The translations under genes were made by a program, and so were the position numbers. A DNA stretch of 64,000 nucleotides from a virus. The notes beneath the pieces were generated by a model that was not told the origin of the DNA, made no database searches, and saw only the letters and a list, made by a program, of their open reading frames with translations. The DNA is taken from positions 33,812 through 97,811 of the IMG/VR virus record IMGVR_UViG_3300037541_000522. The stretch is one strand, 5' to 3'. How positions within the stretch are numbered: position 1 is the stretch's first letter; each line of letters starts with the position of its first letter. Positions 1-64,000 of the stretch are shown here, piece after piece.

Positions 1-294
1 AACTTTTCCATCCTTAGGATCAATACAGTTAACTGCATAGCTCCAGGAGCACTTCAAGTCAGGATACGAATCTTGTACCCAATCTTTTTCTAGATTATCA
101 AATTTTTCTTTTTCACGACTAAAAGCTAGACATTCAATAGGAATATCTTTGTTATTAGTACCTTTTACCCAGTATACATAGCGTGGAAGAACCCCACCAA
201 TAAGCCTAACAGAGTTTTCTCCGTCTTTGTACTCGTAAGATTCAACTTTAGATGTTTGTGCTTTGCCTTTGGTTTGTTTAAATGAGAGTGCCAT
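1..294 (-). CDS. D11: T5 D11-like ssDNA-binding protein (runs off the window edge)
   Basis: Manual translation MALSFKQTKGKAQTSKVESYEYKDGENSVRLIGGVLPRYVYW; the GVLPRYVYW motif and position after D10 match T5 D11. Confidence 0.8.
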   Translation of the reverse strand, partial: MALSFKQTKGKAQTSKVESYEYKDGENSVRLIGGVLPRYVYWVKGTNNKDIPIECLAFSREKEKFDNLEKDWVQDSYPDLKCSWSYAVNCIDPKDGKV

Positions 295-679
295 TTGTTT
301 CCTCGTATATAAATTTTATATGTGCGTGTTTAATTATTAATAGCGGATTGTGTTTAATTGTAGCTATATTTAAGTCTGGGTATAAGGTTAAGTCAAGATG
401 TTTTTGTTTTATGGTTTTATAGGAAAGATAATCTCTGCGTCCAGCTAGCCTAATATACTGTGCCTTAAATATTGCATCTGTTATTTTATCTTCAAATAGT
501 GCTTTTGGATTTAACAAATAACTACTGCCTGCTTCTAGCCCCAAAATAGGTTTGTACTTTTCTCGTGCATTTTTAGGTATCCGAATACCAAGAAAACACT
601 TATGTAGAGCTGCAACTAAATATTCAGGGTCGTTGTTTGTAGCAAACTCTAATTTGTTTAGGTTAAAAAAGAAGATCAT
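278..679 (-). CDS. conserved hypothetical protein between D10 and D11
   Basis: 133-aa ORF with its own sigma70 promoter; T5-like synteny. Confidence 0.65.
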   Translation of the reverse strand: MIFFFNLNKLEFATNNDPEYLVAALHKCFLGIRIPKNAREKYKPILGLEAGSSYLLNPKALFEDKITDAIFKAQYIRLAGRRDYLSYKTIKQKHLDLTLYPDLNIATIKHNPLLIIKHAHIKFIYEETNGTLI

Positions 680-697
680 TCTTTGAAGTAAAATAAT

Positions 698-726
698 ATT
701 ATATCACTTTGTAGAACATTTTGCAA
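698..726 (-). promoter_or_regulatory. sigma70-type phage early promoter
   Basis: TTGCAA-N17-TATAAT with AT-rich upstream element; the same design recurs many times in the window. Confidence 0.75.
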
Positions 727-737
727 GTCAAAATTTT

Positions 738-2030
738 TTAAACCGTTTCAATGTGCCAGCCCTTTCTAAGGTACAAGCCTAGGCGGTTTCTGTTTTGCTT
801 TTTATCAGCCCAACCAGCAAACTGTAGATCTACTACTAGTGGATCTAATTTACCAGGATGTTGTCGTTGTATTCTACCAATAACTTGCTCTAACAAGCTA
901 TCGTTGTTCATTGGTATTGCTAGGATAACACAGGAGAGTGAGTTGATTGAGATTCCTTCTGAGAAGATTTGTCTGCTACCAGCAATCGACATTTTTTCAC
1001 GGTTAAGGAGCTGTTGTTTAATCGTCTGACGCTCATCAAACCCGGTTTCGCCAGTAACCAACACACAATTTTCTCCGATGTATTCTTTGACATTTCGTAA
1101 AAACTCCACCCTATCTGCAATTATAAGTACTTGATGCCCTGTTTCTATTTCTTGTTTAGCAATGCCAGCAATAAACTCTTGATAACTGGTATCGTTTGCT
1201 AGTGTATTTACTTTTTCAACCCATGTAGCGCCATGTTTAAGTGTGATTCCAGTGTTAACTGTCCTGACCGTTGGGGCCAGTGTGTTACTTTGTGGGGGCT
1301 TGATAACATGATTTCCAAAATAATCTTGAAATAAGACGTGTTTTCCATCTTTACGTTGCATTGTTCCCGACAGAGCAATGCGAAATCTACTGTGAAAAGT
1401 GTCAATAATTTGTGTAAATGTTGTTGCTGGACAGTGGTGTGCTTCATCTAGAATAATTGTTCCAAATTCTTTGCTTAGTGTATTACAGTGCTTTACAAGC
1501 GTTTGCACATTAGCCACAGTAATAGCATGATCTTCCCAATCTAACTTACCACTACCTATAATTCCAGCTCTAATACCAAATAGGTTTTCTACTTCTTCAC
1601 ACCATTGATCTCTAAGCGCTGTAGTGTGAGTAATTACTAGTGTTTTTTGACCCAGCTTTCTAGCAAGATGTAGTGCGGTAAATGTTTTACCCCAGCCTAC
1701 TAGTGCATTAATAAAGCAGGTATCTGTAATCTCGTCACATACGGCCTGTTGTTCTGGGCGTAGCTCAAACTTAGGGTCTGGAAACGGAGCAGGAACAAGT
1801 ACTCGTTTATCTACTACTTCCCAGCCTTGAGGAATTAAATCTTTACGGCCTTGTGGAACACTAATAATACCATTACCAATTATTTTATAGTTTCTAATAG
1901 TTTCTATACTACTAAAATGTTTACTACCAGTATCTTTTTTAAACTTATAGGTAAGAGTATCAATAATTTTTTTAGATAGTTCTGCACCTGGATCATTTAA
2001 GTATATTTTATTACTTATGACTGCTTTCAT
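738..2030 (-). CDS. D10: SF2 DEAH helicase (T5 D10-like)
   Basis: GWGKT Walker A, DEAHH, SGT motif III, QVIGRIQR motif VI. Confidence 0.9.
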   Translation of the reverse strand: MKAVISNKIYLNDPGAELSKKIIDTLTYKFKKDTGSKHFSSIETIRNYKIIGNGIISVPQGRKDLIPQGWEVVDKRVLVPAPFPDPKFELRPEQQAVCDEITDTCFINALVGWGKTFTALHLARKLGQKTLVITHTTALRDQWCEEVENLFGIRAGIIGSGKLDWEDHAITVANVQTLVKHCNTLSKEFGTIILDEAHHCPATTFTQIIDTFHSRFRIALSGTMQRKDGKHVLFQDYFGNHVIKPPQSNTLAPTVRTVNTGITLKHGATWVEKVNTLANDTSYQEFIAGIAKQEIETGHQVLIIADRVEFLRNVKEYIGENCVLVTGETGFDERQTIKQQLLNREKMSIAGSRQIFSEGISINSLSCVILAIPMNNDSLLEQVIGRIQRQHPGKLDPLVVDLQFAGWADKKQNRNRLGLYLRKGWHIETV

Positions 2031-2033
2031 TTG

Positions 2034-2573
2034 CTAGATTAGCCTGTAGGTAGTTTTAAATTGATCCAAGTATAAGCCGTATAACATATAACCTAAACCC
2101 CACTGTAGTATACCAGCATAGCGTTCACCATTTTGTGGATGTCTGAGAGACTTAAATCTCTGATCTAGACCCTCAATTTCTAGAATACACCCTAGATTGG
2201 TCGCAGGTAACACCCTTTTAATCTTCCGGCAAACCAGCTTGGCGCGTGTGGATTTTTTGTACTGAAATAAGTTTCCATGGTTGTCTATAAACCATGTAGT
2301 AGGCTTTGCTAATTTTATTAAATCCACCAAGAAGTATATTGCGCGAGTAATAGGAAACAGTTTTGATTGGTCAAGCTGATATTTTAAGTGCAATCGTCTC
2401 AGCCCTAGGGTCGGTGCATCTACAGTTCTATCGTCTACAAGACGAAAACCTATAAAACTATTTGTAGAATCTTTATCTACGTACTCTTTAGAGTAGAACA
2501 CAACCCCATCCTCAACAGTAGGCTTGTGCTCTCCTAGTCTAAATACGGGCCAGACGATCTCCCCTAAATTCAT
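2034..2573 (-). CDS. conserved T5-like hypothetical protein downstream of DNA polymerase
   Basis: Probable start MNLGEIVWP overlapping the polymerase 3' end; synteny. Confidence 0.65.
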   Translation of the reverse strand: MNLGEIVWPVFRLGEHKPTVEDGVVFYSKEYVDKDSTNSFIGFRLVDDRTVDAPTLGLRRLHLKYQLDQSKLFPITRAIYFLVDLIKLAKPTTWFIDNHGNLFQYKKSTRAKLVCRKIKRVLPATNLGCILEIEGLDQRFKSLRHPQNGERYAGILQWGLGYMLYGLYLDQFKTTYRLI

Positions 2574-4821
2574 AAGTTTCCTCAAAAGATCCAAAACTGT
2601 AGTCATCACCAATATCTTGGTCTACTCCAATAGGTGAGCCAGAAATACTGCACCCACGATCAGTTTGAGTTCTAGTTTTTAGGATTTTGCAATAAGTATC
2701 AACATCTTTTTCATTAACTAGCGCAACAATAGAGTCATGTACTAACATGAATATTTTAGCATCCAAACCAAGTTTATTGACTTCTTGTTGAGTTTCCATT
2801 GCAGCCAGCAAGTTCATATCGCTGGCTAGAGATTGTACTTCGCTGTTAATACCGCTGCGTACCTCGTGCGCTGCAATACCTTTATCACTAGAAAACACAT
2901 TGGGCAACCTACGCTTTCTGCCAAAAAAGCTATAAGTAAACCCATTTTCTTCAATAAACCGTTTGCGACCGTCCAGCCACTTTTTTAGTTTATTAAACTT
3001 GTTAAAATATGCGTCAATGTCATCTTGTGCCTGTCTAACTGGATAAGGCTTTCCAGTAGCTTTTGTAACAGTTACAGACACTTTTTGAGCACCAGATCCA
3101 TATAGGATACCAAAGCTAATAGCCTTAGCACTTTGCCGCATTTCTGGGTATAGTTTCTTAACCTGATCTACTTCACAAGGCAGATTAAACACCATTTTAG
3201 CAATCGTACTGTGAAAGTCTCCGCCGCTGCTAAACACTTGTTGCAGGTTTTTATCTGCACTTAATACAGCCGCATAATACATCTCTGCAGTAGTCAAGTC
3301 TTGCGAGATTATTTTGTAGCCCAAGGGAGCTCGGATACATCCTTTAATAATTGGATCATCTCGTGGTATTTGTTGTGCATTAAATTTACCGCTAGAACTA
3401 AGTCGGCCACTTGTTGTGAAAATAAGATTAAAATTAGTCCTAATTCTACCATCTTTGTCTAGCTCCGGCAGGATTTTATTGATATAAGTATTTTGAATTT
3501 TACCTAATTGCCTAACCTTTAGGATAGCACCTGGCAGAGGGTGTTCTTCACTAAGTTTTTCTAGGACTTCGGCGTCTGTAGAAACCGCTCCGGTACTAGT
3601 TTTTTTACCTGTAGGCTGTAGTCCAACATAGTCGAATAGTACCTCACGTAGATGAAACACAGAATTAGCGTTAAAGATTTTACCAGAATCTTTTTCAAAT
3701 TCTTGTACCTCCTTGTAGGTAAATATAGCCTGTTTTGCTTCTTCAATCTGATCGTCTAGATAAAGTTTTGCTGCCTGCATTCTTTTTACACTAATAGGAA
3801 TACCTACTTCTTCCATATTCATGAGAAACACAGTACCATCGATTAACAGATTTTTATATACCCACAAAAACTTATCATTCTTTTGAATAATAGGCCAGAA
3901 CTTTTGATATAGCTCATAGGTTACAGCAGTATCAATACTTGCATATTCTGAGATAATATCAAAAGGAATCAAATCATAGGTAAACTGCTCTTCTAGAATA
4001 CCTTTTGATCTACAGTATTCTTTTTTGAAAGTGTCTAGAGCAGAATCATAATCACCAAAATCTGTGTACTTTAGGGCTAGTTCTTTTAAGCCATGACTAT
4101 CAGTTTCATCAAGCACATAGTGCATAACCATAGTGTCATGAACATGGTCTGGTCTAAAGTCAATTCCAAGATGATAGCGAATCATCTTAAAGTCAAACTT
4201 TAGATTATGAAATACAATGTCAAAAGTATCAGCAATTTCTTGAATAAGCTGAATACATTCTTCATCTAGACAATCTGTAAGAATGTATCTGCCATGTTTT
4301 GACCTGTAGGTTACACTAAGGCCAAGCACATAGCCATCTCGAGGATATAGTGCGGTAGTTTCTGTATCCATACACACCACGCCCTGGGCACCAGCCAAAA
4401 CCTCCCTAAAGAATTCTTTAGCCTCTACAGTATCATCAATACCCTTATAGTCGCCAGCCTGTAGTGGCTTAACTTCACCATTATAAATTTTGATGATTTT
4501 GTCTAGTGCACGCTCAAAGTCAGGTTTACCCTCTGGCTTGAACGCAAGCATTGCCGGGTTAGTAATACACACAAACTTATCGTCTACTAGCTGCCCAGCC
4601 ATGTTAGTAACGCTGGTAACTTTAGCATATTCTTTAGCAGCTTCTGCGCCCACTAGAATAACTAGATCATACAGTTCATGATCAAAATCTAAATCAACAT
4701 CTTTTTTGAGCAACTTAGTAATAGGAACACTACTCATATGAAAGTGTTCAAACTCAAAAAGAAAGTAGTCAGAATATCTAGTTCTATTTGGTGCTTTGTC
4801 AATTAAGGCTACGCGCTTCAT
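2539..4821 (-). CDS. pol: DNA polymerase family A with 3'-5' exonuclease
   Basis: Exo I DTETT, HNLKFD, TSGRLSS, motif A QDLTTAE, motif B AKAISFGILYG, motif C LVHDS. Confidence 0.97.
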   Translation of the reverse strand: MKRVALIDKAPNRTRYSDYFLFEFEHFHMSSVPITKLLKKDVDLDFDHELYDLVILVGAEAAKEYAKVTSVTNMAGQLVDDKFVCITNPAMLAFKPEGKPDFERALDKIIKIYNGEVKPLQAGDYKGIDDTVEAKEFFREVLAGAQGVVCMDTETTALYPRDGYVLGLSVTYRSKHGRYILTDCLDEECIQLIQEIADTFDIVFHNLKFDFKMIRYHLGIDFRPDHVHDTMVMHYVLDETDSHGLKELALKYTDFGDYDSALDTFKKEYCRSKGILEEQFTYDLIPFDIISEYASIDTAVTYELYQKFWPIIQKNDKFLWVYKNLLIDGTVFLMNMEEVGIPISVKRMQAAKLYLDDQIEEAKQAIFTYKEVQEFEKDSGKIFNANSVFHLREVLFDYVGLQPTGKKTSTGAVSTDAEVLEKLSEEHPLPGAILKVRQLGKIQNTYINKILPELDKDGRIRTNFNLIFTTSGRLSSSGKFNAQQIPRDDPIIKGCIRAPLGYKIISQDLTTAEMYYAAVLSADKNLQQVFSSGGDFHSTIAKMVFNLPCEVDQVKKLYPEMRQSAKAISFGILYGSGAQKVSVTVTKATGKPYPVRQAQDDIDAYFNKFNKLKKWLDGRKRFIEENGFTYSFFGRKRRLPNVFSSDKGIAAHEVRSGINSEVQSLASDMNLLAAMETQQEVNKLGLDAKIFMLVHDSIVALVNEKDVDTYCKILKTRTQTDRGCSISGSPIGVDQDIGDDYSFGSFEETYEFRGDRLARI

Positions 4822-5678
4822 GTGTTATATCCAATATAATTTTTTATGCTGTCTACTGTTTCTTGATCTAGTTCGCCAGGGTCTGTATCTTCAGGTAGAT
4901 TTATAATTTCTACTAGAAATCCACAATCTTCAATTAGTGGTTTTAGTGTTTGCATAGCATTTTGACCTGCTTCGTCGCCATCAAACATCAAGTAGATTTT
5001 TGTTATACCTTGGGCTCTGTATGGTAATAGTTTAAGCTGTGTATCGTTTTGAAGTGTATTTGTACCAAATGTGCATACTACTGGGTGTAGTCCTTTATCG
5101 TAGACATTTAGTAAATCAAATATGCCTTCAACCATCACTAGGCTAGTTGATTCGTACGGCATATGTGGTGGGAATAAGGGAATCTGCACACCACTAGGAT
5201 AATTTACATATCTAGGATTGCCATTGCTCATAGTATGCCGGGCTACAAATACTTGGATTTTATTAGTAATGTCCCAAATAGGAAACACTATTCTATCCTG
5301 AAGTTTTTCTACTTGATTTGTATAAAATGCTTCAAATTTCTTTAAAGTTTTTGGACTAATACCTCTAAATTGCTTTGTGTAAGGAGTAGCTCCTAGAGGC
5401 ATATCTAGTCCAGTATTTGTAACCATAAGATCACGTAATTTTTTCTTTAATTTAGCTATTTTAATTGGTACTGGATTTGTAAAAACATTAAAATGTTTAA
5501 ATACATTTGTTTTAAATCCGCAGCTAAAGCAGTGGGCGACTCCAGTTACTCGATCTATTCTAAAACTAGGATTTGAATCGTCATGCTCTGGATTAATACA
5601 TTTTACAAGATAATCTCTGCCGCTTACGGTATAACTTAATCCTTGTTTTTGCAATAGTTCTAGTACTGGATCGCTCAT
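4818..5678 (-). CDS. DNA primase (Zn finger + TOPRIM)
   Basis: CxxxxH...CxxC Zn finger, VEGIFD, MFDGDEAG TOPRIM, DPGEL. Confidence 0.93.
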   Translation of the reverse strand: MSDPVLELLQKQGLSYTVSGRDYLVKCINPEHDDSNPSFRIDRVTGVAHCFSCGFKTNVFKHFNVFTNPVPIKIAKLKKKLRDLMVTNTGLDMPLGATPYTKQFRGISPKTLKKFEAFYTNQVEKLQDRIVFPIWDITNKIQVFVARHTMSNGNPRYVNYPSGVQIPLFPPHMPYESTSLVMVEGIFDLLNVYDKGLHPVVCTFGTNTLQNDTQLKLLPYRAQGITKIYLMFDGDEAGQNAMQTLKPLIEDCGFLVEIINLPEDTDPGELDQETVDSIKNYIGYNT

Positions 5679-7055
5679 TTATGTGTTCCAAGGTAGATCG
5701 TCTACTGGTTCTTGTGTTTTCTTAGTTTTTCCTGCGCGTTTTACTTTTTCTTCGTGCTCTGGTTTTTCTATAGTTTGAGGACTAATACGTAGTGTATCCC
5801 AATCAATAGGACAGGTAAACTGCATTTCTTTACCGCCACGTATTTTAGTAGTTTCAAAGGTAATTGCTTGCTTTTCTTTATCGTGTGCTTCCATTACTAA
5901 TGCAATATCGGCAGCATCAAGAATACCTTTTGAAAATCTTGCCTCACCACTGGCATCAATTTGATACGGACTTACTAGTACTATTTCATACTTACGAGCC
6001 AGATTCTTTAATTTTTTGGATACCTCAATTTGTGGTTTCCAGTCATACTGGTCTATACCATCGGCAACAATTTGATTTAAGTAGTCTACTACTACAACAG
6101 CTAGTTTATCGCCAAATCTAGCCTTCATTTTACCAATGTGCAAGTCAATAGCACCTATGCTCAAGTCTCTATCATCAACAATAACCATTTGATTGGTTTG
6201 TTTTAGACGATAGTTTCTGACTAGTGTTTCTTCAAATTTAAATCTATCTCTGTGACGCATAAACTCTAGAACGGTTTGATCCGCATCTTCAAACATCTCG
6301 GCTCTGGCTTTTACTACTTTAAGCACTTCTTCATCAGTTAATTTATTTTGTTTTAGGCTTTGATGATTAACATTAGCTAGAATAGCTAGGTTTCGCTCCA
6401 TTACTTCTATAGCTGTCATCTCTATGCTAAAGTAAAGGCAACTATTACCACTCTCATACTGATTAATAAAAATATTACTACTAGTAATACTCTTACCGCT
6501 ACCTCGTTTACCACCGATGAGTATGAGTTCCTGTCTAGCCACGCCGCCAAGCACAGCATCAAAAGTATTGTTAAGTCCAAGATAAACACGTTCTTTTTCT
6601 AACTCTTGAGGATTGCGGAATAGAAGAATATCGCTCATTGTGTATACTTTTTCACTAGTATGAGTCTTTTCTTCTATGGTTAGGGCTATTGTTGATAAGT
6701 TTTCTTTTATTTCGTTGGAGTCGTAAAGTGGCAGTTTGTCTACAAATTTATCTAATAATTTTACAGTTTCGTTCTGAGTATACTGATCTATAAGAGCATC
6801 AAGGGCTACTTCAGCACTAACATCGGGTAACTCAGTTAGCTTTAGTGTAGCTAGAGTTTTAGCTGCCGGACCTTCTCTAATAGTAAGTTCTAAGTCATCA
6901 AAGTTAGGTAGTTTATTATACCGTTCATAGTGCTTATTGATGACACTATACAAAGAGGAGTATGCCGGGTCTAAAAACACCAGCTTAAGCTTTGCCCATA
7001 TATCTAGGCTCTGCTCAGATAGCAATTTATTTAAGACTACGGCGGATACATCCAC
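5679..7055 (-). CDS. DnaB-like replicative helicase
   Basis: GKRGSGKS Walker A, FSIEM, VVVDYLNQ, KIRGG. Confidence 0.93.
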   Translation of the reverse strand: MDVSAVVLNKLLSEQSLDIWAKLKLVFLDPAYSSLYSVINKHYERYNKLPNFDDLELTIREGPAAKTLATLKLTELPDVSAEVALDALIDQYTQNETVKLLDKFVDKLPLYDSNEIKENLSTIALTIEEKTHTSEKVYTMSDILLFRNPQELEKERVYLGLNNTFDAVLGGVARQELILIGGKRGSGKSITSSNIFINQYESGNSCLYFSIEMTAIEVMERNLAILANVNHQSLKQNKLTDEEVLKVVKARAEMFEDADQTVLEFMRHRDRFKFEETLVRNYRLKQTNQMVIVDDRDLSIGAIDLHIGKMKARFGDKLAVVVVDYLNQIVADGIDQYDWKPQIEVSKKLKNLARKYEIVLVSPYQIDASGEARFSKGILDAADIALVMEAHDKEKQAITFETTKIRGGKEMQFTCPIDWDTLRISPQTIEKPEHEEKVKRAGKTKKTQEPVDDLPWNT

Positions 7056-7056
7056 A

Positions 7057-7356
7057 TTAACCTACCTTAGATTCATTGTCTACTATAACTTGGTCTATAA
7101 TTTCTGTAACTTTATAAACAATATTTTCTCGTAACTTTTTAATATCTTGCTGATAACTACTACCTTTGTCAAATAGTAGACTTAGCTGTTCATGTGTTAC
7201 GAGCTGTTGTAAGCCAAAATATATATGGTCGTATGCCATTGTAGATTCTGGCATGACTTCTACTTGAGCTTGGCGACCATAGTTATGTACTGCTTGCTTT
7301 ACTACTTCTTCTACAGTAAACGATTCTGTATCGTGATATGTGATTGTAACTTTCAT
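7057..7356 (-). CDS. hypothetical protein
   Basis: 99-aa ORF abutting the helicase start. Confidence 0.6.
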   Translation of the reverse strand: MKVTITYHDTESFTVEEVVKQAVHNYGRQAQVEVMPESTMAYDHIYFGLQQLVTHEQLSLLFDKGSSYQQDIKKLRENIVYKVTEIIDQVIVDNESKVG

Positions 7357-7375
7357 TTACAGTATCCAAAGTAAA

Positions 7376-7404
7376 AAGGCCGGGAGTTGATTAGACTCCC
7401 GGCC
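7376..7404 (-). terminator. intrinsic terminator after D5
   Basis: AGGCCGGGAGT stem pairing with ACTCCCGGCCT, followed by a T run on the minus strand. Confidence 0.75.
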
Positions 7405-7425
7405 TAGTGTTATGCCTAATCTAGA

Positions 7426-8172
7426 TTAGGCAGCAGCTTTAGCCTCGGCCTTGGCTTTCTTGTCTGCGCCTTTGTAATCGGCAACATTAATTCCGCGGCG
7501 GGTAAGAAGGGTACGAAGACCACGCTCAGTCTTATCAACTTCTTTGGCAATCTCTGCTACAGTCATAGTAGCAATACGACTACCAAGAGCAACGATAGGA
7601 TCAACCTGATCTTTAGCATGGGACTCGCGCTGTGCGGGAATCTTAGCAATTTGACCTTTACGAGTAAGGCTAAGAGCCTTGCCACGTACACTTGCAACAG
7701 TCTTGTTAAGGGCAGCAGCAATATCCTCGATAAAGGCACCGCGCTCAGCCATTTGAACAAATTTTGCTTCTTCAGCTTCTGTGTAAGTACGAGCAACTTC
7801 AACTTTCTCGGCAGGCTTTACAGCGCCGGTAAGTTCTAGGGCAAGAAGTTTACCCTGAATCTGTTTAGCAGTAAACTTGCCATCAGCAAAGTTTTCTGCA
7901 ATTTCTTTGTAGGTATAACGACCAACATTATCCTCAACAAAGTTGGCAAGATCATCAGTCTCGTCTTCGGTGAAGGCAGTGGTCTTTTCTTTGGCCATGC
8001 TAGCAACATCACGGTCTAGCTGGCGGAGTTTAGCAGCAATACTACGAGTAGTGAATCCAAGGGTTTCGGCGGCTTCTTCAACTTTAGCTACGCTAACGGG
8101 GCTTTGGCTACCAACGATTTGAAGCAGTTGGTCAACAACCTCGTCATTCCATTTTTTAGCTTTTTCAGTCAT
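7426..8172 (-). CDS. D5: T5 D5-like DNA-binding protein (tandem HTH repeats)
   Basis: Repeated HTH units (RSIAAKLRQL, KQIQGKLLAL, ASVRGKALSL, RGLRTLLTRRG); position after the ligase. Confidence 0.85.
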   Translation of the reverse strand: MTEKAKKWNDEVVDQLLQIVGSQSPVSVAKVEEAAETLGFTTRSIAAKLRQLDRDVASMAKEKTTAFTEDETDDLANFVEDNVGRYTYKEIAENFADGKFTAKQIQGKLLALELTGAVKPAEKVEVARTYTEAEEAKFVQMAERGAFIEDIAAALNKTVASVRGKALSLTRKGQIAKIPAQRESHAKDQVDPIVALGSRIATMTVAEIAKEVDKTERGLRTLLTRRGINVADYKGADKKAKAEAKAAA

Positions 8173-8926
8173 CTTTATTTTCTTTCAAAAATTGTTGTAG
8201 GTCTGTGATAATTTTAATATTTAGTTCTTCGGCACGTTTACGCTTAGAACTAGATTTGTCAGATTCGTCAACTAGAAAGTCTAGGGATTTGGTTACAGTT
8301 TCGGAAATTTTAAATCCAAGCTGTTCAAGTTGATCGTATGCTTCTTGTTTTGTTTTGAAACTTTTTAGTTTACCAGTAATACAAATAGTTTTTCTATCTT
8401 CTAGGGCATCTACTACATGGTTAGAGTGAAATGAGAACGGCAGAAATTCTCTCATTTCTTGAAAATCTGTTTGAATCCAATTCATAAGATTTTCGGTGGC
8501 TTTTTCCCCTAAACCAGCTTCACGGCATTTTTCTGTGGTAAGTTCGTCAATATGACTGATTACTTTAGAAACTTTCTGTGATGCGGTGTTACCAATTAAG
8601 GGAATACTAAAACTTGCTAGGACTTCGGCTAGACTTGCACTACGGCTGCGATTGATTTCATCAATCAGTTTCTCAGCCATACGCTCACTGCCCAAGCACT
8701 CAGCAATCTCACTTTCCTCTAGGTAGTAGAGTTCAGTAATATCTGCCAGTTCTAGTTTTTCTATAGTCTTAGAACCCATGCCCTTGATACCAAGGGTTTT
8801 GCAGAAGTGTTCTAACTTTTTATCAAGCTGAGCACTACAAGCCTGATTCCGGCAAAACAGCTGGTCATTAACCCACTCAAGTGGGTATTCACAACACGGA
8901 CAATTTGTGGGAATCGTGATTTTCAT
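8165..8926 (-). CDS. ligB: NAD-dependent DNA ligase subunit B (Zn finger, HhH, BRCT)
   Basis: CPCC...C...C, IKGMG HhH, ICITGKL BRCT. Confidence 0.9.
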   Translation of the reverse strand: MKITIPTNCPCCEYPLEWVNDQLFCRNQACSAQLDKKLEHFCKTLGIKGMGSKTIEKLELADITELYYLEESEIAECLGSERMAEKLIDEINRSRSASLAEVLASFSIPLIGNTASQKVSKVISHIDELTTEKCREAGLGEKATENLMNWIQTDFQEMREFLPFSFHSNHVVDALEDRKTICITGKLKSFKTKQEAYDQLEQLGFKISETVTKSLDFLVDESDKSSSKRKRAEELNIKIITDLQQFLKENKDD

Positions 8927-8952
8927 GGGGTTTTATCCAACAGAATATAAAT

Positions 8953-8981
8953 ATTATACACTAATTGTATAGGCTTAGCAA
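8953..8981 (-). promoter_or_regulatory. sigma70-type promoter between the ligase halves
   Basis: TTGCTA-N17-TATAAT. Confidence 0.7.
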
Positions 8982-9013
8982 GTCTAAATTTTACTTGCCC
9001 GAGCCTGATAAAT

Positions 9014-9970
9014 TTAGGCATCTACTTTGTGCAGCACACAGGGAATGATTTCTCCAGCCCTGATTACAGCTACCCTGTCGCCAATTTCAAGGCCCAGTGC
9101 TTCGATAAAGCCTGGATTGTTTAGGGTAGCTCGGCTCACTTGTGCATCGCCAATCATAACAGGTTCTAGAATAGCCACAGGGGTAACCTTGCCAGTTTTA
9201 CCTACTTGCCATTCTACGCCTAAGAGTGTAGTTTCTACGTGTTCAGCTCGTTCTTTTCTAGCGTATGCACCACGGGGATGCTTGCTAGTATAGCCCAAGG
9301 CTTCAAACTCTTGGTTTGAGTCACAACGAAATACTACACCATCACAAGGATAAATTTTATCTAAGTCTGCTTCCAAGACAGTTTGAAAACCCTGCTTACG
9401 CAGCCATTTCATATCTTGCGAATATGAGTCTGACCAGTGCGGGAATAAGCCATAGGCAAAGAAACTAATGGCTCGCGTTCTAAATTCATCTAGATCCTTT
9501 AGATTAAGGGAGCCAGCGGCATAGTTTCGGCTATTTTCAATATGGCTTGGAGCAACAATTTCTCCGGTAATTTGGAGAATAGGCGTATAGGAAATTTTAT
9601 GCGGTACTAGGTTAGTTGACAACAGCTTGTCAGTAATCAGTTGACCCTCTACTCCATCGCCCCGAGTAAGTGCTTGAACTAACTCGCCGTTGATGTAAAG
9701 CAGTGAGATGGCTGCGCCATCAAGTTTGGGAGTAACACTAACTTCCCGAACGCCTTCTAGTGGATTACGCTGACCCTCATCATCATAGAATTTCTGCAGA
9801 CTATACATTTGCCTAAAGTGTTTAGCCTTATTGGTCTGCGGAGCACTACCTACCTCGCCGTAGCCAATCAACTCAGCAAGACTATCAAACTGCTTATCAC
9901 TAATAATAGGCCAGCCGTCGTAATAGTGCTTGCTTGCTGTGTCAAGAAATTCTTTGAGTTTGTTTGTCAT
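9014..9970 (-). CDS. ligA: NAD-dependent DNA ligase subunit A (adenylation + OB)
   Basis: KLDG adenylation motif, TRGDG, DGVV, RAGEIIP. Confidence 0.93.
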   Translation of the reverse strand: MTNKLKEFLDTASKHYYDGWPIISDKQFDSLAELIGYGEVGSAPQTNKAKHFRQMYSLQKFYDDEGQRNPLEGVREVSVTPKLDGAAISLLYINGELVQALTRGDGVEGQLITDKLLSTNLVPHKISYTPILQITGEIVAPSHIENSRNYAAGSLNLKDLDEFRTRAISFFAYGLFPHWSDSYSQDMKWLRKQGFQTVLEADLDKIYPCDGVVFRCDSNQEFEALGYTSKHPRGAYARKERAEHVETTLLGVEWQVGKTGKVTPVAILEPVMIGDAQVSRATLNNPGFIEALGLEIGDRVAVIRAGEIIPCVLHKVDA

Positions 9971-9994
9971 GTTAAACTTTCACAAGAGTTTAAT

Positions 9995-10023
9995 ATTATA
10001 ACAGTTTAGGGTCGTGTGGTCAA
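9995..10023 (-). promoter_or_regulatory. sigma70-type promoter
   Basis: TTGACC-N17-TATAAT, with GACCCTAAA in the spacer. Confidence 0.7.
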
Positions 10024-10024
10024 G

Positions 10025-10306
10025 TTAGGATTTCTTGAGCTGGTTATGGTAGTGCTCAATGATTTCCTCACCCTCTGCTTCAGCGCAGATTTCCATCATG
10101 CCGTCAAGAAGGTTGTAAATATTCTCCATACTAGCTGGGAAACTTACACCTTCTCGGCTGGCAACCCACTCGCCTTCATAGCTTAAAAAGTATTTTCGGA
10201 GTTGAATATAGATTGTTTCCCTGAAGTCATTGACCACCAGTTTGATCTGAAAGCCTTTTTCCAAGTTTTCTTCTATAAGTTTTTCATAGATAATGTTATT
10301 ATCCAT
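10025..10306 (-). CDS. PC4/p15-like ssDNA-binding protein
   Basis: VNDFRETIYIQLRKY...W...REGVSF PC4-like signature; T5 synteny. Confidence 0.75.
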   Translation of the reverse strand: MDNNIIYEKLIEENLEKGFQIKLVVNDFRETIYIQLRKYFLSYEGEWVASREGVSFPASMENIYNLLDGMMEICAEAEGEEIIEHYHNQLKKS

Positions 10307-10929
10307 TAGAATTGAACTCCAACTTCTTTTAAGTGCTTAAGAGAGGCTAATTCACAGGCTGGTTGGTAGGCATACTGTAGCCACTTTTCATTAGTTAGCC
10401 ATACACGGTAAACCCAGCCATAAGTAGGATCAGGCAGTTCTGTAATAATTTTTGCAGTAGAATCATATCTGCTGCTATATACAGTTTCTCCTACTTCAAA
10501 CTTATCCTGCATTGCGCCTTCAGGAATAAGTTGGGGATGAAAATAGTCGTGAGAACTATTTCGTTTTGGAACGTGGTTTTCTTCTAGAATTCGTTTAATG
10601 AATTCCCCACCACGATACGTGGACCTAGAAATACCCTCAATGGTATTACCCTCAAGATATTCACGAATAATAAATCCGGTTTCTTGTTGGGTTGCAGGTT
10701 TTCCACGTAGTGCTGCCCGACGCTCACCATCTCGACGTTGACGCTCTTTGAACTGTTCAAGAAGTGTTTCTAGGCGTGAAGTGTTATAGTTCATGCCTAG
10801 AATCGCGCAAGCTTCTTTTTTGGTTATAGGCTTAGTGTTGGCATCTTTAGGCTCAAGTAGACCAATAACCTTTTGTAGATTAGTGTCTGTCATACGCTCT
10901 TGTTCAAGAGCTGATCGTTTCTTTGCCAT
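10306..10929 (-). CDS. D2: T5 D2-like protein
   Basis: TKKEACAILG, EYLEG, YRVWL, ELASLKHL match recalled D2 motifs. Confidence 0.8.
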   Translation of the reverse strand: MAKKRSALEQERMTDTNLQKVIGLLEPKDANTKPITKKEACAILGMNYNTSRLETLLEQFKERQRRDGERRAALRGKPATQQETGFIIREYLEGNTIEGISRSTYRGGEFIKRILEENHVPKRNSSHDYFHPQLIPEGAMQDKFEVGETVYSSRYDSTAKIITELPDPTYGWVYRVWLTNEKWLQYAYQPACELASLKHLKEVGVQF

Positions 10930-10975
10930 AGCCTATAACCTCGAAAAATAAGGGCAGCAATGGCTGCCCGGAATA

Positions 10976-11341
10976 TTAAGCCTTGATAACACTCAACAGG
11001 TAAACAGCAGCTTTACCAGTCAGTTTGCCAAGAATATCCTCGTCGATAGGAGCACCCTTGGCTTCGATAGCTTTGGTAAGCTCAGCAATAGCTGCTTCTT
11101 TGCTTACACGCTTAGTGCCTTCGCCGGTTTTGGCGGTACTGCCGCCCTTGCTAGTGCTGGCGGAGGCTTCTTTCTTAACATAGACACCCGCTTGAACAAG
11201 AACCATGCGAACACCGTTAGGTGAGGCTTCGATCTCGTCAGCAATGTCTTTGATAATCTCAGTGCTGCTCTCAGGGGTAGGATCAGCATCTTGATACATT
11301 TTAACAACTTGTTCTTTAAGTTCAGGAGTCCATTGAGTCAT
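10976..11341 (-). CDS. D3: T5 D3-like DNA-binding protein
   Basis: TQWTPEL, PNGVRMVLVQAGVYVKK, KLTGKAA. Confidence 0.85.
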   Translation of the reverse strand: MTQWTPELKEQVVKMYQDADPTPESSTEIIKDIADEIEASPNGVRMVLVQAGVYVKKEASASTSKGGSTAKTGEGTKRVSKEAAIAELTKAIEAKGAPIDEDILGKLTGKAAVYLLSVIKA

Positions 11342-11350
11342 TTTTAATCC

Positions 11351-11608
11351 TTAGTGTATATTGTCTTTGTCAGAGCGTAAGTTTCCGGTTTTTGTAAGTT
11401 CGTATTCAATTAGTTTGTTATATGCTGCATCAAAACTTGCGGCTAAAATGTAAAGTTTTTCTGTAGGTATTAAGCTAGGTGGTAACATAGCTGGAATAGT
11501 TTTATTTTGTCGGCAAGTTTCGTCAATAATTGCGCCTAATTGAATGGCGATTTTAGCTGCTTCTTGAAGTGTTATGGCATCCCATATTCTGAATGGTTTA
11601 TCTGTCAT
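11351..11608 (-). CDS. hypothetical protein
   Basis: ORF in operon; start overlaps the upstream stop. Confidence 0.6.
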   Translation of the reverse strand: MTDKPFRIWDAITLQEAAKIAIQLGAIIDETCRQNKTIPAMLPPSLIPTEKLYILAASFDAAYNKLIEYELTKTGNLRSDKDNIH

Positions 11609-11877
11609 ACTAAAGTAGTTTCGGTAATTTGCATCCGATCAGGAACAAACTGCCGATAATTGTGTTTAAGATCATGGCGAGCCATTAGCTGCATAATTTC
11701 TTCATGTTGACGATTCTTTACTTGACGATACTCGTCCAAGAAAAGTGCAAAGCTAGACTCATCAAGTTGAGTGAGATCAATACCAGCGTAATTACGCTGA
11801 GGTTCTTGCAGTACCATAACAGCACGTTGTGATTGGGAACCATCTTGTTTTGTGTAATTGAATTCTACAAGTTTCAT
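11605..11877 (-). CDS. hypothetical protein
   Basis: ORF downstream of promoter 11907-11935 (TTGAAT-N17-TATAAT). Confidence 0.65.
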   Translation of the reverse strand: MKLVEFNYTKQDGSQSQRAVMVLQEPQRNYAGIDLTQLDESSFALFLDEYRQVKNRQHEEIMQLMARHDLKHNYRQFVPDRMQITETTLV

Positions 11878-11946
11878 AGTCTGTGTTTTCCTAATGAAGA
11901 AATAATATTATAGCAATATATGGCACACGATTCAAGATTAAATTTT

Positions 11947-12207
11947 TTAATCTTCGTTAATTGCTCGCCGCATTCCTGCTCTAGCCGATTCAAACATTGA
12001 TGGAATAAATACTATTGGAAGTACGATAGGAGCCATTAGTGTGTTTAGCAAAATAAACACTACAGAGCTTAACTTGGGACTACGAGTAATATCGTTAATT
12101 ACTCCTGCCTGAATAGCCTCTCTAACTAAGGGTCTAAACATAAACCACCAACTAACAATGCTAGTAGCTAGTGCAATTGAAAAATATACTATAATAATTT
12201 CATGCAT
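11947..12207 (-). CDS. membrane protein (2 TM)
   Basis: Two hydrophobic segments. Confidence 0.6.
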   Translation of the reverse strand: MHEIIIVYFSIALATSIVSWWFMFRPLVREAIQAGVINDITRSPKLSSVVFILLNTLMAPIVLPIVFIPSMFESARAGMRRAINED

Positions 12208-12210
12208 AGA

Positions 12211-12522
12211 TTACCAGCAATCGCCAATTACTTCTTCGCTATCTCCCTCTACCTTTTCTTCAAGCTCTTTGCCGCGCTTAATATCATCGTTCATATCCCG
12301 TACACGAACTAGTGCATCAATAAGTTCATTAATATGGTCAATGCTAACTGGAACTTCTCGATCACAGGTATCACGCAACATTACGTCTTCCATACCACCG
12401 TTATTAGTGCCCCACTCAAGCTCGTAATAAAAGTATTTAGTAGGTGCTTCATCAGTAGTAAACAGCTCATCTGCATCAAGCTCGCTGGGATCGTAGTCTA
12501 CTGCGCCAAAAAAGATTTTCAT
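12211..12522 (-). CDS. acidic hypothetical protein
   Basis: Likely start MKIFFGAV after an AAGGA RBS. Confidence 0.6.
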   Translation of the reverse strand: MKIFFGAVDYDPSELDADELFTTDEAPTKYFYYELEWGTNNGGMEDVMLRDTCDREVPVSIDHINELIDALVRVRDMNDDIKRGKELEEKVEGDSEEVIGDCW

Positions 12523-12532
12523 TTGTGTTTCC

Positions 12533-12727
12533 TTAGTTAATTTCAATAAAGTTAATTGCAATATCTTGATCTGTACACCACTCTAAGAGTTTGTCTAGGG
12601 TAGCAATACCGGGCGGTTTTGCGCCTAAGTAGTTAACTACAGCATCAAAATCTGTATCCGCGTGTATGATTTTTTGATCTACAGTTCCGGTATGATTCAT
12701 GTAGCTAGCTACAATATATTTGCTCAA
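12533..12727 (-). CDS. hypothetical protein
   Basis: ORF in operon. Confidence 0.5.
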   Translation of the reverse strand: MSKYIVASYMNHTGTVDQKIIHADTDFDAVVNYLGAKPPGIATLDKLLEWCTDQDIAINFIEIN

Positions 12728-12969
12728 CTTGGATCTCCTAGTAGTTTAAGATTTAGGGTAAAGTTTTCTACTGTTGTTCTGACTAGAGTAGCTAAGATTA
12801 GCATTTCTCGTTCAGTTTCAGGATAGCCAAACAGGTCTACTAGTCCGTTTGCGATTAGCAAATAAGCACTGTTTTCATCTACGCTTAGCATACCCCAGTC
12901 AATAGGATCGTTAACTTCTTCCTCTTGTGCTAGTTCAATAATTTGTGCTAATTGTGGAATATTATTCAT
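12724..12969 (-). CDS. hypothetical protein
   Basis: ORF immediately after a tRNA. Confidence 0.55.
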   Translation of the reverse strand: MNNIPQLAQIIELAQEEEVNDPIDWGMLSVDENSAYLLIANGLVDLFGYPETEREMLILATLVRTTVENFTLNLKLLGDPS

Positions 12970-12974
12970 AGTAT

Positions 12975-13052
12975 TGGTGGGCCCCCTGGGAGTCGAACCC
13001 AGTACCTGCCGATTATGAGTCGGATGCTCTAACCACCGTGAGCTAGAGGCCC
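12975..13052 (-). tRNA. tRNA-Ile2 (CAT, lysidine type)
   Basis: GGGCCTC acceptor, loop CT-CAT-AA, GTTCGA T-loop, encoded CCA; body resembles Ile2 more than Met. Confidence 0.85.
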
Positions 13053-13059
13053 GTATAGG

Positions 13060-13263
13060 TTACATAAATGCTGCCCACAGCAGCGGCATGAAAAGTAGAA
13101 CACCAAAAAACACAGCAACAATCCAACCTGGATCTTTGAGTGTAAGTACGGTTTGTTTGCTGACAGGAACCCCTGCATATTCTACAGTATTTTGTGTGTT
13201 AGTATTAGTTAGGGTTTCTGAGCTACGTGGCCACGGCCAACTTTTATTTTGCACTTTTTGCAA
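13060..13263 (-). CDS. small membrane protein
   Basis: C-terminal hydrophobic helix. Confidence 0.45.
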   Translation of the reverse strand: MQKVQNKSWPWPRSSETLTNTNTQNTVEYAGVPVSKQTVLTLKDPGWIVAVFFGVLLFMPLLWAAFM

Positions 13264-13780
13264 TCCTTTTATTTATATCTGCTAGGCTGACCGGAGTATA
13301 GTTGTCAAGGCACTCCATGCTAACATTTATGTAACGTGGGTCTGGGTGGCCGTTTGGTAAGAGCACTCGTTTGTAGTGCAGGTGTCCGTGTAAGTTAGTG
13401 CCCCAGCGATCCAAACTCTCTGGATGTATAGGCACATGAGTCATTACTACACCGTACCTATGGCATACTCCACGAACATCATCAAAGTATTGTGCATACT
13501 GTGCTAGCTTACACTCGTCGTGATTACCACGGATCAATATTTTTATACCGTTAAGACGACCTAGAATTTCTAGTCCTGTTGCATTCTTAGTCATGCAAAC
13601 ATCGCCTAGGAAGTATACTTTGTCATCAGGTTTGACCACACTGTTGTGTTGAGCAATAATGTGCTCGTGCATATGGTTAATGCCATTAAAACTACGTAGT
13701 TGTGTGCCGTCACTTCTAAGAAACTTTAAGATGTTCTCGTGATGAAAGTGATGGTCACTAGCAAAAAATACATTGCTCAT
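13244..13780 (-). CDS. calcineurin-like metallophosphoesterase
   Basis: SDHH, LGD, GNHD, THVP, HGHLH. Confidence 0.88.
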   Translation of the reverse strand: MSNVFFASDHHFHHENILKFLRSDGTQLRSFNGINHMHEHIIAQHNSVVKPDDKVYFLGDVCMTKNATGLEILGRLNGIKILIRGNHDECKLAQYAQYFDDVRGVCHRYGVVMTHVPIHPESLDRWGTNLHGHLHYKRVLLPNGHPDPRYINVSMECLDNYTPVSLADINKRIAKSAK

Positions 13781-13863
13781 TTTTAAACCTTAAAAATAAT
13801 GCCCAGCCTGTGTGACATTTTTATATTATATCACACTGACTGGGCCTGTGCAAGTTTAAGTTT

Positions 13864-13938
13864 TGGTAGTACCTGAGGGTTTCGAACCCACGACCCTCTC
13901 GGTGTAAACGAGATGCTCTACCACTGAGCTAAGGTACT
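13864..13938 (-). tRNA. tRNA-Val (TAC)
   Basis: Cloverleaf, TT-TAC-AC loop, CCA. Confidence 0.92.
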
Positions 13939-14506
13939 AGGGATTTGCTAGGTAAAAAGCTAGGGCAAAGCCTAGTGGAGTCATACTACGCAATTCTTTA
14001 GTTCGTTCTGATTTACCACCTAATTGCATTATTGGCGATTTAGGGTCGGGATCAACTGGTGATTGAGGCAGGTCACGATTAAATGTGCCCCACAATCCTG
14101 TTTTCTTGGTGTAGGCGTCACCAAACCACCACGGCTGAAAGTACCAAGGTGTGCCTAGTTCTGGCCTAAGTTTTGCTAGTCTACCCACAGGATTTTCAAT
14201 CACCCACCATTTGGGTTCATGATAGCTTATGATTTCTAGGGTTTTATCTACTAGCTGTAGGCTCTGCTGGGTACGCCCATCCCTATCTTTTTGCCCCCAG
14301 TACTGAGCACCACTACTAGCAAAGTCTGTGCAAGGTGGAGCAGCTAGGATGCCGTGTATGGGTTGTGGTAAGTCGCCGGGAGTTATATCAAGTATATCAA
14401 GACCAAGTTTAACGTCTACTTGATATACGTCATATAATCCGCTGTCGCGGTAGTATTTAGGCCAATTGCCACTATAATCGAACAGGGAAAGTATAATTTT
14501 TTTCAT
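13937..14506 (-). CDS. short C5-cytosine DNA methyltransferase-like protein
   Basis: Motif I-like LSLFDYSG, catalytic PPC, ENP motif VI; start MKKIILSL. Confidence 0.8.
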   Translation of the reverse strand: MKKIILSLFDYSGNWPKYYRDSGLYDVYQVDVKLGLDILDITPGDLPQPIHGILAAPPCTDFASSGAQYWGQKDRDGRTQQSLQLVDKTLEIISYHEPKWWVIENPVGRLAKLRPELGTPWYFQPWWFGDAYTKKTGLWGTFNRDLPQSPVDPDPKSPIMQLGGKSERTKELRSMTPLGFALAFYLANP

Positions 14507-14583
14507 GGAGCGGGTAGGGAGATTCGAACTCCTCACTTCGAGTTTGGAAGACTGGCGTGCTAACCGTTAAACACTATACCCGC
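14506..14583 (-). tRNA. tRNA-Gly (TCC)
   Basis: GCGGGTA acceptor, CT-TCC-AA, U73, CCA. Confidence 0.9.
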
Positions 14584-14746
14584 TAGTATACCTAACTTGT
14601 CTATAGAATAGTTTATTAACTACTTGTTCTCGTTGTTTGTCTGTGTATGCTGTCCAGTCTTGGATTTCTTCCCTAGTTCTCCAGCAGTCTATACATAGCT
14701 CTAGTTTAGGGTCTAGCCTACACACTTTAATACAAGGGGTAATCAT
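14567..14746 (-). CDS. DUF1289-like Cys-rich (putative Fe-S) small protein
   Basis: Manual translation MITPCIKVCRLDPKLELCIDCWRTREEIQDW (59 aa, not in the ORF track). Confidence 0.75.
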   Translation of the reverse strand: MITPCIKVCRLDPKLELCIDCWRTREEIQDWTAYTDKQREQVVNKLFYRQVRYTSGYSV

Positions 14747-14914
14747 ATTAGTCTAAGACTAGCACTTCTACATCCCAGAATCCCCACTCGTCCACAGTCC
14801 AATTTAGGAACATTTTAGTTGGTAGGGGAATAAGGTAGCCAGCACTGGGTGGAATTTTTGTTTGGTTCATTGGCGCAAATCTAAAAAGTAGAGGGTGCTG
14901 GGCACCCTCTATGT

Positions 14915-15004
14915 TGGCAGAAGCGGTGAGATTCGAACTCACGGACCCCTTACGGAATCGTCGGTTTTCAAGACCGGTGCCTTAAACCCCTCGACCACGC
15001 TTCT
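14915..15004 (-). tRNA. tRNA-Ser (TGA)
   Basis: Long variable arm, CT-TGA-AA, G73, CCA. Confidence 0.92.
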
Positions 15005-15443
15005 AAAGATCAAGCTGTTGTTGTCCACCAATAGGAATACGCTTAGGCTTCAGGGTTTCTTGCAAGCCTAGGTAAACCTTTAACAAGCCGTCTTTAAGCT
15101 CGGCATGTAGGACTTCATACTGATTGTCTAGGAAAAAGCTACGAGTAAAGCCTCTGTAGGCAATACCTTGATGAATCCAAGCTGTATAATCTTTATCTTC
15201 TTCCTGCTCAGACTTTTGAGCAGTAATTACAAGTTCGCCTTTTGATACTTCCAGACTAATCTCTGATTCCTTAAAACCAGCAACAGCTAGTTCTAGGAGA
15301 TACTTGTGATCTTCTGCTTTGCGAACATTGTATGGTGGATAATTAACATTTGCTTTAGCAATCATTTGCGTATGCAATTTGTTAATGCGATCTTGGGCTT
15401 CATCAAAGCCTAGAAAGTATTTATTAATATCTTTTAGTGTCAT
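15003..15443 (-). CDS. small heat-shock protein Hsp20 (IbpA-like)
   Basis: NYPPYNV, ELAVAGF, HQGIAYRGFTRSF, AELKDGLL, PKRIPI. Confidence 0.93.
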   Translation of the reverse strand: MTLKDINKYFLGFDEAQDRINKLHTQMIAKANVNYPPYNVRKAEDHKYLLELAVAGFKESEISLEVSKGELVITAQKSEQEEDKDYTAWIHQGIAYRGFTRSFFLDNQYEVLHAELKDGLLKVYLGLQETLKPKRIPIGGQQQLDL

Positions 15444-15497
15444 CTCATTCTCCTCGGTTGAGCAAGAATTGTTAATAAAAATGCCAAATGGCCATTT

Positions 15498-15806
15498 AAG
15501 TCCAGGTTTTCTGTTACGAGGATAACCTGGAACCCTAAGCCGAGTTTAGGCGGCTAATGCGAACGTTTCATCGTTTGCGTTTAGTTTGTTTGCTTCTCTA
15601 GCCGGGTAGTCCCAGCCCTACGGCTTCTGCATTGCCGAGTTGTCCATCTTCCTACTCTGCACCCTGTCGAAACCATGACTAGCCCATCAGAAACATTCTC
15701 ACGGTTTATCTTTCCGTTCCCAAATACATGGACAAAAATGTTTCTGGTGGACCAGGCGGGAGTCGAACCCGCGTCCAAAGCACCTTTGGGTTAACTTCAT
15801 ACAACT
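15498..15806 (-). ncRNA. ssrA: tmRNA, circularly permuted (two-piece), tag ANDETFALAA
   Basis: Acceptor piece ending GGTTCGACTCCCGCCTGGTCCACCA (to 15745) lies upstream of the 5' end GGGCTAG (15685); G3:U70 Ala pair; tag frame 15578-15546. Confidence 0.92.
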
Positions 15807-15984
15807 ATATCTTCTTTTGCGTAACACTACAACTACCAACTAGGGTTTTACCTTTAGTTTCGTAGTCTAGTTTAAGTTTGGCTAGTGCTTGTTCGCACTC
15901 AGCTCTGCTAGAGTATGCACCTCTAGTTCCGTGCTCGCCGCCAGTGCCTAACACAGAAAATAGTATAATCCATACCCAAGCCAT
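15805..15984 (-). CDS. small exported Cys-pair protein
   Basis: MAWVWIILFSVLG...YSSRAECEQA...GSC. Confidence 0.55.
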   Translation of the reverse strand: MAWVWIILFSVLGTGGEHGTRGAYSSRAECEQALAKLKLDYETKGKTLVGSCSVTQKKI

Positions 15985-15989
15985 AGTAT

Positions 15990-16379
15990 TTATCCTATAT
16001 CTTGTGCCCAAGAATGCTGATTCCAGAACTCACTAACTTTTGCTTGGTCAAGACCACAAAACTCAGCAAATTTAGTTAGCAAGTTGTCATCATGTTCAGC
16101 ATCAAAAATGCTATTATGTATAGTCAGGTATCCTGCCATCTGTGCAGGAGCATAGGCTTCTGGCCCGAACTCAAACACATTGTAGAGAACATACCTGTAA
16201 GTGCCCTTGTCCTCAATATCACCTTTGTAGATGCGACGACACACTGCACAGAATGCATCAAGCTGTTGCTCTTTGGTTAAACTATTCCAGTACTCCTCAC
16301 TAGCCTGCTCAATATTTAGCATAGCTTTATTCCAAGCTTCGCCAATTTCACTTAGTGAATCTTTAAGTTCTTCGTTCAT
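15990..16379 (-). CDS. hypothetical protein
   Basis: 129-aa ORF between tRNA-Thr and tmRNA. Confidence 0.6.
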   Translation of the reverse strand: MNEELKDSLSEIGEAWNKAMLNIEQASEEYWNSLTKEQQLDAFCAVCRRIYKGDIEDKGTYRYVLYNVFEFGPEAYAPAQMAGYLTIHNSIFDAEHDDNLLTKFAEFCGLDQAKVSEFWNQHSWAQDIG

Positions 16380-16391
16380 GATTATACTTAG

Positions 16392-16466
<75 letters not shown>

Positions 16467-16470
16467 GGTG

Positions 16471-16546
16471 TGGAGTAGATGACAGGACTCGAACCTGCAT
16501 ATACTGGATTTGCAATCCAGTCCCTAGCCTTTCGGGTCACATCTAC
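16471..16546 (-). tRNA. tRNA-Cys (GCA)
   Basis: TT-GCA-AA loop, U73, CCA. Confidence 0.9.
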
Positions 16547-16764
16547 ATAATTCGGGGATCTAGCTTACGTTGGGTAACCAGCTGCTCAAATGTTGCAAAG
16601 GTGCGCTCAAACTTAAGGTGATAAAGAGTCTTAAGTCCAAGTAAGAGATTATGCACATCGTCACTAAGTTCAAGACTATCAGTTTCCATAATAGTCTGCA
16701 GATCATCGGTAATATGCCAGCAATCTAGGATTTCTTGTTCAAGATCAAAGCGGTCTTTAGTCAT
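16543..16764 (-). CDS. hypothetical protein
   Basis: DRFDLEQEILDCW, a motif recalled from phage hypothetical proteins. Confidence 0.6.
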   Translation of the reverse strand: MTKDRFDLEQEILDCWHITDDLQTIMETDSLELSDDVHNLLLGLKTLYHLKFERTFATFEQLVTQRKLDPRIM

Positions 16765-16765
16765 T

Positions 16766-17236
16766 TTAGTTTGAAAGAATAAATTTTAGTCGGTCTGCTG
16801 CGTAACTTGCTGCAAATGCTTGAGGTTTAACTTGTGCTTCTATATTACAGGTGCCACGAATATATCCAATAGCTTGAGAAATTACTTGTGAACTAGCATA
16901 GCGATCATCTGGATTAATATCTAGATGCACTTCTACGTGTCGGTCTTGGAGTACATCGCTTAGCTCATTAAATAGCTGTGCGACCTTATACACTTCACCC
17001 ATGAGTCGTAGCGCAGGCTTATCTCGGCGTTGATCATAGTCTCGCTCACGAGTAATATGACCAAATATCTTACAGCCGTGTTTGCCTTCAATGTGAACTA
17101 CAACCGCTAGGTAGTATTCAGCCATCCAGCAATCACCACCACTTACACGCTCACTATCTGCGCCCAAGTATATTCGAGTATCTGCGCTTTGAGCACTAAT
17201 AAACTGTTTAATTTCGTCTAGGTCGAATTGTTTCAT
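16766..17236 (-). CDS. RNase H-like YkuK (DUF458) family protein
   Basis: IYLGADS, RLMGEV, EVHLDIN, AASYAADR; start MKQFDL. Confidence 0.85.
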   Translation of the reverse strand: MKQFDLDEIKQFISAQSADTRIYLGADSERVSGGDCWMAEYYLAVVVHIEGKHGCKIFGHITRERDYDQRRDKPALRLMGEVYKVAQLFNELSDVLQDRHVEVHLDINPDDRYASSQVISQAIGYIRGTCNIEAQVKPQAFAASYAADRLKFILSN

Positions 17237-17242
17237 GATTTG

Positions 17243-17316
17243 TGGCAGGGGTACTTGGAGTCGAACCAAGAATATGGGAATCAAAATCCTGTGTGATACC
17301 GTTTCACTATACCCCA
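17243..17316 (-). tRNA. tRNA-Gln (TTG), weak anticodon stem
   Basis: TT-TTG-AT loop, G73, CCA; two mismatches at the top of the anticodon stem. Confidence 0.8.
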
Positions 17317-17318
17317 CT

Positions 17319-17393
17319 TGGCTCCACAGGCTGGGATCGAACCAACGACCAATTGATTAACAGTCAACTGCTCTACCGCTGAGCTACTGTGGA
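17319..17393 (-). tRNA. tRNA-Asn (GTT)
   Basis: Cloverleaf, CT-GTT-AA, CCA. Confidence 0.93.
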
Positions 17394-17581
17394 ATATAAT
17401 TAAGCTGTGCTAGAATGTACCGGTATACTGTTCTACGAGGTTCATCCCCTGACTCCAACATTTGGAGTGGAGTTTGCATACCAAATGCACGATTAGGTGA
17501 TTCGTACCACTTGTCTACTAGCTCTTGTGAACCTAGCATACTCTTTAGGCACATATTAAGTGTAGCGTATGGATACTTCAT
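17384..17581 (-). CDS. Xre/MbcA/ParS antitoxin C-terminal-domain-like protein (DUF2384)
   Basis: KWYESPNRAFGMQTPLQML fits the W-x3-PN-x-A-x-G-x2-TP-x3-L pattern. Confidence 0.7.
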   Translation of the reverse strand: MKYPYATLNMCLKSMLGSQELVDKWYESPNRAFGMQTPLQMLESGDEPRRTVYRYILAQLNYIPQ

Positions 17582-17598
17582 TCAGATTCCTAAGTGTA

Positions 17599-17684
17599 TG
17601 GTGCCCCGAGCCGGACTCGAACCGGCACGCATTTTCAGCGAGGGATTTTAAGTCCCTTGTGTCTACCTATTTCACCATCAGGGC
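17599..17684 (-). tRNA. tRNA-Leu (TAA)
   Basis: Variable arm, CT-TAA-AA, A73, CCA. Confidence 0.93.
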
Positions 17685-17689
17685 TTAGA

Positions 17690-17905
17690 TCAGACTAGTA
17701 CAGTTCCCCTGTCGTAGAGGATATAGATATTTTGGAACTGCTGGTGCATTAGGTCAAGGTCGCGGATCGAGCAGTAGGGTCCGCCTTCAATTTGAAAGTC
17801 TTTGCCACCCTGCCAGTCGCGGAGCGCTTGCTCACGAGTCTTATACTGGCGACCATAGGCAGGCAGCAAGAACATGGGACTAGTAACTTGGTTCAACGCT
17901 TCCAT
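17690..17905 (-). CDS. hypothetical protein
   Basis: PAYGRQYKT...DWQGGKDF; downstream of promoter 17935-17963. Confidence 0.65.
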   Translation of the reverse strand: MEALNQVTSPMFLLPAYGRQYKTREQALRDWQGGKDFQIEGGPYCSIRDLDLMHQQFQNIYILYDRGTVLV

Positions 17906-17977
17906 TTAGATTCCTAAATTGTCACAGAAATAATATTATAGCAAATCTGCGATTTAGGGTCAAGACAAAAATTTTCT

Positions 17978-18051
17978 TGGCCTCCCCATACGGACTCGAA
18001 CCGCAACCAACAGTTTTGGAGACTGTGATGCTGCCATTACACCATGAGGAG
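17978..18051 (-). tRNA. tRNA-Trp (CCA)
   Basis: CT-CCA-AA, G73, CCA end. Confidence 0.9.
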
Positions 18052-18056
18052 GTTAG

Positions 18057-18130
18057 TGGTTGCGGGAGAGGGAATCGAACCCCCATCTGGAGCTTATGAG
18101 ACTCCTGAATTACCTTTACTCTATCCCGCG
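18057..18130 (-). tRNA. tRNA-Met (CAT), initiator-like acceptor
   Basis: CGCGGGA acceptor with C1:A72 mismatch, CT-CAT-AA. Confidence 0.88.
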
Positions 18131-18138
18131 AAAATTAG

Positions 18139-18282
18139 TTATTGTGAGCGATTGAACCAGTTACTAGTAGTAAGCCAGCGCTTTTCTAGATCTTCTAGTT
18201 CTTTGTGGTCTTTAGGGCCGTATTCTTTGACATAATCCTCGAATGTGTACGGACGAACAAATTCCAGGACGCGCTGCCACAT
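18139..18282 (-). CDS. small hypothetical protein
   Basis: Manual translation MWQRVLEFVRPYTFEDYVKEYGPKDHKELEDLEKRW (47 aa). Confidence 0.5.
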   Translation of the reverse strand: MWQRVLEFVRPYTFEDYVKEYGPKDHKELEDLEKRWLTTSNWFNRSQ

Positions 18283-18283
18283 A

Positions 18284-18523
18284 TCAGCGACTTTCATTAT
18301 TTACAAAGCCGTATAGCTCTTTGGCTTTCTCTAGAATATCTTTAAAATCATAAAACTTGGGCATATGCGTAGCCCAATCTTCGGGCTGAACCTTGCCAAG
18401 CTCTACCATCTGGTGAAATGTTTGCTCTGCAAATTGTTTATTAGCTTCAAACTGTTGTTGAAGATAGCCCTGAGCAAGTTGTAGCAGCTCAGTGCGAATT
18501 TCGTACGGATTTTTAGTTGTCAT
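18284..18523 (-). CDS. hypothetical protein
   Basis: KNPYEIRTELLQLA...AKELYGFV, recalled phage family. Confidence 0.65.
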   Translation of the reverse strand: MTTKNPYEIRTELLQLAQGYLQQQFEANKQFAEQTFHQMVELGKVQPEDWATHMPKFYDFKDILEKAKELYGFVNNESR

Positions 18524-18554
18524 GATACTTCCTTGTGTGTTGTGTGTGTAAAAG

Positions 18555-18666
18555 AAAAAAGCCGGTTACCTGTCCGGCATAACCCGTATCGTCTGTTATG
18601 GATGACGCTAGCACTGCCGCGGCTAGTAACGGCTATAGCGGTTTAGGTTCTATAGCTAACCAGGAT
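18555..18666 (-). ncRNA. candidate structured RNA after tRNA-Pro, ending in a terminator
   Basis: Hairpins GCTATAG/CTATAGC, CTAGC/GCTAG, CATAAC/GTTATG, then GCCGG/CCGGC + T6. Confidence 0.45.
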
Positions 18667-18745
18667 TGGTCTCGGGGGTGGGATTCGAACTCACGATCTC
18701 CTGCTCCCAAAGCAGGCGCTTTAAGCCGGACTAAGCTACACCGAG
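18667..18745 (-). tRNA. tRNA-Pro (TGG)
   Basis: TT-TGG-GA loop, CCA. Confidence 0.92.
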
Positions 18746-18747
18746 TA

Positions 18748-18824
18748 TGGCACACCTAAGGGGATTCGAACCCCTGATCTACTCCGTGAAAGGGAGTTGT
18801 CCTAGGCCGCTAGACGATAGGTGC
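18748..18824 (-). tRNA. tRNA-Glu (TTC)
   Basis: CT-TTC-AC loop, CCA. Confidence 0.92.
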
Positions 18825-18983
18825 TTATTTTTTCGGCGGTTTAGGGTAAGGTTTCTTGCCCTTGTCACCTTCACGAGCATGAATAGCTGCTTCAGCAGCT
18901 TTACATGACTCTAGTGTGTCAAACTGGCAGTTGCCACGTTGACCATATTTGTACTTACCGTTTGCGCATTTATAGCAAGGCAT
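18825..18983 (-). CDS. small basic Cys-containing protein
   Basis: Manual translation MPCYKCANGKYKYGQRGNCQFDTLESCKAAEAAIHA (52 aa). Confidence 0.55.
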   Translation of the reverse strand: MPCYKCANGKYKYGQRGNCQFDTLESCKAAEAAIHAREGDKGKKPYPKPPKK

Positions 18984-18985
18984 GG

Positions 18986-19291
18986 TTAATCCAGTGCAGG
19001 AATTTTTGTTAGAGTTTTTGTTTTATGCCCTACAATAGTATCTGTAGGCTTGTACTCGCCATCTTGTTCCCTGTACACTCTGATTAAAGCACCTGGGTCA
19101 TCTGGCGTTCCTGTAATTTTAAAACTACTACCGGGGATTTGTTCCTCGCCATTAGTAATTACTTTGGTAACTTTGCCACGAGCAGTACCGCCGCTTGAAT
19201 TCCAACTAACGCTATCGCCCCTTTTAACATTTTTTGCTTTAGTAATTATAGCATCTAAGGCTGCTATAAGCGTTTCTGTAGAGTAGTTCAT
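18986..19291 (-). CDS. DUF2945/Hva1 Tudor-like protein
   Basis: KRGDSVSWNSSGGTARGKV...VGHK; start MNYSTE. Confidence 0.7.
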   Translation of the reverse strand: MNYSTETLIAALDAIITKAKNVKRGDSVSWNSSGGTARGKVTKVITNGEEQIPGSSFKITGTPDDPGALIRVYREQDGEYKPTDTIVGHKTKTLTKIPALD

Positions 19292-19302
19292 AGTATTCTC
19301 CG

Positions 19303-19395
19303 TGGCAGTGAGTGTGGGATTCGAACCCACGGACCCGGTTGACCCGAATCGACGGTTTAGCAAACCGCTGCCTTAAGCCACTCAGCCAACTCACT
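19303..19395 (-). tRNA. tRNA-Ser (GCT)
   Basis: Long variable arm, TT-GCT-AA, G73. Confidence 0.92.
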
Positions 19396-19401
19396 AGGTT
19401 A

Positions 19402-19502
19402 TGGTAGAAGGGGTGGGAATCGAACCCACATTAACTGCCTTATCTGGACAGTGCTTACGAGTTTATAAGGCTCGCCCTAAGGCCAATATTAGCAACCCTT
19501 CC
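19402..19502 (-). tRNA. atypical 101-nt tRNA with TAT anticodon and long variable arm
   Basis: GGAAGGG/CCCTTCT acceptor, A73-CCA, GTGGG-TTCGATT-CCCAC T arm, CT-TAT-AA loop, V-arm stem ACTGTC/GGCAGT. Confidence 0.75.
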
Positions 19503-19508
19503 ATTAAC

Positions 19509-19625
19509 TTATGCATCTAGTTTGCGATTTAGTTGACCACGAACTTGTTTATGGGTTTTGGTATGTGAACCCGCCCTACGTTTGCGGGCTAGTGCCACAT
19601 ACGGATTACGAGGTTTTAGTTTCAT
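19509..19625 (-). CDS. small basic protein
   Basis: Manual translation MKLKPRNPYVALARKRRAGSHTKTHKQVRGQLNRKLDA; downstream of a TATAAT promoter. Confidence 0.55.
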   Translation of the reverse strand: MKLKPRNPYVALARKRRAGSHTKTHKQVRGQLNRKLDA

Positions 19626-19720
19626 GATATACCTAAATTAAATATAAATTACTTTGCAGTTTTAATCAACGCCAAAGTAATATTATAGCAAACTAGATTG
19701 CATAGTTCAATATTAAAATT

Positions 19721-19936
19721 TTAACTGTCTTGTTCTACATAACGATAGTGTTTAGTTATCTCTGTAAAACATTCTTGAAATTGATCGCGGGCTTGTAGGA
19801 ACTGTGTATAGGCTTGAGCACCGTTAGTTGCTAGAGCAAGACTAGCTGCACCCAAGTCATCTACAGCTTGCATTATGGTTTTGTAATCTTGTTCTTGTTT
19901 TGGGCACCAGTATTTATGAATTTTTAAAGCTGACAT
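19721..19936 (-). CDS. hypothetical protein
   Basis: 71-aa ORF. Confidence 0.55.
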   Translation of the reverse strand: MSALKIHKYWCPKQEQDYKTIMQAVDDLGAASLALATNGAQAYTQFLQARDQFQECFTEITKHYRYVEQDS

Positions 19937-20042
19937 TTTTACTACTTTTTATTTAACTGTAATTTGAGAGCAGTCACACCCGCATGTAATCTACTATAGT
20001 GCAGCCGCCTCATCTATAGTAGTGTTATCGATACCGTCCTCC

Positions 20043-20447
20043 TTATATTACGTTCCAATTTGTTCCGCGGAACACTAGTGTAATTGCTCCATCTGTGGCG
20101 GCTAATATTGTGTAGCTTGCTGCATTTTCAATGGTTTCTGCACCATTGGGCGTAACGGTAATATCGCTGGTTTGTCCAGCTTCGCTTTTGATAACTACTG
20201 TTCTACCGTCTACACCGGCAGTTAGGTTAATAGCAATCGCAGCTCCAGTGCCTACTACGCCTAAGTAGTAATTTGGAGTAGTACCTGCACTGTCTAGGGT
20301 ATAGGGACTTGCTGCGTTGTTGACTAGCTGTGTATTAACAGTTTCATTTCCTACAACAGAAATAACGCCGTTAGTAACTGTAATATTTGATCCAACCTTT
20401 ACTACACCGTAGTTGGTGGTTGAGGTTAATGGTGAATTATATGCCAT
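20043..20447 (-). CDS. fibre-like beta-sandwich protein (cassette gene 5)
   Basis: STTNYGVVKVGS repeat plus paralogous C-terminal domain ending GTNWNVI. Confidence 0.7.
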   Translation of the reverse strand: MAYNSPLTSTTNYGVVKVGSNITVTNGVISVVGNETVNTQLVNNAASPYTLDSAGTTPNYYLGVVGTGAAIAINLTAGVDGRTVVIKSEAGQTSDITVTPNGAETIENAASYTILAATDGAITLVFRGTNWNVI

Positions 20448-20485
20448 GGATTTTCTCCTGTTATTGTTATTGTTGGCACTGAAAA

Positions 20486-20791
20486 TTACCCTGCTATACT
20501 CTTCCAGTTAGTGCCGTCGTAAGTAAGTAGTACGCGGCTATATGGAGTATTTAATATTGCAAAACTTGCACCATCAATGGTTTTTCCACTGGGTGCAGTA
20601 ATAGTTATAGGATTTATTTTTGAATTACCTGAAAAATCTTTGATATAATAAGTTTTACCAGTATTACTTCCAGATAGGTTTGGTAGTACCAGTGATGACG
20701 CAGTTGTTACATTACTAAATATAACCTCATCGTCTTTATCAATTGTGGCGGGTGTTGTTGTAATAGTTCTAGTATCATAAGTTATACTCAT
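20486..20791 (-). CDS. fibre-like beta-sandwich protein (cassette gene 4)
   Basis: LP...GKTYYIKD..G....NPITI....IDG...YDGTNW. Confidence 0.7.
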   Translation of the reverse strand: MSITYDTRTITTTPATIDKDDEVIFSNVTTASSLVLPNLSGSNTGKTYYIKDFSGNSKINPITITAPSGKTIDGASFAILNTPYSRVLLTYDGTNWKSIAG

Positions 20792-20792
20792 A

Positions 20793-21353
20793 TTATCCTA
20801 TCCTTGTTAGTGTAACCTTGACTGCATAACCTGTTGGTCTAACAGGATTTACTTGAGCAGCTAGTGGGCTAAAACCAGTAGTTATATCTGGACTACTCCA
20901 ACAGGTTTGTATGTTATCTCCTGCTGCTAAACTCAGTGTATAATTACCGCTTAAGAATACTATAGATAATACGTTTGTTAGTTGTAACTCTTGTGCTGAG
21001 CCTGTTATATCTACACCGTTTTTTCGTAACCATATACTTAGTGTGGCTGTGCCACCGCTGGTTTTTGTGGTTATAAGTGTAAATATTTGAGTATATATAC
21101 CTGCATTTGCAACAGTGATATTGTTACCGCCGCCGCCTATGCTTACTCCATTAGCTGGGCCTAATGTATCAAATGTAATAACATTAACCTGATTAGCAAC
21201 TGGATTAGTTTGTGGGGTACTACTATTAACAAATCCATATTCGCCAAAACTGCTGCTAGTTGCAGTAACAATACCATTTGTTACACTTAATCCACTTCCT
21301 ACTTTGATTACGCCATAGTCTGTGGTACTTGCTAGTGCTTGATTATAGCTCAT
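20793..21353 (-). CDS. BclA C-terminal/C1q-like domain protein (cassette gene 3)
   Basis: ASTTDYGVIKVGSGL repeat; ITFD..GPANGV, ITVANAGIY, LRKNG, LAAGD pattern. Confidence 0.7.
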   Translation of the reverse strand: MSYNQALASTTDYGVIKVGSGLSVTNGIVTATSSSFGEYGFVNSSTPQTNPVANQVNVITFDTLGPANGVSIGGGGNNITVANAGIYTQIFTLITTKTSGGTATLSIWLRKNGVDITGSAQELQLTNVLSIVFLSGNYTLSLAAGDNIQTCWSSPDITTGFSPLAAQVNPVRPTGYAVKVTLTRIG

Positions 21354-21841
21354 ACTACATTCCATTCTATGCCATTATAGACCAAACCAATACTGCCCCA
21401 GTCTGTGTCTAAAACATAAGTTAATTCGCCATCAATACTACTGCCTGTAGTAGTCACAGTAATTGGATTTGTATTAGCATCCCCCGCACTATCTTTGATA
21501 ATAAACACTTTGCCAAGGGTTCCACTAGGAAGTGTAACCGTTACTGCACCATTATAAATTACGCCTAAAAAGTACTCATCTGTGGTAGCACTATAGGTTG
21601 GCGTATCTATGAGTTGCACAGGCACATCTGCTAGTGAGCCTGGTGGTCCTTGTGGTCCTTCCGGACCCTGAGGACCAGGTGGTCCTGGTGGACCGGGTGG
21701 TCCGGGCGTGCCTATGCCATAGTTGATAAATAAGTCATTATCTTCCATGATTGGAGGCGGCAGGGGCGGAGCAGGAACAAGAGCAAACCCTTGCTTTTGC
21801 CACATAAATGGTGGCAATAAGTGTTGTTTTTGTCTTTGCAC
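21350..21841 (-). CDS. collagen-like protein with C-terminal beta-sandwich (cassette gene 2)
   Basis: GTPGPPGPPGPPGPQGPEGPQGPPGS triplets; Pro-rich N-terminus. Confidence 0.75.
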   Translation of the reverse strand: MQRQKQHLLPPFMWQKQGFALVPAPPLPPPIMEDNDLFINYGIGTPGPPGPPGPPGPQGPEGPQGPPGSLADVPVQLIDTPTYSATTDEYFLGVIYNGAVTVTLPSGTLGKVFIIKDSAGDANTNPITVTTTGSSIDGELTYVLDTDWGSIGLVYNGIEWNVV

Positions 21842-21906
21842 AATAATCTCCTATAAAAAGCGCCCCCAGGTCTTTTGAACGTGGGGGGCCAACCGTTAAT
21901 TAGAGA

Positions 21907-22668
21907 TTATCTAATATTTGTATTTGTGTTTGCTGGATTAGCGGTTTGTGTTCCACTACCAACATTGATTGCTGAGTTAGTATTCTGAATGTTTTGAGCA
22001 AGGGCCCAGAGAGCATTGTAAAGCTGACCGTATTGTTGTTGCTGTTGAGCTTGCTGTTGCATCTGGTTAACAGTGGTTGTTGTATTGACCTCTACACCAC
22101 GTGTACGCTCTGCGGTATCAAAACGAGATTGCAGTGCAATAATGTTTGCATTAGCATCGCTGAGTTGACGGTTTAGAGTGGCTTCGTATTGACTAGTGAT
22201 TAAGGCACGAGTCTTGTCACCATCATTGTTAATGTCTTGTGCCAACTGGTAACGGTTTTCCATTACTTGTTGTTGTACGCCATTAAGTTGCTGTGAAAGC
22301 AGCATAGCGGTCGCATTAACTGCTTCTTTGGTACCGTCAACACGAGTTGCCAATGAGCCTGTTTGTGCATTGAGCTGGTTTGTAAAAGCAATGGTTTGAT
22401 TGGCTTGTGACGCTTCCATGGCTGCTGTACTAACAGCTACTGCCTTGTCTACTTGACCAATGCTCTGCATTAGGCTCATGTTGGCTTGAACTTGCTCAGG
22501 CGGACTACGTAGAGTTGCTCCAGCAGCTGCGCCATCTCCTCCAAAGAGATTACCATTGTTGCGTAGGAGCGAGCCTAGGATAAGACCGCCAATAAGACCG
22601 CCGCCTCCGAAAAGACCGTCGCCGCCGCCACTCATCATCATGCCTGCAGGTGTGATTGATTCTGCCAT
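21907..22668 (-). CDS. Gly-rich-anchored, Gln-rich coiled-coil protein (cassette gene 1)
   Basis: GGGGLIGGLILGSLL N-terminus, long heptad region with DGDKTRALI, poly-Q tail; GGAG RBS. Confidence 0.75.
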   Translation of the reverse strand: MAESITPAGMMMSGGGDGLFGGGGLIGGLILGSLLRNNGNLFGGDGAAAGATLRSPPEQVQANMSLMQSIGQVDKAVAVSTAAMEASQANQTIAFTNQLNAQTGSLATRVDGTKEAVNATAMLLSQQLNGVQQQVMENRYQLAQDINNDGDKTRALITSQYEATLNRQLSDANANIIALQSRFDTAERTRGVEVNTTTTVNQMQQQAQQQQQYGQLYNALWALAQNIQNTNSAINVGSGTQTANPANTNTNIR

Positions 22669-22743
22669 TTTGTTCTCCGTTTTTTATTATTGTTTGTGGA
22701 GTTAAACGGCTACTAGGCCGGCAAGCCTAGCTGCCGACCATAA

Positions 22744-22947
22744 TTAACTAACTATGGGTTTCTCTGTGATTACTTCGTACTCATCTAGGGTAAGGCACTC
22801 GTCGTGTTTACTTAACCACATCAAGTTTTCCATCATATAGTTTATATGATCTTGCGTTACCTTAGGGTCTTTGATATGTTCTAAGAGCTTTTTCATGAGT
22901 TTAGGGCTAACCTCAATCTCTACGAACTTGTAATATTTATCGCCCAT
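22744..22947 (-). CDS. small helical protein, paralog of the adjacent gene
   Basis: IEVSPKLMKKLLE...LTLDEYEVI aligns with the neighbour. Confidence 0.6.
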   Translation of the reverse strand: MGDKYYKFVEIEVSPKLMKKLLEHIKDPKVTQDHINYMMENLMWLSKHDECLTLDEYEVITEKPIVS

Positions 22948-23150
22948 TAAAAACCCCCTCTATCAACTATTGTGTCATAGTGTTTCATAGTGAGGAGAGT
23001 ATTTGTTTGCATTAGCCTGATTAGGTGTTCTGCTACAAAGTGCAAATCTTTATCGTGTTTAGCATCTTCGCGCGCAAATTCCATCAATCTAAGCATTAGC
23101 GGAACATCGACTGAAATAATGTCTAATCCGTTATATGCCATCATACACAT
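22947..23150 (-). CDS. small helical protein
   Basis: ISVDVPLMLRLMEFAREDA...LTMKHYDTIV. Confidence 0.65.
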   Translation of the reverse strand: MCMMAYNGLDIISVDVPLMLRLMEFAREDAKHDKDLHFVAEHLIRLMQTNTLLTMKHYDTIVDRGGF

Positions 23151-23208
23151 CTCCGTGTGTTTAAATTCCCCTTACGGGGGCTGTTTGGGTTGGTTCCCAA
23201 ATCTTTTA

Positions 23209-23283
23209 TGGTGGACCGCCGGAGGATCGAACTCCGACCTATGCCGTGCAAAGGCACCGTGCTCCCATTATCACTAGCAGCCC
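23209..23283 (-). tRNA. tRNA-Ala (TGC)
   Basis: G3:U70, TT-TGC-AC, CCA. Confidence 0.92.
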
Positions 23284-23601
23284 TTAATAATAATATACGT
23301 GTGGTTTACGTCCTACTGCGGGCGGATCTACTAGCTCTAGGTCTGTGGTCTTGAGCACTGCGTGCTCCCATACACGGCCACGACGACGCTGTGGACGATT
23401 CATAGTAATACGAGTCCACCAGCTAGGTGTTGTGCTATACCAGCGAAAATGACAGTAGTTTCTACGCTTTTTAGTTTTCTTGCCCGCAACTTGTATGTAA
23501 CGAAAACCAAAGCTACTAGTATCTACACGAATAGCATCGTATAAGTAGTGATCTTCTGGATACGCTACAGTGTGCGGTTTATCTTTTAGAGTACGACTCA
23601 T
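23284..23601 (-). CDS. basic hypothetical protein
   Basis: Start MSRTLKDKP after GGAG; PSWWTR..MNRPQR. Confidence 0.65.
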   Translation of the reverse strand: MSRTLKDKPHTVAYPEDHYLYDAIRVDTSSFGFRYIQVAGKKTKKRRNYCHFRWYSTTPSWWTRITMNRPQRRRGRVWEHAVLKTTDLELVDPPAVGRKPHVYYY

Positions 23602-23611
23602 TATTATCTCC

Positions 23612-23653
23612 AAAAAACCATAGTTCAAATCACGAGTATGAGTTGAACTATGG
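23612..23653 (-). terminator. intrinsic terminator
   Basis: CCATAGTTCAA/TTGAACTATGG 11-bp stem + T6. Confidence 0.7.
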
Positions 23654-24013
23654 CCCCACTCCCTAAAGTGGCTTCATAGTGTCTTGTTACTATTGGGCGA
23701 CGGCCCGCAGGTCTAGAATGTCCAGTTACGTAGTCCACCATCACTAGTAACTTTTATCGCCCTGTTGCGCGGTATAGTCTAGGGATACGACTATGTAAGC
23801 GTGGCGGGAACTATTATATGCAGGTGCTCATTCCTGCTTGCTCTAGACTTCACTGTTCACGTTGTACAGTCGAATATCTTTACGGGGTACGACCCCAGCC
23901 TAGTCACCAGCCTAGAGTTTATAGGTTCAGCGTGAGCAGCGCAATTACGGATGTTGACTAGAAATAAGTTTTCCCAGTTCAGGCTTTAGAGTGCCTTATC
24001 GGGCTAGTCAACA
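23654..24013 (-). ncRNA. candidate large structured ncRNA
   Basis: No ORF of 60 aa or more; many helices and crossing pairings (see findings). Confidence 0.55.
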
Positions 24014-24114
24014 ACCATATTGAAACACACTGTGGTCTATACATACTTTCCTTGAGAGGTATGTGGTGTACCAGCCCTGATCTTTTTAGGGATTTTAATG
24101 TGCTTCAATATGGT
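24014..24114 (-). ncRNA. stem-enclosed RNA element after tRNA-Tyr
   Basis: 16-bp closing stem ACCATATTGAAGCACA/TGTGTTTCAATATGGT with internal hairpins. Confidence 0.5.
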
Positions 24115-24197
24115 GGATGCGGATGGATTCGAACCACCAGCGTTTCTAGTGTCACGAGTTTACAGCCCGCTGCCGTCAACCATTTGGCTACGCATCC
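24111..24197 (-). tRNA. tRNA-Tyr (GTA)
   Basis: CT-GTA-AA, variable arm, CCA. Confidence 0.92.
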
Positions 24198-24383
24198 ATA
24201 GTAAAGTATTTTGCTTACTGCCTGCTCGCGCATGAGTTAATCTTCCTGCCATATGATCCCGCTAAGGATCGGCTACGATTAACTTCAGCCCGCTTTAGGG
24301 ATATACCGGCCGGGTACCCTTATTTCTCTGGGCTGCAATGTCCTGTTTATTTCACCTAGGACGAACAAAATACTTAACTATGG
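24196..24383 (-). ncRNA. stem-enclosed multibranch RNA between tRNA-Leu and tRNA-Tyr
   Basis: 18-nt closing stem with 1 mismatch; four internal helices. Confidence 0.6.
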
Positions 24384-24463
24384 TGCCCTGGGACGGACTC
24401 GAACCGTCACGCTCGCGCACTGGCTTCTAAGACCAGCGTGTCTACCAATTCCACCACCTGGGC
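24381..24463 (-). tRNA. tRNA-Leu (TAG)
   Basis: CT-TAG-AA, variable arm, A73-CCA. Confidence 0.93.
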
Positions 24464-24556
24464 ATGGTAACGATCTAAGGTTTTAATCGTTGTGGCTCAT
24501 GCACCCCAAGCTGACGCTTGTTGAGCTTTTGCGGTTTGTGCCGCCCCATATATAAT

Positions 24557-24585
24557 ATTATACAGTATTAGTTAGCGTGAATCAA
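24557..24585 (-). promoter_or_regulatory. sigma70 promoter of the tRNA/ncRNA transcript
   Basis: TTGATT-N17-TATAAT. Confidence 0.7.
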
Positions 24586-24678
24586 GACAAGAAATTAAAC
24601 GGTAATAGTTGTATTGCTATTTCTTTCTTAATTCACACTATACACATATTATATCACGTTTACTGGTCTAGTGCAAGT

Positions 24679-25680
24679 CTAAATTTTCATTTGCTTGACA
24701 AAAGCAGCCTGAGCAAGGTTTTTCTCTTTGGACTCTAGCATAATGTCGCTATACTCTAGAAAACTACCGGCCCACTCGTTACAAGCTAGGTTCCAGTAGT
24801 AGTCACTATGTGCACGCAATTTAGCTCGCGTGAATCCTTGTGTTAACAATTCCTGCAGGTTGGGTCGGGCATTGCGATCATGTTCGACTACAACATCTTC
24901 ACGACTCAAGCTGTAGTGGATTACTGGCCTAACACCTCGCCAAGATTCCCATAACCGCTGTACACGAGGATCGGTTGGCTCAATGTATTCCCCACTCATA
25001 ATCCAGTGATGGTGAATGTCTAGGACTAGTGCACAGTGATCTACTAGCTCTAGACTAGCATTAATACCCCAGCTAAACTCAGCGTTCTCAATGGTAAGCA
25101 CATTGCGAGCTTCACGACTAAGACGCTTAAGTGCTTGTTTGATACCTTCTGGACCTTGTTTGCCACCAATATGTACGTTGCACTTAAAGTCTTGAAATTC
25201 ACGACCATAACCCATGTAGCGAATAAGGTCTACATGATACTCAAACTCTTGAATAGAGTTTTCAACAACATTTGGGTTTTCACTAGCTAGTACACAAAAC
25301 TGACCGGGATGAAAACTAAGTCGAATATCGTGTTGTCTAGCTAGGTTGCCAATCATATCAAATCTAGCCTCTAGCTCGCGAACTACGTCTGGCTCCCAGT
25401 ACCACCACGACCAGTCGTCGTGGGTATATGCTGGAAGCAAGTCGCTGCTTAGGCGGAACATACGCTCTTGTGCTGGCTTTTTAGCTACCCACTCTAGTTG
25501 CCTGATTATGGCGTTAGTATTCTTGTCCAGAATACCCCATAGCTTGGCTACAGCTACATCTCGGGTCTGATTATTTAGCCAAGTAATTGTGGTAGTGCCG
25601 GTGTTTAGGCCTGGAGCTGCTTTGTCATGGCTTTCTTGAATCTTGCAAGCAAAACCAACTCTGGGGTGTTGTTTGAACAT
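24679..25680 (-). CDS. uvsE: UV-damage endonuclease (UvsE/UvdE)
   Basis: RVGFAC, FRLSSDLLP, RLSFHPGQF, IEN, LDIHHH, HYS, RAHSDY, MLESKEK. Confidence 0.93.
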   Translation of the reverse strand: MFKQHPRVGFACKIQESHDKAAPGLNTGTTTITWLNNQTRDVAVAKLWGILDKNTNAIIRQLEWVAKKPAQERMFRLSSDLLPAYTHDDWSWWYWEPDVVRELEARFDMIGNLARQHDIRLSFHPGQFCVLASENPNVVENSIQEFEYHVDLIRYMGYGREFQDFKCNVHIGGKQGPEGIKQALKRLSREARNVLTIENAEFSWGINASLELVDHCALVLDIHHHWIMSGEYIEPTDPRVQRLWESWRGVRPVIHYSLSREDVVVEHDRNARPNLQELLTQGFTRAKLRAHSDYYWNLACNEWAGSFLEYSDIMLESKEKNLAQAAFVKQMKI

Positions 25681-25868
25681 TATCGTGTGTTTTTATAGTT
25701 ACGGACTGCTTCGGCGTCCAAGCTAGCATAGACTCTGAATTTGTCTTTGCCGACTTGGTCGTAGAGGTCGCTAGCCAGTTTGTACTGCTTTTCGGTGGTT
25801 TCAAGTCCCAGTGGCTCATATCTGCTCGCAAAACATTCCAACAAAAATTCACGGGTATAGCCTGCCAT
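25680..25868 (-). CDS. hypothetical protein
   Basis: Start MAGYTREF with GGAG RBS, after a promoter. Confidence 0.6.
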   Translation of the reverse strand: MAGYTREFLLECFASRYEPLGLETTEKQYKLASDLYDQVGKDKFRVYASLDAEAVRNYKNTR

Positions 25869-26023
25869 GTTTTCTTCTCCAAATGAAAAGATATTATAGC
25901 ACACCGTATCCACTAAGTCAAGATTAAAAATAACCCAACTACACACCCCACAACAATAATTAGTCGCTCTACTACGGTAAAACTTCCACAATGTATAAAG
26001 TTGTGTAATCGGATATTCATAGC

Positions 26024-26881
26024 CTACTCCAAGTCAATCCAGACTTTACTGCTAGCCTGTTCAAAACGCTCAGCCTGTCGCTCGTAACCAGCATATCCAC
26101 GAGGATTACTTACCACACGGCAACTACCGATCTGGTAGTCATTCATCGAATGCACATGACCATGTGCCCATAGCTTAACCTGCGGATTGTCTAGGATGAT
26201 GTTAGTAAGATCACTGTAGTATGCATGGTTGATATAACCATGTACGTGCTCACGGTACTCACTAGCAATTGACTCGTAGCTAGGAGCATGGTGAGTCATC
26301 ACAATAGTTTTGTGGTTGGGGTAGGCTAGTAGAAATTCTTCTAGTCGAGCACGGCTATACCGGTGCTCTTGCTCACTATCACTAGGGGTGAACTTGTTAG
26401 TCCAGTAGCCACCACCAGCTCCCTCTACAAACCTAGCAGGCTCGTGTTTGATTACTTGGTAATCACTCATGAGTCCACCAATAGCATGGGCAACTGTGGG
26501 ATTGCCACGATCATTATCCGTCCACATGGTAGCGCCCCAGATCAGGTAATCTTCAATCTTAACATAACTGTTTTGTAGAATAGTTACGTTAGGGGGTAGA
26601 AGGGGTTCAATACGCTTACGCGCAGTTGAGAAATCATGCTGGTAGTACTCGTGATTGCCAAACACGTATAGGACCTGTGCATACTTAGGCAGTTGGGTAT
26701 CACAAAACTTGTGGTACGCATCTAGAGTACTCATACCACGACCCACATTGTGTGCTAGTCGGATATGTCCTGCCTCTAAGAGGTCACCGCATAGGAGCAG
26801 GAGATCACCACCCGGCAGGACTAGTGTGTCGTGTCCGGTATCAAAGTTAATGTGTAGGTCGCTAGCGATATGCACTCGCAT
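26024..26881 (-). CDS. metallophosphoesterase
   Basis: SDLH, GD, GNHE, THHAP, HGHVH, NPRGY. Confidence 0.9.
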   Translation of the reverse strand: MRVHIASDLHINFDTGHDTLVLPGGDLLLLCGDLLEAGHIRLAHNVGRGMSTLDAYHKFCDTQLPKYAQVLYVFGNHEYYQHDFSTARKRIEPLLPPNVTILQNSYVKIEDYLIWGATMWTDNDRGNPTVAHAIGGLMSDYQVIKHEPARFVEGAGGGYWTNKFTPSDSEQEHRYSRARLEEFLLAYPNHKTIVMTHHAPSYESIASEYREHVHGYINHAYYSDLTNIILDNPQVKLWAHGHVHSMNDYQIGSCRVVSNPRGYAGYERQAERFEQASSKVWIDLE

Positions 26882-26952
26882 GATGTTCTCTGTGTGAATT
26901 ATTTATAAAATATTATATAATTTTTGAGATTTAGGGTCAAGATAGAAATCTT

Positions 26953-27027
26953 TGGCCCGGCCGGAGGGAATCGAACCCCCATTCGCACTTTAGAAGAATG
27001 CTGTCCTATCCGTTGAACGACGGCCAG
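26953..27027 (-). tRNA. tRNA-Arg (TCT)
   Basis: CT-TCT-AA, CCA. Confidence 0.9.
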
Positions 27028-27031
27028 TGTT

Positions 27032-27259
27032 TTACATACCAGCTATATCCCTGCATACACTACAAATGGGATTTTGATCTAGGTCTAGGATTAGTCGCTT
27101 AGACCAGATGTTACAGTGTGTACACTGCTCTATGCCAATGTCCATTTCTAGTATACTTTCGTAGTCTAGGTCAAGTTCATTGCATACTTTTTTAAGCGGC
27201 ACACGGGTACGCTCTAGGCGTTTAACCAGCTCACTTAGTTTCAGGCTTCCAGCGGTCAT
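27032..27259 (-). CDS. Zn-finger hypothetical protein
   Basis: CTHC...CSVC. Confidence 0.55.
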   Translation of the reverse strand: MTAGSLKLSELVKRLERTRVPLKKVCNELDLDYESILEMDIGIEQCTHCNIWSKRLILDLDQNPICSVCRDIAGM

Positions 27260-27686
27260 CGAGTTCACGGTGTGTTTTTTCAAATTCTAGGAGGAACATA
27301 ATGCAACACATAGCATGAGCTAGGTGGCTTAGTCCCGATTCAGGGTCACGATCTTCGCCGTCTTGAAAAGCTAGGATGTGACGTAGTGCTGCACTAAGTG
27401 GACGAGACCACTCAAATCCGCCACGCCAATTATGTGCAGCGTACTTCTCTTTGCCAAAGGCTAGTACCATAGCAGTTTGATGTAGTGCTTCACTGCTGAG
27501 TAGGCTCATAGGAGCCTTATAACTATCGTACTTTAGTGCAGTACCTTGCGGTTTTGGTGTAGCCTCTTGCCAAGCAGGCTTACTCCAGCCAGGCCCAAAA
27601 AACTGATTTGTTTCTATAGCCTGCTTCATTTTGTCTACTTCTTCTTGCGAGTATAGTGGTGTTTGTGTAAAATTTATAGTTGTCAT
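27231..27686 (-). CDS. dATP/dGTP diphosphohydrolase-domain protein (DUF5664)
   Basis: KYDSYK, FGKEKYAAHNWRGG, AALRH, DPESGLSHLAHA. Confidence 0.88.
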   Translation of the reverse strand: MTTINFTQTPLYSQEEVDKMKQAIETNQFFGPGWSKPAWQEATPKPQGTALKYDSYKAPMSLLSSEALHQTAMVLAFGKEKYAAHNWRGGFEWSRPLSAALRHILAFQDGEDRDPESGLSHLAHAMCCIMFLLEFEKTHRELDDRWKPETK

Positions 27687-27893
27687 GGTTGTAGTATAGA
27701 CAAAGGCGGCCAAGTCTCGTAGGAGAACTTGGCCGCGGGAACACACTTACCTGTACACAGGACTTATAGTGTAGCATCCAACTTGTACCTCCAAGCCGTG
27801 TACGGCCCAGATTATATAGTGGATTAAGGCATTTGAGTTGTTTCTTGCAACTAGCAGTTCGTGGTCAAATCCTTGAACACCACGCAAAGTAAT

Positions 27894-27922
27894 ATTATAG
27901 CATTTGTGGAAGATTATGTCAA
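27894..27922 (-). promoter_or_regulatory. perfect sigma70 promoter
   Basis: TTGACA-N17-TATAAT. Confidence 0.8.
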
Positions 27923-27924
27923 CG

Positions 27925-28107
27925 CTACTTTTTTGGTGGTTTAAATAGTGCGGGAACCTGCTGTTCACGACGAACCGCAAGTGTTTCTATAAGTTCATTT
28001 ACTTTAGGACTAGTTTCTATGGTGTGTTCTCTATTATACTTTAAATACGTAGGAAGCAATTCTTGTCTAATAACCTGTTCTAGGTTTTTAGTGTAATCTG
28101 TTTGCAT
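27925..28107 (-). CDS. hypothetical protein
   Basis: Start MQTDYTK with GGAGG RBS. Confidence 0.6.
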   Translation of the reverse strand: MQTDYTKNLEQVIRQELLPTYLKYNREHTIETSPKVNELIETLAVRREQQVPALFKPPKK

Positions 28108-28206
28108 AGTAAATCCTCCACAATTTTTATAATTATAGCACTCTAGCAGAACCTTGTGCAACACAAAATTTTTATTGCCCATCAAAGACCTGGTTATATT
28201 TCGGAC

Positions 28207-28235
28207 TTGATTTATTTTTGTTGATAGAGTATAAT
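28207..28235 (+). promoter_or_regulatory. divergent sigma70 promoter starting the plus-strand early block
   Basis: TTGATT-N17-TATAAT. Confidence 0.7.
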
Positions 28236-28486
28236 ATATAATCTAGTCATTACTTTTTAGGCTAGAACCCATTAATAACCTTTACCAAATCACACCAAAA
28301 ATGCAAATCGTAAAAATGGATAAAGTGCCGCTTCTAGCTAACGAATTCCTATTCTATCTAGACGCATGGCTTCATTGTTACAAAAATCAAATTGATCTTA
28401 ACCGAATCCAACGAAAGAACTGGCAAGTATGGCAAATTGTAGACTAAACTAGTGTGTGATTTGAGCAATCCACCAAGGAGGCTCAA

Positions 28487-28912
28487 ATGAAAAAGTTTTT
28501 TGTTGTGTTGTGTGGCGCAGTGCTAATTTCTGCTGCTGGGGCAAAGCCCACGGATCCAGAAACACAGTGCTTGGCCCGTAATGTTTACCACGAAGCTCGT
28601 GGTGAATCTTGGCAGGGTAAGATGGCAGTGGCTATAACTACCATAAATCGTACTAATCACTGGCAGTTTCCTAAAACTATTTGTAAAGTAGTTTATCAAC
28701 CCGGACAGTTTCACTGGACTAGAAACAAACATCTTAGGATAACTGATATACCGGCTTGGAATGATAGCATCCTAGTAGCACTTATTGCACAAGAGTTTGC
28801 ACATGAGTATGCAAAACACTTTCCTGCACTATACTTTCACAATCACACAGTTCGTCCACGTTGGCAACACCGCAAGCTGGCTACTATAGGTCGGCACACA
28901 TTTTACCACTAA
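28487..28912 (+). CDS. cell wall hydrolase, SleB/Hydrolase_2 family
   Basis: CLARNVYHEARGE, NR, FPKTICKVVYQPGQFHW, IGRHTFY. Confidence 0.92.
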   Translation: MKKFFVVLCGAVLISAAGAKPTDPETQCLARNVYHEARGESWQGKMAVAITTINRTNHWQFPKTICKVVYQPGQFHWTRNKHLRITDIPAWNDSILVALIAQEFAHEYAKHFPALYFHNHTVRPRWQHRKLATIGRHTFYH

Positions 28913-28913
28913 A

Positions 28914-29813
28914 ATGAGCAATATAAAAGCTACTATTATCAGGGACAGTGTATATACTCCCACTAAGTCCAGAATTACTACATTTGAAATTGAGTACCCA
29001 CGCTTTATCCTAGCTGAGTTTAATACTCACCGTATGCTATCGCGCAATACAGCTAGTTCGCGTGCAATTCCTGTACAAAAAATGCACGAACACATTCGTG
29101 ATAACACTGCGGTTCCTGTGGTTTGGGGTCAAAATAAAGCAGGCATGCAAGCAGATGAAGAAATACTGCCAGATATGCAAAACTATGCTAGGCTAACTTG
29201 GATGGAAGCTCGAGATAGTGCTATTCGCTACAGCAGGTTACTAGCAGATTTTGATGTACACAAGCAGATTACTAACCGGCTCACAGAGCCATTTCAAATT
29301 GTTAAAACTGTAGTAACTGCGACGGAGTGGGAAAACTTCTTCTGGCTACGAGACCATGAGATGGCACAGCCTGAGTTTAAGGAACTTGCCCATCAAATGC
29401 ATGAACTGTACCGCGCATCACAACCTCAAGCACTACAACCGGACGAATGGCACCTACCCTATGTTCGTACAACTCGTGCTGCTAATCATACGCAGATGTT
29501 TATTGATGAACAAACAGGCCTAGAAATCAAGCTGGCCGACGCTATCAAGATTAGTGCTAGTTGTTGTGCACAGGTAAGCTATCGCAAGCAGGATACCTCA
29601 CTAGACAAAGCTATTCGTATCTATGATCAATTAGTAGAATCTAAACCCGCACACGCTAGTCCAGTTGAACATCAGGCTACTCCTATTACGCAGTGGGATA
29701 CCCTAGAGCGTATTGGTGTATCGCATCAGGATCGATATGGTCAGCTATGGTCGGGCAACTTCTGCGGTTGGGTTCAATACCGCAAACTTATTCCAGGAGA
29801 AGCAAAGTGGTAA
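28914..29813 (+). CDS. thyX: flavin-dependent thymidylate synthase
   Basis: EFNTHRMLSRNTASSRAIP, AQPEF, HASPVEH. Confidence 0.88.
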   Translation: MSNIKATIIRDSVYTPTKSRITTFEIEYPRFILAEFNTHRMLSRNTASSRAIPVQKMHEHIRDNTAVPVVWGQNKAGMQADEEILPDMQNYARLTWMEARDSAIRYSRLLADFDVHKQITNRLTEPFQIVKTVVTATEWENFFWLRDHEMAQPEFKELAHQMHELYRASQPQALQPDEWHLPYVRTTRAANHTQMFIDEQTGLEIKLADAIKISASCCAQVSYRKQDTSLDKAIRIYDQLVESKPAHASPVEHQATPITQWDTLERIGVSHQDRYGQLWSGNFCGWVQYRKLIPGEAKW

Positions 29814-30007
29814 AAAATATTGGATTTAATTTATTAGCCCTATTACTTTTTCTACCACTACTAGTAGGCGTGGTTGATTTGTGGGCACTAATTATGCTGG
29901 ACACTACATTTATTGTGGAATGGGATTCTCAAAAGTTTACGGGTGCTTGGTTGCTTAGCATTGCTGGTGTTTTTGTTAAAATTGCACATACCTGGAGTAA
30001 GGCATAA
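29807..30007 (+). CDS. membrane protein
   Basis: Two hydrophobic segments; GTG start overlapping the thyX stop. Confidence 0.55.
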   Translation: MVKNIGFNLLALLLFLPLLVGVVDLWALIMLDTTFIVEWDSQKFTGAWLLSIAGVFVKIAHTWSKA

Positions 30008-30786
30008 TGAGAACCCACTATTGGTCGTGTACACCACTAGCGGACAGGATTCGTGGTACACTTAAGCCCACAGCCTTGGGCTGGGACGAGTGGGAAGGCT
30101 GGAAGGTAGAAGCTAAGCAAAAACATCCCCTACGCTACTGGATTGCCGAAACACTTCTAGATAAGGTACAAGCCACCATCCACTGGGTTCCGGATCGGAT
30201 TGATAGCCTAGTATACTGGGTGTACACTCGCTGGCAGAGACCAACACACGTGCTCAGATCACACAAGGAACACATCCGGCCCGGAACAGGCTGGGACTTC
30301 TGTGATCGTCTCCTACCCTGTGTAATGAGTGAGCTGGTCGACTTTGTAGAGATTGATAAAGCACTGGATCAAGTTCGCTGGGATCGGGAGGCCGGTAAAC
30401 GGTATCAGGCACCGTGGTGGTTGTTCAAGTGGCCATACCCTCGTGGCTGGCGGTGTCCCAAAGCAGGTCTTGACTACCTAGACTGGGAGATCCAACTGGG
30501 TTCGGAGAGTCCAGATCAAGCTCACGCTGCACAAGAGCTTAAAGAACTCTACCTTTGGTGGACTCAGGCGCGACCCAACCGGCCTGATCCCTACGAGGTC
30601 ACCGGCTGGAACAAATGGTCGGCAAGTCAAAAGGGGCTAGGCTTTACTAGTCGTGAGTTTGATCCTGATACCAAGGCTCAAGTTGAACAAATGCTAGACG
30701 AGCTTAACAGGCTAGAGATGGCCTATCTAGCCGAAGATAAGCAGCAGCTTCATCGTGTAGTTGATATTTACAGGAGACTGTGGTGA
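30007..30786 (+). CDS. Trp-rich hypothetical protein
   Basis: 259-aa ORF in operon. Confidence 0.7.
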   Translation: MRTHYWSCTPLADRIRGTLKPTALGWDEWEGWKVEAKQKHPLRYWIAETLLDKVQATIHWVPDRIDSLVYWVYTRWQRPTHVLRSHKEHIRPGTGWDFCDRLLPCVMSELVDFVEIDKALDQVRWDREAGKRYQAPWWLFKWPYPRGWRCPKAGLDYLDWEIQLGSESPDQAHAAQELKELYLWWTQARPNRPDPYEVTGWNKWSASQKGLGFTSREFDPDTKAQVEQMLDELNRLEMAYLAEDKQQLHRVVDIYRRLW

Positions 30787-31151
30787 ACATAGTACTATAT
30801 ACCCGAGACTTTGAGCCTATCACAATCCTTGACCTGCCCACTTGGTTAATCGAACAAATGGAAAAACAGGGCCGAGTACGGGTAGCGGTACAAGAGCCGG
30901 CCACTACCCAGTGGATGACAGATGCAGACTCCAGCACCCCCCACCAGCCAAAAACTGTGGTCCTAGAGTGCTACAGGCTGCGCTGGAGTGACGGCTCTCA
31001 AAAACCTATTATTGTTACCCAAGACGACGAGCTAGCACTTACCCTTAGACCCGACTGGCTGCCAGGACAACGTGCTAGTATCAACAACTACAAGCAAACT
31101 ATTAATAACCTTGTTTATATGCTTAAAAAGGCAATGAATCGCAATGACTGA
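30780..31151 (+). CDS. hypothetical protein
   Basis: VLYTRDFEPITILDLP...WLPGQ. Confidence 0.65.
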   Translation: MVNIVLYTRDFEPITILDLPTWLIEQMEKQGRVRVAVQEPATTQWMTDADSSTPHQPKTVVLECYRLRWSDGSQKPIIVTQDDELALTLRPDWLPGQRASINNYKQTINNLVYMLKKAMNRND

Positions 31152-31350
31152 AAAACTTACTTGGAAGATCCTACTTGGCAACACTTGGATTCTGGTAGAT
31201 ACCATGAACCGTATTCAAGCACAGGTAATGCGACCTGGTGTGCATAGTAGGGACTGGATTGCTATGGCTGAGGGTCGTAGCCTAGGCCGATTCCTAAACC
31301 CGGATGAAGGCAAACTCCTAGTAGAACAAACCTTAGGAATTCGCACTTGA
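31144..31350 (+). CDS. hypothetical protein
   Basis: Overlapping ORF in operon. Confidence 0.5.
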   Translation: MTEKLTWKILLGNTWILVDTMNRIQAQVMRPGVHSRDWIAMAEGRSLGRFLNPDEGKLLVEQTLGIRT

Positions 31351-31402
31351 TTGTGTGCGACTAACTGTGTATAATATATTCTTTGCAAAATTAAAAAAGG
31401 CA

Positions 31403-31621
31403 ATGACTACAATGTTTTTCTGCGTTAATCCACAGTGTCAAGATGATGTGCCCCGTGAGCGGTATCTCCACATTAGTAAACTGTGCATGGTGTGTGGTGA
31501 AAAACGAGCACGCCAACAAACACACTGCGTAGTTCCGCTCGCTAAAGGTGCTTATCAGCCTATTATTAATCCCGAACTGCTCAAGGGTCTTGGCAAGTAT
31601 CACAACATGGAAACGGTATGA
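31403..31621 (+). CDS. Zn-finger small protein
   Basis: CVNPQC...CMVCGE; after a promoter. Confidence 0.55.
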   Translation: MTTMFFCVNPQCQDDVPRERYLHISKLCMVCGEKRARQQTHCVVPLAKGAYQPIINPELLKGLGKYHNMETV

Positions 31622-31812
31622 ACGAAGAAAATAAAACCCTGGTACACTGGACAGTAGTAGGTATGTTTGTGCTGGTCACACTAGCCTATGTAGCAAACAC
31701 CATCAAATACCACCTAGACCCACACCAAGACTGCTTTACCCGCGGCGGTGTAGTAATCAAAACTCAACATGGATGGCACTGCAGTGAACAATCAAGTTCA
31801 GCATATAAGTGA
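31618..31812 (+). CDS. small membrane protein
   Basis: TM helix followed by a Cys pair. Confidence 0.5.
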   Translation: MNEENKTLVHWTVVGMFVLVTLAYVANTIKYHLDPHQDCFTRGGVVIKTQHGWHCSEQSSSAYK

Positions 31813-32000
31813 AGGGGTTTGGGACCTGTGGGTTAAATCTCAACTAGCGGCCCCAATTAATACCAGTCCAGTAGAATGGTTTGTTACACAACTAGTAGAA
31901 CAGGTTGACCAAATTCTTGCCAACAGCTATGGTGGACCGCTTCCACAATGTGCCGAGGCTATTGAGCTAGCCCGGTTGAGGGTAAAGGAGTGGGCATATC

Positions 32001-32336
32001 GTGGGTAATTACTACATAAACGAACATGGGCAGGTTGGGGTACTAGTCACACACCGGTACGGTAGTGGTTGGTTTACCTACCACTGGATCTGGCGACTAT
32101 GTGTGGATGCCGAGTTGTGTAGAGCTGTTGATGAAGAGGACTGGGAACTTGCGCTACAACTAGCCAAGGATATTGCTGAAAATGAAGGCACCGTATTCCT
32201 AGATACAACTACAGTAGCCGACATGCAACAACTCGAAGTCTGCTGGACCGACCGGCGTCGTAAGTTCTTTGTACAAGAGTATGATGGCCTAGAGTGTGTA
32301 GTCTACAAAGACGACATTAGCTGGATTCAGCTGTAA
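32001..32336 (+). CDS. hypothetical protein
   Basis: VLVTHRYGSGW...EYDGLE. Confidence 0.6.
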   Translation: MGNYYINEHGQVGVLVTHRYGSGWFTYHWIWRLCVDAELCRAVDEEDWELALQLAKDIAENEGTVFLDTTTVADMQQLEVCWTDRRRKFFVQEYDGLECVVYKDDISWIQL

Positions 32337-32429
32337 AACACCACCGGGGCATTCACCACAATTATTTTTGTGTTGAATGCCCTTTTTGTTTGTGCTATAA
32401 TATTATATAATTTGAGAAAAGGACAAACC

Positions 32430-32651
32430 ATGACGCCGCAAGAACAGTGGAGTTATAAGCAGAGGTGGATTCCCCAAGCGTATCAAGCTCCATTTCACAG
32501 CGATTTACTGTGGCAAGTAAAACATTGGCTACGGGCCAATGTTCCACAACACCAGTGGCACATTCGTGAGTGGACCAACGTCTACGAACATACTGTGTGG
32601 TTTAAATGTCTAATCCACAAACACCAATTTGAGGCATACTTTGGTGACTAA
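32430..32651 (+). CDS. hypothetical protein
   Basis: Start MTPQEQW after an AGGA RBS and promoter. Confidence 0.55.
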   Translation: MTPQEQWSYKQRWIPQAYQAPFHSDLLWQVKHWLRANVPQHQWHIREWTNVYEHTVWFKCLIHKHQFEAYFGD

Positions 32652-33934
32652 AACCATAATTAACCCTTGTTCGCCCAACAACCACACTGGCCAAAAGCTT
32701 TTTCACTACAACGGCTTAGGCTGGTCTTGGTGGTGGTGTCAAAGGTGTGGTAGGCGATTTGATATTATAGACCCCTATGGCGAACAACTTCCAGACGACG
32801 AGGCAAATGATGCACCAGACAAACACCACAAATCCTATCGACTTTCCACACCATCCATTTGAAGATCTGTTATATAGTAGTGGCCTCATCGCCCAAGGTG
32901 GCTGGGATGAGCTGGACCCCTACCAGCAGGAGTGTGTTAAACACCTAGTACAACTCACAGCTCGTGACTGTGCTACCCAACTGGCCATGCTACCTATGCA
33001 ACACCTAGAAGAACCACAAGCTACTGTAGAACTAAATGCTATCAGCGATTGTATCCGTACTATCCTAGAGAGGTATCACTATGTGGGATGATAACTATAA
33101 AAAACCTGATTTCGATAATAACCTATGGCGAACCCAAATCACCGAAACTATTTACACCATTCAACTACACGAGCTGGAGCAAGTTCTCCAACTACTAGAG
33201 TCCGGCCAGATTGGTAAAGCCTATGACCAACTGTACCAGATTGTATATCCCCCTAACTTTAATGTGAGCGCACCATGACTCCTAAAATTGTCCCCGTACT
33301 AGACCAGTGCATTGAAACCGGCATTCAGCTGGGCTGGCAACGTGCACATAAGCATACAAGCAACCCCAGCCAAGACGAGATCCACACCCAGATCTACCAA
33401 GCCGTCTGGGCAGAATTGGATGCATGGTTTAACTTCGAGGACCAACCCAATGAATAACCACCCACAACTTATCGAAGTCCTTAACCACAATACGTGGTGG
33501 GTCAAGAACCTGGACCACGAACCTGTCAACACCGAACAGGTTAGGCTTTATTTTAACCAGCTATTCCCCGGCAAAGAAGTCTACGTATTTACCAGCACTC
33601 CACTATACACAGATTGCTATGTCAGGGTGGAACACGACTGATAACTACCACCTCAACTAAAAATACGCTTGCAAAACACAAAAAAGTATGATATAATATT
33701 GTTATATCTAAAGAGATTAAACAATTGGTGATTAAACCCTAGTTTAAAACAACTGCACCAAGCTGTGCAGGACCAGGCGACGTTTCGCGAGGGCCCCTGA
33801 GTACCAGCAAGCCTAGTGCAGTTGTTGTAAGAACTAGAGGTGTTAATCACTACCAACTTTATAAGTTGGAGAATTGTTTTCTTTTATACAAATTATAATA
33901 AATTTTTATACCCCAATTTTTACGCTAAAACTCG

Positions 33935-34717
33935 ATGCAAAAACTAAATAAACTGGAAGCAATTCCACTCCATGAAATTGCCAACCAGGTCGACCCTAAA
34001 CTGCTGGAGGTTTGGGTGGCCGAACAACAACTCCAGACCAAAGAGGAGTGGTTGTGGCCTCAGATTCTAGCACACTACAATCGCTGGAATCTTATCCTAG
34101 ACCCTCAAGGTAGGGTAGACATTCCTAAAACACTCCGTATCAACATTTGCAGCGATTGGGAGCTGGGCTTGTGGAGGCTAGTTAATCGAGTAAATCGCAG
34201 CCACCTGATCAAACGTCAAAGCCATCCCAGCTCTGTCAACTGGAGTAGTCTAGCTCCTACTATCCTACTAGCACAACGTCGAGATCGGGGAGTTCCATAC
34301 CAGAGCTGGCCGCTGGAAGGCTTGGATCGTGTGATTAGTAAAGAACTTTACGAATGTTTGCTGTGGGCTAGCCATAACCCACACTTCCGCGATTTAGGGT
34401 CACAAGAGCTCATCGAAATTCGCCAGCAGGGGTTGCTGTACAAAACTGGACAAAAACAAGGTCAGTATAAAAGTGCGCTTACAACTTGGCAGCTTACTGG
34501 ACTACCCACTCCATGGCGTGAGATTCCTCGTCTGGCGATTACAATGTTGACACAAATCTGGGTTTGCCATCCACAGCTACGAACACAATACTTAATCCTA
34601 GACCCCTGGCAGTGGGATCGTATGCCACCGCCGCTCCTACCCGACGAGATTTTTTCGGTTGTGGCGACTGAGGGTCCAAAACACGTTAAAGTCGCAGATA
34701 TGCCATGGGACGACTAA
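33935..34717 (+). CDS. conserved T5-like hypothetical early protein
   Basis: LAITMLTQIWVCHPQLRT..ILDP..WD.MPPPL...DMPW, recalled from T5-like phages. Confidence 0.7.
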   Translation: MQKLNKLEAIPLHEIANQVDPKLLEVWVAEQQLQTKEEWLWPQILAHYNRWNLILDPQGRVDIPKTLRINICSDWELGLWRLVNRVNRSHLIKRQSHPSSVNWSSLAPTILLAQRRDRGVPYQSWPLEGLDRVISKELYECLLWASHNPHFRDLGSQELIEIRQQGLLYKTGQKQGQYKSALTTWQLTGLPTPWREIPRLAITMLTQIWVCHPQLRTQYLILDPWQWDRMPPPLLPDEIFSVVATEGPKHVKVADMPWDD

Positions 34718-34721
34718 CAAC

Positions 34722-35033
34722 ATGAAATATACTAAAGAAATCACTGACCGTCTAGTGCAAAGATACCGAGAAGGTGTCCCAGTAGAGGAGCTTGCCCAAG
34801 AGCTCCAGGTGCCAACTCGTAGCATAATTGCCAAGCTCAGCTCCCTCGAGGTGTACCAGAAAAAACAGTACCTAAACAAACGCGGTGAGGTCCCGGTTAA
34901 GAAGTCAGAATACATCGAACGAATCGCCCTACTGCTCAACATGAACCTTGAACTGCTCGAAAGTCTGGAAAAGGTCAATAAAGGTGTGCTTGAGGTCATA
35001 GAACGGGAATTAAGTAGGAATAACCGACCCTAA
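34722..35033 (+). CDS. T5 A2-like HTH DNA-binding protein (paralog 1)
   Basis: YT.E.T..LV..Y..G..VEELA, RSIIAKLS, VYQKK, ESLEKVNK. Confidence 0.75.
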   Translation: MKYTKEITDRLVQRYREGVPVEELAQELQVPTRSIIAKLSSLEVYQKKQYLNKRGEVPVKKSEYIERIALLLNMNLELLESLEKVNKGVLEVIERELSRNNRP

Positions 35034-35045
35034 ACCGTATAAAGT

Positions 35046-35084
35046 GAAAAAACCCCCAAAGCTGTGGAAGCCTTGGGGGTTTTT
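35046..35084 (+). terminator. bidirectional intrinsic terminator
   Basis: AAAAACCCCCAA...TTGGGGGTTTTT. Confidence 0.75.
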
Positions 35085-35324
35085 GTTTTGTGAGCACAAC
35101 TTGTACCGACTTGCCGCGGCTTAGGGTCAGAACCCCAACAAATCTGCTCTTGACACATATAGCTTTAGCACTGTATAATATTGGCGCCCTACCGCAAATA
35201 AAAAAGCCCACCAGTTTGCACTGGTGGGCTCGGTTCCTGACCCTAAACCGTAGTCTGCTGGGCATGGGGCACCAGTTTTCGGGTTTGGGTTTCGCTCTTG
35301 GTGAGCTCATCAGAGGAATAGGGG

Positions 35325-35611
35325 GAAAAGCAGCAACGATGGTTGAGATTGCCGCGGTTTAGGGTCTGGTTGATTTCCGTGAGTGCGTTCCCCAGAATTT
35401 ACTGCTTCCAGGTACTGAGACATTAGGGACCGATCAGAGCCAGACATCATAAAACTACAGACCAATATTACCATCTGCTAGCAGTAACTAACTGCTGCCT
35501 TTCTGAAGGGATAGTTTGGGAATCAAACTTGAGTCTCGTACTTAGGTTATCGACACTTGTAGTTGGCTAAGTGGACTCTGTTTGTGCGCGTTATCGCCCT
35601 TCCCAAACTAT
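35325..35611 (-). ncRNA. candidate two-domain ncRNA
   Basis: Directly after promoter TTGCAG-N17-TATAAT (35646-35618); two 11-bp closing stems. Confidence 0.5.
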
Positions 35612-35673
35612 AATAATATTATACACTGTTTGAGTGGGGGCTGCAAGAGTAAATTTTTGCAGCCCCCGGTTGA

Positions 35674-35982
35674 TCAGGCTTTGAGCACTTCGACCAGGCG
35701 GGTCAAAACATCCTGATTTGCTTTTTCCAGCGATTCAAACTGTTCACTATTCCGATCACACACCTTAGCAATGCGCTCGACCAGCTCAGCTTTGGTAACC
35801 CGGGCCGCCTGTGTAGTCCGGGTCTTCGCTACGTACACACCCTCGCGCGAAAGTTTAGCAACCACACTACGCACACTTTTACCAACCTGCTCAGCCAGTT
35901 GCTCAACACTTACACCTTGCTGATACTTCTGGACCAGTTCCTGAACTTGTTCAGGGGTATAGTTCATTACTTTGTCAGTCAT
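35674..35982 (-). CDS. T5 A2-like protein (paralog 2)
   Basis: NYTPEQ, GKSVRSVVAKLSREGVY, SLEKAN. Confidence 0.8.
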   Translation of the reverse strand: MTDKVMNYTPEQVQELVQKYQQGVSVEQLAEQVGKSVRSVVAKLSREGVYVAKTRTTQAARVTKAELVERIAKVCDRNSEQFESLEKANQDVLTRLVEVLKA

Positions 35983-36197
35983 TTGGGTTCTCCAATCAAT
36001 CAATATAAATATTATACAGGGATTAGGCTTGGGAATCAAGTCAAGATTTTTTAGGCTTCAACCAGTCAGGTAAATCGCCTACGGTATCCGGTGGCACAAA
36101 TTTGTTCATGTTGTTCCTTTAATCGCTGACTCAATATAAATATTATACATGGCTTAGCGGTCGCGGGCAAGACTAGATTTTTCGATTTGCCACTTTA

Positions 36198-36379
36198 GCA
36201 CTGGCGCAGGAAGACCAAGTTTTTGCACTTGCCAAGGTTTTGCACTGGCGCACGCGCAAGATTTTGCACTTGCCAAGGTTTTGCACTGGCGCAACCTGCC
36301 CTGGAGGTTAGTAAGTGCTCACTAACTTGGTCCGGTTAGTAAGTGCTCACTAACTTGGTCCGGTTAGTAAGTGCTCACT
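36198..36379. repeat. direct-repeat block resembling a T5 injection-stop signal
   Basis: 32-bp repeat x2 (36221, 36262); 28-bp repeat x2 plus a partial third (36306, 36334, 36362), each containing GTTAGT-N8-ACTAAC. Confidence 0.75.
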
Positions 36380-36388
36380 TCGCTAGGC

Positions 36389-36649
36389 TGGCACGAATCT
36401 TGCTAGTGGCACGAATTTTGCTTGGTGCGAATGAGAATCATTCTCATCTAGGCCTGGCACGAATTTTGCTTTGTGGTAAAAAAGCCACGGTTACAAATTG
36501 TTACAATTCTGCGCTTGACACGGGCCGATTTTATATGATAAAATCGGCGCCAGCGCCTGGCACAGTTTTTGCCTTAGCAAGAACTGTGCCAGGCTGGGCC
36601 GGGCCGAAAAAAAGCCCCGACCGGAGTCGGGGCTGGCACAATCCTTGCC
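36389..36649. promoter_or_regulatory. cluster of six sigma54 -24/-12 consensus sites plus a Fur box
   Basis: TGGCAC-N5-TTGC at 36389, 36407, 36455, 36558, 36634 (+) and 36591-36576 (-); ATGAGAATCATTCTCAT at 36431. Confidence 0.7.
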
Positions 36650-36652
36650 TAG

Positions 36653-36979
36653 TTAGATAGGCTTGGAATTGGCAAGCGCATCAAAAATCGCCTTCAGCGC
36701 GCGCTTGTTCGCTTTGGTAAGCGAGTCGGTATCAGCTTCGCTCAGGTTCAGAATTCGACCGATAGCATCCGCAGTCATATCCTTTTTCTGAACGGGTTCG
36801 CCGGTTTTCGTGGTATAAACCTTTTTCTGGTAAACACCCTCGCGCGACAATTTTGCCACAATCGAACGAACCGATTTGCCGAGATTTTCGGCAATGCTTT
36901 CCACGGTAACACCCGCGAGATAATCCGCGACAACCTGCGCGGTTTGCTCGGGAGTGTAGTTCACGGCTTTTTCTGCCAT
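36653..36979 (-). CDS. T5 A2-like protein (paralog 3)
   Basis: MAEKAVNYTPEQT, KSVRSIVAKLSREGVYQKK, DSLTKANK. Confidence 0.8.
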   Translation of the reverse strand: MAEKAVNYTPEQTAQVVADYLAGVTVESIAENLGKSVRSIVAKLSREGVYQKKVYTTKTGEPVQKKDMTADAIGRILNLSEADTDSLTKANKRALKAIFDALANSKPI

Positions 36980-37128
36980 TTTGCTACCCTTCACAGTTTT
37001 GGCAAGCGCCCCATGCACCCGCCACAGAAAAGATTCTACACGAAAATCTAGCCCTGCGCCCTGGGCAAGCGATTGTATTTTTTAATCGACTAGGCGACCC
37101 CGATAGAAAAATATTTTGTAGAAAACCC

Positions 37129-37252
37129 TTGACACGGGCAAATTTTATATGATAAAATTTGGCGCCAGCAAGGTGTGATGTTATAACATCACACGGGTGT
37201 GATGTTATAACATCACATAGGCCTGGCAAAGTAAAACCCCTTTCGGGGTTTT
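37129..37252 (+). promoter_or_regulatory. repeat module: promoter-palindrome + tandem Zur-box palindromes + terminator
   Basis: TTGACA-N18-TAAAAT, GGCGCC, 2x TGTGATGTTATAACATCACA, AAAACCCC-TTTC-GGGGTTTT. Confidence 0.7.
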
Positions 37253-37254
37253 AT

Positions 37255-37599
37255 TTATTTATTGAATCCTGCAATATTAACCTGATAATGTCGCCGGAAA
37301 TATTTTCGCCACCGATCAAAATAACCTGATGGAGAATGATTTACTGGAAGATTATTTTCAGATTGCCAAGCGTGAATATATTCATGCACAATGGTTGCAA
37401 ATAATTCCATGGGATTCCAGATTTCAGCGCGTGAAACTTGGATTAGGTGATAATCGAATTCATCTTCCCATAATCCTACACAATAAACACCGCCGAGATT
37501 TATAGTCTTGCAAACCTGTAAAACTACGGGTTTGCGGATTTGAATTTCGGTTTCCGCAATTCGCTGGAATAGTTCAATGTCTGATTTGTGAAACTTCAT
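37255..37599 (-). CDS. HExxH zinc-metalloprotease-like protein
   Basis: ATIVHEYIHAWQ...H. Confidence 0.7.
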   Translation of the reverse strand: MKFHKSDIELFQRIAETEIQIRKPVVLQVCKTINLGGVYCVGLWEDEFDYHLIQVSRAEIWNPMELFATIVHEYIHAWQSENNLPVNHSPSGYFDRWRKYFRRHYQVNIAGFNK

Positions 37600-37850
37600 T
37601 TTCTGGTATCCTCAATTTTGAAAAAAATCATTACCGCAAGGCAAAGCGAATTAAATAGATAATTGCCCAGCAAAATCCAGTCTTGTTTAGGCCAAATATA
37701 AATAATGGTGAATATCTCGCCAATTGCCCAAAGGATTAAAAACATCCACGACAAACCCTCAGCGGATCGTTTACGGTAGCATTCGACAACCTGTGGAATT
37801 GCACAGGTTGCAAATGCAACCGATCCGATAATACCGATTGCATCCGACAT
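37596..37850 (-). CDS. PQ-loop/SemiSWEET-like 3-TM membrane protein
   Basis: IPQVVECYRKRSAEGLS plus three TM helices. Confidence 0.8.
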   Translation of the reverse strand: MSDAIGIIGSVAFATCAIPQVVECYRKRSAEGLSWMFLILWAIGEIFTIIYIWPKQDWILLGNYLFNSLCLAVMIFFKIEDTRK

Positions 37851-37852
37851 AA

Positions 37853-38554
37853 TTAAATTGCCTTAAAGTGATTTTTGACCTGAAAATCGTACCATGTATG
37901 CGCTTTAAGATTATCGCGCCATTGTTTGCGCTTGATAATACTGGTCAGGATGGGCAATTCAAAATCGCGCGCATCCTCGATAGCGGTATGGGGTTCAATC
38001 TTAAATTCACCCTGAATAAATCCGCATACTGCCTCAGCGGTAGTCTTAAAAGACATATTACCCTTATCAGTCGGCGGATTAAATAAGTGATTCTCTAAAC
38101 AGAATTGACGATATTTGCGAGTTCCGCAAATATTACCGATTGCCGCTTGCCACAGGCAAAACCGATCCGTGAATAGGTCAAGATCAATCGCAGTATTGCG
38201 ACATTTACCCTCATCAAAGTTTAGATTATATGCCGTGAGAATAGGATTATATTTGCCTACCGCAAGCGCAAGCCAGCGATTAATTGCCGCAACTGATGCA
38301 AGCATACGCGCGCCAGAATCTAGCATGGCGACATATTGTGCTTCACGTTTACGCAAACCCGCAAAACCCCAAATATCTGATTTGTTTTTGTCGTGGAATA
38401 GAGTCTTATCCCCATATTCACCGCGAACCAGAACAGCACATTGTGTGAAAATCTTACCCTCACGATCAACAATTACCGCGCCAAAATCGGCCACGGTATC
38501 ATTAATCGTTGTCTCAGTGTCAACGATACAAAAAAACTGCTTGCGAGCCATCAT
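37853..38554 (-). CDS. DEDDh 3'-5' exonuclease
   Basis: IVDTETT, AYNLNFD, HTAIEDA. Confidence 0.85.
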   Translation of the reverse strand: MMARKQFFCIVDTETTINDTVADFGAVIVDREGKIFTQCAVLVRGEYGDKTLFHDKNKSDIWGFAGLRKREAQYVAMLDSGARMLASVAAINRWLALAVGKYNPILTAYNLNFDEGKCRNTAIDLDLFTDRFCLWQAAIGNICGTRKYRQFCLENHLFNPPTDKGNMSFKTTAEAVCGFIQGEFKIEPHTAIEDARDFELPILTSIIKRKQWRDNLKAHTWYDFQVKNHFKAI

Positions 38555-38715
38555 CTACCCTTTACCGGAAAGCGCCGGAAATCGCGCGCGGCAATTGCCA
38601 CACCCAGATTCTAGCACAGAATCCAGCCCCATGCAAAAAATTCTAGTGGGGCAAACCCTTGTGTACAAAATACGACACGGGCCAGGTTTTGTTACAATTA
38701 TTTACAATTTGGTCC

Positions 38716-38853
38716 TTGACACCGGCCCAATTTTAATAGTAAAATTGGCGCCAGCATGGTGTGATGTTATAACATAACATTGTTTCATGTGAAACAATGT
38801 TATGTTATAACATCACATGGCCTGGGCAAAATAATAGGGGCGTATGCCCCTAT
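38716..38853 (+). promoter_or_regulatory. repeat module with a 58-bp palindrome: Zur boxes flanking a parS-like site
   Basis: 28-bp perfect arms 38760-38817; centre TGTTTCATGTGAAACA (38781-38796). Confidence 0.7.
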
Positions 38854-38965
38854 CGTCCTTCAACCCATTGCCACATTACGGGTTCCTCCTCAAGGTATTC
38901 GCGCGCCCTGTATCGAGAGGTTGTTACCAGATGACCGACCAGTAGGAAGCAAAAGGCAGTTTTCA

Positions 38966-39439
38966 TTAGTGTCCCTGCTTGCTTGGAATGTAAACTCCAC
39001 GGATACCGAAACGGTCGCAGACTGCTTTAAGGTAGTCCACATTATCCTCATAAAAAACAACATCGTCAGTCTGGAAGTTGACAAGGTTGAAAAACTTTGC
39101 TAGTCCACCGATTTTGAGGGTTCGACCTGATTGCGTATCGCCCTGTTTACGCGAAACGATATAATCGGGTTCGCCTAGAGTGTCGCGGATAAATTCTCGA
39201 TCCGGTTCGCCTAGTACGCGCGCAGTCGCAATTATGGTATACGTTTCAGGATCGTCAAGGTCTTGCCAGTATTCTTCGACCAGCGGTAAGAGTGAATCGT
39301 CAAGCGCGCGGTATTCATTCTCGCGCCAGTAGTCTAGGTCGATACGCTCGCCACGCTCATCGATGACGGTCCGGTAACGATGCAGCGAGCATACAATGGT
39401 TCCGTCCATGTCGTAAATTCTAACGCGCTTGATTGCCAT
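38966..39439 (-). CDS. HAD-family phosphatase (possible functional analogue of T5 dmp)
   Basis: YDMDGT motif I, ATAR motif II, K, FYEDN motif IV. Confidence 0.8.
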   Translation of the reverse strand: MAIKRVRIYDMDGTIVCSLHRYRTVIDERGERIDLDYWRENEYRALDDSLLPLVEEYWQDLDDPETYTIIATARVLGEPDREFIRDTLGEPDYIVSRKQGDTQSGRTLKIGGLAKFFNLVNFQTDDVVFYEDNVDYLKAVCDRFGIRGVYIPSKQGH

Positions 39440-39780
39440 TATTTTAATTCCATTGTGTGAAAGGGTTTCGGTTCATACCCTAGAGTATACATGATTTCCT
39501 GCCATGGTTTGCCGTGATGCCGCTTATATTTTCGCCATCCGTTCAGGCAGTAGTCGATATAATGTGCAGTCTCATGGGTGAGAATTTGCCCCATCATTTC
39601 ACGCCGGTATTCGCGCAAGTATGGGCCGCTGAGGGTAATCTCGCCAGTCTCCACAATGCACAAGCCAGCGGTACGGGTTAGCCGTTCCGAGATTTTGAAG
39701 GTTGGCGGGTTGTGCAATTCCAGTTCCGGCCAAATCCGGCAAGCATCTTGCCAAGGTTTTAAGAGCGGGTTTGAGTTCAT
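39439..39780 (-). CDS. SprT-like metalloprotease
   Basis: RLTRTAG, LTHETAH, HGKPWQEIM. Confidence 0.85.
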   Translation of the reverse strand: MNSNPLLKPWQDACRIWPELELHNPPTFKISERLTRTAGLCIVETGEITLSGPYLREYRREMMGQILTHETAHYIDYCLNGWRKYKRHHGKPWQEIMYTLGYEPKPFHTMELK

Positions 39781-39883
39781 GAGTAAGATAGTACAGGAAA
39801 ATCGCGCCTAGTGCAAGCCAGGTGCCATTGTATTTTTCTATCGACACGCTCACGCCCATAGAAAAATTTTTTTGCAAAAACCC

Positions 39884-39955
39884 TTGACACCCGCCAATTT
39901 TATATGATAAAATTGGCGCCCAGGTGTTGCGTTTCCGCAACACCTGGGTTTACCC
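39884..39955 (+). promoter_or_regulatory. repeat module with TGT-N12-ACA palindrome
   Basis: TTGACA-N18-TAAAAT, GGCGCC, CCCAGGTGTTGCG-TTTC-CGCAACACCTGGG. Confidence 0.65.
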
Positions 39956-40284
39956 TAGTTTACGTCACCCTTGACAAATCGCAAAAAGTTCAGAGCAACT
40001 TCCAGCGTAGTCTCTCCGGGCATACGGGGAAACGAAACCGTTTCACCCTGAAAAGCCCGTTCCATTGCCAGAATCTCACCCTTGATCGGGTCATAGGCAT
40101 CGAAGTCTGCACAATAGGCAACTGCGATTTTAACCCAGTTCACGGAATTCCGGCTCCATGATTCAGGCACACTGGGACGAACCGCGACGGTAATTCCGTC
40201 CTCAACATCATAAACCAGCGAGCCACCTTCTCCCTCAAGGTCGGACAGAAGATTACGCCGTAAAACTTGATCCCATTTTTTCAT
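39955..40284 (-). CDS. hypothetical pre-early protein
   Basis: Start MKKWDQ. Confidence 0.6.
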   Translation of the reverse strand: MKKWDQVLRRNLLSDLEGEGGSLVYDVEDGITVAVRPSVPESWSRNSVNWVKIAVAYCADFDAYDPIKGEILAMERAFQGETVSFPRMPGETTLEVALNFLRFVKGDVN

Positions 40285-40308
40285 GATAAACCCTTTCAAG
40301 GTTAAGTT

Positions 40309-40539
40309 TCAGAGCCAGACCAAAACAAATTCTTCGTCGTAAGATACAGGCAAATCAGGAAAGTTATGCTCATCGAGCCAATCGTGTATATAGTACACAA
40401 ATTCCTGAGCATCGTGCGTGCTTGAGAACGATACCGCAACAGCCTTGCGATCCTTGTGAAGTGCAAGGTTATCGATGCCAGCCCAAATCGCGCCACATTG
40501 CATGGCATGGTCAACTATCATTTGAGGATCGTTCATCAT
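40309..40539 (-). CDS. hypothetical pre-early protein
   Basis: Start MMNDPQ, after promoter TTGCAC-N17-TATAAT. Confidence 0.55.
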   Translation of the reverse strand: MMNDPQMIVDHAMQCGAIWAGIDNLALHKDRKAVAVSFSSTHDAQEFVYYIHDWLDEHNFPDLPVSYDEEFVLVWL

Positions 40540-40642
40540 TTTGTTGCCTTGTGTTTTGTCCATGTAGAGAATTATACAGGTTTTTGGGGATTGTGCAACC
40601 CAGGGCATATAAGGAAAACCCTAATGACCAAAAAACCACGCT

Positions 40643-40759
40643 GTTACAAATTGTTACAATTAAATGCTTGACACGGGCCAAAATTATATGATATAATTTT
40701 GGCGCCAGCGTGTTGTAAAAATACAACACGCTCCCAGGCCTCGGGGCTTGCGCCCCGAG
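40643..40759 (+). promoter_or_regulatory. repeat module with GTTACA direct repeat and TGT-N12-ACA palindrome
   Basis: GTTACA-N4-GTTACA, TTGACA-N18-TATAAT, GGCGCC, AGCGTGTTGTA-AAAA-TACAACACGCT. Confidence 0.65.
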
Positions 40760-40769
40760 CCGTAGTGTG

Positions 40770-41090
40770 CTACGCCTTGCTGCGGATAAACTCCGCAATC
40801 GCAGCAAGCGCGCGCTTGTTTGCTTTGGCAAGTGAATCGGTATCCCCTTCTGAAAGGTTCAGTGCCTTGCCGATCATATCAGCGTGCTCATCCTTTTTGA
40901 CGGGAGCCTCGCCCGTTTTGGTTGTGTATTCCTTTTTCTGGTATACACCCTCGCGGGACAGTTTAGCAACAATCGACCGAACCGATTTGCCCATTGCCTT
41001 GGCAATATCCTCAACCTGTACCCCAGCCTTGTAATCGGCCACAAGTTTAAGGGTTTGTTCCGAAGTGTAGTTCGCAGTCTTTTCAGCCAT
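40770..41090 (-). CDS. T5 A2-like protein (paralog 4)
   Basis: MAEKTANYTSEQT, KSVRSIVAKLSREGVYQKK, DSLAKANKRAL. Confidence 0.8.
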   Translation of the reverse strand: MAEKTANYTSEQTLKLVADYKAGVQVEDIAKAMGKSVRSIVAKLSREGVYQKKEYTTKTGEAPVKKDEHADMIGKALNLSEGDTDSLAKANKRALAAIAEFIRSKA

Positions 41091-41093
41091 GAT

Positions 41094-41279
41094 TTATTCC
41101 CCTTTGTCAATAAATGAAATTCCAAGCAAGCCAGCAGCAAAGCCAGCAAGTGCCAGCATTACGCTGGTAAGCCAGTATACCACAGAACCAGTCGCGGGTA
41201 TCTGGTCAAGCCCGCCGGCTACGCCGGCAAGCAACACAATCCCAAAAAACACAAGCCCAAAACCTAACGCGCTTTTCAT
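41094..41279 (-). CDS. small 2-TM membrane protein
   Basis: Two hydrophobic helices. Confidence 0.6.
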   Translation of the reverse strand: MKSALGFGLVFFGIVLLAGVAGGLDQIPATGSVVYWLTSVMLALAGFAAGLLGISFIDKGE

Positions 41280-41286
41280 ATTAGCC

Positions 41287-41439
41287 TCAATAAAGATTGT
41301 AATTCATAACGTGGAAGATACGGCAACCCTTGTGCATTGCCTTGACAAGCCCGCAAGCATCTTGCTCGCTTTGAGCCTGTAGTGTAACAGAACCTTGCTT
41401 GCCTTGCAAGTAGTAACTGATTGTATAGGTGTTCCGCAT
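41287..41439 (-). CDS. small hypothetical protein (first pre-early gene)
   Basis: Start MRNTYTISYY, after a TTGCAC...TATAAT promoter. Confidence 0.5.
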   Translation of the reverse strand: MRNTYTISYYLQGKQGSVTLQAQSEQDACGLVKAMHKGCRIFHVMNYNLY

Positions 41440-41686
41440 TGTGCTTCCAGGGTTGTGTGCTTCGATGTGTTTAATTATACAGGGTTGAAAATTTTGTGCA
41501 AGCATTGAATTGTAACAATTTGTAACAGCGCCAGGCCTTGTGATGTTATAACGTAACAGGGGCGGTTTTTTGACTTGACAAACCAAAAAATCTGAGCGCC
41601 CACCCACGCGTGTAACACCAAGGAAAATTTACCCATTGACCCTAAACCGCTAAACGTGTTACACTTTAAAAAACTACAGGATCACC

Positions 41687-42154
41687 ATGAACCAACTACC
41701 CACCGACACCATCAACATAAGCCCCGAATTATTGGAGGTGGCTAATCTCTACCTAGAACACCAAAACACCCAGGAGGTAGCCACTGTCCTCCAGCTAGAA
41801 CCCCACGACGTTGCCCAGATCCTAAAGCGTCCAGATGTGAAATCCTACATTAACCAGGTATTCTTCGACTTAGGCTTCAACAACCGGTTTCGTATGCGCC
41901 GTGCCATGGACGCACTTATTAGTCAAAAGTTTCAGGAGCTGGAGGAGTCGCAAACGGGCAGCACCAAAGACATATCGGAACTACTTGCACTCTCACACAA
42001 AATGAGCATGGAATTGCTAGACCGTGAGATTCAGCTGGAGAAATTACGGCAAGGTGGGCCTAAAAATCAGGTTAATGTGCAGATCAACGAGGGCGGTGAC
42101 GGTACACGATATGGCCAGCTAATCCAGAAATTGCTGGGAGACAAACTTGCTTAA
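41687..42154 (+). CDS. terS: terminase small subunit
   Basis: ISPELLEVANLYL HTH; position before terL. Confidence 0.85.
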   Translation: MNQLPTDTINISPELLEVANLYLEHQNTQEVATVLQLEPHDVAQILKRPDVKSYINQVFFDLGFNNRFRMRRAMDALISQKFQELEESQTGSTKDISELLALSHKMSMELLDREIQLEKLRQGGPKNQVNVQINEGGDGTRYGQLIQKLLGDKLA

Positions 42155-43460
42155 GGTGTCGAGACCCGATGTAGAGTGGGACGGCATTCAAGAATTCGAC
42201 CCACATACCCGTTTTATTAAACTACCAATCGAAAACTATCTTAAGCTCATCGGAGCTTGGGATCAGCTAAACCGCGCGCAGCTGGCACTAATCAATGCGG
42301 TCAACAATCCACAATACCGTTTTGTTGTAGCCGCACTAGCACGCCGTCTAGGCAAAACCTATATTGCAAATATCATTGCGCAACTAGTAAGCCTAGTGCC
42401 AAACTGCAATGTCCTAGTGATCAGTCCCAACTATAATCTGTCCAGCATTAGTTTTGAACTGCAACGCAGGTTTATCAAACACTTTGAGTTGGAGGTGGAG
42501 CGGGATAACCTAAAGGACCGGGTAATTGAGCTGAGCAACGGGTCTACAGTCAGGATGGGTTCGCTGTCCACAGTAGATAGCACAGTTGGTAGATCGTACC
42601 AGCTTATACTCTTTGACGAGGCTGCCTTAGGCGACGGCGGTGAGGAGGCATTTAATATCCAGCTGCGTCCGACCCTAGACCGGGTAGATGCTAAAGCTAT
42701 ATTTATCTCCACACCTCGTGGCAAGCAAAACTGGTTCTCCCGATTCTGGGATCGTGGGTTCTCGGCAGAATTTCCGGAGTGGTGTTCACTCTGGGCAGAT
42801 TATGAAGAAAATCCCAGGATGAGCCCTAAAGATATTGAAGAAGCCCGCAGGTCTATGAGCAAGCAGGAGTTTGAGCAGGAATACCTTGCGTCATTCACTA
42901 CATTTGAGGGTCAGATTTATGAGTTACGGGATGATAACATCGTGCCTTGGGACCCCAAACTGCAGCTGGATCAGAGTACTCAGTTTATTGCGGGCTGCGA
43001 CCCGGGATACCGAGACCCCACAGCCTTCCTAGTAGTAGCCTACCTGCCGGATCCACGTGATGCAGGCGAGGATAGGTTCTGGGTTATACGTGAGTACGAG
43101 GAGGCCGAGCAGACTACCCAGTATCATGCCCAACAGATTAAAAACATGGCAGACGAGTTCCAGATTGAACTAATCTTTATAGATAGTGCGGCAGCACAGT
43201 TTGCTCAAGACCTTGCCTACCAGTATGATATTCCGACTGTGCGTGCTCGTAAAGATGTACTTCCCGGCATCGCGTACGTGCAAACCCTAGTCGCACAGGG
43301 TAAGCTATGGGTAGATCCGGGCTGTACCAAGACCGTAGAGGCACTCAACCAGTACAAGTGGGATGATCGCGAGGGGCTTACACGTGAGAAGCCTAAGCAT
43401 GATCGGTACTCTCACCTTATGGATGCGCTCCGCTACTGCTTATACTCGTTTACTAGATAA
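42147..43460 (+). CDS. terL: terminase large subunit
   Basis: ARRLGKT, LILFDEAA, FISTPRG, GCDPG, HLMDALRY. Confidence 0.95.
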   Translation: MLKVSRPDVEWDGIQEFDPHTRFIKLPIENYLKLIGAWDQLNRAQLALINAVNNPQYRFVVAALARRLGKTYIANIIAQLVSLVPNCNVLVISPNYNLSSISFELQRRFIKHFELEVERDNLKDRVIELSNGSTVRMGSLSTVDSTVGRSYQLILFDEAALGDGGEEAFNIQLRPTLDRVDAKAIFISTPRGKQNWFSRFWDRGFSAEFPEWCSLWADYEENPRMSPKDIEEARRSMSKQEFEQEYLASFTTFEGQIYELRDDNIVPWDPKLQLDQSTQFIAGCDPGYRDPTAFLVVAYLPDPRDAGEDRFWVIREYEEAEQTTQYHAQQIKNMADEFQIELIFIDSAAAQFAQDLAYQYDIPTVRARKDVLPGIAYVQTLVAQGKLWVDPGCTKTVEALNQYKWDDREGLTREKPKHDRYSHLMDALRYCLYSFTR

Positions 43461-43491
43461 TAATTATAACATAACTAGAAGGATTACACAA

Positions 43492-43803
43492 GTGAAAAAA
43501 TTTATTCTTGTTGCGGGATTGGTTTCCAGCGCGGCAGTGGCCCAAGATTTTGGGTATGTACAAACTCCTGTACTATGTGGCCCTTTTAGTCGGTTCTTAG
43601 AGGTAGTAGGTGACAAAGATATTGCTGAGCAACCATGGTGGCGTGGGCAAAATTTGGAGGCCAACTCTAGTTATCTTATATTTAAAAACCCTAAAACTGA
43701 TGCTTGGACGCTAGTTATAGTACATAAAAGTACAGCATGTTTACTAGGAGTAGGTACTGTAAGTGAAACGTACACTACCCCCAAGACTGAAAATGTGCAT
43801 TGA
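43492..43803 (+). CDS. exported hypothetical protein
   Basis: Signal peptide (M)KKFILVAGLVSSAAVAQ; two Cys. Confidence 0.6.
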   Translation: MKKFILVAGLVSSAAVAQDFGYVQTPVLCGPFSRFLEVVGDKDIAEQPWWRGQNLEANSSYLIFKNPKTDAWTLVIVHKSTACLLGVGTVSETYTTPKTENVH

Positions 43804-43837
43804 CTTATAGCTGCCCCGGTGGTATAATACTAACATT

Positions 43838-44296
43838 ATGGCAAAAAATACTCAAAAACGTATACCTGTAAAATGGATCCGAGACCGTGCCAAGGGTGCT
43901 TACCAAAAGCAATCCACTTGCTGGGTTTGTGGAACCAACCAAGACCTTGAACTACACCATACCCACAGTATTACCCTACTCCTTGAACGCTGGTGCCAAC
44001 AACTGGGCATCGAGCTGGATACGGATGATGAGGTACTTAGGGTACGGGATCAGTTCATTAGTGAGCATCACCGTGAGCTGTACGAACTAGTGTACACACT
44101 ATGTAATCCACACCACGTTCGCTTACACCAGATATTTGGCAAAGCGCCTGGTCTGGGTACTGCTCAAAAACAGCAGCATTGGTTGGAACTGCAGCGTCAG
44201 AAACAGAGTGGTGAAGTTTTCCAGCAGCCTACGTGGGGATCTCCGTTTAGTGAGTTTACCAGTGGAGATAGCCGTGGGAATAAAACAATTTTTTAG
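43838..44296 (+). CDS. HNH nicking endonuclease (T5-like, upstream of portal)
   Basis: KWIRD, CWVCG, LELHH, TLCNPHH. Confidence 0.85.
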   Translation: MAKNTQKRIPVKWIRDRAKGAYQKQSTCWVCGTNQDLELHHTHSITLLLERWCQQLGIELDTDDEVLRVRDQFISEHHRELYELVYTLCNPHHVRLHQIFGKAPGLGTAQKQQHWLELQRQKQSGEVFQQPTWGSPFSEFTSGDSRGNKTIF

Positions 44297-45455
44297 TGAC
44301 TTGCGCTGGAAACTCAATCCTGCGCAGGTTAGAATAGCACAAGAAGAGGGTACCATGATTGGTACCACTGCGCCCCTTACCTATCAGCAAGCGTTTAAGC
44401 GTGTTGAAATGGTTAACCGCGGCGTTAACTTAATTGTAAGTGCTTGTGCGGGTTTAGACTATGACGTCAAGGATAAGTTGTACGAGGGTGTGGTTGTAGG
44501 TACTCGTCAAAAGTCCCTAGCTACCATGCTAAACTACAGACCTAACCCCTACCAATCGGCACAAGATTTTCGTAAAAACATATTTACCGACTATTTACTA
44601 GAAGGCAATGTGTTTGTACACTACGACGGTACGTTTCTCTACCACCTGCCCGCTTCGCGTGTAGAAATACTCACCGATGAAAAGACATTTATCAAAGGCT
44701 ACCGTTACAACGGATTGGTAGACTTTCGGGAAGGGGAGGTATTTTCACTCAAAGACCTGAGTAGTGATAGTATTTACCGGGGATCTAGCAGGTTGGAAAG
44801 TGCGCAGCGTTCGATTCGGACCTTGTACAACATGGAACAGTTTCAGGATGCGTTCTTTGAAAACGGTGCTGTGTTTGGCATGGTGCTTACAACCGAGAAT
44901 ACTTTGAGCACTATTGCCAAAGAGCGTACTATACAGTACTGGCAGCAAAAGTACAACCCTAAAGTGGGTGGTCGTCGTCCGGTTATCTTGGACAGTGGTT
45001 TAAAGCCACAAAAGATCACAGACACCAGTTTTAAAGAAATGGACTTTGATCAATCGATCAAGACTCATCAAGAAAAGATCCTGCAAGCCTTAGGCGTTCC
45101 GCCTATCTTGCTCATGGGTGGCAACAATGCCAACATTGCTCCTAACTTGCGCTTATTTTACCTAGAAACTGTGATGCCTATTGCCAAGTCCTGGGTAAGT
45201 GCAGTAGAACGGTACTTTGGATATGACGTGGAAGCAATCACACAAACGGTATCGGCCCTACAACCAGACATTAAAGATATTGCCAGCTACCATAGTACAC
45301 TGGTCAACGGCGGTATTATAACACCTAACGAAGCTCGTCAGGAACTCCGCTATGATCGCATAGACGGAGCCGACGAGATAAGAATTCCAGCTAACATTGC
45401 TGGTAGTGCAGCAAATCCATCCCAAGGGGGTAGGCCCCAGGGTGGAAATGAATAG
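44274..45455 (+). CDS. portal protein (HK97 type)
   Basis: KLNPAQ, PNPYQS, LLEGN, LGVPPILL, TPNEAR; GTG start after GGAG. Confidence 0.93.
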   Translation: MGIKQFFSDLRWKLNPAQVRIAQEEGTMIGTTAPLTYQQAFKRVEMVNRGVNLIVSACAGLDYDVKDKLYEGVVVGTRQKSLATMLNYRPNPYQSAQDFRKNIFTDYLLEGNVFVHYDGTFLYHLPASRVEILTDEKTFIKGYRYNGLVDFREGEVFSLKDLSSDSIYRGSSRLESAQRSIRTLYNMEQFQDAFFENGAVFGMVLTTENTLSTIAKERTIQYWQQKYNPKVGGRRPVILDSGLKPQKITDTSFKEMDFDQSIKTHQEKILQALGVPPILLMGGNNANIAPNLRLFYLETVMPIAKSWVSAVERYFGYDVEAITQTVSALQPDIKDIASYHSTLVNGGIITPNEARQELRYDRIDGADEIRIPANIAGSAANPSQGGRPQGGNE

Positions 45456-45463
45456 AGGAAATT

Positions 45464-47398
45464 ATGGTAGACAAAAATAAGATCCTGTACTTTAACAGTG
45501 TCTTTACTAAAGCTGAGCCGCTACCAGCAGAACCAGACGTAATTGAGATTAGTGGATATGCATCAACTGTGGATGTTGACAGACACGGCGATGTAATCCC
45601 CACCTCAGTTTGGGAAAGAGGCTTAGAGAACTACATAAAAAATCCTGTTATCCTAGCATTTCATGACCATACTCAACCAGTTGGTCGTATGACTGAGCAC
45701 AAAGTAGATGCAAAAGGATTATGGATTAAAGCTAGGATCTCAAAAGCTGCTGAAAAAGTATACCAGCTTATCAAAGACGAAGTTTTAACAGCATTTTCAG
45801 TTGGATTTAGAATTAAAGATGCGGAATATAATACAGCCGCAGAAGTTTTCCTAGTCAAAGACTTAGAATTACATGAAATTTCGGTAGTTTCGGTACCAGC
45901 AAATCAAAACACACTTTTTAATCTTTCAAAATCGTTTAACTCCGTTACGGAGTATCGTGAATTTATCGCGCAATTTGCACCCCAAAGCGAGTCAGCTAAA
46001 GGGCTAGACACCACTAGGCAAGCAAAGAGCACAACCAAAGAGGAATTGGACATGACTCCAGAAGAATTAAAGCAATTACTAGCCCAAACAGCTCAAGACG
46101 CTGCACAGCAAGCTGCTAAGGCTATCAAAGAAGAACAAGCTCGTGTAGAAGCTGAGAAAGCTGCTCGTGAACAAGCAGAAGCTGAGCTACAAGCACGTAT
46201 CAAAGCAGCTGTTGCTGCTGTAACTCCTACTGAAACTGGTGCAGAAAAGCTACTAGCCGAAGTAGAGAAGCGCTTCCAAGAACAAGCAGAAAGCACCAAG
46301 AGTGTTATCACTGGCCTAGAAGCTGCCCTAAAAGAAAAAGCACAAGAGCTAGAAGCTATTCAGAAAAGCAAGATGCAATTCGTTGATGGCAAACAAGGCG
46401 AAATGAGCTATGCCGACAAAGAGAAAGCAGTTCTCTTAGCCAAGATGAGCGGCAAAGCAATCGACCAGACACGTCTAGGTCGTGAACTAGTTCAAAAGTA
46501 CGGTGGTACAGGTCAAAGCCCTCACCAGCCAAGCGCAACTTGGGAACTAGAAGTTAGCCTAGCAATGGAAAACGAAGTTCGCCGTCGCCTAGTTGTTGCT
46601 CCTACCCTACGTAGTATTGCAATGCAAACTAACGTAATGACTATTCCTGTTAACCCCGAAGCAGGTGTTGCAAGTTGGGTTCAGAATAGCCAGTTTGGTG
46701 CCTCAGCTTCAGCTGGTAATACTGCTGTTCACGCTCTTAAAGAGATCACTCTTAACGCATACAAAGTTGCTACCAACGAGTATGTAGCCTTCGAAGAAGA
46801 AGAAGATGCTCTAATAGCAATTATGCCTGTTATCCGTGACGCAATGGTTCGCCGTGTTGCTCGTGCTGTTGATCGCGCAATGCTACGTGGTGCCGGTGCT
46901 GGTGCAGATCCTGTTAAAGGTCTTGCCACATACGACGAAACAAGCGCAGTTAATCTAGACATTAGCGATAACGCTAAGCTAACAGTTGCACTTCTACGTG
47001 CAATGCGTCGTGACCTAGGTGCTTGGGGCTTAGATCCTGCTGAGCTAGTTTATATTGTAAGCACAGACGGTTACTACGATCTCTTAGACGACGATAACTT
47101 CCTAACTGTTGATAAAGTTGGCACACAAGCTACTTTACTAACAGGTCAAATCGGTAGCGTTGCTAATACTCCAGTTCTAGTAAGTGCTGAGTTTGCTGAT
47201 AAAGCCGCTGCTGCTGTTGGAGCAATCTGCTTTGCACCAGGTAACTTCCTAGTTGGTAATCAGCGTGGTCTACGTGTTGACACCGATGACCTAGTTGAAA
47301 CACAACGTCGCGTAATGGTTGCCAGCCTACGCACTGGCATGACCCAAGTTACTACTAACCTTGGTCAGGGCGTAAGCGCTCTACGTTACGTAGCCTAA
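45464..47398 (+). CDS. prohead protease fused in frame to HK97-fold major capsid protein
   Basis: GYAST..DRHGD, FHDH, FSVGF, EISVVSVPAN, then coiled-coil scaffold and capsid body; internal SD-ATG at 46052. Confidence 0.92.
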   Translation: MVDKNKILYFNSVFTKAEPLPAEPDVIEISGYASTVDVDRHGDVIPTSVWERGLENYIKNPVILAFHDHTQPVGRMTEHKVDAKGLWIKARISKAAEKVYQLIKDEVLTAFSVGFRIKDAEYNTAAEVFLVKDLELHEISVVSVPANQNTLFNLSKSFNSVTEYREFIAQFAPQSESAKGLDTTRQAKSTTKEELDMTPEELKQLLAQTAQDAAQQAAKAIKEEQARVEAEKAAREQAEAELQARIKAAVAAVTPTETGAEKLLAEVEKRFQEQAESTKSVITGLEAALKEKAQELEAIQKSKMQFVDGKQGEMSYADKEKAVLLAKMSGKAIDQTRLGRELVQKYGGTGQSPHQPSATWELEVSLAMENEVRRRLVVAPTLRSIAMQTNVMTIPVNPEAGVASWVQNSQFGASASAGNTAVHALKEITLNAYKVATNEYVAFEEEEDALIAIMPVIRDAMVRRVARAVDRAMLRGAGAGADPVKGLATYDETSAVNLDISDNAKLTVALLRAMRRDLGAWGLDPAELVYIVSTDGYYDLLDDDNFLTVDKVGTQATLLTGQIGSVANTPVLVSAEFADKAAAAVGAICFAPGNFLVGNQRGLRVDTDDLVETQRRVMVASLRTGMTQVTTNLGQGVSALRYVA

Positions 47399-47486
47399 TT
47401 CTCAGGGATGGGAACTAACAGGGCTATAAAGCCCTGTTTCTTGGCTAGATTCTAACGAGTCTAGCCCGGAAACAACAGGAGATAAC

Positions 47487-48056
47487 ATGGGATTAAGCCT
47501 TTTTACCAGACAAGAATATAAGTCGTACATAGGGATTAATAGCGCAAATTCTGACGGTGAAATTGATAGCTTAATTCCTAAGGTTTCACAGTTTGCAAAA
47601 ACTTACTGCAAACGCACATTTATAGATTACTATAACGATCCGCTTATCGAGTACAGTACCGGCGGATTTGATCGTATTCTACTACGCGAAACTCCAGTGG
47701 TCACAGTAACTAGTGTTCAGCAGAGCAAAGACTACGGTCAAACTTGGACACCACTAGTAAAATTTACAGATTGGGTTGTAGATGGCGACGATATAATAAG
47801 CCTACATCCTAGCGGCATATTTGAGAAGTTAATTCGCGGCTATAAGGTTGCCTACTTTGGTGGTTACGAGATTGTGCCAGAAGATTTAAAAGCTGCTTGT
47901 ATGGATTTACTCACATACTACAAAGACAATGATGCAGCAGTAAAGTCAACTAAAGCTGCTGGTACTAATAATACACAAATTGAATATGTACAAAGTAGTA
48001 GCCTGCCAGCACACATTAGACGAGTATTTGATCTCTACATGGCGGATTATGCGTAA
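47487..48056 (+). CDS. head completion/head-tail adaptor
   Basis: KTYCKRTF, GGY..VPEDLK.A, PAHIRRVFDLY. Confidence 0.85.
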   Translation: MGLSLFTRQEYKSYIGINSANSDGEIDSLIPKVSQFAKTYCKRTFIDYYNDPLIEYSTGGFDRILLRETPVVTVTSVQQSKDYGQTWTPLVKFTDWVVDGDDIISLHPSGIFEKLIRGYKVAYFGGYEIVPEDLKAACMDLLTYYKDNDAAVKSTKAAGTNNTQIEYVQSSSLPAHIRRVFDLYMADYA

Positions 48057-49549
48057 TGGGTATAGCAAATTTTACAGCAGCACTACAAAGTCAAGTATAT
48101 AAAAATTGGTTATCTAATCTTGATAAAAATATTGTAACAGCCACCTCAAAGGCTCTTAGAGACCGAGAGCAGGTTAGTCAAAAAACTAGTTTTTATATTA
48201 CGACTAGCACTGTAAAACAGCTATATAAAACAATAGCCAATATAGACATAGATAACAGTGAAGCTCAAATATTCTTATCAGACTTGTTAAAAGTAACTGC
48301 AACAAGCAAAGATACTATTAGTGGAACTCAAATTAATGTAAATGGTGAAACAGCAGTATTTTTTAAAAATATTGGTTTTGACACTATAAGTACAAAAATT
48401 ACTAATATATTAGATGCTATACCTGAAATACAAGACGCATACTATGAGGCTGAACAAGTATACTATAAAAATGAAATAGAAGCCTTAAAAAATAATCCTA
48501 AATATAAATCAAGTACCACAGCAGAAAAAAGAAAGCTAGAAAGAGAAATTGCTGATAAAGCAAAAGAACGAGGTACTTTAGGATATTATTTTAATAAAGG
48601 TCACGTAATTAGTGTAGCCACCAATCTAGTACGACAATTCAGAAATCAATTAGCAAAAGTAGATTTTGAAACAAAGGCACAAAGAGATGCTCTATTAGAA
48701 GTACTTGATAGTTACATTGATAAATTAGTTCAAGATGACTTAGCTACAGCAAATTTACCAAATGCTGTAGATCAAGAACTTTATGCAGGATATATAAAAT
48801 CTTCAAATACATACCTAGTTGAGCTTCAACATAGAGTAGGTAATATTCAGTCAGGACGAGCAAGTATTCCTATTATTGATGAATTAAGAAATATATTTAA
48901 TTTATCAAATCAAGAGTTTGCTACAATAATTAATAAATCTCCTGCTCTGGGTATTACATTAATAAATACTCCAGGATCTCCAAGTTTTATAGACTTAATA
49001 GCAAAAGATATAGCAGATACTATTGCTGGCAAAACTCTTAGTAAAAAAGTATATAAGCAACAACCAGTATTAGTTGCTAAAAAGTCAAATAAGATTTCAA
49101 AACCAAAGTCTAATAAGCAAAAAATACAGACTTTGACCAATTTAAAAAATAAATTAAAAGCAGCAAAACCTGATACTAAAAAGATAAAAGAAAATTTAAT
49201 ATTAGAAGATTTAGTATCTCAGCGATCCCTAACGGATCTTCAAAATATATTAGCATCACAATTAACTGCTAGAATTCGTCAAAATATGGGAACTGGTAGC
49301 AGAACCGATATTTTAAACTACAGAACTGGTAGGTTTGCAGAAAGTGCTAGAGTTGAGCGGATTACTCAAGGCCGTGAAGGCATGATAACTGCATATTATA
49401 ATTATATGCGATATCCATACGCTACTTTTAGTCAAGGCGGCAGACAGGAGTTTCCTAGATCCAGAGACCCTAAACTGTTAATCTCTAAGTCAATCCGTGA
49501 AATCATGCAAGAACAAATGATAACCAAAATGAGGGCCGTACTAGCATGA
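48056..49549 (+). CDS. tail completion protein (T5 p143-like C-terminus) with long extension
   Basis: RTGRFAES, YNYMRYPYATF, RDPKLLI; synteny. Confidence 0.7.
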   Translation: MGIANFTAALQSQVYKNWLSNLDKNIVTATSKALRDREQVSQKTSFYITTSTVKQLYKTIANIDIDNSEAQIFLSDLLKVTATSKDTISGTQINVNGETAVFFKNIGFDTISTKITNILDAIPEIQDAYYEAEQVYYKNEIEALKNNPKYKSSTTAEKRKLEREIADKAKERGTLGYYFNKGHVISVATNLVRQFRNQLAKVDFETKAQRDALLEVLDSYIDKLVQDDLATANLPNAVDQELYAGYIKSSNTYLVELQHRVGNIQSGRASIPIIDELRNIFNLSNQEFATIINKSPALGITLINTPGSPSFIDLIAKDIADTIAGKTLSKKVYKQQPVLVAKKSNKISKPKSNKQKIQTLTNLKNKLKAAKPDTKKIKENLILEDLVSQRSLTDLQNILASQLTARIRQNMGTGSRTDILNYRTGRFAESARVERITQGREGMITAYYNYMRYPYATFSQGGRQEFPRSRDPKLLISKSIREIMQEQMITKMRAVLA

Positions 49550-49986
49550 CTAAGCGCACACAGATTACCAAAGCCCTAGTAGAAAAGCTAAAGCTAATAG
49601 ACGGTACTGCACCATACACTACCAATGTGTATAACAACGCATATGCCAAATTAAAGTTCTGGGACGAAATACAAGATTTTCCTAGTATATATGCAACCCC
49701 CGGCAGCGAAACCCGTGAGTACATGCCAGGAGACTTTGCTTGGGGTTTCTTAAATATAGCAATTAAAGCATATGTTCGTAGTGAAGATAACACACAAGAG
49801 CAGCTTGAACAATTGCTAGAAGATATAGAACAATGCGTAGATTCTAACAGGGTTCTAATTTATGACACCGAACAAAATCTAGAAACAACAGAAATTCTAG
49901 TACAATCAATCACAACTGATGAAGGACTATTAGTACCTTATGGAGTTGGAGAGATTAACTTACAGGTTAGATATCCAATCGTGTAA
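49546..49986 (+). CDS. tail terminator
   Basis: RTQITKALV, KFWDEIQDFP, ITTDEGLLVPYGVGEI. Confidence 0.85.
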   Translation: MTKRTQITKALVEKLKLIDGTAPYTTNVYNNAYAKLKFWDEIQDFPSIYATPGSETREYMPGDFAWGFLNIAIKAYVRSEDNTQEQLEQLLEDIEQCVDSNRVLIYDTEQNLETTEILVQSITTDEGLLVPYGVGEINLQVRYPIV

Positions 49987-50063
49987 GAACCCGTGCTAGT
50001 ATAGCTAAACGCAGATAAATGTCTTGCTACGGCTAGTACTGCACCCAATAACAAGGAAAAAAG

Positions 50064-51170
50064 ATGAGTTATAATTTAATTCGTAACGCTAGAGTGTTTT
50101 GGACTAAGAATGTTGGTACAACAACTGGTGTAGTAGCCGCAACTGGGTTCACAGCAGCTAATACTCGTGAAATTCAAGTCTTGGATGGCATGAGCTTTTC
50201 ACAAAACACTACCACAGAAACAGTTGCCTTAAACGAAGCCGGAGCTACTCCTAGCCGTGGTCAGCGTCAGTTTAATACTGCACTAGATCCAGTTGACTTT
50301 TCATTTACTACTTATATGCGTCCACAAGATGCTGGTGCTAATATTACTGCAGAAGAAAGCGTACTATGGGGTGCTATGTTTAGTGCGGACGGTACAGCTT
50401 GGAGTGATGCAACATCTGCTGGTACAGTAGTAGCTACCAGTTCAAACGTACACCAACTACAAAAATTTGGCCTAGTTATCGTTCTAGACGCCACAACTTT
50501 TGTAATTGATGATTGCGTTGTAAACACAGCTACTGTAGATTTTGGCTTAGATGCAATTGCAAGTATTCAGTGGGCAGGTCAAGGCAAGTTTCTTCGTCAA
50601 ATTGCTACTCCTACATTTGTAGACGCAGATACTTGGAGCGGTAGTTTAGCAGGCGACTTTAAAACTAAAGTTACAACTGCTCCTTACATAGCTAATAAGC
50701 TAAGCGTGGTTACACTTGACAGTGAACTTAGCGGAGGCACAGCTTATACACTAGCACTTACAGGTGGTAGCTTAACAATTACCAATAACATTACTTACTT
50801 AACACCTGCTAACTTAGGTGTAGTAAATCAACCTGCTACATACTTTACTGGTACTCGCGGTATTACTGGTACCCTAAACTGCTACTTACGTACAGGTGCT
50901 ACAAACAGTGCAGGACTAATGAGTGCCCTTTTAACTAGTAGTACTACTGACGTAGACCCTGCTTTCCGTGCTATAATTAAAGTAGGCGGTACAGGAGCAG
51001 ATCGTGTAGAGTTTGACATGCCAGCTATTGTGCTAAGTATTCCTAGCGTAAATACGGAACAGGTTGTTAGTACAGCCATTACATTTACAGCTCAAGGCAG
51101 TGCAAATAGTGCCTTTGATATTGCTAGTGCAAACGAATTAACTGTAAGATATTATACAACTAATGCTTAA
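50064..51170 (+). CDS. major tail tube protein (T5 pb6-like)
   Basis: LIRNARVF, FSQ.T, RGQRQFNTALDPVDFSFTTYMRP, NNITYLTP. Confidence 0.9.
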   Translation: MSYNLIRNARVFWTKNVGTTTGVVAATGFTAANTREIQVLDGMSFSQNTTTETVALNEAGATPSRGQRQFNTALDPVDFSFTTYMRPQDAGANITAEESVLWGAMFSADGTAWSDATSAGTVVATSSNVHQLQKFGLVIVLDATTFVIDDCVVNTATVDFGLDAIASIQWAGQGKFLRQIATPTFVDADTWSGSLAGDFKTKVTTAPYIANKLSVVTLDSELSGGTAYTLALTGGSLTITNNITYLTPANLGVVNQPATYFTGTRGITGTLNCYLRTGATNSAGLMSALLTSSTTDVDPAFRAIIKVGGTGADRVEFDMPAIVLSIPSVNTEQVVSTAITFTAQGSANSAFDIASANELTVRYYTTNA

Positions 51171-51229
51171 ATAGTAGTCCACGTACAGGGAGTACATACT
51201 CCCTGTATTTTATAAACCAAAGGTAATAC

Positions 51230-51637
51230 ATGACTCTTTCCCTAAAATCCCTACTAGTACCCTCAAAACAAGTTGAAGTAGAATATCCCGGAATGCCTGG
51301 GTTTTTAATTCAGATTGCATTCTTATCCCGCGAAACACTGCTCAACATTCGTAAAAAGTCTACCAAGACTACATTCAAGAATCGTCAGCCCAACGAAGAA
51401 TTTAATGAAGATATTTTCCTACAACTATACGTAGAAAATGCTATTAAAGGCTGGACTGGATTTAAGCTACAATACTTAGAACAACTTGCCCCTGTTGATT
51501 TAACAGGCCAAGATTTAGAACACGAGCTGAAGTATACTCAAGAAAACGCACTATTCCTAATGAAAAATTCTAGCAATTTTGATGCCTTTATTAGTGAACA
51601 GGTAAGCGACCTGGGAAACTTTTCCAAGAGCAATTAG
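51230..51637 (+). CDS. tail assembly chaperone (gpG-like)
   Basis: Position before the tape measure; ends at a slippery GGGAAAC. Confidence 0.85.
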   Translation: MTLSLKSLLVPSKQVEVEYPGMPGFLIQIAFLSRETLLNIRKKSTKTTFKNRQPNEEFNEDIFLQLYVENAIKGWTGFKLQYLEQLAPVDLTGQDLEHELKYTQENALFLMKNSSNFDAFISEQVSDLGNFSKSN

Positions 51638-51999
51638 CTCAAACTGAACGTGATATAAAAAATTATATTCAAAATACTAGTGTAGGTATGACTCAAGATC
51701 AGTATTTTGAAATGTGCGAACAATTAGGCACAGAACCTAATCCTGATGAAATTCCAGTAGTTTTTGATGATTTTTCTTTAGAAGTTCAAGAAGCTTTTGA
51801 AATATACAATCTATTAAAAGATGAATGGGATGGTTTTAATGGTTTATATTTAGGAAAAAATTTAGTTGGCATCACAGAAATATTTAATATTTCTGGCACA
51901 GAATCTGAATATAGATATATTATGGTGCTATTAATCAAAATGATTGATAGAATCCGCATACAAGAAACAAACGCAAAAAAAGAAAAACCCGCTAAGTAA
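51613..51999 (+). CDS. tail assembly chaperone -1 frameshift extension (gpT-like)
   Basis: The -1 frame is open from GGG at 51613 into ORF 51688-51999. Confidence 0.8.
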   Translation, partial: GKLFQEQLAQTERDIKNYIQNTSVGMTQDQYFEMCEQLGTEPNPDEIPVVFDDFSLEVQEAFEIYNLLKDEWDGFNGLYLGKNLVGITEIFNISGTESEYRYIMVLLIKMIDRIRIQETNAKKEKPAK

Positions 52000-52038
52000 A
52001 AACTTTTGCGGGTTTTTTTACATCCTAAAATTTTTGGG

Positions 52039-52067
52039 TTGACACCACAATGGTTTTGTGTTAAAAT
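52039..52067 (+). promoter_or_regulatory. sigma70 promoter of the tape measure gene
   Basis: TTGACA-N17-TAAAAT after a terminator-like hairpin. Confidence 0.65.
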
Positions 52068-52100
52068 GGGTATACTAAATATTAAAGGCTTGGAGCTACC

Positions 52101-55100
52101 ATGGCTGGTAATACAATTAATTTACAATTAAAATTAAACTCTAATATAAAAGATGAAACTAGGGATGCCAGAGCGTTTCATAACGAGATAAAGGCAGCTG
52201 CAGCGGCATCTCAAAATATTGAGTATGGCCGTGCTCGTGGTGCTATGGGAAGCACTGGAGCTAGTGCTCGTGATTTTGCTAATCAAGCTCAAGGCTTAGG
52301 CGGACTAGTTCGTATATATGCAACTGTAGCTGCTAATAGTTTTGCAGCAATAAGTGCTTTTAATGCACTAAAACAAGCTGCTGATACTACTACACTTAAA
52401 CAAGGTTTAGATCAACTAGGAGCAGCTAGTGGTATTGCTCTAGGAGCACTAGCAGATGGATTTGTTAAAGCCACAGATGGAGCTATTAGTTTTCGTGAAG
52501 CTGCACAAGCTGCAGCAAAAGCTACTAGTGCGGGACTAAGTTCGCGGCAATTTTTACAAATTGGTGATGTAGCTAAAAAAGCCTCACAAGCACTAGGTAT
52601 TGACTTAAATGATGCGGTAAATAGACTAACTCGTGGTATTACAAAATTAGAGCCTGAATTACTAGATGAATTAGGTATTTATACTAAAATTGGTCCTGCT
52701 GTAGAAGAATATGCTCGTAAAATAGGTAAAGCAGAAGCTAGTTTAACAGATTTTGAACGTCGCCAAGCCTTTGCAATTGCAGTCCTAGATGAAGGAAATA
52801 AAAAGTTTGGAGAAATTGATATACCAGCTAATCCTTATCAACAACTAGAAGCTAGTATACGAAATCTAACACAAGCTGGGCTTGAACTAGTAAATAAATT
52901 CTTATTACCTATTGCAGATGTATTTGCAAAAAGCTCTACACTACTTACAGTTGCGCTGGGGGCTATTGCTATAAAACTTACGCAAATGGCAATACCAGCA
53001 CTTACTAGCTGGAGAAGTGAATTATTAGAAAGTGCAAAGGTAGCAAAAGACAAGTCTCAACAAATTAATGAAGCATTTGGAGAACGATTTGTTGATCGTA
53101 TTAATGCTAGTTTTAAAGTACCAGAACTAAAACAAAATTTAACTAATGTAGAACAGCAATATCAAAAAAGCCGCGAACAGCTATTAAATATAGATAAAGA
53201 CTACGCTGAAAAACGCAGATCTGCAGTATATAAAGCTGCTCGTGATCCTGGTGCTTTAGGCTCCATGAATGATGCTGCCCTAAGCAAATTGTCTGGCCAA
53301 GTACAAAAAGAAATTACTGCACAAAATAAATTAGGTACTGATGCTGCAAAACTACAAGTAATAGCCTTACAAGAATACAAACAAGCAATCTTACAGGTAT
53401 TACAAGCAAGAAAATCTCTTACTATAGCAGAAGCAGGTGCACTAAAACAAGCTGAAGCCGGCCCAAAAACTTTTGCAGAATGGCAGCGTGAGCAAATTTC
53501 TAGAAAGGCAGGTGCTCGTGCAGAACGCTTGGGTATACTTGCTGCAATCGGTGAAAATGTAGAAGTGCTAGGGTTTACCGAAGCGCTTAAAAAAATGAAC
53601 GAAGAAATTAAAAAATCCAGAGACATGAATGGTTTGGATAAATTAAGAACTCGTATACAAGGCACATTTACAGCCGGAATAACTGCTGTTAGCATATTTT
53701 TAAGATCAATTGGTACAATTGGTCAAGTAATAGCAGCAGCAGCAGCAGCTTTTGCAGCTTTTGACAGCTATATGAGTAGAAATACAAAGCAAGTTCAACT
53801 TTTCAATGAAGAAATTGAGAAGAATACTAAAGTTGTAGAAAATTCTCAACGAATGCTAAAGCTATATGTTGGTAGTATTACTACAGATAGTTTATCAGCA
53901 GTAAGTACTTCTCTAGGAGAACTAATAGACGGGGTAGATGCACTAACTAAAAAATTACAAGATACTCTAACTAACCAAGGTTGGTGGGATAGTTTAAAAC
54001 AAAGCGTTCTAGGGTTTTTTGGAGAAGGAGTACAAGCTGATTTTGCTACGCAGATTGCTAACAACTGGACTCAACAAATTGCAAGTATTCCAGAAAGTGA
54101 AGCTAAAGAAGCGGTTAAAGAAAAATTACGAAGTATTTTAAATATAACTGATTTAACTAGTGAAAATATTCGACGAGCAGTTGCAGGCTCAAAAAGTCCT
54201 ACACAAATAGTTACTAGTGGGCAAGGAGAAATAGGCTCTGCAGCCGCTGAAGTACGTCGTGCAGGTGGTGCAGCAAATGCAACTCGTGAATCTATAAATA
54301 ACTTAACAAAAGCCAGTCAAGAACTACAAAATACTTTTGCAGATACTAGTCCCCTAACCAAATTTGCAGATGCTTTAATAAAATCTTCTTTTGATATACT
54401 AGAAAGTTTAAAAGATATGCGTAGTGGCATAGCTGCGTTTAAAGAAATTTTAGCTAAACCTGCAGCTTTTGCTATGCTTGAAATGGGCGATATAAAACAG
54501 TTCCAAGATATTGTAAAAGCACAAGAAAATTTACTAAAAGCAGAAAGAGAAAGAGCTACTCTTCAAAATGACTTATCAGTATTGCAGCCCCAAATTACAA
54601 CTGGATTAGCGGCTACTCGCGGAACATTTTTTGGAAGACAACAATTACAGCAAGCAGAACTACTGCCGGGTCAAAGAAACATAAAAGCTGTAAGTAGGCT
54701 TATACTTAAACGTGAAGATATTGAAGAACGTATACGTGAACTAGATACTAAAATTTCTGAAGCTGCTGATAAGGGTACAGCTACCGCATTTGAAGCAATT
54801 AGAAAAGTATTTGTTGATAATATAATAAAAGGTTTTGATCTACTAAATAAAGCCACGGAAATAGCAAAACGACAAGGAGTTATCCAAGTAGGTCAAGCAA
54901 TTATTTCGGGTATTAGCGGACCAGGTTCAGCAGCAGTAGCTTCTAGTTTAAAACAAAAAGAACTTGACTTACAGCTTCAACAAATTAATACTATGAGCAA
55001 TTTAGCAGATCAACTATTGCTAAATACCTTAGCAGTTGAGCGTGCTACTGCAGCCAGACAAGCAGAAGAATTAGGAAGAACAGCAAATAATTTTGGTTTT

Positions 55101-56816
55101 GAAGTAACTGGTCAAAATGCTTCAGAATATTTAGCAGCTAAAAGATTAGCTAGTGATTTGGGCAGAGTTAGTCAAATAGTTGCTGGTGGTGGAAGAATCA
55201 CTGGCGAACAAGCGACAACTATGGAGCCTGGTGCTGGAAAGTTTGCTTTACAACGAGCTACTAGACAGTCTGGAGAAGATATTGCCAGACAAGGTATACT
55301 AACACAAAAAGAAATTGATAGACTTAATTTAATAGTTGCCTTAGAAAATGAACGTAGAGCTGTCCAAAAAGATACAGAAAGATTAACAGCACAAAGAGTT
55401 GATAATGCTCAAAAAATTATAGGACTACAAAATTATAGTATTACCCTACTTGCAGAAGAGCAGCTTAAAGCCCAACAACAAATTGAACGTCAACGTCAAT
55501 TTGAAACTCAAAAACAAGCTTTTAATGATGTAAATTTTGAAATAACTAAAGATATAAAAAGAGAAGAAAATTTAAGAGGTAAAAATTTAATAGAAGAAGC
55601 AAATATTGTTAAAGCAATAATACAATATAAAAAAGAACAGCTAAAAGAACTAGGAAGACAACAAGGTATAGAACGTAATATATTATTTATTCAAGATGCT
55701 CAACAACAAATTGCCGCAAAAAGTGCTTTAGAAACGTTTCGTAGAACAAGTGCAGCCGAAAGCAGGTCTAGAGTTTTATCAAGTGTAGAAAATGAACTAC
55801 AAACAGAACAACAATTATTAGATATAGCTAATGAACGCGGAAGATTAACTCCAGATCAATATGCACAATCTAAAAAGTCACTTGACTTAAAAATATTAGA
55901 TTTAAATACCACGCGACAACAAGAGCAAGTTCAAAATAAATTAGTAGACGCCGAAACAAAATTAAATGATGAAATTAGTAAAGCTGTACTAGCAGCCACG
56001 GAACAAAACCCAATTACTCCTGAACAATTAGCGCTATGGGCAGAAAGAAGATCAGTAATTGAACAAACAGCTAATGATGAACTATTAGCAGATAAAAAAA
56101 TTGCAGAATCAAAAAGACTTCTTATAACTCTACAATATGATTTAACTGATCGACAAAAAGCCTATACTGATATATTTAAAAATAGTTTTAATAGTTTAGC
56201 AGATGCAATGGTAAATTGGATGCAAACCGGTAAATTGGCAGGTAAAGAGCTATTTAATAGTTTGATTGCTGACCTAACTCGTTATGAACTTAAACTACAA
56301 ATGATGGAAGTGTATAAAGCAGCAAGACCTGGACTTCTTAGTTTGCTTACCCCTAGTTTTAATAATCAACCAGGGGTTCCTACAACTACACCCGATTTTG
56401 AAGGAGCAGGATTTTTTCTTAATCAAGCTAAAGGTGGAGCTTTTGATTTGGGTATTAAAACGTATGCCAAAGGCGGCATGTTTACTAACTCAATAGTAAA
56501 TCAACCTACACTATTTAAATTTGCACGTGGAACAGGCCTAATGGGCGAAGCAGGGCCAGAGGCCATAATGCCCCTAAAGCGTGATAGTCAAGGTAATCTA
56601 GGAGTTAGTGGCGGTGGTCAAAAAACTGAAGTAGTTATCAACAATTATAGCAATCAACCAGCAACCACACAAGAAACCACAGATAGTCGTGGTAATAGAA
56701 AAATAGAAGTAGTAATTGGTGAAATGACTGCTGGCGAGTTTCAAAGAAGCGGCAGCACTTCACAAAGAGCTATGAGAAGTACTTTTGGGCTTGCGCCTCA
56801 GCTAATTAGGAGATAA
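52101..56816 (+). CDS. tape measure protein
   Basis: 1571 aa helical; T5 pb2-like N-terminus (ARDFANQAQGLGG, ELLDELGI); lambda-like C-terminus (MGEAGPEAIMPL). Confidence 0.92.
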   Translation: MAGNTINLQLKLNSNIKDETRDARAFHNEIKAAAAASQNIEYGRARGAMGSTGASARDFANQAQGLGGLVRIYATVAANSFAAISAFNALKQAADTTTLKQGLDQLGAASGIALGALADGFVKATDGAISFREAAQAAAKATSAGLSSRQFLQIGDVAKKASQALGIDLNDAVNRLTRGITKLEPELLDELGIYTKIGPAVEEYARKIGKAEASLTDFERRQAFAIAVLDEGNKKFGEIDIPANPYQQLEASIRNLTQAGLELVNKFLLPIADVFAKSSTLLTVALGAIAIKLTQMAIPALTSWRSELLESAKVAKDKSQQINEAFGERFVDRINASFKVPELKQNLTNVEQQYQKSREQLLNIDKDYAEKRRSAVYKAARDPGALGSMNDAALSKLSGQVQKEITAQNKLGTDAAKLQVIALQEYKQAILQVLQARKSLTIAEAGALKQAEAGPKTFAEWQREQISRKAGARAERLGILAAIGENVEVLGFTEALKKMNEEIKKSRDMNGLDKLRTRIQGTFTAGITAVSIFLRSIGTIGQVIAAAAAAFAAFDSYMSRNTKQVQLFNEEIEKNTKVVENSQRMLKLYVGSITTDSLSAVSTSLGELIDGVDALTKKLQDTLTNQGWWDSLKQSVLGFFGEGVQADFATQIANNWTQQIASIPESEAKEAVKEKLRSILNITDLTSENIRRAVAGSKSPTQIVTSGQGEIGSAAAEVRRAGGAANATRESINNLTKASQELQNTFADTSPLTKFADALIKSSFDILESLKDMRSGIAAFKEILAKPAAFAMLEMGDIKQFQDIVKAQENLLKAERERATLQNDLSVLQPQITTGLAATRGTFFGRQQLQQAELLPGQRNIKAVSRLILKREDIEERIRELDTKISEAADKGTATAFEAIRKVFVDNIIKGFDLLNKATEIAKRQGVIQVGQAIISGISGPGSAAVASSLKQKELDLQLQQINTMSNLADQLLLNTLAVERATAARQAEELGRTANNFGFEVTGQNASEYLAAKRLASDLGRVSQIVAGGGRITGEQATTMEPGAGKFALQRATRQSGEDIARQGILTQKEIDRLNLIVALENERRAVQKDTERLTAQRVDNAQKIIGLQNYSITLLAEEQLKAQQQIERQRQFETQKQAFNDVNFEITKDIKREENLRGKNLIEEANIVKAIIQYKKEQLKELGRQQGIERNILFIQDAQQQIAAKSALETFRRTSAAESRSRVLSSVENELQTEQQLLDIANERGRLTPDQYAQSKKSLDLKILDLNTTRQQEQVQNKLVDAETKLNDEISKAVLAATEQNPITPEQLALWAERRSVIEQTANDELLADKKIAESKRLLITLQYDLTDRQKAYTDIFKNSFNSLADAMVNWMQTGKLAGKELFNSLIADLTRYELKLQMMEVYKAARPGLLSLLTPSFNNQPGVPTTTPDFEGAGFFLNQAKGGAFDLGIKTYAKGGMFTNSIVNQPTLFKFARGTGLMGEAGPEAIMPLKRDSQGNLGVSGGGQKTEVVINNYSNQPATTQETTDSRGNRKIEVVIGEMTAGEFQRSGSTSQRAMRSTFGLAPQLIRR

Positions 56817-56818
56817 AT

Positions 56819-57184
56819 ATGGCATATACCTATACTTGGCCGGCTTGGTTACCGCAAGTTCCACAAAAAGGCTTTACCGAAACTGGTGGCGTAAATATTA
56901 TTAGAACTCCAACCGACGCTGGTCCTGCTAAACAGCGTCGCAGGGGTAAAAGGCCTAGTACACTAAATCTTACTTTTATAATGACTACTGCTCAAACTAC
57001 TCAACTTGAAAGTTTTGTAGATTATACTATTAACGGTACAGCTCGTTTTGGATATCTACACCCTAGAACTAATCAAATTATAGAAGCCCGAATAGTACCT
57101 ACTCAAGATGGTCAGTTATACACTTATACCTATCTTGCTCCAGGCTACTGGACAGTTGCACTAACTTTTGAAGTATTGCCATGA
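56819..57184 (+). CDS. distal tail/minor tail protein
   Basis: WP..LP, IRTPTDAGPAKQRRR; position after the tape measure. Confidence 0.75.
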   Translation: MAYTYTWPAWLPQVPQKGFTETGGVNIIRTPTDAGPAKQRRRGKRPSTLNLTFIMTTAQTTQLESFVDYTINGTARFGYLHPRTNQIIEARIVPTQDGQLYTYTYLAPGYWTVALTFEVLP

Positions 57185-57702
57185 GTAGATTAACAACAAT
57201 GAGTGCAGGTGCTTTACAAGCAGTATTTGCACAAGAAACAGAAAATGATTTAATATTGTTAGTTACTATATACGATCCACTAAATCCAACACAAGTAGTT
57301 TTGCGAATTTGTGATGGATTTACAGGACGCATATCAGAAACTGCAGATGAAGTAACTTACGGTGTTCCTAGTAGGGGGTTTAATTATACGTTCTTACCCG
57401 TGGATATTACCCTACCAGACGAAGCTGAAAATTCAGCACCACAATGTTCTATTACATTTTATGATGTAACACAGTATGTAATGCCAATTGCTCGTAGTAT
57501 TAGTGGCAGACCGAAGGTTAAATTAGAACTAGTATTAACTTCTACCCCTGACGTAGTAGAGGCTAGTTTTACCGGATTTTATATTACTAGTTTTACTTAT
57601 AATGCAGATAGAGTTACTGCAACTTTATCTATGGTAAACTATGAACTAGAACCCTTTCCACAATACTCATTTACACCAGTATATTTTCCAGGATTATTCT
57701 AA
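57181..57702 (+). CDS. DUF1833 (gpL-like) tail tip protein
   Basis: AVFAQET, FLPVDITLP, FTPVYFPGLF. Confidence 0.8.
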   Translation: MSRLTTMSAGALQAVFAQETENDLILLVTIYDPLNPTQVVLRICDGFTGRISETADEVTYGVPSRGFNYTFLPVDITLPDEAENSAPQCSITFYDVTQYVMPIARSISGRPKVKLELVLTSTPDVVEASFTGFYITSFTYNADRVTATLSMVNYELEPFPQYSFTPVYFPGLF

Positions 57703-60700
57703 TGTGGGCAAATAAATACATAGGCATACCTTTTAAAAGCAATGGGCGAGACTGGCACGGCGTAGATTGCTGGGGACTGGCACGCCTAGTGTATAAGGAA
57801 GAATTTGGTATTGAACTACCTAGTTTTACTGAACAGTATTACATAACTGATACACCCAGAATTGAAGAGCTAATAAATCAGTACAAAGAAGGTTGGGTAC
57901 CTGTACAGGAACCAAAATGCGGTGACTTAATCTTATTTAGAATTTTTGGAAGTGCTAGTCATGTAGGTATACTAGTAGATGAAGGCAGATTTATACATAG
58001 CCGACATGGCTATGATGTAGCTATTGCTGAGTTAAATAGTACTCGCTGGCAACACAGAGTATTAGGGTACTTTAGATATGATTCAAATATTGCAGAAAAA
58101 TTAAATGAACTACCCCCTGTACTAGAAACTAAAGTATTAACCGTTAGTGTTAATACACTAGATGAAGCATATGCCGATTTATCTAAACAGTTTGATATTG
58201 CCAATACCAATTCTGTTGTTTTATTATTAAATAATCATATAATACCAAAAGAATATTGGCCAATTACAAAATTACAGCCAAACGATATAGTTAGTTATAG
58301 ACAAGTTGCCGGGGATGACGGTATGGTTCGTATGGCATTAGTTTTTGCCGTAGTTATAGCAGCACCATACCTAGCAAATTTTGCTGCAGGTGGTAGTATT
58401 GGTATTGCTGCAGGTGCTTCAGGTGCAGCAATTACTGGGGCAACTGCAGCTTTAGCTACAGCTGCAGTAAGTACTGTAGGTATGTTATTAGTAAATGCTA
58501 TATTTCCTGTAAGACCACCCGCTGGTCCACAGGACCCAGGATCTACAGAAGCTCAACTAATGATAAATGGAGTAGCAAATAGAGCAACACCATATGAAGC
58601 TATACCCGTTGTCTTAGGCACTGTAAGAATTACTCCTCCATTAGCTGCTGAGAATTATATTACTTATCCTGAAGAGCGTAATTCTTATTTAACCACCGCA
58701 GTAGTGTGGGGATTTGGTCCACTTCAAATTACTAATCAAAAAATTGGCGATGTTGATATTAATAATTATATTATACAACAAGGAGCCACTTTAAATGGTT
58801 ATGATGATACTTTTGCAGGAATAGCTTTATTTAATAGTATTTATGCAAGAGATGTTGAGCAAGATACAGTAAATGTTTTATTAGTATGTGACGGCCCCGC
58901 AGAGCCTACAGTAACTGGCGGTGAAATTATAGGGTATCACCAACAGGACTTTTATGATACAGAAACTGGAAATTTTTGGAGTTATAATGACTATGAACGT
59001 CCTATACTAAGCCCAACTACTACAGTATTTGGAACACCTGGTCCTTGGGTTTCTGCAAGTTCTACTCAAACTGCTACAGAACTTACCCTTGCTTTTCATA
59101 TGCCACAAGGTATGAGAAAGATTTTAACCACTAATGGAACTACGTCTAGCCATTCAGTGTATATAGAAACACAGTATAAGCACGATCCAAACAGTAATGT
59201 ATGGATTCCTTGGGAAAAATTTACAATATCAGGTGATAAAAAAGATGCTTATACAATTACTAGAACCAAAACTTTTTCTACATCGCAATTAATTCAAGTA
59301 CAAGTACGTAGAATAAGTGGAGATAATGTTGATGACGATCCAAATTATCGTTACATGCATGATGTAGTATTTTTAAGCGCAACTTATACTAGTAATAGAT
59401 TTCCAATGAAACTCCCCAAGGATTGCACTTTAGCTAAAAGTGCATACAGTATAAAAGCGGAAGGACAGCTAAGCAATCAATTAGAAGGTATAAATGCACT
59501 AGTATCTAGTAGATGCAAACCTCTTGGTACATTAGATGGTAATGGCAATATAACAATTAATTCAACTCCAGGTACAACCTTTACCGAAGTAACCAATAAT
59601 CCTGCTAGTTTATTTTTTCATGTATTAACTCACCCTGCAAATCCTCAAAGAATACTAGATACCGAAATTGCTGAAAAAATAAATATACCACAATTACAAT
59701 ATTGGTATAATTATTGTAATACTTCGCGAACAATAACTTATACTAGACCAAATTCAACACAAGTAACTAAAACTTATAAGTATACATATAATGCTGTAGT
59801 AGGTAACCAGCGAAGTATACTAGACGTTTTACGCGATATTTGTGCAGCAGGCAGAGCTAGTCCGGCACTAATTGACGGTAAGTGGACAGTTGTAATAGAT
59901 GAACCTAAAACTACTATTGTTCAACATTTTACTACACATAATAGTTGGGGATTCGAAGGTGTACGTGGGCTGGCAAAAGAACCAGATGGATTAAAAGTAA
60001 GTTTTTATGATGAAGAACAAAATTATCAACAAGTAGAAACAATTGTTTATAATAGCGACAAAACCGAACAAAATGCAGAACTTTTTGAAAGTATTACATT
60101 ACCTGGTATAACCAATGAAGCCATAGTAGTAGATCATGCTAAATGGCACTTTGCACAAGCTAAACTACGCAGAGAAGTTTATAGTTTAAATGCAGATTTA
60201 GAATACTTAGTATGTAACAGAGGGGATAGAGTAAAAGTTACTCATGATGTGCCTGCTTGGGGCTTAGCTTCAGGCAGAGTAAAAAACTTTTATATTACAA
60301 ATACTAGTTATACTCTTGTAGAATTAACAGAAAACGTACCCATAAGTAATGGCAAAATATATACAATTAGATTTAGAGGAAAAACAGGACAAAGTACAAC
60401 ATCTCAAGTAAAAACTACTTTTGTATTTACAGGTTTTACCAGACAAAATAATGTATTAACTATAAACTTAAGCCCTACTATAACTGGTGGAACAATACCT
60501 TTTGATGAAACAAATATTATTAGTATTAGTTCTCAAAACTATCCAGCCATTGCAGCTACTAATATACCTGTAACCATTAATAGAACAAATAATACTATTA
60601 GTTATCCAAATGTAGGAATTGATGAAACAGTTACTAATGCTATAGGAATCATAACTCTACAATCCGGAATGTATAGATTTGTACATTTGTTAAATCCTAT

Positions 60701-61658
60701 AAGTACTGAGACCCCCGGAATGCCTGGCATAAGAAATTCAACATTGCTAGACTACGATAATTTATTTATGTTTGGTGAACTAAATAAAGAAAGTCAAGAT
60801 TTACTTGTAATTAGTATAGAGCCTAGCACAAATAAAACTGCTAAACTTACCCTAATGGACTACGGAGTTACAGATTCTTATAATATTTTTACAGACTACA
60901 AAAATTTAACCTCTAGTATTATATTTGAAACTCAAATAACCTTACCTCCAGCAAGATTAATAAATAGTTTTACCAATAATCAAACTCCTATAGTAACTCA
61001 AATTTATAGCGATGAACGAGCAGTAGATATAATATCTCCTGGAGTTAATAAGTATAATATAAAAATATCTTATGCAACAGTTGATGATATTCCGGTAACT
61101 ACAAAATTTGTTCAGTGTGAATATAAATACGCAACAGTTGCAGATATAGATAATAGTAATACTAAAGTAATTAATTCTGAATTTACTTCTGGAACTATTA
61201 CTATAAGCGATGTAATAGCTGGAGAAAGTTATAAATATAGATTAAGATATTTAACTAGTGATACTATAGTAGGGCCTTGGACCGCTTGGGCTACTCATCA
61301 AGTAGCTGGTTTAACAATAAACCGTGCTTTAGTTTCTAGTATATCAGTAAAACGCTTGGGCAAAGTCCTTAGAGTAACTACTGTAGTAGGAATTTTACCA
61401 AATGATTTTAAATACTTTAAAATTAAAATATTTAAAAATACTGGAACTGGAGACTTTTGGTCTACTACGGATGCTAGTATAATAACTCTAAATACTTCTG
61501 CAACCTATGTTGATGTAAATCTACTGGATTTTGCAAGTCCAAGAATTAGTGCTTCAGGAATTAAATATAGAATTGCATGCAGAATGGTCGATGCCGCAGG
61601 AAATGAAAGTTTGGTAAGCGCATTAACTGATATTACATTAACAACAATATCACCTTAG
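57702..61658 (+). CDS. tail tip protein: NlpC/P60 fused to gpI/gpJ-like central tail protein
   Basis: GRDWHGVDCWGL...HVGI...FIH NlpC/P60; NRATPYEAIPVVLG; NNPA; RGDRVKVTHD; FN3-like C-terminus. Confidence 0.85.
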   Translation: MWANKYIGIPFKSNGRDWHGVDCWGLARLVYKEEFGIELPSFTEQYYITDTPRIEELINQYKEGWVPVQEPKCGDLILFRIFGSASHVGILVDEGRFIHSRHGYDVAIAELNSTRWQHRVLGYFRYDSNIAEKLNELPPVLETKVLTVSVNTLDEAYADLSKQFDIANTNSVVLLLNNHIIPKEYWPITKLQPNDIVSYRQVAGDDGMVRMALVFAVVIAAPYLANFAAGGSIGIAAGASGAAITGATAALATAAVSTVGMLLVNAIFPVRPPAGPQDPGSTEAQLMINGVANRATPYEAIPVVLGTVRITPPLAAENYITYPEERNSYLTTAVVWGFGPLQITNQKIGDVDINNYIIQQGATLNGYDDTFAGIALFNSIYARDVEQDTVNVLLVCDGPAEPTVTGGEIIGYHQQDFYDTETGNFWSYNDYERPILSPTTTVFGTPGPWVSASSTQTATELTLAFHMPQGMRKILTTNGTTSSHSVYIETQYKHDPNSNVWIPWEKFTISGDKKDAYTITRTKTFSTSQLIQVQVRRISGDNVDDDPNYRYMHDVVFLSATYTSNRFPMKLPKDCTLAKSAYSIKAEGQLSNQLEGINALVSSRCKPLGTLDGNGNITINSTPGTTFTEVTNNPASLFFHVLTHPANPQRILDTEIAEKINIPQLQYWYNYCNTSRTITYTRPNSTQVTKTYKYTYNAVVGNQRSILDVLRDICAAGRASPALIDGKWTVVIDEPKTTIVQHFTTHNSWGFEGVRGLAKEPDGLKVSFYDEEQNYQQVETIVYNSDKTEQNAELFESITLPGITNEAIVVDHAKWHFAQAKLRREVYSLNADLEYLVCNRGDRVKVTHDVPAWGLASGRVKNFYITNTSYTLVELTENVPISNGKIYTIRFRGKTGQSTTSQVKTTFVFTGFTRQNNVLTINLSPTITGGTIPFDETNIISISSQNYPAIAATNIPVTINRTNNTISYPNVGIDETVTNAIGIITLQSGMYRFVHLLNPISTETPGMPGIRNSTLLDYDNLFMFGELNKESQDLLVISIEPSTNKTAKLTLMDYGVTDSYNIFTDYKNLTSSIIFETQITLPPARLINSFTNNQTPIVTQIYSDERAVDIISPGVNKYNIKISYATVDDIPVTTKFVQCEYKYATVADIDNSNTKVINSEFTSGTITISDVIAGESYKYRLRYLTSDTIVGPWTAWATHQVAGLTINRALVSSISVKRLGKVLRVTTVVGILPNDFKYFKIKIFKNTGTGDFWSTTDASIITLNTSATYVDVNLLDFASPRISASGIKYRIACRMVDAAGNESLVSALTDITLTTISP

Positions 61659-61666
61659 GTGTATAC

Positions 61667-64000
61667 ATGTCAGCACAATTATTTTCAGCAGTTAAAGGAC
61701 TACAGCTAGTTGTAAGCTCTCCTGTAGATAGCGACGGCAGTCCACGCGACGACCTAATAGGCATTAAAGTATGGTATAGTATAACAAATGCTAATTTTGA
61801 TCCAACTATACCAGGCCAAGCCACTTTAGCATATAGTGGCGATGGTCTTAATGTGTTTATTCCTGATCTTACACCAAGTATTACATACTATGTAAAATAT
61901 GCACTAATATCCTTTTTAGATACTGATAACTATGCTATTTCTAATGCGTTAACTGGTACTCCTACAATAGGTCCAGCTACAGTTGCATTAACTACGACTG
62001 CTCAAGCATTTGCTTATGCTAGTGATGGAACTACTCCTACACCAGCTAATGCTACTATAACCGCTACAGCACAAAATACTACTGGAACAGTATATTTTGA
62101 GTTTATACTAGCAGGAACTACAGTACAAAATACTACTAGTAATACTTATACATATTCTCCACAAGCTAATTACGGTTCAATGCCTCAACAAATAGTAGTT
62201 AAAGTACGAGAAGGAACCAATAATAGTACAGTATTAGCACAAGATACACTATCGTTGTTTGGTATTAAACCCGGTACTAATTCTATCTCCGGATTCTTAA
62301 CTAATGAAGCAGCTGTAGTAGCAGCAGCTAATGACGGTACTGTAACTAGCTTTATAGGTACTGAAGGTACATTTAAAGTATACAATGGTACTACAGACGT
62401 TACTACTGCTAGTACTGCATTTAGCGTTGTAGGTACACCTACTGGTATTACTATAGCTATTAATAGTATTGGTGCATATAGTATTAGTGCATTATCTGTA
62501 GATAGTACTACAGCCACACTAAGAGCAGTATATAATAATGTAACTATTGATAAAGTTTATAGTATTTCAAAAAGTAAGACCGGAGCACAAGGAGCACAAG
62601 GACCTGAAGGAGTTAGAGGTAGTGTAAATAAATATTTAGATATAACACCCGGTACTACATGGAGTGACACTAGTGCAAATAATTATTTTACTACTACTTA
62701 TGGTACAAAAATATTAAATGATACACTTACTGAGTTTAATCCAACTCAAAATTTTTCGCAAACTAGATTTTGGAATGGTTCAGAATGGGCAGTAGTAACT
62801 CAAGTAATAGATGGTAATTTAGTAGTTAGTGGAACTATAGGTGCAGCTAAAATTAGTGCTAACGCTGTTACTGCTGATAAAATAGCCGCTGGTAGTATTA
62901 CAGCTGATAAATTATCCGCTACTACAGCATTAGTTAATCAATCACTAACAGTAGGTAATCCAGTAGTAACAGACACAACTATTACATCAGGTAGTGGAGC
63001 CGTTATTACTGGAGGAAGTAGTAATGCTAGCAATACTGTAGCTTTTGGCAATAGTACTGCTAATATTGTAGTAAAAGATGGAGTTATTGCTCTTAATGGA
63101 GATATAGTAGGTACAAGTAATATTAAAACAAATGCAATTACTAGTGAAAAAATAGTTTCTGATGCCATTACTAGTGAAAAAATAGTTTCTGATGCCATTA
63201 CTAGTGTAAAAATAGCTACTGATGCTATTACTAGTGTAAAAATAGCTACTGATGCTATTACTAGTGTAAAAATAGCTACTGATGCTATTACTAGTGTAAA
63301 AATAGCCAATGATGCTGTTACTGCTGATAAAATTATTACTAATGCTGTTACCGCTGATAAAATCAATGCTAACGCTGTTACTGCTGCTAAAATAGAGGCT
63401 AATGCTGTTACTGCTGCTAAAATAGAGGCTAATGCTGTTACTGCTGATAAAATCAATGCTAACGCTGTTACCGCTGATAAAATTAGTGCTAACGCTGTTA
63501 CTGCTGATAAAATCAATGCTAACGCTGTTACCGCTGATAAAATCAATGCTAATGCTGTTACCGCTGATAAAATCAATGCTAATGCTGTTACTGCTGCTAA
63601 AATAGAGGCTAATGCTGTTACTGCTGATAAAATTAGTGCTAACGCTGTTACCGCTGATAAAATTAGTGCTAATGCTGTTACCGCTGATAAAATTAGTGCT
63701 AATGCTGTTACAGCCGATAAATTAAGTAGCAATACTGTACTGGTAAATCAATCACTAACAGTAGGTAATCCAGTAGTAACAGACACAACTATTACATCAG
63801 GTAGTGGAGCCGTTATTACTGGAGGAAGTAGTAATGCTAGCAATACTGTAGCTTTTGGCAATAGTACTGCTAATATTGTAGTAAAAGATGGAGTTATTGC
63901 TCTTAATGGAGATATAGTAGGTACAAGTAATATTAAAACAAATGCAATTACTAGTGAAAAAATAGTTTCTGATGCCATTACTAGTGAAAAAATAGTTTCT
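61667..64000 (+). CDS. tail fibre/spike with 10-aa repeats (runs off the window edge)
   Basis: ATG at 61667 (MSAQLFSAVKGL); IDGNLVVSGTIGAAKI followed by NAVTADKISA-type repeats. Confidence 0.8.
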   Translation, partial: MSAQLFSAVKGLQLVVSSPVDSDGSPRDDLIGIKVWYSITNANFDPTIPGQATLAYSGDGLNVFIPDLTPSITYYVKYALISFLDTDNYAISNALTGTPTIGPATVALTTTAQAFAYASDGTTPTPANATITATAQNTTGTVYFEFILAGTTVQNTTSNTYTYSPQANYGSMPQQIVVKVREGTNNSTVLAQDTLSLFGIKPGTNSISGFLTNEAAVVAAANDGTVTSFIGTEGTFKVYNGTTDVTTASTAFSVVGTPTGITIAINSIGAYSISALSVDSTTATLRAVYNNVTIDKVYSISKSKTGAQGAQGPEGVRGSVNKYLDITPGTTWSDTSANNYFTTTYGTKILNDTLTEFNPTQNFSQTRFWNGSEWAVVTQVIDGNLVVSGTIGAAKISANAVTADKIAAGSITADKLSATTALVNQSLTVGNPVVTDTTITSGSGAVITGGSSNASNTVAFGNSTANIVVKDGVIALNGDIVGTSNIKTNAITSEKIVSDAITSEKIVSDAITSVKIATDAITSVKIATDAITSVKIATDAITSVKIANDAVTADKIITNAVTADKINANAVTAAKIEANAVTAAKIEANAVTADKINANAVTADKISANAVTADKINANAVTADKINANAVTADKINANAVTAAKIEANAVTADKISANAVTADKISANAVTADKISANAVTADKLSSNTVLVNQSLTVGNPVVTDTTITSGSGAVITGGSSNASNTVAFGNSTANIVVKDGVIALNGDIVGTSNIKTNAITSEKIVSDAITSEKIVS
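62936..64000 (+). repeat. long direct repeat (62936-63190 = 63746-64000)
   Basis: At least 255 nt apparently identical, offset 810 nt (in frame). Confidence 0.9.
63131..63722 (+). repeat. 30-nt tandem coding repeats
   Basis: About 20 units of (D/N)A(I/V)T(S/A)(E/V/D/A)KIxx. Confidence 0.9.

Follow-up and report, generated by a model that had tools for sequence, protein, structure and literature searches.

In T4-type phages, the small, variable early genes are interspersed with promoter-early stem-loop (PeSL) cassettes, repeated short and near-identical units of a sigma-70-type early promoter and a stem-loop; these cassettes coincide with breakpoints of insertion, deletion and replacement (Arbiol et al. 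2010, PMC2839356; Comeau et al. 2014, PMC4122927). The first-step-transfer region of T5 carries repeats and an injection stop signal (iss) with DnaA boxes (Davison, bioRxiv 10.1101/866236; AY543070); its pre-early non-coding repeats and palindromes are conserved above the ORFs, the Dmp and A2 genes lie alongside, and the DNA is proposed to be held through consensus sites of a DNA-binding protein from the host. The virulent phages phi29 and Nf place host Spo0A boxes, operators for a global DNA-binding protein, at early promoters and also carry host-type parS (centromere) sites, coupling infection to host state (PMC2731898). Each of these likenesses recurs, at least in predicted form, in the array of modules that we describe here from the window, a 64,000-nucleotide stretch of a viral record.

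A search for TTGACA-N(20-34)-GGCGCC returned six matches, on the plus strand only, at 35150, 36515, 37129, 38716, 39884 and 40668, against 0.03 expected in shuffles, and thereby recovered the five copies and the palindrome-less one at 35150 listed in a preliminary description of this DNA (our coordinates denote the T of TTGACA; the CTTGACAC used there begins one base before). The common scaffold of the six is TTGACA-N18-TAWAAT-N-GGCGCC. Across the 97.8-kb genome the GGCGCC hexamer is confined to these modules, which form one array on a single strand of the whole record. They rank top among the sigma-70-like sites of 34900-41750 (11-12/12, 18-nt spacer); four of the six have an extended -10 TG, and an A-tract occupies the UP-like position, -41 to -46. 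In all but the copy at 35150 the -10 lies, as had been claimed, within a perfect palindrome of 9-12 bp with a 3-4 nt loop, whose arms covary. The plus-strand scaffolds span 35150..35188 (module 0; consensus TTGACA-N18-TATAAT-ATT-GGCGCC without the -10 palindrome, 12/12, with orthologs in L012, L014 and G001), 36515..36551 (module 1; promoter, -10 palindrome GCCGATTTTAT-ATG-ATAAAATCGGC and GGCGCC, with TTACAA direct repeats just before it at 36488-36510), 37129..37166, 38716..38752 and 39884..39920 (modules 2, 3 and 4, each by pattern match and promoter score) and 40668..40706 (module 5; 12/12 with TG, preceded by TTACAA repeats). The remnant reported near 41528 is also present: 41505..41562 lacks a promoter but keeps GCGCCAGG, TTACAA repeats in inverted orientation and a decayed palindrome of the type B described below. 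Counting the window and 130 IMG/VR loci, 131 stretches carry the scaffold, in 247 unique modules; by sequence comparison this T5-like lake phage shares the design with no fewer than 66 related stretches of DNA from uncultured phages.

The genes separating the modules all lie on the minus strand, antisense to the module promoters as previously described, and the region looks like the pre-early region of T5, as the same description had supposed. It adjoins terS; the terL product is 47-50% identical to T5-like (Demerecviridae) terminases; three paralogs of 100-120 aa share a PHROG with T5 A2, and a 157-aa protein shares one with T5 Dmp. The A2-like, putatively DNA-binding paralogs are encoded on the minus strand at 35674..35982 (a; GcrA-type N-terminal HTH, PF07750, 29.4 bits, phrog_1725/323), 36653..36979 (b; convergent with module 1) and 40770..41090 (c; convergent with module 5), and the Dmp-like HAD phosphatase at 38966..39439, also on the minus strand. 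A 500-bp ORF-free repeat block can be likened to the T5 iss; its iss-like stretch at 36194..36475 (plus strand) holds three TTT(T/A)GCACTGGCGCA repeats, three sigma-54 sites in tandem, a single Fur-box-like site (36429-36447) and three 28-bp units that contain the palindrome TTAGTAAGTGCTCACTAA. Every module in this genome faces the 3' end of minus-strand genes. Among homology-defined downstream genes, 122/122 are convergent with the module promoter and 0/122 co-oriented, A2-like genes being the commonest target (50).

The first cargo palindrome behind the scaffold begins between -1 and +4 relative to the predicted start and has a median of 10 Watson-Crick pairs, versus 5 in controls. Cargo 1 (36556..36593) comprises two inverted sigma-54 sites (TGGCAC-N5-TTGC) at 36558-36591, as first noted, with arms that differ in the N5 spacer alone; the flanks of the sigma-54 sites agree with Y-TGGCAC-G...TTGC-W. 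Cargo 2 (37174..37219) contains two direct copies of a 22-bp palindrome, GTGTGATGTTATAACATCACAC (type B). These had been called Zur-like boxes, and the palindromes stand but the Zur assignment does not: the half-sites ATGTTA and TAACAT abut, whereas a Zur box has five more central base pairs. Cargo 3 (38760..38821), formerly read as Zur-parS-Zur, is indeed nested, with type B halves on either side of the parS-like TGTTTCATGTGAAACA (38781-38796; a 15/16 match), and the Zur name again fails on half-site spacing. Cargos 4 (39919..39948, CCCAGGTGTTGCG-TTTC-CGCAACACCTGGG) and 5 (40707..40732, AGCGTGTTGTA-AAAA-TACAACACGCT), both found where palindromes had been placed, belong to a GTTG-N8-CAAC class whose spacing is constant in 29/30 and whose centres are sometimes non-complementary. 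Over the 247 modules, the parS core occurs in 32 and the exact 16-bp parS in 13, with parS enriched about 28-fold just downstream of the scaffold, where 2.5% of the sequence holds 69% of all parS sites; canonical sigma-54 sites number 45 distinct versus 1 in controls, and exact 19-bp Fur boxes among the cargos match the Xanthomonas-type consensus (PMC1790865). The module region contains the whole genome's one parS-like site, its one Fur-like site and each of its seven sigma-54 sites, the enrichment that the preliminary description would predict. Such 'host-type' motifs are general consensus sequences and may differ from the sites of the actual host. The cargo, which begins at the predicted start site, appears to behave as protein-binding DNA.

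Signals for transcription surround the modules on both strands. An intrinsic terminator for minus-strand transcripts lies directly downstream of module 0 (35204..35231, minus), the A2b terminator at 36613-36634 (minus) is followed by a sixth sigma-54 site at 36634-36648 (plus), and a bidirectional terminator at 37229..37256 is predicted to stop the module 2 transcript after some 90 nt. The genes have weaker sense promoters of their own, for example at 36011..36170 (minus; TTGATT/TTGCCC-N17-TATAAT), with a further one at 38608-38637. In 52% of modules, versus 12% of controls, a plus-strand terminator follows within 150 nt, and in 30% of modules one follows within 60 nt. The 5' hairpin of the modules takes in the predicted RNA 5' end (GCCAG...CTGGC).

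The modules might accordingly be read as small-RNA genes, whose functional product would be a short plus-strand RNA with a 5' hairpin and a terminator joined by an A/U-rich linker; it could work in cis, as an antisense RNA against pre-early mRNA 3' ends in the manner of lambda oop, or in trans, against targets of the host or the phage. The nearby terminators, the predicted 90-nt product, the hairpin that includes the 5' end and a convergent layout recalling that of oop and cII all speak for this possibility. We nonetheless consider it very unlikely, since the cargo sequences are unrelated among modules, so that no common RNA function is apparent, and terminators often precede the gene end, leaving no RNA-gene overlap. 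Furthermore, palindrome mismatches carry no plus-strand wobble bias (33 G.U versus 57 A.C), no Rfam family matched, and half-sites kept at a fixed distance around non-complementary centres speak for DNA sites and against RNA.

Comparison of relatives bears out a constant scaffold with exchangeable cargo: scaffolds are 92-100% identical and better conserved than the neighbouring genes, whereas cargo identity falls to 53% or the cargo is wholly replaced at the same position. Contigs of wastewater relatives join or split exactly at module edges (at 40668, and with 37169 joined to 38798), the distant relatives L011 and L016 have a plain hairpin and T-run as cargo, A2-like genes are present at 83% of pattern-found loci, and the exact type B 20-mer occurs in the genomes of just 5 of 185,579 bacterial species, all outside the Betaproteobacteria. 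The scaffold conservation, the contig joints, the plain hairpins, the frequent A2-like genes and the rarity of the 20-mer would suit modules that serve only as PeSL-like insulators or recombination linkers, ending read-through and supplying homology for cassette shuffling, with palindromes that are terminators or operators of phage A2-like proteins and a resemblance to host sites without functional meaning. This account seems to us distinctly unlikely: a PeSL promoter drives the next gene, which no module promoter does, and the parS, Fur and sigma-54 matches are far beyond chance in a phage in which no ParB_N or FUR gene of its own was found. Moreover, cargo type was switched in L020 and L021 although the three A2 paralogs remain 87-98% identical.

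Those same matches raise the alternative of a protein-docking array, which would load existing host proteins (parked E-sigma-70, E-sigma-54 closed complexes, ParB and Fur) onto the first-entering DNA, with RNA as a by-product, and so hold, stop or position that DNA like the T5 injection-stop signal, shield it or titrate regulators. Davison's proposal of host DnaA at the T5 iss boxes offers a parallel. Near-consensus promoters with a UP-like tract and consensus parS, Fur and sigma-54 sites would give maximum affinity; six sigma-54 sites, the Fur box and the repeats are packed into the 500-bp block near the region's inner side, where T5 places its iss, and there are no co-oriented genes for the promoters to drive. 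By what is established on the effects of initial transcribed sequences, the G+C-rich GGCGCC start and the hairpin would be expected to slow promoter escape; a consensus promoter with such a start may be escape-limited and mainly a polymerase parking site, which fits docking better than gating. Docking as the main role is still unlikely in our judgement: the fixed promoter-palindrome register and the frequent terminators point to a role for transcription, abundant regulators cannot be titrated by the sites on one or two copies of a genome, nucleoid proteins that bind non-specifically could ratchet the DNA with no need of special sites, and by T5 synteny the promoters would aim outward, to the leading end, and so exert no pulling force.

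Taken together, the anatomy and conservation of the modules, their constant orientation and the identity and enrichment of their motifs lead us to infer promoter activity, protein binding and a gating role, and we tentatively favour, with a probability of roughly 0.4, regulated antisense promoter/operator cassettes that gate the pre-early genes, partly via host proteins, and act as recombination joints. Each module would be a compact antisense transcription unit under tight control, set between pre-early gene cassettes of a T5-related phage. Its A-tract, consensus -35, 18-nt spacer and frequently extended -10 would capture host sigma-70 RNA polymerase, with the G+C-rich GGCGCC at the start site; it would face the upstream cassette from the 3' side and stand back to back with the weaker sense promoter of the next cassette, at a distance of about 65 bp. 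The start-site palindrome would be an operator whose bound protein decides polymerase exit, in some modules for proteins present when the DNA arrives (sigma-54 holoenzyme, ParB, Fur) and in others probably for the phage's own A2-like proteins. An open promoter would yield a 40-150 nt RNA ending at the terminator, or antisense transcription over the upstream pre-early gene, most often A2-like. Pre-early expression could in this way be gated or timed according to the DNA-binding proteins present and, through A2, perhaps also the transfer of the remaining genome. The near-identity of the scaffold between cassettes and phages would make it a joint for shuffling cassettes and cargo as well, and the contig joints at module edges and the cargo switches between relatives agree with such a role. 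Antisense silencing cannot be the general role, because bidirectional terminators such as 37229-37256 would stop the RNA before the gene; the covarying -10 palindrome is left unexplained by gating, and parS, at 30-60 nt downstream, lies off the classic operator position.

The modules differ from each of their nearest counterparts. PeSLs belong to T4-type phages and the modules to T5-like siphoviruses; the PeSL promoter is co-oriented with the next ORF, which it drives, and the PeSL stem-loop lies before this promoter and terminates the previous gene, whereas the module promoter is antisense and its palindrome comes after it, at the start site, with the -10 held in a covarying palindrome and interchangeable putative protein-binding sites in the stem-loop slot. 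In a sequence scan T5 lacked an antisense consensus-promoter array, and its strong pre-early promoters are sense; T5 has DnaA boxes where the modules have sigma-54, parS, Fur and other palindromes, and the region here, known from contig sequence alone, yielded no A1 homolog in this phage. The host sites of phi29 repress the sense promoters and the origins of that phage and contribute to spore entrapment, whereas the module sites are predicted, follow antisense promoters and occupy a modular, swappable slot in a phage of Gram-negative type. Lambda oop and P22 sar are likewise short transcription units that start from a promoter of their own and run toward an early regulatory gene from its 3' side, but they are single loci with a defined RNA that overlaps its target, as against at least six units per genome with unrelated RNA content and transcription often predicted to end before the gene. 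The preliminary description knew of no such array, which holds for the design as a whole, though not for its parts: predicted strong promoters set against the putative earliest genes and directed into interchangeable palindromes constitute an undescribed design, with partial precedents in the T4-type PeSLs, phi29 and the T5 iss.

We searched the window for TTGACA-N(20-34)-GGCGCC and obtained six matches, every one of them plus-strand, where 0.03 would be expected, confirming the plus-strand scaffold array proposed in the preliminary description. These six scaffolds (TTGACA-N18-TAWAAT-N-GGCGCC; modules 0 to 5, at 35150, 36515, 37129, 38716, 39884 and 40668, with a remnant at 41505-41562) are the best sigma-70-like sites of the region (11-12/12), and across the whole record they make up one array. 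Between the modules lie minus-strand genes, served by weaker promoters of their own of the type TTGNNN-N17-TATAAT. GGCGCC occurs in the genome solely within the six modules and is likewise confined in a relative, with 9 and 5 copies, respectively, of a reversed control word. This suggests that both ~98-kb genomes avoid GGCGCC outside the modules or set it aside as a signal.

An exact-pattern scan of IMG/VR with the strict scaffold identified 13 loci, and a looser scan more than 120 among the matches listed. The set analysed comprised 131 stretches (130 IMG/VR loci among the matches listed, plus the window), yielding 247 unique modules. Two or more modules were present in 66 of the 130 IMG/VR loci analysed, and the flanks of the 130 carry A2-like genes in 83%, Dmp-like genes in 62% and terS in 65%; in complete relatives the modules again form a single array on a single strand. 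Against 50,697 phage records, blastn of the scaffold returned partial chance matches only and megablast of the whole region returned none; the scaffold is missing from cultured phage records, and T5 lacks a module array. Between related phages, cargo (the palindrome following the scaffold) is replaced while the scaffold is retained: orthologous scaffolds are 92-100% identical and cargo identity falls as low as 53%, in agreement with the constant scaffold and swappable cargo described initially. In contigs of wastewater relatives, joints and points of divergence fall precisely on module edges (40668 and 37169/38798). In loci L020 and L021, the palindrome AAGTTAGTAAGTGCTTACTAACTT, which in the window sits in a repeat block, takes the place of type B (the 22-bp palindrome of which module 2 has two direct copies), and the L020 A2 paralogs are 87-98% identical to those of the window despite this cargo change. 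A one-to-one pairing of A2 paralog with cargo type is therefore unsupported.

The -10 sits inside a palindrome in five of the six modules, as previously noted, and another palindrome directly follows each. Across the family, an A-tract occupies -41 to -46, the position of a proximal UP element, and in 164 of 247 modules the -10 and the first bases of GGCGCC form the right arm of a perfect palindrome, 7 bp or longer. These right arms take 56 different sequences, and the mean stem is 10.2 bp as compared to 2.1 bp for arms exchanged among modules; the -10 palindrome is therefore selected as such. It is not accounted for by any of the models offered here. We ruled out a minus-strand promoter, since by eye that strand has no conserved -35, and an N4-type hairpin promoter, since the genome has no ORF for a giant virion RNA polymerase.

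Just 5' of the -35 in three modules lie TTACAA direct repeats, one helical turn apart (36488-36510, 38690-38712 and 40641-40662), which appear inverted at the remnant (41508-41528, minus strand). Similar words are found in ~9% of other phages' modules, and a bipartite-HTH protein of the A2-like kind is a candidate to bind the repeats. A separate 12-mer, GACCCTAAACCG, is present in the 97.8-kb genome in six exact copies and a further 12 with a single mismatch; a control word has none. Its copies at 35026, 35112 (minus), 35239, 35348 (minus) and 41638 include same-strand copies flanking the module region on either side, and that at 41638 overlaps a promoter-like TTGACC-N18-TACACT just 5' of terS. 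This 12-mer may serve as a promoter or regulator motif specific to the phage, or may mark the boundary of a terminal repeat.

The window covers bases 33812-97811 of the 97.8-kb IMG/VR record, which derives from lake-water metagenomes, and the genome has a T5-like gene order. The minus strand of the window encodes 19-20 tRNAs, a permuted betaproteobacterial-type tmRNA, NAD-ligase, a D5-like regulator, DnaB, primase and polymerase; the plus strand encodes terS, terL, portal, a protease-capsid fusion and tail genes. TerL shares 47-50% identity with Demerecviridae terminases. The fusion is suggested by a 644-aa ORF (45464-47398, plus) matching both head maturation protease and major head protein families. 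Within the tRNA cluster (12975-27027), the tmRNA (15476-15865, minus) is of the permuted two-piece type with tag ANDETFALAA. Its betaproteobacterial type points to a betaproteobacterial host; when compared with 400 Gammaproteobacteria (GTDB sense), only its generic T-arm segment was matched.

The module region is bounded by plus-strand early genes, ending near 35033, and by terS at 41687. Three minus-strand paralogs of 100-120 aa, A2a (35674..35982), A2b (36653..36979) and A2c (40770..41090), match phrog_1725, the family of T5 A2 (T5 A2 itself 4e-52), and a 157-aa protein (38966..39439, minus) matches phrog_415, the T5 Dmp family (3.6e-57). A2a scores above the Pfam threshold for the GcrA N-terminal domain. 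The predicted A2b model (pLDDT 81) consists of two three-helix bundles, for which Foldseek gave weak bipartite-HTH matches only, and GcrA came up at E=0.37 in a PDB profile search. Compared directly by BLASTP, A2b and T5 A2 gave no significant match, the putative relation between the two being drawn from their common PHROG. In gene content, partial likeness to the T5 pre-early region (Dmp, A1 and A2) comes from these shared PHROGs; no T5 A1 homolog was found at E<=1. The region also encodes p233 (37853-38554, minus; 233 aa), which by eye has DEDD-exonuclease-like motifs, D-T-E-T near the N-terminus and H-x-A-x-E-D near the C-terminus; Pfam and PDB sequence searches gave no match, and the gene is kept in 66 of 130 module-bearing loci.

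On the early-gene side of the region, in the same placement as the T5 injection-stop signal (iss), lies an ORF-free block of ~500 bp (36194-36650) containing direct repeats, six sigma-54 sites and one Fur-like site, which is kept in L010, L012, L014, L019, L020 and L021. Because A2 and Dmp families, an iss-like block and terS adjacency coincide, we consider it likely that this is a first-step-transfer region, in line with the earlier view of it as a putative pre-early, T5-like region. Synteny on the terS and early-gene sides and the T5-like terL are indirect pointers to a possible leading-end position. In run X20, depth over 33500-43000, as measured on Logan contigs and confounded by co-occurring strains, changed from 10.4 to 18.7 to 11.6, with steps at ~36300 and ~41940. 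This could reflect a collapsed terminal repeat, or two co-occurring strains with a common stretch; the breaks fall in the repeat block and inside terS, and the loose ends belong to other strains, which favours the second reading. We therefore discounted the step as evidence for a terminal repeat. Two wastewater runs labelled 'RNA-Seq' were flagged as probably DNA and contain relatives only.

We then consider what the cargo resembles. In the sigma-54 cargo the arms differ in the N5 spacer alone, TGGCAC and TTGC being retained. The family holds 45 distinct sigma-54-like sites, spread over 23 loci, where a control word gave 1, and their free flanks match the canonical Y-TGGCAC-G...TTGC-W. They thus resemble sigma-54 promoters in site and flanks and differ from them in the driven gene, as no co-oriented ORF lies downstream of those in the window. 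Modules 4 and 5 carry a GTTG-N8-CAAC class, whose spacing is fixed in 29/30 and whose centres are A/T-rich and complementary in some but not all. The parS cargo is a 16-bp palindrome, TGTTNCACGTGAAACA, matched at 15/16 in the window and exactly downstream of 13 modules; its core lies <=120 nt downstream of 32/247 modules, so that 2.5% of the sequence holds 69% of all parS sites. Neither a ParB_N nor a FUR protein is encoded by the phage, and any ParB would therefore be the host's. The Fur box is a 19-bp 9-1-9 palindrome, AATGAgAATcATTctCATT, the Fur consensus of Xanthomonas type (PMC1790865). It is matched at 18/19 at 36429-36447, the genome's sole site at <=3 mismatches, and at 19/19 in the cargo of L075, L077, L096 and L137; the Fur-type cargo CAAATGAGAATCATTCTCATTTG is the Fur consensus derived for Xanthomonas. 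Enrichment of host-type sites over the rest of the genome, proposed as a test of the original idea, was observed: the sole parS-like site, the sole Fur-like site and all seven exact TGGCAC-N5-TTGC sites of the genome fall within the region (control 0).

The label 'Zur-like' did not survive. Zur boxes have half-sites ATGTTAT/ATAACAT spaced as in GAAATGTTATAATATAACATTTC; type B lacks the central 5 bp, its exact 20-mer occurs in 5 of 185,579 bacterial species genomes, and by its sequence it is not a Zur box. Separately, the annotated injection-stop region of T5 (AY543070) contains GATTCTCATTATCATTCGCATTC at 9700-9722, adjoining the major nick. It comprises three Fur-type hexamers that, read on the opposite strand, match the E. 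coli Fur box at 14/19 positions (our own count), and these are not mentioned in the paper on the T5 injection-stop region.

Amongst homology-defined genes, downstream neighbours of modules are convergent in 122/122 cases and upstream neighbours divergent in 128/139, A2-like genes being the commonest convergent target. Co-oriented ORFs in crude calls either have no ribosome-binding site or overlap the module. The modules run in the same direction as the terS-to-tail operon after them. Counted from the predicted start, the first downstream palindrome begins between -1 and +4; its median length is 10 pairs, and that of controls 5. Plus-strand intrinsic terminators follow 52% of modules at up to 150 nt, frequently ahead of the gene end, compared with 12% of controls. 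In the window, a clear terminator at this distance is present in module 2 only, and none intervenes on the plus strand for modules 1 and 3-5. A 111-aa plus-strand ORF (40699-41034) antisense to A2c starts in the GGCGCC of module 5 and is open in L010 and L017; it has no ribosome-binding site and is probably a by-product of the sense-gene codon pattern. T7-style polymerase-driven entry is unlikely, given hairpins or terminators directly after most modules.

As promoters of maximal strength stand in fixed register with a start-site operator, convergence is strict and terminators are frequent, our preferred reading is that modules are regulated antisense mini-units gating pre-early cassettes, especially A2-like genes (probability roughly 0.4). 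The operator would control the antisense promoter, and the unit would thereby gate A2-like and other pre-early genes; host-type operators would be the natural control of module promoters, since only host proteins exist at entry. The same register, orientation and terminator facts also fit a protein-docking array analogous to Davison's T5 DnaA-box proposal (bioRxiv 10.1101/866236), and every site being of consensus quality, together with the sigma-54/Fur cluster in the iss-like block, speaks for it; we rank docking second and rather unlikely, ahead of an insulator or linker. Small-RNA genes come fourth and are improbable: in Rfam, tRNAs and the tmRNA alone exceeded thresholds, cargo hairpins giving sub-threshold microRNA-like matches, and cargo palindrome mismatches show no G.U bias (plus-strand G.U 33 vs A.C 57). 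Cargo probably acts at the DNA level and is partly host-type.

More speculatively, and in our estimate improbable, the modules may form a plug-in system on first-entering DNA, combining a polymerase-capturing scaffold, a recombination-swapped host-protein slot and a host-state-dependent injection checkpoint. The slot would take consensus sites for available host proteins (ParB, Fur, sigma-54 holoenzyme, others), which would act as a checkpoint or brake on A2-type transfer-protein synthesis and on entry of the remaining genome. The stop and restart of T5-type DNA transfer has been an open question since the 1960s, and its cis-acting signals are still hypotheses. The module family provides widespread, testable cis elements in the equivalent region of uncultured T5 relatives, and its exact sites for identifiable host proteins give experiments on binding and entry a direct starting point.

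The layout, in which a consensus antisense promoter is coupled to an operator slot with interchangeable contents, was found neither in the literature searched nor in cultured phage records. The preliminary description knew of no such array; this stands for the full combination, of which we found no description in the literature searched, and not for its ingredients, each of which has a precedent: promoter-early stem-loop cassettes (PeSLs; PMC2839356, PMC4122927), Spo0A boxes and parS in phi29 (PMC2731898), and DnaA boxes in the T5 iss. In sequence, the repeat block resembles that iss, being a conserved, ORF-free repeat and palindrome block near the inner boundary. Lambda oop is a discrete short RNA overlapping the 3' end of a convergent gene; here predicted terminators often precede the gene end, and in the window only modules 1 and 3-5 have none in between on the plus strand. 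A close parallel is with the PeSLs of T4-type phages, which likewise join a conserved early sigma-70 promoter to a stem-loop and recur across a variable early region, and modules here lie at the breakpoints of indels or replacements that distinguish related phages. A PeSL promoter, however, drives the downstream ORF, whilst here 0/122 downstream genes are co-oriented, and we consider a PeSL-like insulator or linker unlikely as the function of the modules. The module family carries the PeSL idea, in which regulatory cassettes drive modular shuffling, over to another major lineage of phages.

What the first reader, a model, noticed from the sequence alone, without database searches (positions are those of the whole stretch)
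36389..36649. Six sigma54 (-24/-12) consensus sites in 260 bp with no gene to drive
Seen: TGGCACGAATCTTGCT (36389), TGGCACGAATTTTGCT (36407, 36455), TGGCACAGTTTTTGCC (36558), TGGCACAGTTCTTGCT (minus, 36591-36576) and TGGCACAATCCTTGCC (36634). A seventh, TGGCACCTGGCTTGCA (minus, 39827-39812), overlaps a sigma70 -35. Established: the RpoN consensus is TGGCACG-N4-TTGC, and sigma54 holoenzyme forms stable closed complexes without an activator. Inference: an RNAP-sigma54 sink or protein roadblock beside the injection-stop-like repeats.
Basis: partly seen in the sequence, partly recalled or inferred. Interest (0 to 1): 0.75.

Follow-up and report, generated by a model that had tools for sequence, protein, structure and literature searches.

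The report
Sigma-54 site cluster, T5-like phage
A distant relative of phage T5 keeps six textbook binding sites for the host's sigma-54 RNA polymerase in a gene-free, repeat-rich spacer of its pre-early-like region. Cultured T5-like phages of Vibrio and Aeromonas carry the same sites only in that region, so these phages probably park or use this host enzyme there, which can now be tested in the laboratory.

Summary
There are seven exact -24/-12 motifs in 64 kb (0.15 expected), six of them within 260 bp, and none elsewhere in the 97.8-kb phage record.

The six are under selection. Across six close relatives the two motif blocks differ in 2.4% of cells, against about 21% for the 5-nt spacer and the flanks. 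Distant relatives keep face-to-face pairs with different spacers. The seventh site is not conserved.

The sites belong to a phage-wide class that this scan has flagged before on other DNA:
- Tandem pairs occur in at least 120 viral contigs, against 9 for a reversed control.
- Face-to-face pairs occur in at least 117, against 1.
- Unconstrained positions follow the sigma-54 consensus.
- The two arms of a pair do not share spacers, so the pairs are not hairpins.
- No phage activator gene is visible.

New here is the setting. The cluster lies in a T5-like pre-early region with A2-like and dmp-like genes, about 5 kb from terS, and it encloses the palindrome that is repeated in the T5 injection-stop signal. 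In five cultured T5-like phages of Vibrio and Aeromonas, every such site lies in that same region, often beside DnaA boxes.

Best reading: these are host sigma-54 holoenzyme docking sites in the cis-acting pre-early repeat region. Whether they are silent blocks or activator-dependent promoters is open.

The parts
36389..36403 (+). sigma-54-type site 1 (-24/-12 motif)
   Evidence: Exact match. First unit of the 18-bp tandem repeat. Blocks invariant in relatives.
36407..36421 (+). sigma-54-type site 2
   Evidence: Relative L083/L123 has one extra 18-bp unit.
36430..36448 (.). iss-type palindrome (Fur-box-like), one mismatch to the unit repeated in the T5 iss
   Evidence: The only copy in the window. 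Four copies inside the annotated T5 iss and seven in Vibrio phage PG07 pre-early spacers.
36455..36469 (+). sigma-54-type site 3
   Evidence: Replaced by a - strand sigma-70-like promoter in L127 and L128.
36515..36544 (+). strong sigma-70-type promoter P1 (11 of 12 matches, extended -10), antisense to the A2-like gene 2
   Evidence: The same module recurs at 35150, 37129, 38716 and 39884 and across the phage family.
36555..36594 (.). face-to-face pair of sigma-54-type sites 4 (+, 36558-36572) and 5 (-, 36577-36591), starting about 7 nt after the P1 start point
   Evidence: (I3). The pair is inverted as a unit in L029, L083, L126 and L127. The same layout occurs in at least 117 viral contigs.
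36613..36634 (-). intrinsic terminator of the A2-like gene 2
36634..36648 (+). sigma-54-type site 6, between the stop codon and the terminator of the A2-like gene 2
   Evidence: In L126-L128 the -12 block keeps TGC while the preceding T varies.
36306..36389 (.). three 28-bp repeats, each holding a 6-N8-6 dyad; possible protein or enhancer sites
   Evidence: D3. Copy number varies in relatives. Three homologous dyads sit beside two sigma-54-type sites in L152.
36216..36293 (.). two 41-bp repeats that look like promoter-module copies lacking the -10 element
   Evidence: D7, D9. Related units occur in L144, L152 and L160.
35674..35982 (-). A2-like DNA-binding protein, paralogue 1
   Evidence: PHROG 323 and 1725. 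Weak match to the GcrA N-terminal HTH.
36653..36979 (-). A2-like DNA-binding protein, paralogue 2
   Evidence: 37% identity over 106 aa to Vibrio phage Cody gp12, the gene in the A2 position, E 8e-7. PHROG hits.
38966..39439 (-). dmp-like (deoxynucleoside monophosphatase-like) gene
   Evidence: 34% identity to Cody dmp, E 3e-8. PHROG 415.
39813..39827 (-). seventh motif match, overlapping a weak sigma-70 -35; not conserved
41687..43460 (+). terS-terL, T5-like
   Evidence: TerL Pfam domains. 47-50% identity to Demerecviridae TerL.

Best explanation
The six sites are genuine recognition sites for the host's sigma-54 (RpoN) RNA polymerase. They are kept by selection as part of the cis-acting, untranslated repeat region of a T5-like pre-early (first-step-transfer-type) segment.

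Most likely they act as docking sites. Sigma-54 holoenzyme binds without an activator as a stable closed complex (established knowledge). A complex on the face-to-face pair would cover the start region of the strong sigma-70 promoter P1. A complex on site 6 would cover the 3' end of the A2-like gene 2. The result would be a protein block or gate on this spacer, comparable to the DnaA boxes in the T5 injection-stop region, rather than a promoter for a protein gene.

Shown: the sites, their selective conservation, the phage-wide class, the T5-like setting, and the positional conservation in cultured T5-like phages. Inferred: that sigma-54 is the binder, and that the complexes are non-productive.
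For: 1. Non-random cluster: 7 matches against 0.15 expected, and none elsewhere in the record.
2. Selection pattern fits a two-block reader. Among six close relatives the blocks differ in 8 of 330 cells and GG/GC in 1 of 132. The 5-nt spacer differs in 35 of 165 and the flanks in 67 of 330. Unit copy number changes from 3 to 4 with the blocks intact.
3. Relatives whose A2-like gene is only 41-72% identical keep face-to-face pairs with other spacers.
4. Phage-wide class:
   - Tandem pairs occur in at least 120 viral contigs against 9 for the reversed control.
   - Face-to-face pairs occur in at least 117 against 1.
   - Free positions follow the published sigma-54 consensus: pyrimidine before the -24 block 81%, G or A after it 95%, then a purine 71%, A or T after the -12 block 83%.
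   - The class spans at least three terminase types.
   - Only 3 of 116 loci encode the window's HTH family. A factor shared by the hosts therefore fits better than a phage protein.
5. Not hairpins: in 99 distinct pairs the spacers of the two arms agree at 1.5 of 5 positions.
6. Rare in cells: 48 triple arrays in 596 Gb of genomes, about 40 of them coding tandem repeats, against 84 in viral contigs.
7. T5-like setting: TerL, A2-like gene, dmp-like gene, iss-type palindrome inside the cluster.
8. In the cultured phages PG07, 70E35.2, JSF10, Cody and Akh-2, all 17 distinct sites lie 4-11 kb from terS on the pre-early side, several next to DnaA boxes. The reversed control gives 1 hit in these five genomes (2 in all seven records searched).
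9. Geometry argues against ordinary promoters. Neighbouring sites are separated by gaps of only 3-4 bp, no supported + strand gene follows, and no activator, sigma-54 DNA-binding domain or AAA gene is found in the record.
10. Precedent: phage YuA depends on host sigma-54 (PMC5053324; bioRxiv 10.1101/2023.10.13.562163).
Against: - There is no binding, ChIP or transcript evidence.
- The host is unknown. It is inferred to be a betaproteobacterium only from the phage's beta-type tmRNA, and its rpoN gene was not checked.
- Two complete relatives have no site anywhere, and several relatives have the same A2-like gene pair without sites. The element is therefore dispensable.
- Within this phage family the sites always lie between A2-like paralogues, which also fits a phage binder.
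- Three dyad repeats just upstream look like an enhancer, which favours productive promoters.
- In PG07, Cody and Akh-2 some sites do point at pre-early operons.
- Conservation counts are by sequence, not by independent event.
Confidence: 0.42

Rival explanations
1. The sites are working, activator-dependent sigma-54 promoters. A host enhancer-binding protein, perhaps bound to the three 28-bp dyads, fires them. The products would be non-coding or antisense RNAs across the P1 region and the A2-like gene 2, plus a leftward transcript from site 5 towards the A2-like gene 1.
For: - The match to the promoter consensus is perfect.
- Three dyad repeats lie 0-85 bp upstream of site 1, and homologous dyads accompany the sites in L152.
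- Site 5 is co-oriented with the - strand genes.
- In PG07 the face-to-face pair sits in the divergent pre-early control region. In Cody and Akh-2 one site each lies 320-440 nt upstream of a co-oriented operon.
- YuA uses sigma-54 promoters (PMC5053324).
Against: - No activator gene is found in this record or in five other array-bearing records.
- Five of the six sites face away from all supported genes.
- An 18-bp spacing and the face-to-face overlap put each start point inside a neighbouring site.
- In L152 the dyads lie downstream of the sites.
- The dyads match no activator site that I could name.
Confidence: 0.25
2. The motif is bound by a phage protein, for example one of the A2-like HTH paralogues that flank it. 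The likeness to the sigma-54 consensus is then coincidence or mimicry.
For: - Within this family the sites always lie in the spacer between two A2-like genes.
- A paralogue at least 59% identical to paralogue 1 is found in 8 of the 12 site-bearing loci, and 8 of the 9 loci with such a paralogue have sites.
- T5 A2 is a DNA-binding dimer needed for second-step transfer (10.1101/866236).
- Other spacers of the region carry other palindromes, as if each had its own binder.
Against: - Only 3 of 116 array-bearing viral loci encode this family, yet the motif and its consensus at the free positions are the same across at least three terminase types.
- The site is asymmetric and has two blocks spanning 15 bp, which is unlike a dimeric HTH operator.
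- The gap between the arms of face-to-face pairs varies from 3 to 7 bp.
- L144, L150, L157 and L185 have the gene pair without sites.
- T5 has A2 but no site.
Confidence: 0.18
3. The cluster is a titrating sink that drains the host's sigma-54 pool and so shuts down sigma-54 regulons. This is the first half of the first reader's reading.
For: - There are six high-quality sites per genome copy, multiplied by replication.
- Closed complexes are stable without an activator (established knowledge).
- Other phages carry up to 12-26 sites (earlier scan notes).
Against: - Cultured T5-like relatives keep only 2-6 sites, always at one genome position. That points to a local role, not a bulk one.
- Complete relatives have none.
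- Adjacent sites cannot be filled by holoenzyme at the same time.
Confidence: 0.1
4. The cluster is a repeat family or an RNA/DNA hairpin with no specific reader, and its consensus resembles the sigma-54 motif by chance.
For: - The copies are partly duplicates.
- The pair folds into a strong 5' hairpin of the P1 transcript, z = -6.8.
- This is a very large scan, so some look-alikes are expected.
Against: - The blocks are about 9 times better conserved than the spacers and flanks.
- The same blocks appear with other spacers in distant relatives.
- Enrichment over the reversed controls is 13-fold or more and 100-fold or more.
- The arms of the pairs are not complementary across the class.
Confidence: 0.04

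Closest known systems
Bacterial sigma-54 (RpoN) -24/-12 promoters
   Same: The GG and GC elements are exactly 10 bp apart. The extended consensus is matched at constrained and free positions.
   Different: There is no activator gene and no supported gene downstream. Sites are packed 18 bp apart or face to face. They lie on phage DNA, in a non-coding repeat region.
Sigma-54-dependent promoters of Pseudomonas phage YuA (Ceyssens 2008, as cited in PMC5053324 and bioRxiv 10.1101/2023.10.13.562163)
   Same: A phage relies on host sigma-54 recognition sites.
   Different: From my memory of the abstract (the paper is not held), the YuA sites are single promoters in front of late genes, confirmed by promoter trap and in an rpoN mutant. 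Here the sites form a cluster in the pre-early-like region and face away from the genes.
Untranslated repeat regions and injection-stop signal of T5-like phages (Davison, bioRxiv 10.1101/866236; annotation of NC_005859)
   Same: The setting is pre-early, with A2-like and dmp-like genes near terS. The spacer holds dense direct and inverted repeats. The palindromic unit is shared. The repeats carry sites for a host DNA-binding protein (DnaA) and have a proposed non-transcriptional role.
   Different: This window has no DnaA boxes and no A1 homologue. Its genes are divergent from terS. No terminal repeat or two-step transfer has been shown for this phage.
Silent intragenic sigma-54 binding sites of E. 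coli (PMC4591121)
   Same: These are sigma-54 sites whose occupancy need not lead to an mRNA for a downstream gene.
   Different: The E. coli sites are single and scattered inside genes. The phage sites are clustered, intergenic and position-specific.
Sigma-54-site arrays of uncultured phages noted earlier in this scan
   Same: They show tandem and face-to-face pairs, no activator gene, a position often upstream of the terminase genes, and rarity in bacterial genomes. I re-derived each of these points independently here.
   Different: This case is a roughly 98-kb T5-like phage, and it links the class to the first-step-transfer region of cultured Demerecviridae.

Membership tests
sigma-54-dependent promoter | GG at -24 and GC at -12 with fixed spacing, within the extended consensus | tested here: met
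   All six sites match exactly. A pyrimidine precedes the -24 block in 5 of 6, a purine occupies both of the next two positions in 6 of 6, and A or T follows the -12 block in 4 of 6.
sigma-54-dependent promoter | Recognition blocks conserved in relatives | tested here: met
   Blocks differ in 2.4% of cells against 21% for the spacer. GG/GC differ in 1 of 132. Distant relatives keep pairs.
sigma-54-dependent promoter | An AAA+ enhancer-binding activator and its upstream binding sites | tested here: inconclusive
   No PF00158, PF00004 or PF04552 match in the record. Three dyad repeats lie upstream, but their binder is unknown. A host activator cannot be examined.
sigma-54-dependent promoter | A gene or defined transcript downstream | tested here: not met
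   No supported + strand gene lies between 36.4 and 41.2 kb. Only antisense or non-coding products are possible. Site 5 faces - strand genes about 470 nt away.
sigma-54-dependent promoter | Binding by sigma-54 holoenzyme and dependence on rpoN | not testable with these tools
   No host is known and no RNA or ChIP data exist.
T5-like first-step-transfer untranslated repeat region / iss | Lies among pre-early genes (dmp, A1, A2) next to the terminase end of the genome | tested here: inconclusive
   A2-like gene, E 8e-7. dmp-like gene, E 3e-8. TerL 47-50% identical. The cluster is 5 kb from terS. No A1 homologue was found, and gene orientation differs from T5 and Cody.
T5-like first-step-transfer untranslated repeat region / iss | Untranslated block of direct repeats, inverted repeats and palindromes, including the unit repeated in the T5 iss | tested here: met
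   One search gives 14 direct and 12 inverted repeat families in 1.5 kb. The palindrome at 36430-36448 is one mismatch from the unit found 4 times in the T5 iss and 7 times in PG07.
T5-like first-step-transfer untranslated repeat region / iss | Paired DnaA boxes | tested here: not met
   No perfect box in the window and no one-mismatch box in 35.6-38.4 kb.
T5-like first-step-transfer untranslated repeat region / iss | Lies in a long terminal repeat and halts DNA transfer | not testable with these tools
   The record is listed as linear with no end repeats. Relatives G006 and G010 carry assembly-type direct terminal repeats only.
phage sigma-54-site arrays (class seen in this scan) | Tandem and/or face-to-face -24/-12 sites, a few bp apart, in phage non-coding DNA, with free spacers | tested here: met
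   Window gaps of 3 and 4 bp. Class gaps are 3-7 bp (convergent), 5-10 bp (divergent) and a peak at 11-12 bp (tandem). Spacers are independent between arms.

The most novel reading that the evidence does not exclude
In T5-like phages outside the enterobacterial clade, closed complexes of host sigma-54 RNA polymerase, alone or together with DnaA on adjacent boxes, are a building block of the nucleoprotein structure on the pre-early repeat region. That structure would pause or anchor the incoming DNA, as the injection-stop signal does, or guard the genome end. A transcription factor would then be borrowed as a structural DNA clamp.
Probability: 0.15. Interest if true: 0.85.

Novelty: new variant of a known kind. 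Interest (0 to 1): 0.66.

Why it matters
Sigma-54 is known as an activator-dependent promoter factor of bacteria. Its use by phages is documented essentially for one phage, YuA. Clusters of sigma-54 sites in phage non-coding DNA, without an activator and often in unproductive geometry, were not described in the papers I could search. They nevertheless occur in at least a hundred viral contigs.

This window ties that class to a long-standing open problem, the nature of the cis-acting injection-stop and pre-early repeat region of T5-like phages. It also shows that cultured phages with known hosts carry the same sites at the same place. These are Vibrio phages PG07, 70E35.2, JSF10 and Cody, and Aeromonas phage Akh-2. 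The question can therefore be taken to the bench now, with footprinting, RpoN ChIP, site mutants, and measurements of first-step transfer.

Tried and rejected
- Nucleotide and protein searches of the spacer and the A2-like gene against cultured phages gave no match.
- Hairpin reading: the pair folds well in this phage, but across the class the arms do not share spacers. I rejected it as the general function.
- Phage HTH family as a universal binder: only 3 of 116 loci encode it.
- DnaA boxes in the window: none. LexA-type boxes in the region: none of note.
- Searches of the record for an activator, a sigma-54 DNA-binding domain or an AAA gene found nothing. The same was true for the activator in five other array-bearing records.
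- TerS pac-site reading of the class: arrays lie upstream of terL in 48 of 117 loci. I set it aside because unrelated terminase types would not share one motif.
- An 11-mer repeat count on the relatives' spacers was uninformative.
- Ceyssens 2008 is not held. One term-format error occurred in each of two paper tools.
- No fold or complex job was run, because none would bear on a DNA-site question.
- A Salmonella screen found rpoN mutants resistant to a T5-like phage. The authors explain this indirectly through RpoS and glutamine, and rpoS deletion restores infection (PMC8744999). Enterobacterial T5-likes lack the sites, so I do not count this as support.

Full report
OBSERVATION. The pattern TGGCAC-N5-TTGC occurs seven times in the window. 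Shuffles give 0.15 on average and none reaches seven. Six copies lie in 36389-36648. The rest of the 97.8-kb virus record has none, and its reversed control gives zero. Relaxing the pattern by one mismatch adds only scattered hits.

ANATOMY. The cluster fills a non-coding spacer of about 670 bp between two paralogous small HTH genes on the - strand, 35674-35982 and 36653-36979. Reading left to right on the + strand, the spacer contains the following:
- two - strand sigma-70-type promoters;
- two 41-bp repeats;
- three 28-bp repeats, each holding a dyad;
- sites 1 and 2 as an 18-bp tandem unit;
- a 19-bp palindrome at 36430-36448;
- site 3;
- a strong + strand sigma-70-type promoter, P1, at 36515-36544;
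- sites 4 and 5, about 7 nt after the expected P1 start, forming the two arms of a face-to-face inverted repeat;
- the - strand terminator of the right-hand HTH gene;
- site 6, between that terminator and the gene's stop codon.

All genes with family support between 35.6 and 41.1 kb are on the - strand. The five + strand sites therefore face no supported gene, and anything they start is antisense. P1 belongs to a promoter-plus-palindrome module that recurs at 35150, 37129, 38716 and 39884 and throughout the phage family.

CONSERVATION. Sixty-nine related loci were fetched through the HTH gene.
- The six closest relatives (89-100% identity) keep the cluster.
- Across orthologous copies the two motif blocks differ in 8 of 330 cells and the GG/GC dinucleotides in 1 of 132. 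The 5-nt spacer differs in 35 of 165 and the flanks in 67 of 330.
- The number of 18-bp units varies from 3 to 4, and the face-to-face pair is inverted as a unit in several relatives. The blocks are untouched in both cases.
- Relatives at 72%, 57% and 41% identity (L160, L181, L191) carry face-to-face pairs with quite different spacers. L152 carries two tandem sites on the other strand, next to three homologous dyads.
- The seventh site loses its -24 block in three of the same relatives. It serves as an internal contrast and is probably a chance match on a sigma-70 -35 element.
- The element is dispensable. Most relatives at 65-83% identity lack it, and two complete genomes have no site at all. 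Several relatives have the same HTH gene pair with other palindromes in the spacer.

A PHAGE-WIDE CLASS. This scan has noted the class before on other DNA. I re-tested its main claims.
- Face-to-face pairs occur in at least 117 contigs, against 1.
- Triple arrays occur in 84 viral contigs, against 48 in a 596-Gb collection of prokaryote genomes. About 40 of those 48 are coding tandem repeats, with periods in multiples of three inside long frames.
- In 502 sites from 116 loci, the positions left free by the search follow the published sigma-54 consensus. A pyrimidine precedes the -24 block in 81%, G or A follows it in 95%, the next base is a purine in 71%, and A or T follows the -12 block in 83%.
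- In 99 distinct face-to-face pairs the spacers of the two arms agree at 1.5 of 5 positions, close to chance. The pairs are therefore two independent two-block sites, not hairpins.
- Sites are packed tightly. Convergent gaps are 3-7 bp, divergent gaps 5-10 bp, and tandem gaps peak at 11-12 bp. That is too close for several holoenzymes to bind side by side.
- The most widely shared neighbouring gene is the large terminase, of at least three types, with arrays 0.4-1.8 kb upstream.
- Only 3 of 116 loci encode the window's HTH family.
- No sigma-54 activator domain is found in this record or in five others.
- A reader common to many hosts, with a specificity conserved across phyla, explains this best.

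THE T5-LIKE SETTING (new here).
- TerL is 47-50% identical to that of Demerecviridae.
- The HTH gene is 37% identical over 106 residues to Vibrio phage Cody gp12, which occupies the A2 position (E 8e-7). The match to T5 A2 itself is not significant (E 0.18).
- ORF 38966-39439 resembles Cody's dmp (E 3e-8).
- No A1 homologue was found.
- The 19-bp palindrome inside the cluster is, with one mismatch, the unit that occurs four times inside the annotated T5 injection-stop signal and seven times in the pre-early spacers of Vibrio phage PG07. The window has only this one copy.
- Davison (bioRxiv 10.1101/866236) describes these conserved untranslated repeat regions and their eight DnaA boxes. He proposes that membrane-bound DnaA halts DNA transfer there. 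He does not mention sigma-54 or Fur.

- PG07 has 5 sites, 70E35.2 has 6, JSF10 has 2, Cody has 2 (each present in both terminal repeats), and Akh-2 has 2. T5 and a Klebsiella phage have none.
- The reversed control gives two hits across all seven records, only one of them in a site-bearing genome.
- All 17 distinct sites lie 4-11 kb from terS on the pre-early side. This window's cluster lies 5.0-5.3 kb from terS.
- Where annotation exists (Cody), the two sites lie in untranslated spacers. For Akh-2 and PG07 not every site was checked against the annotation, and one PG07 site falls inside annotated coding sequence.
- PG07 has a face-to-face pair next to the shared palindrome. PG07, Cody and Akh-2 each have a site within about 10-40 bp of DnaA boxes.
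- One unrelated small phage, L198, has seven DnaA boxes abutting its array.

MECHANISM. From established knowledge, sigma-54 holoenzyme forms a stable closed complex without an activator and protects roughly -34 to -5.
- A complex on site 4 or 5 would cover the first 30 nt or so downstream of the P1 start. It would therefore exclude sigma-70 polymerase at P1, or be excluded by it.
- A complex on site 6 would sit on the 3' end and the terminator of the A2-like gene.
- Sites 1-3 lie 45-130 bp upstream of the P1 -35 element.

I favour docking sites that build a protein block or gate on this cis-acting spacer (confidence 0.42). The reasons are the unproductive geometry, the missing activator and missing genes, the fixed genome position in cultured relatives, and the company of DnaA boxes.

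The main rival is that they are real activator-dependent promoters for non-coding or antisense RNAs, with the three dyads as enhancer (0.25). Some sites in PG07, Cody and Akh-2 do face pre-early operons. A phage-encoded binder such as the A2-like proteins remains possible (0.18). A bulk sink (0.10) fits poorly with 2-6 sites held at one position. Chance or a bare hairpin is unlikely (0.04).

CAVEATS.
- The host is unknown. The phage's tmRNA is of the betaproteobacterial two-piece type, and such hosts generally have rpoN (my knowledge, not tested).
- Hosts of the viral contigs are unknown.
- The conservation figures count sequences, not independent events.
- Many array-bearing contigs belong to a few phage lineages.
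- No expression or binding data could be obtained.
- The literature searches cover open-access papers only. The YuA details rest on citing papers and on my memory of its abstract.

Noticed in passing
window 35150-35179, 36515-36544, 37129-37158, 38716-38745, 39884-39913 (+): A repeated module points against the - strand genes. It has a consensus -35, an 18-nt spacer, a -10 embedded in an A/T palindrome, then GGCGCC and a further palindrome. It is conserved across the whole phage family, and the two halves of the -10 palindrome change together.
   Followed up: partly
window 37165-37260 (+): The module at 37129 is followed by two identical 22-bp palindromes and a bidirectional terminator. This could be a small RNA of about 95 nt or a pair of operators.
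   Followed up: no
NC_005859 (T5) 9405-9710 and 6213-6228; Cody 588-603; Akh-2 about 500 and 4200-4380: The T5-type iss regions hold near-consensus look-alikes of host Fur boxes (the repeated palindromic unit) and of LexA boxes (one identical 16-mer in T5 and Cody), beside the published DnaA boxes. The Davison preprint does not mention Fur.
   Followed up: partly
window 36555-36594 versus L029, L083, L126, L127: The face-to-face pair, with its loop and its one arm mismatch, is inverted as a unit between close relatives, as expected from template switching at a palindrome. The centres of the 28-bp dyads flip in the same way.
   Followed up: partly
window 36216-36293: The 41-bp repeats resemble copies of the promoter module without its -10 element. 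Related units occur in L144, L152 and L160.
   Followed up: no
window 36066-36110 (-): A 14-codon ORF (after the ATG at 36110) with its own copy of the - strand promoter. It is present in L123, L125, L126 and L128 and deleted in L124 and L127.
   Followed up: no
window 12975-27027 (-): A cluster of 18-20 tRNA genes plus a two-piece, betaproteobacterial-type tmRNA whose tag ends in ALAA. It hints at the host class.
   Followed up: partly
L198 10190-10460: An unrelated small phage has seven perfect DnaA boxes directly abutting five sigma-54-type sites, in a 1.3-kb gene-free region upstream of its terminase operon.
   Followed up: partly
window 45464-47398 (+): Prohead protease and major capsid domains lie in one 644-aa ORF, unlike T5, where they are separate genes (the T5 comparison is from my knowledge).
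   Followed up: no
window 38760-38817: A 58-bp near-perfect palindrome follows the module at 38716. Its outer arms match the 22-bp palindromes at 37172-37217.
   Followed up: no
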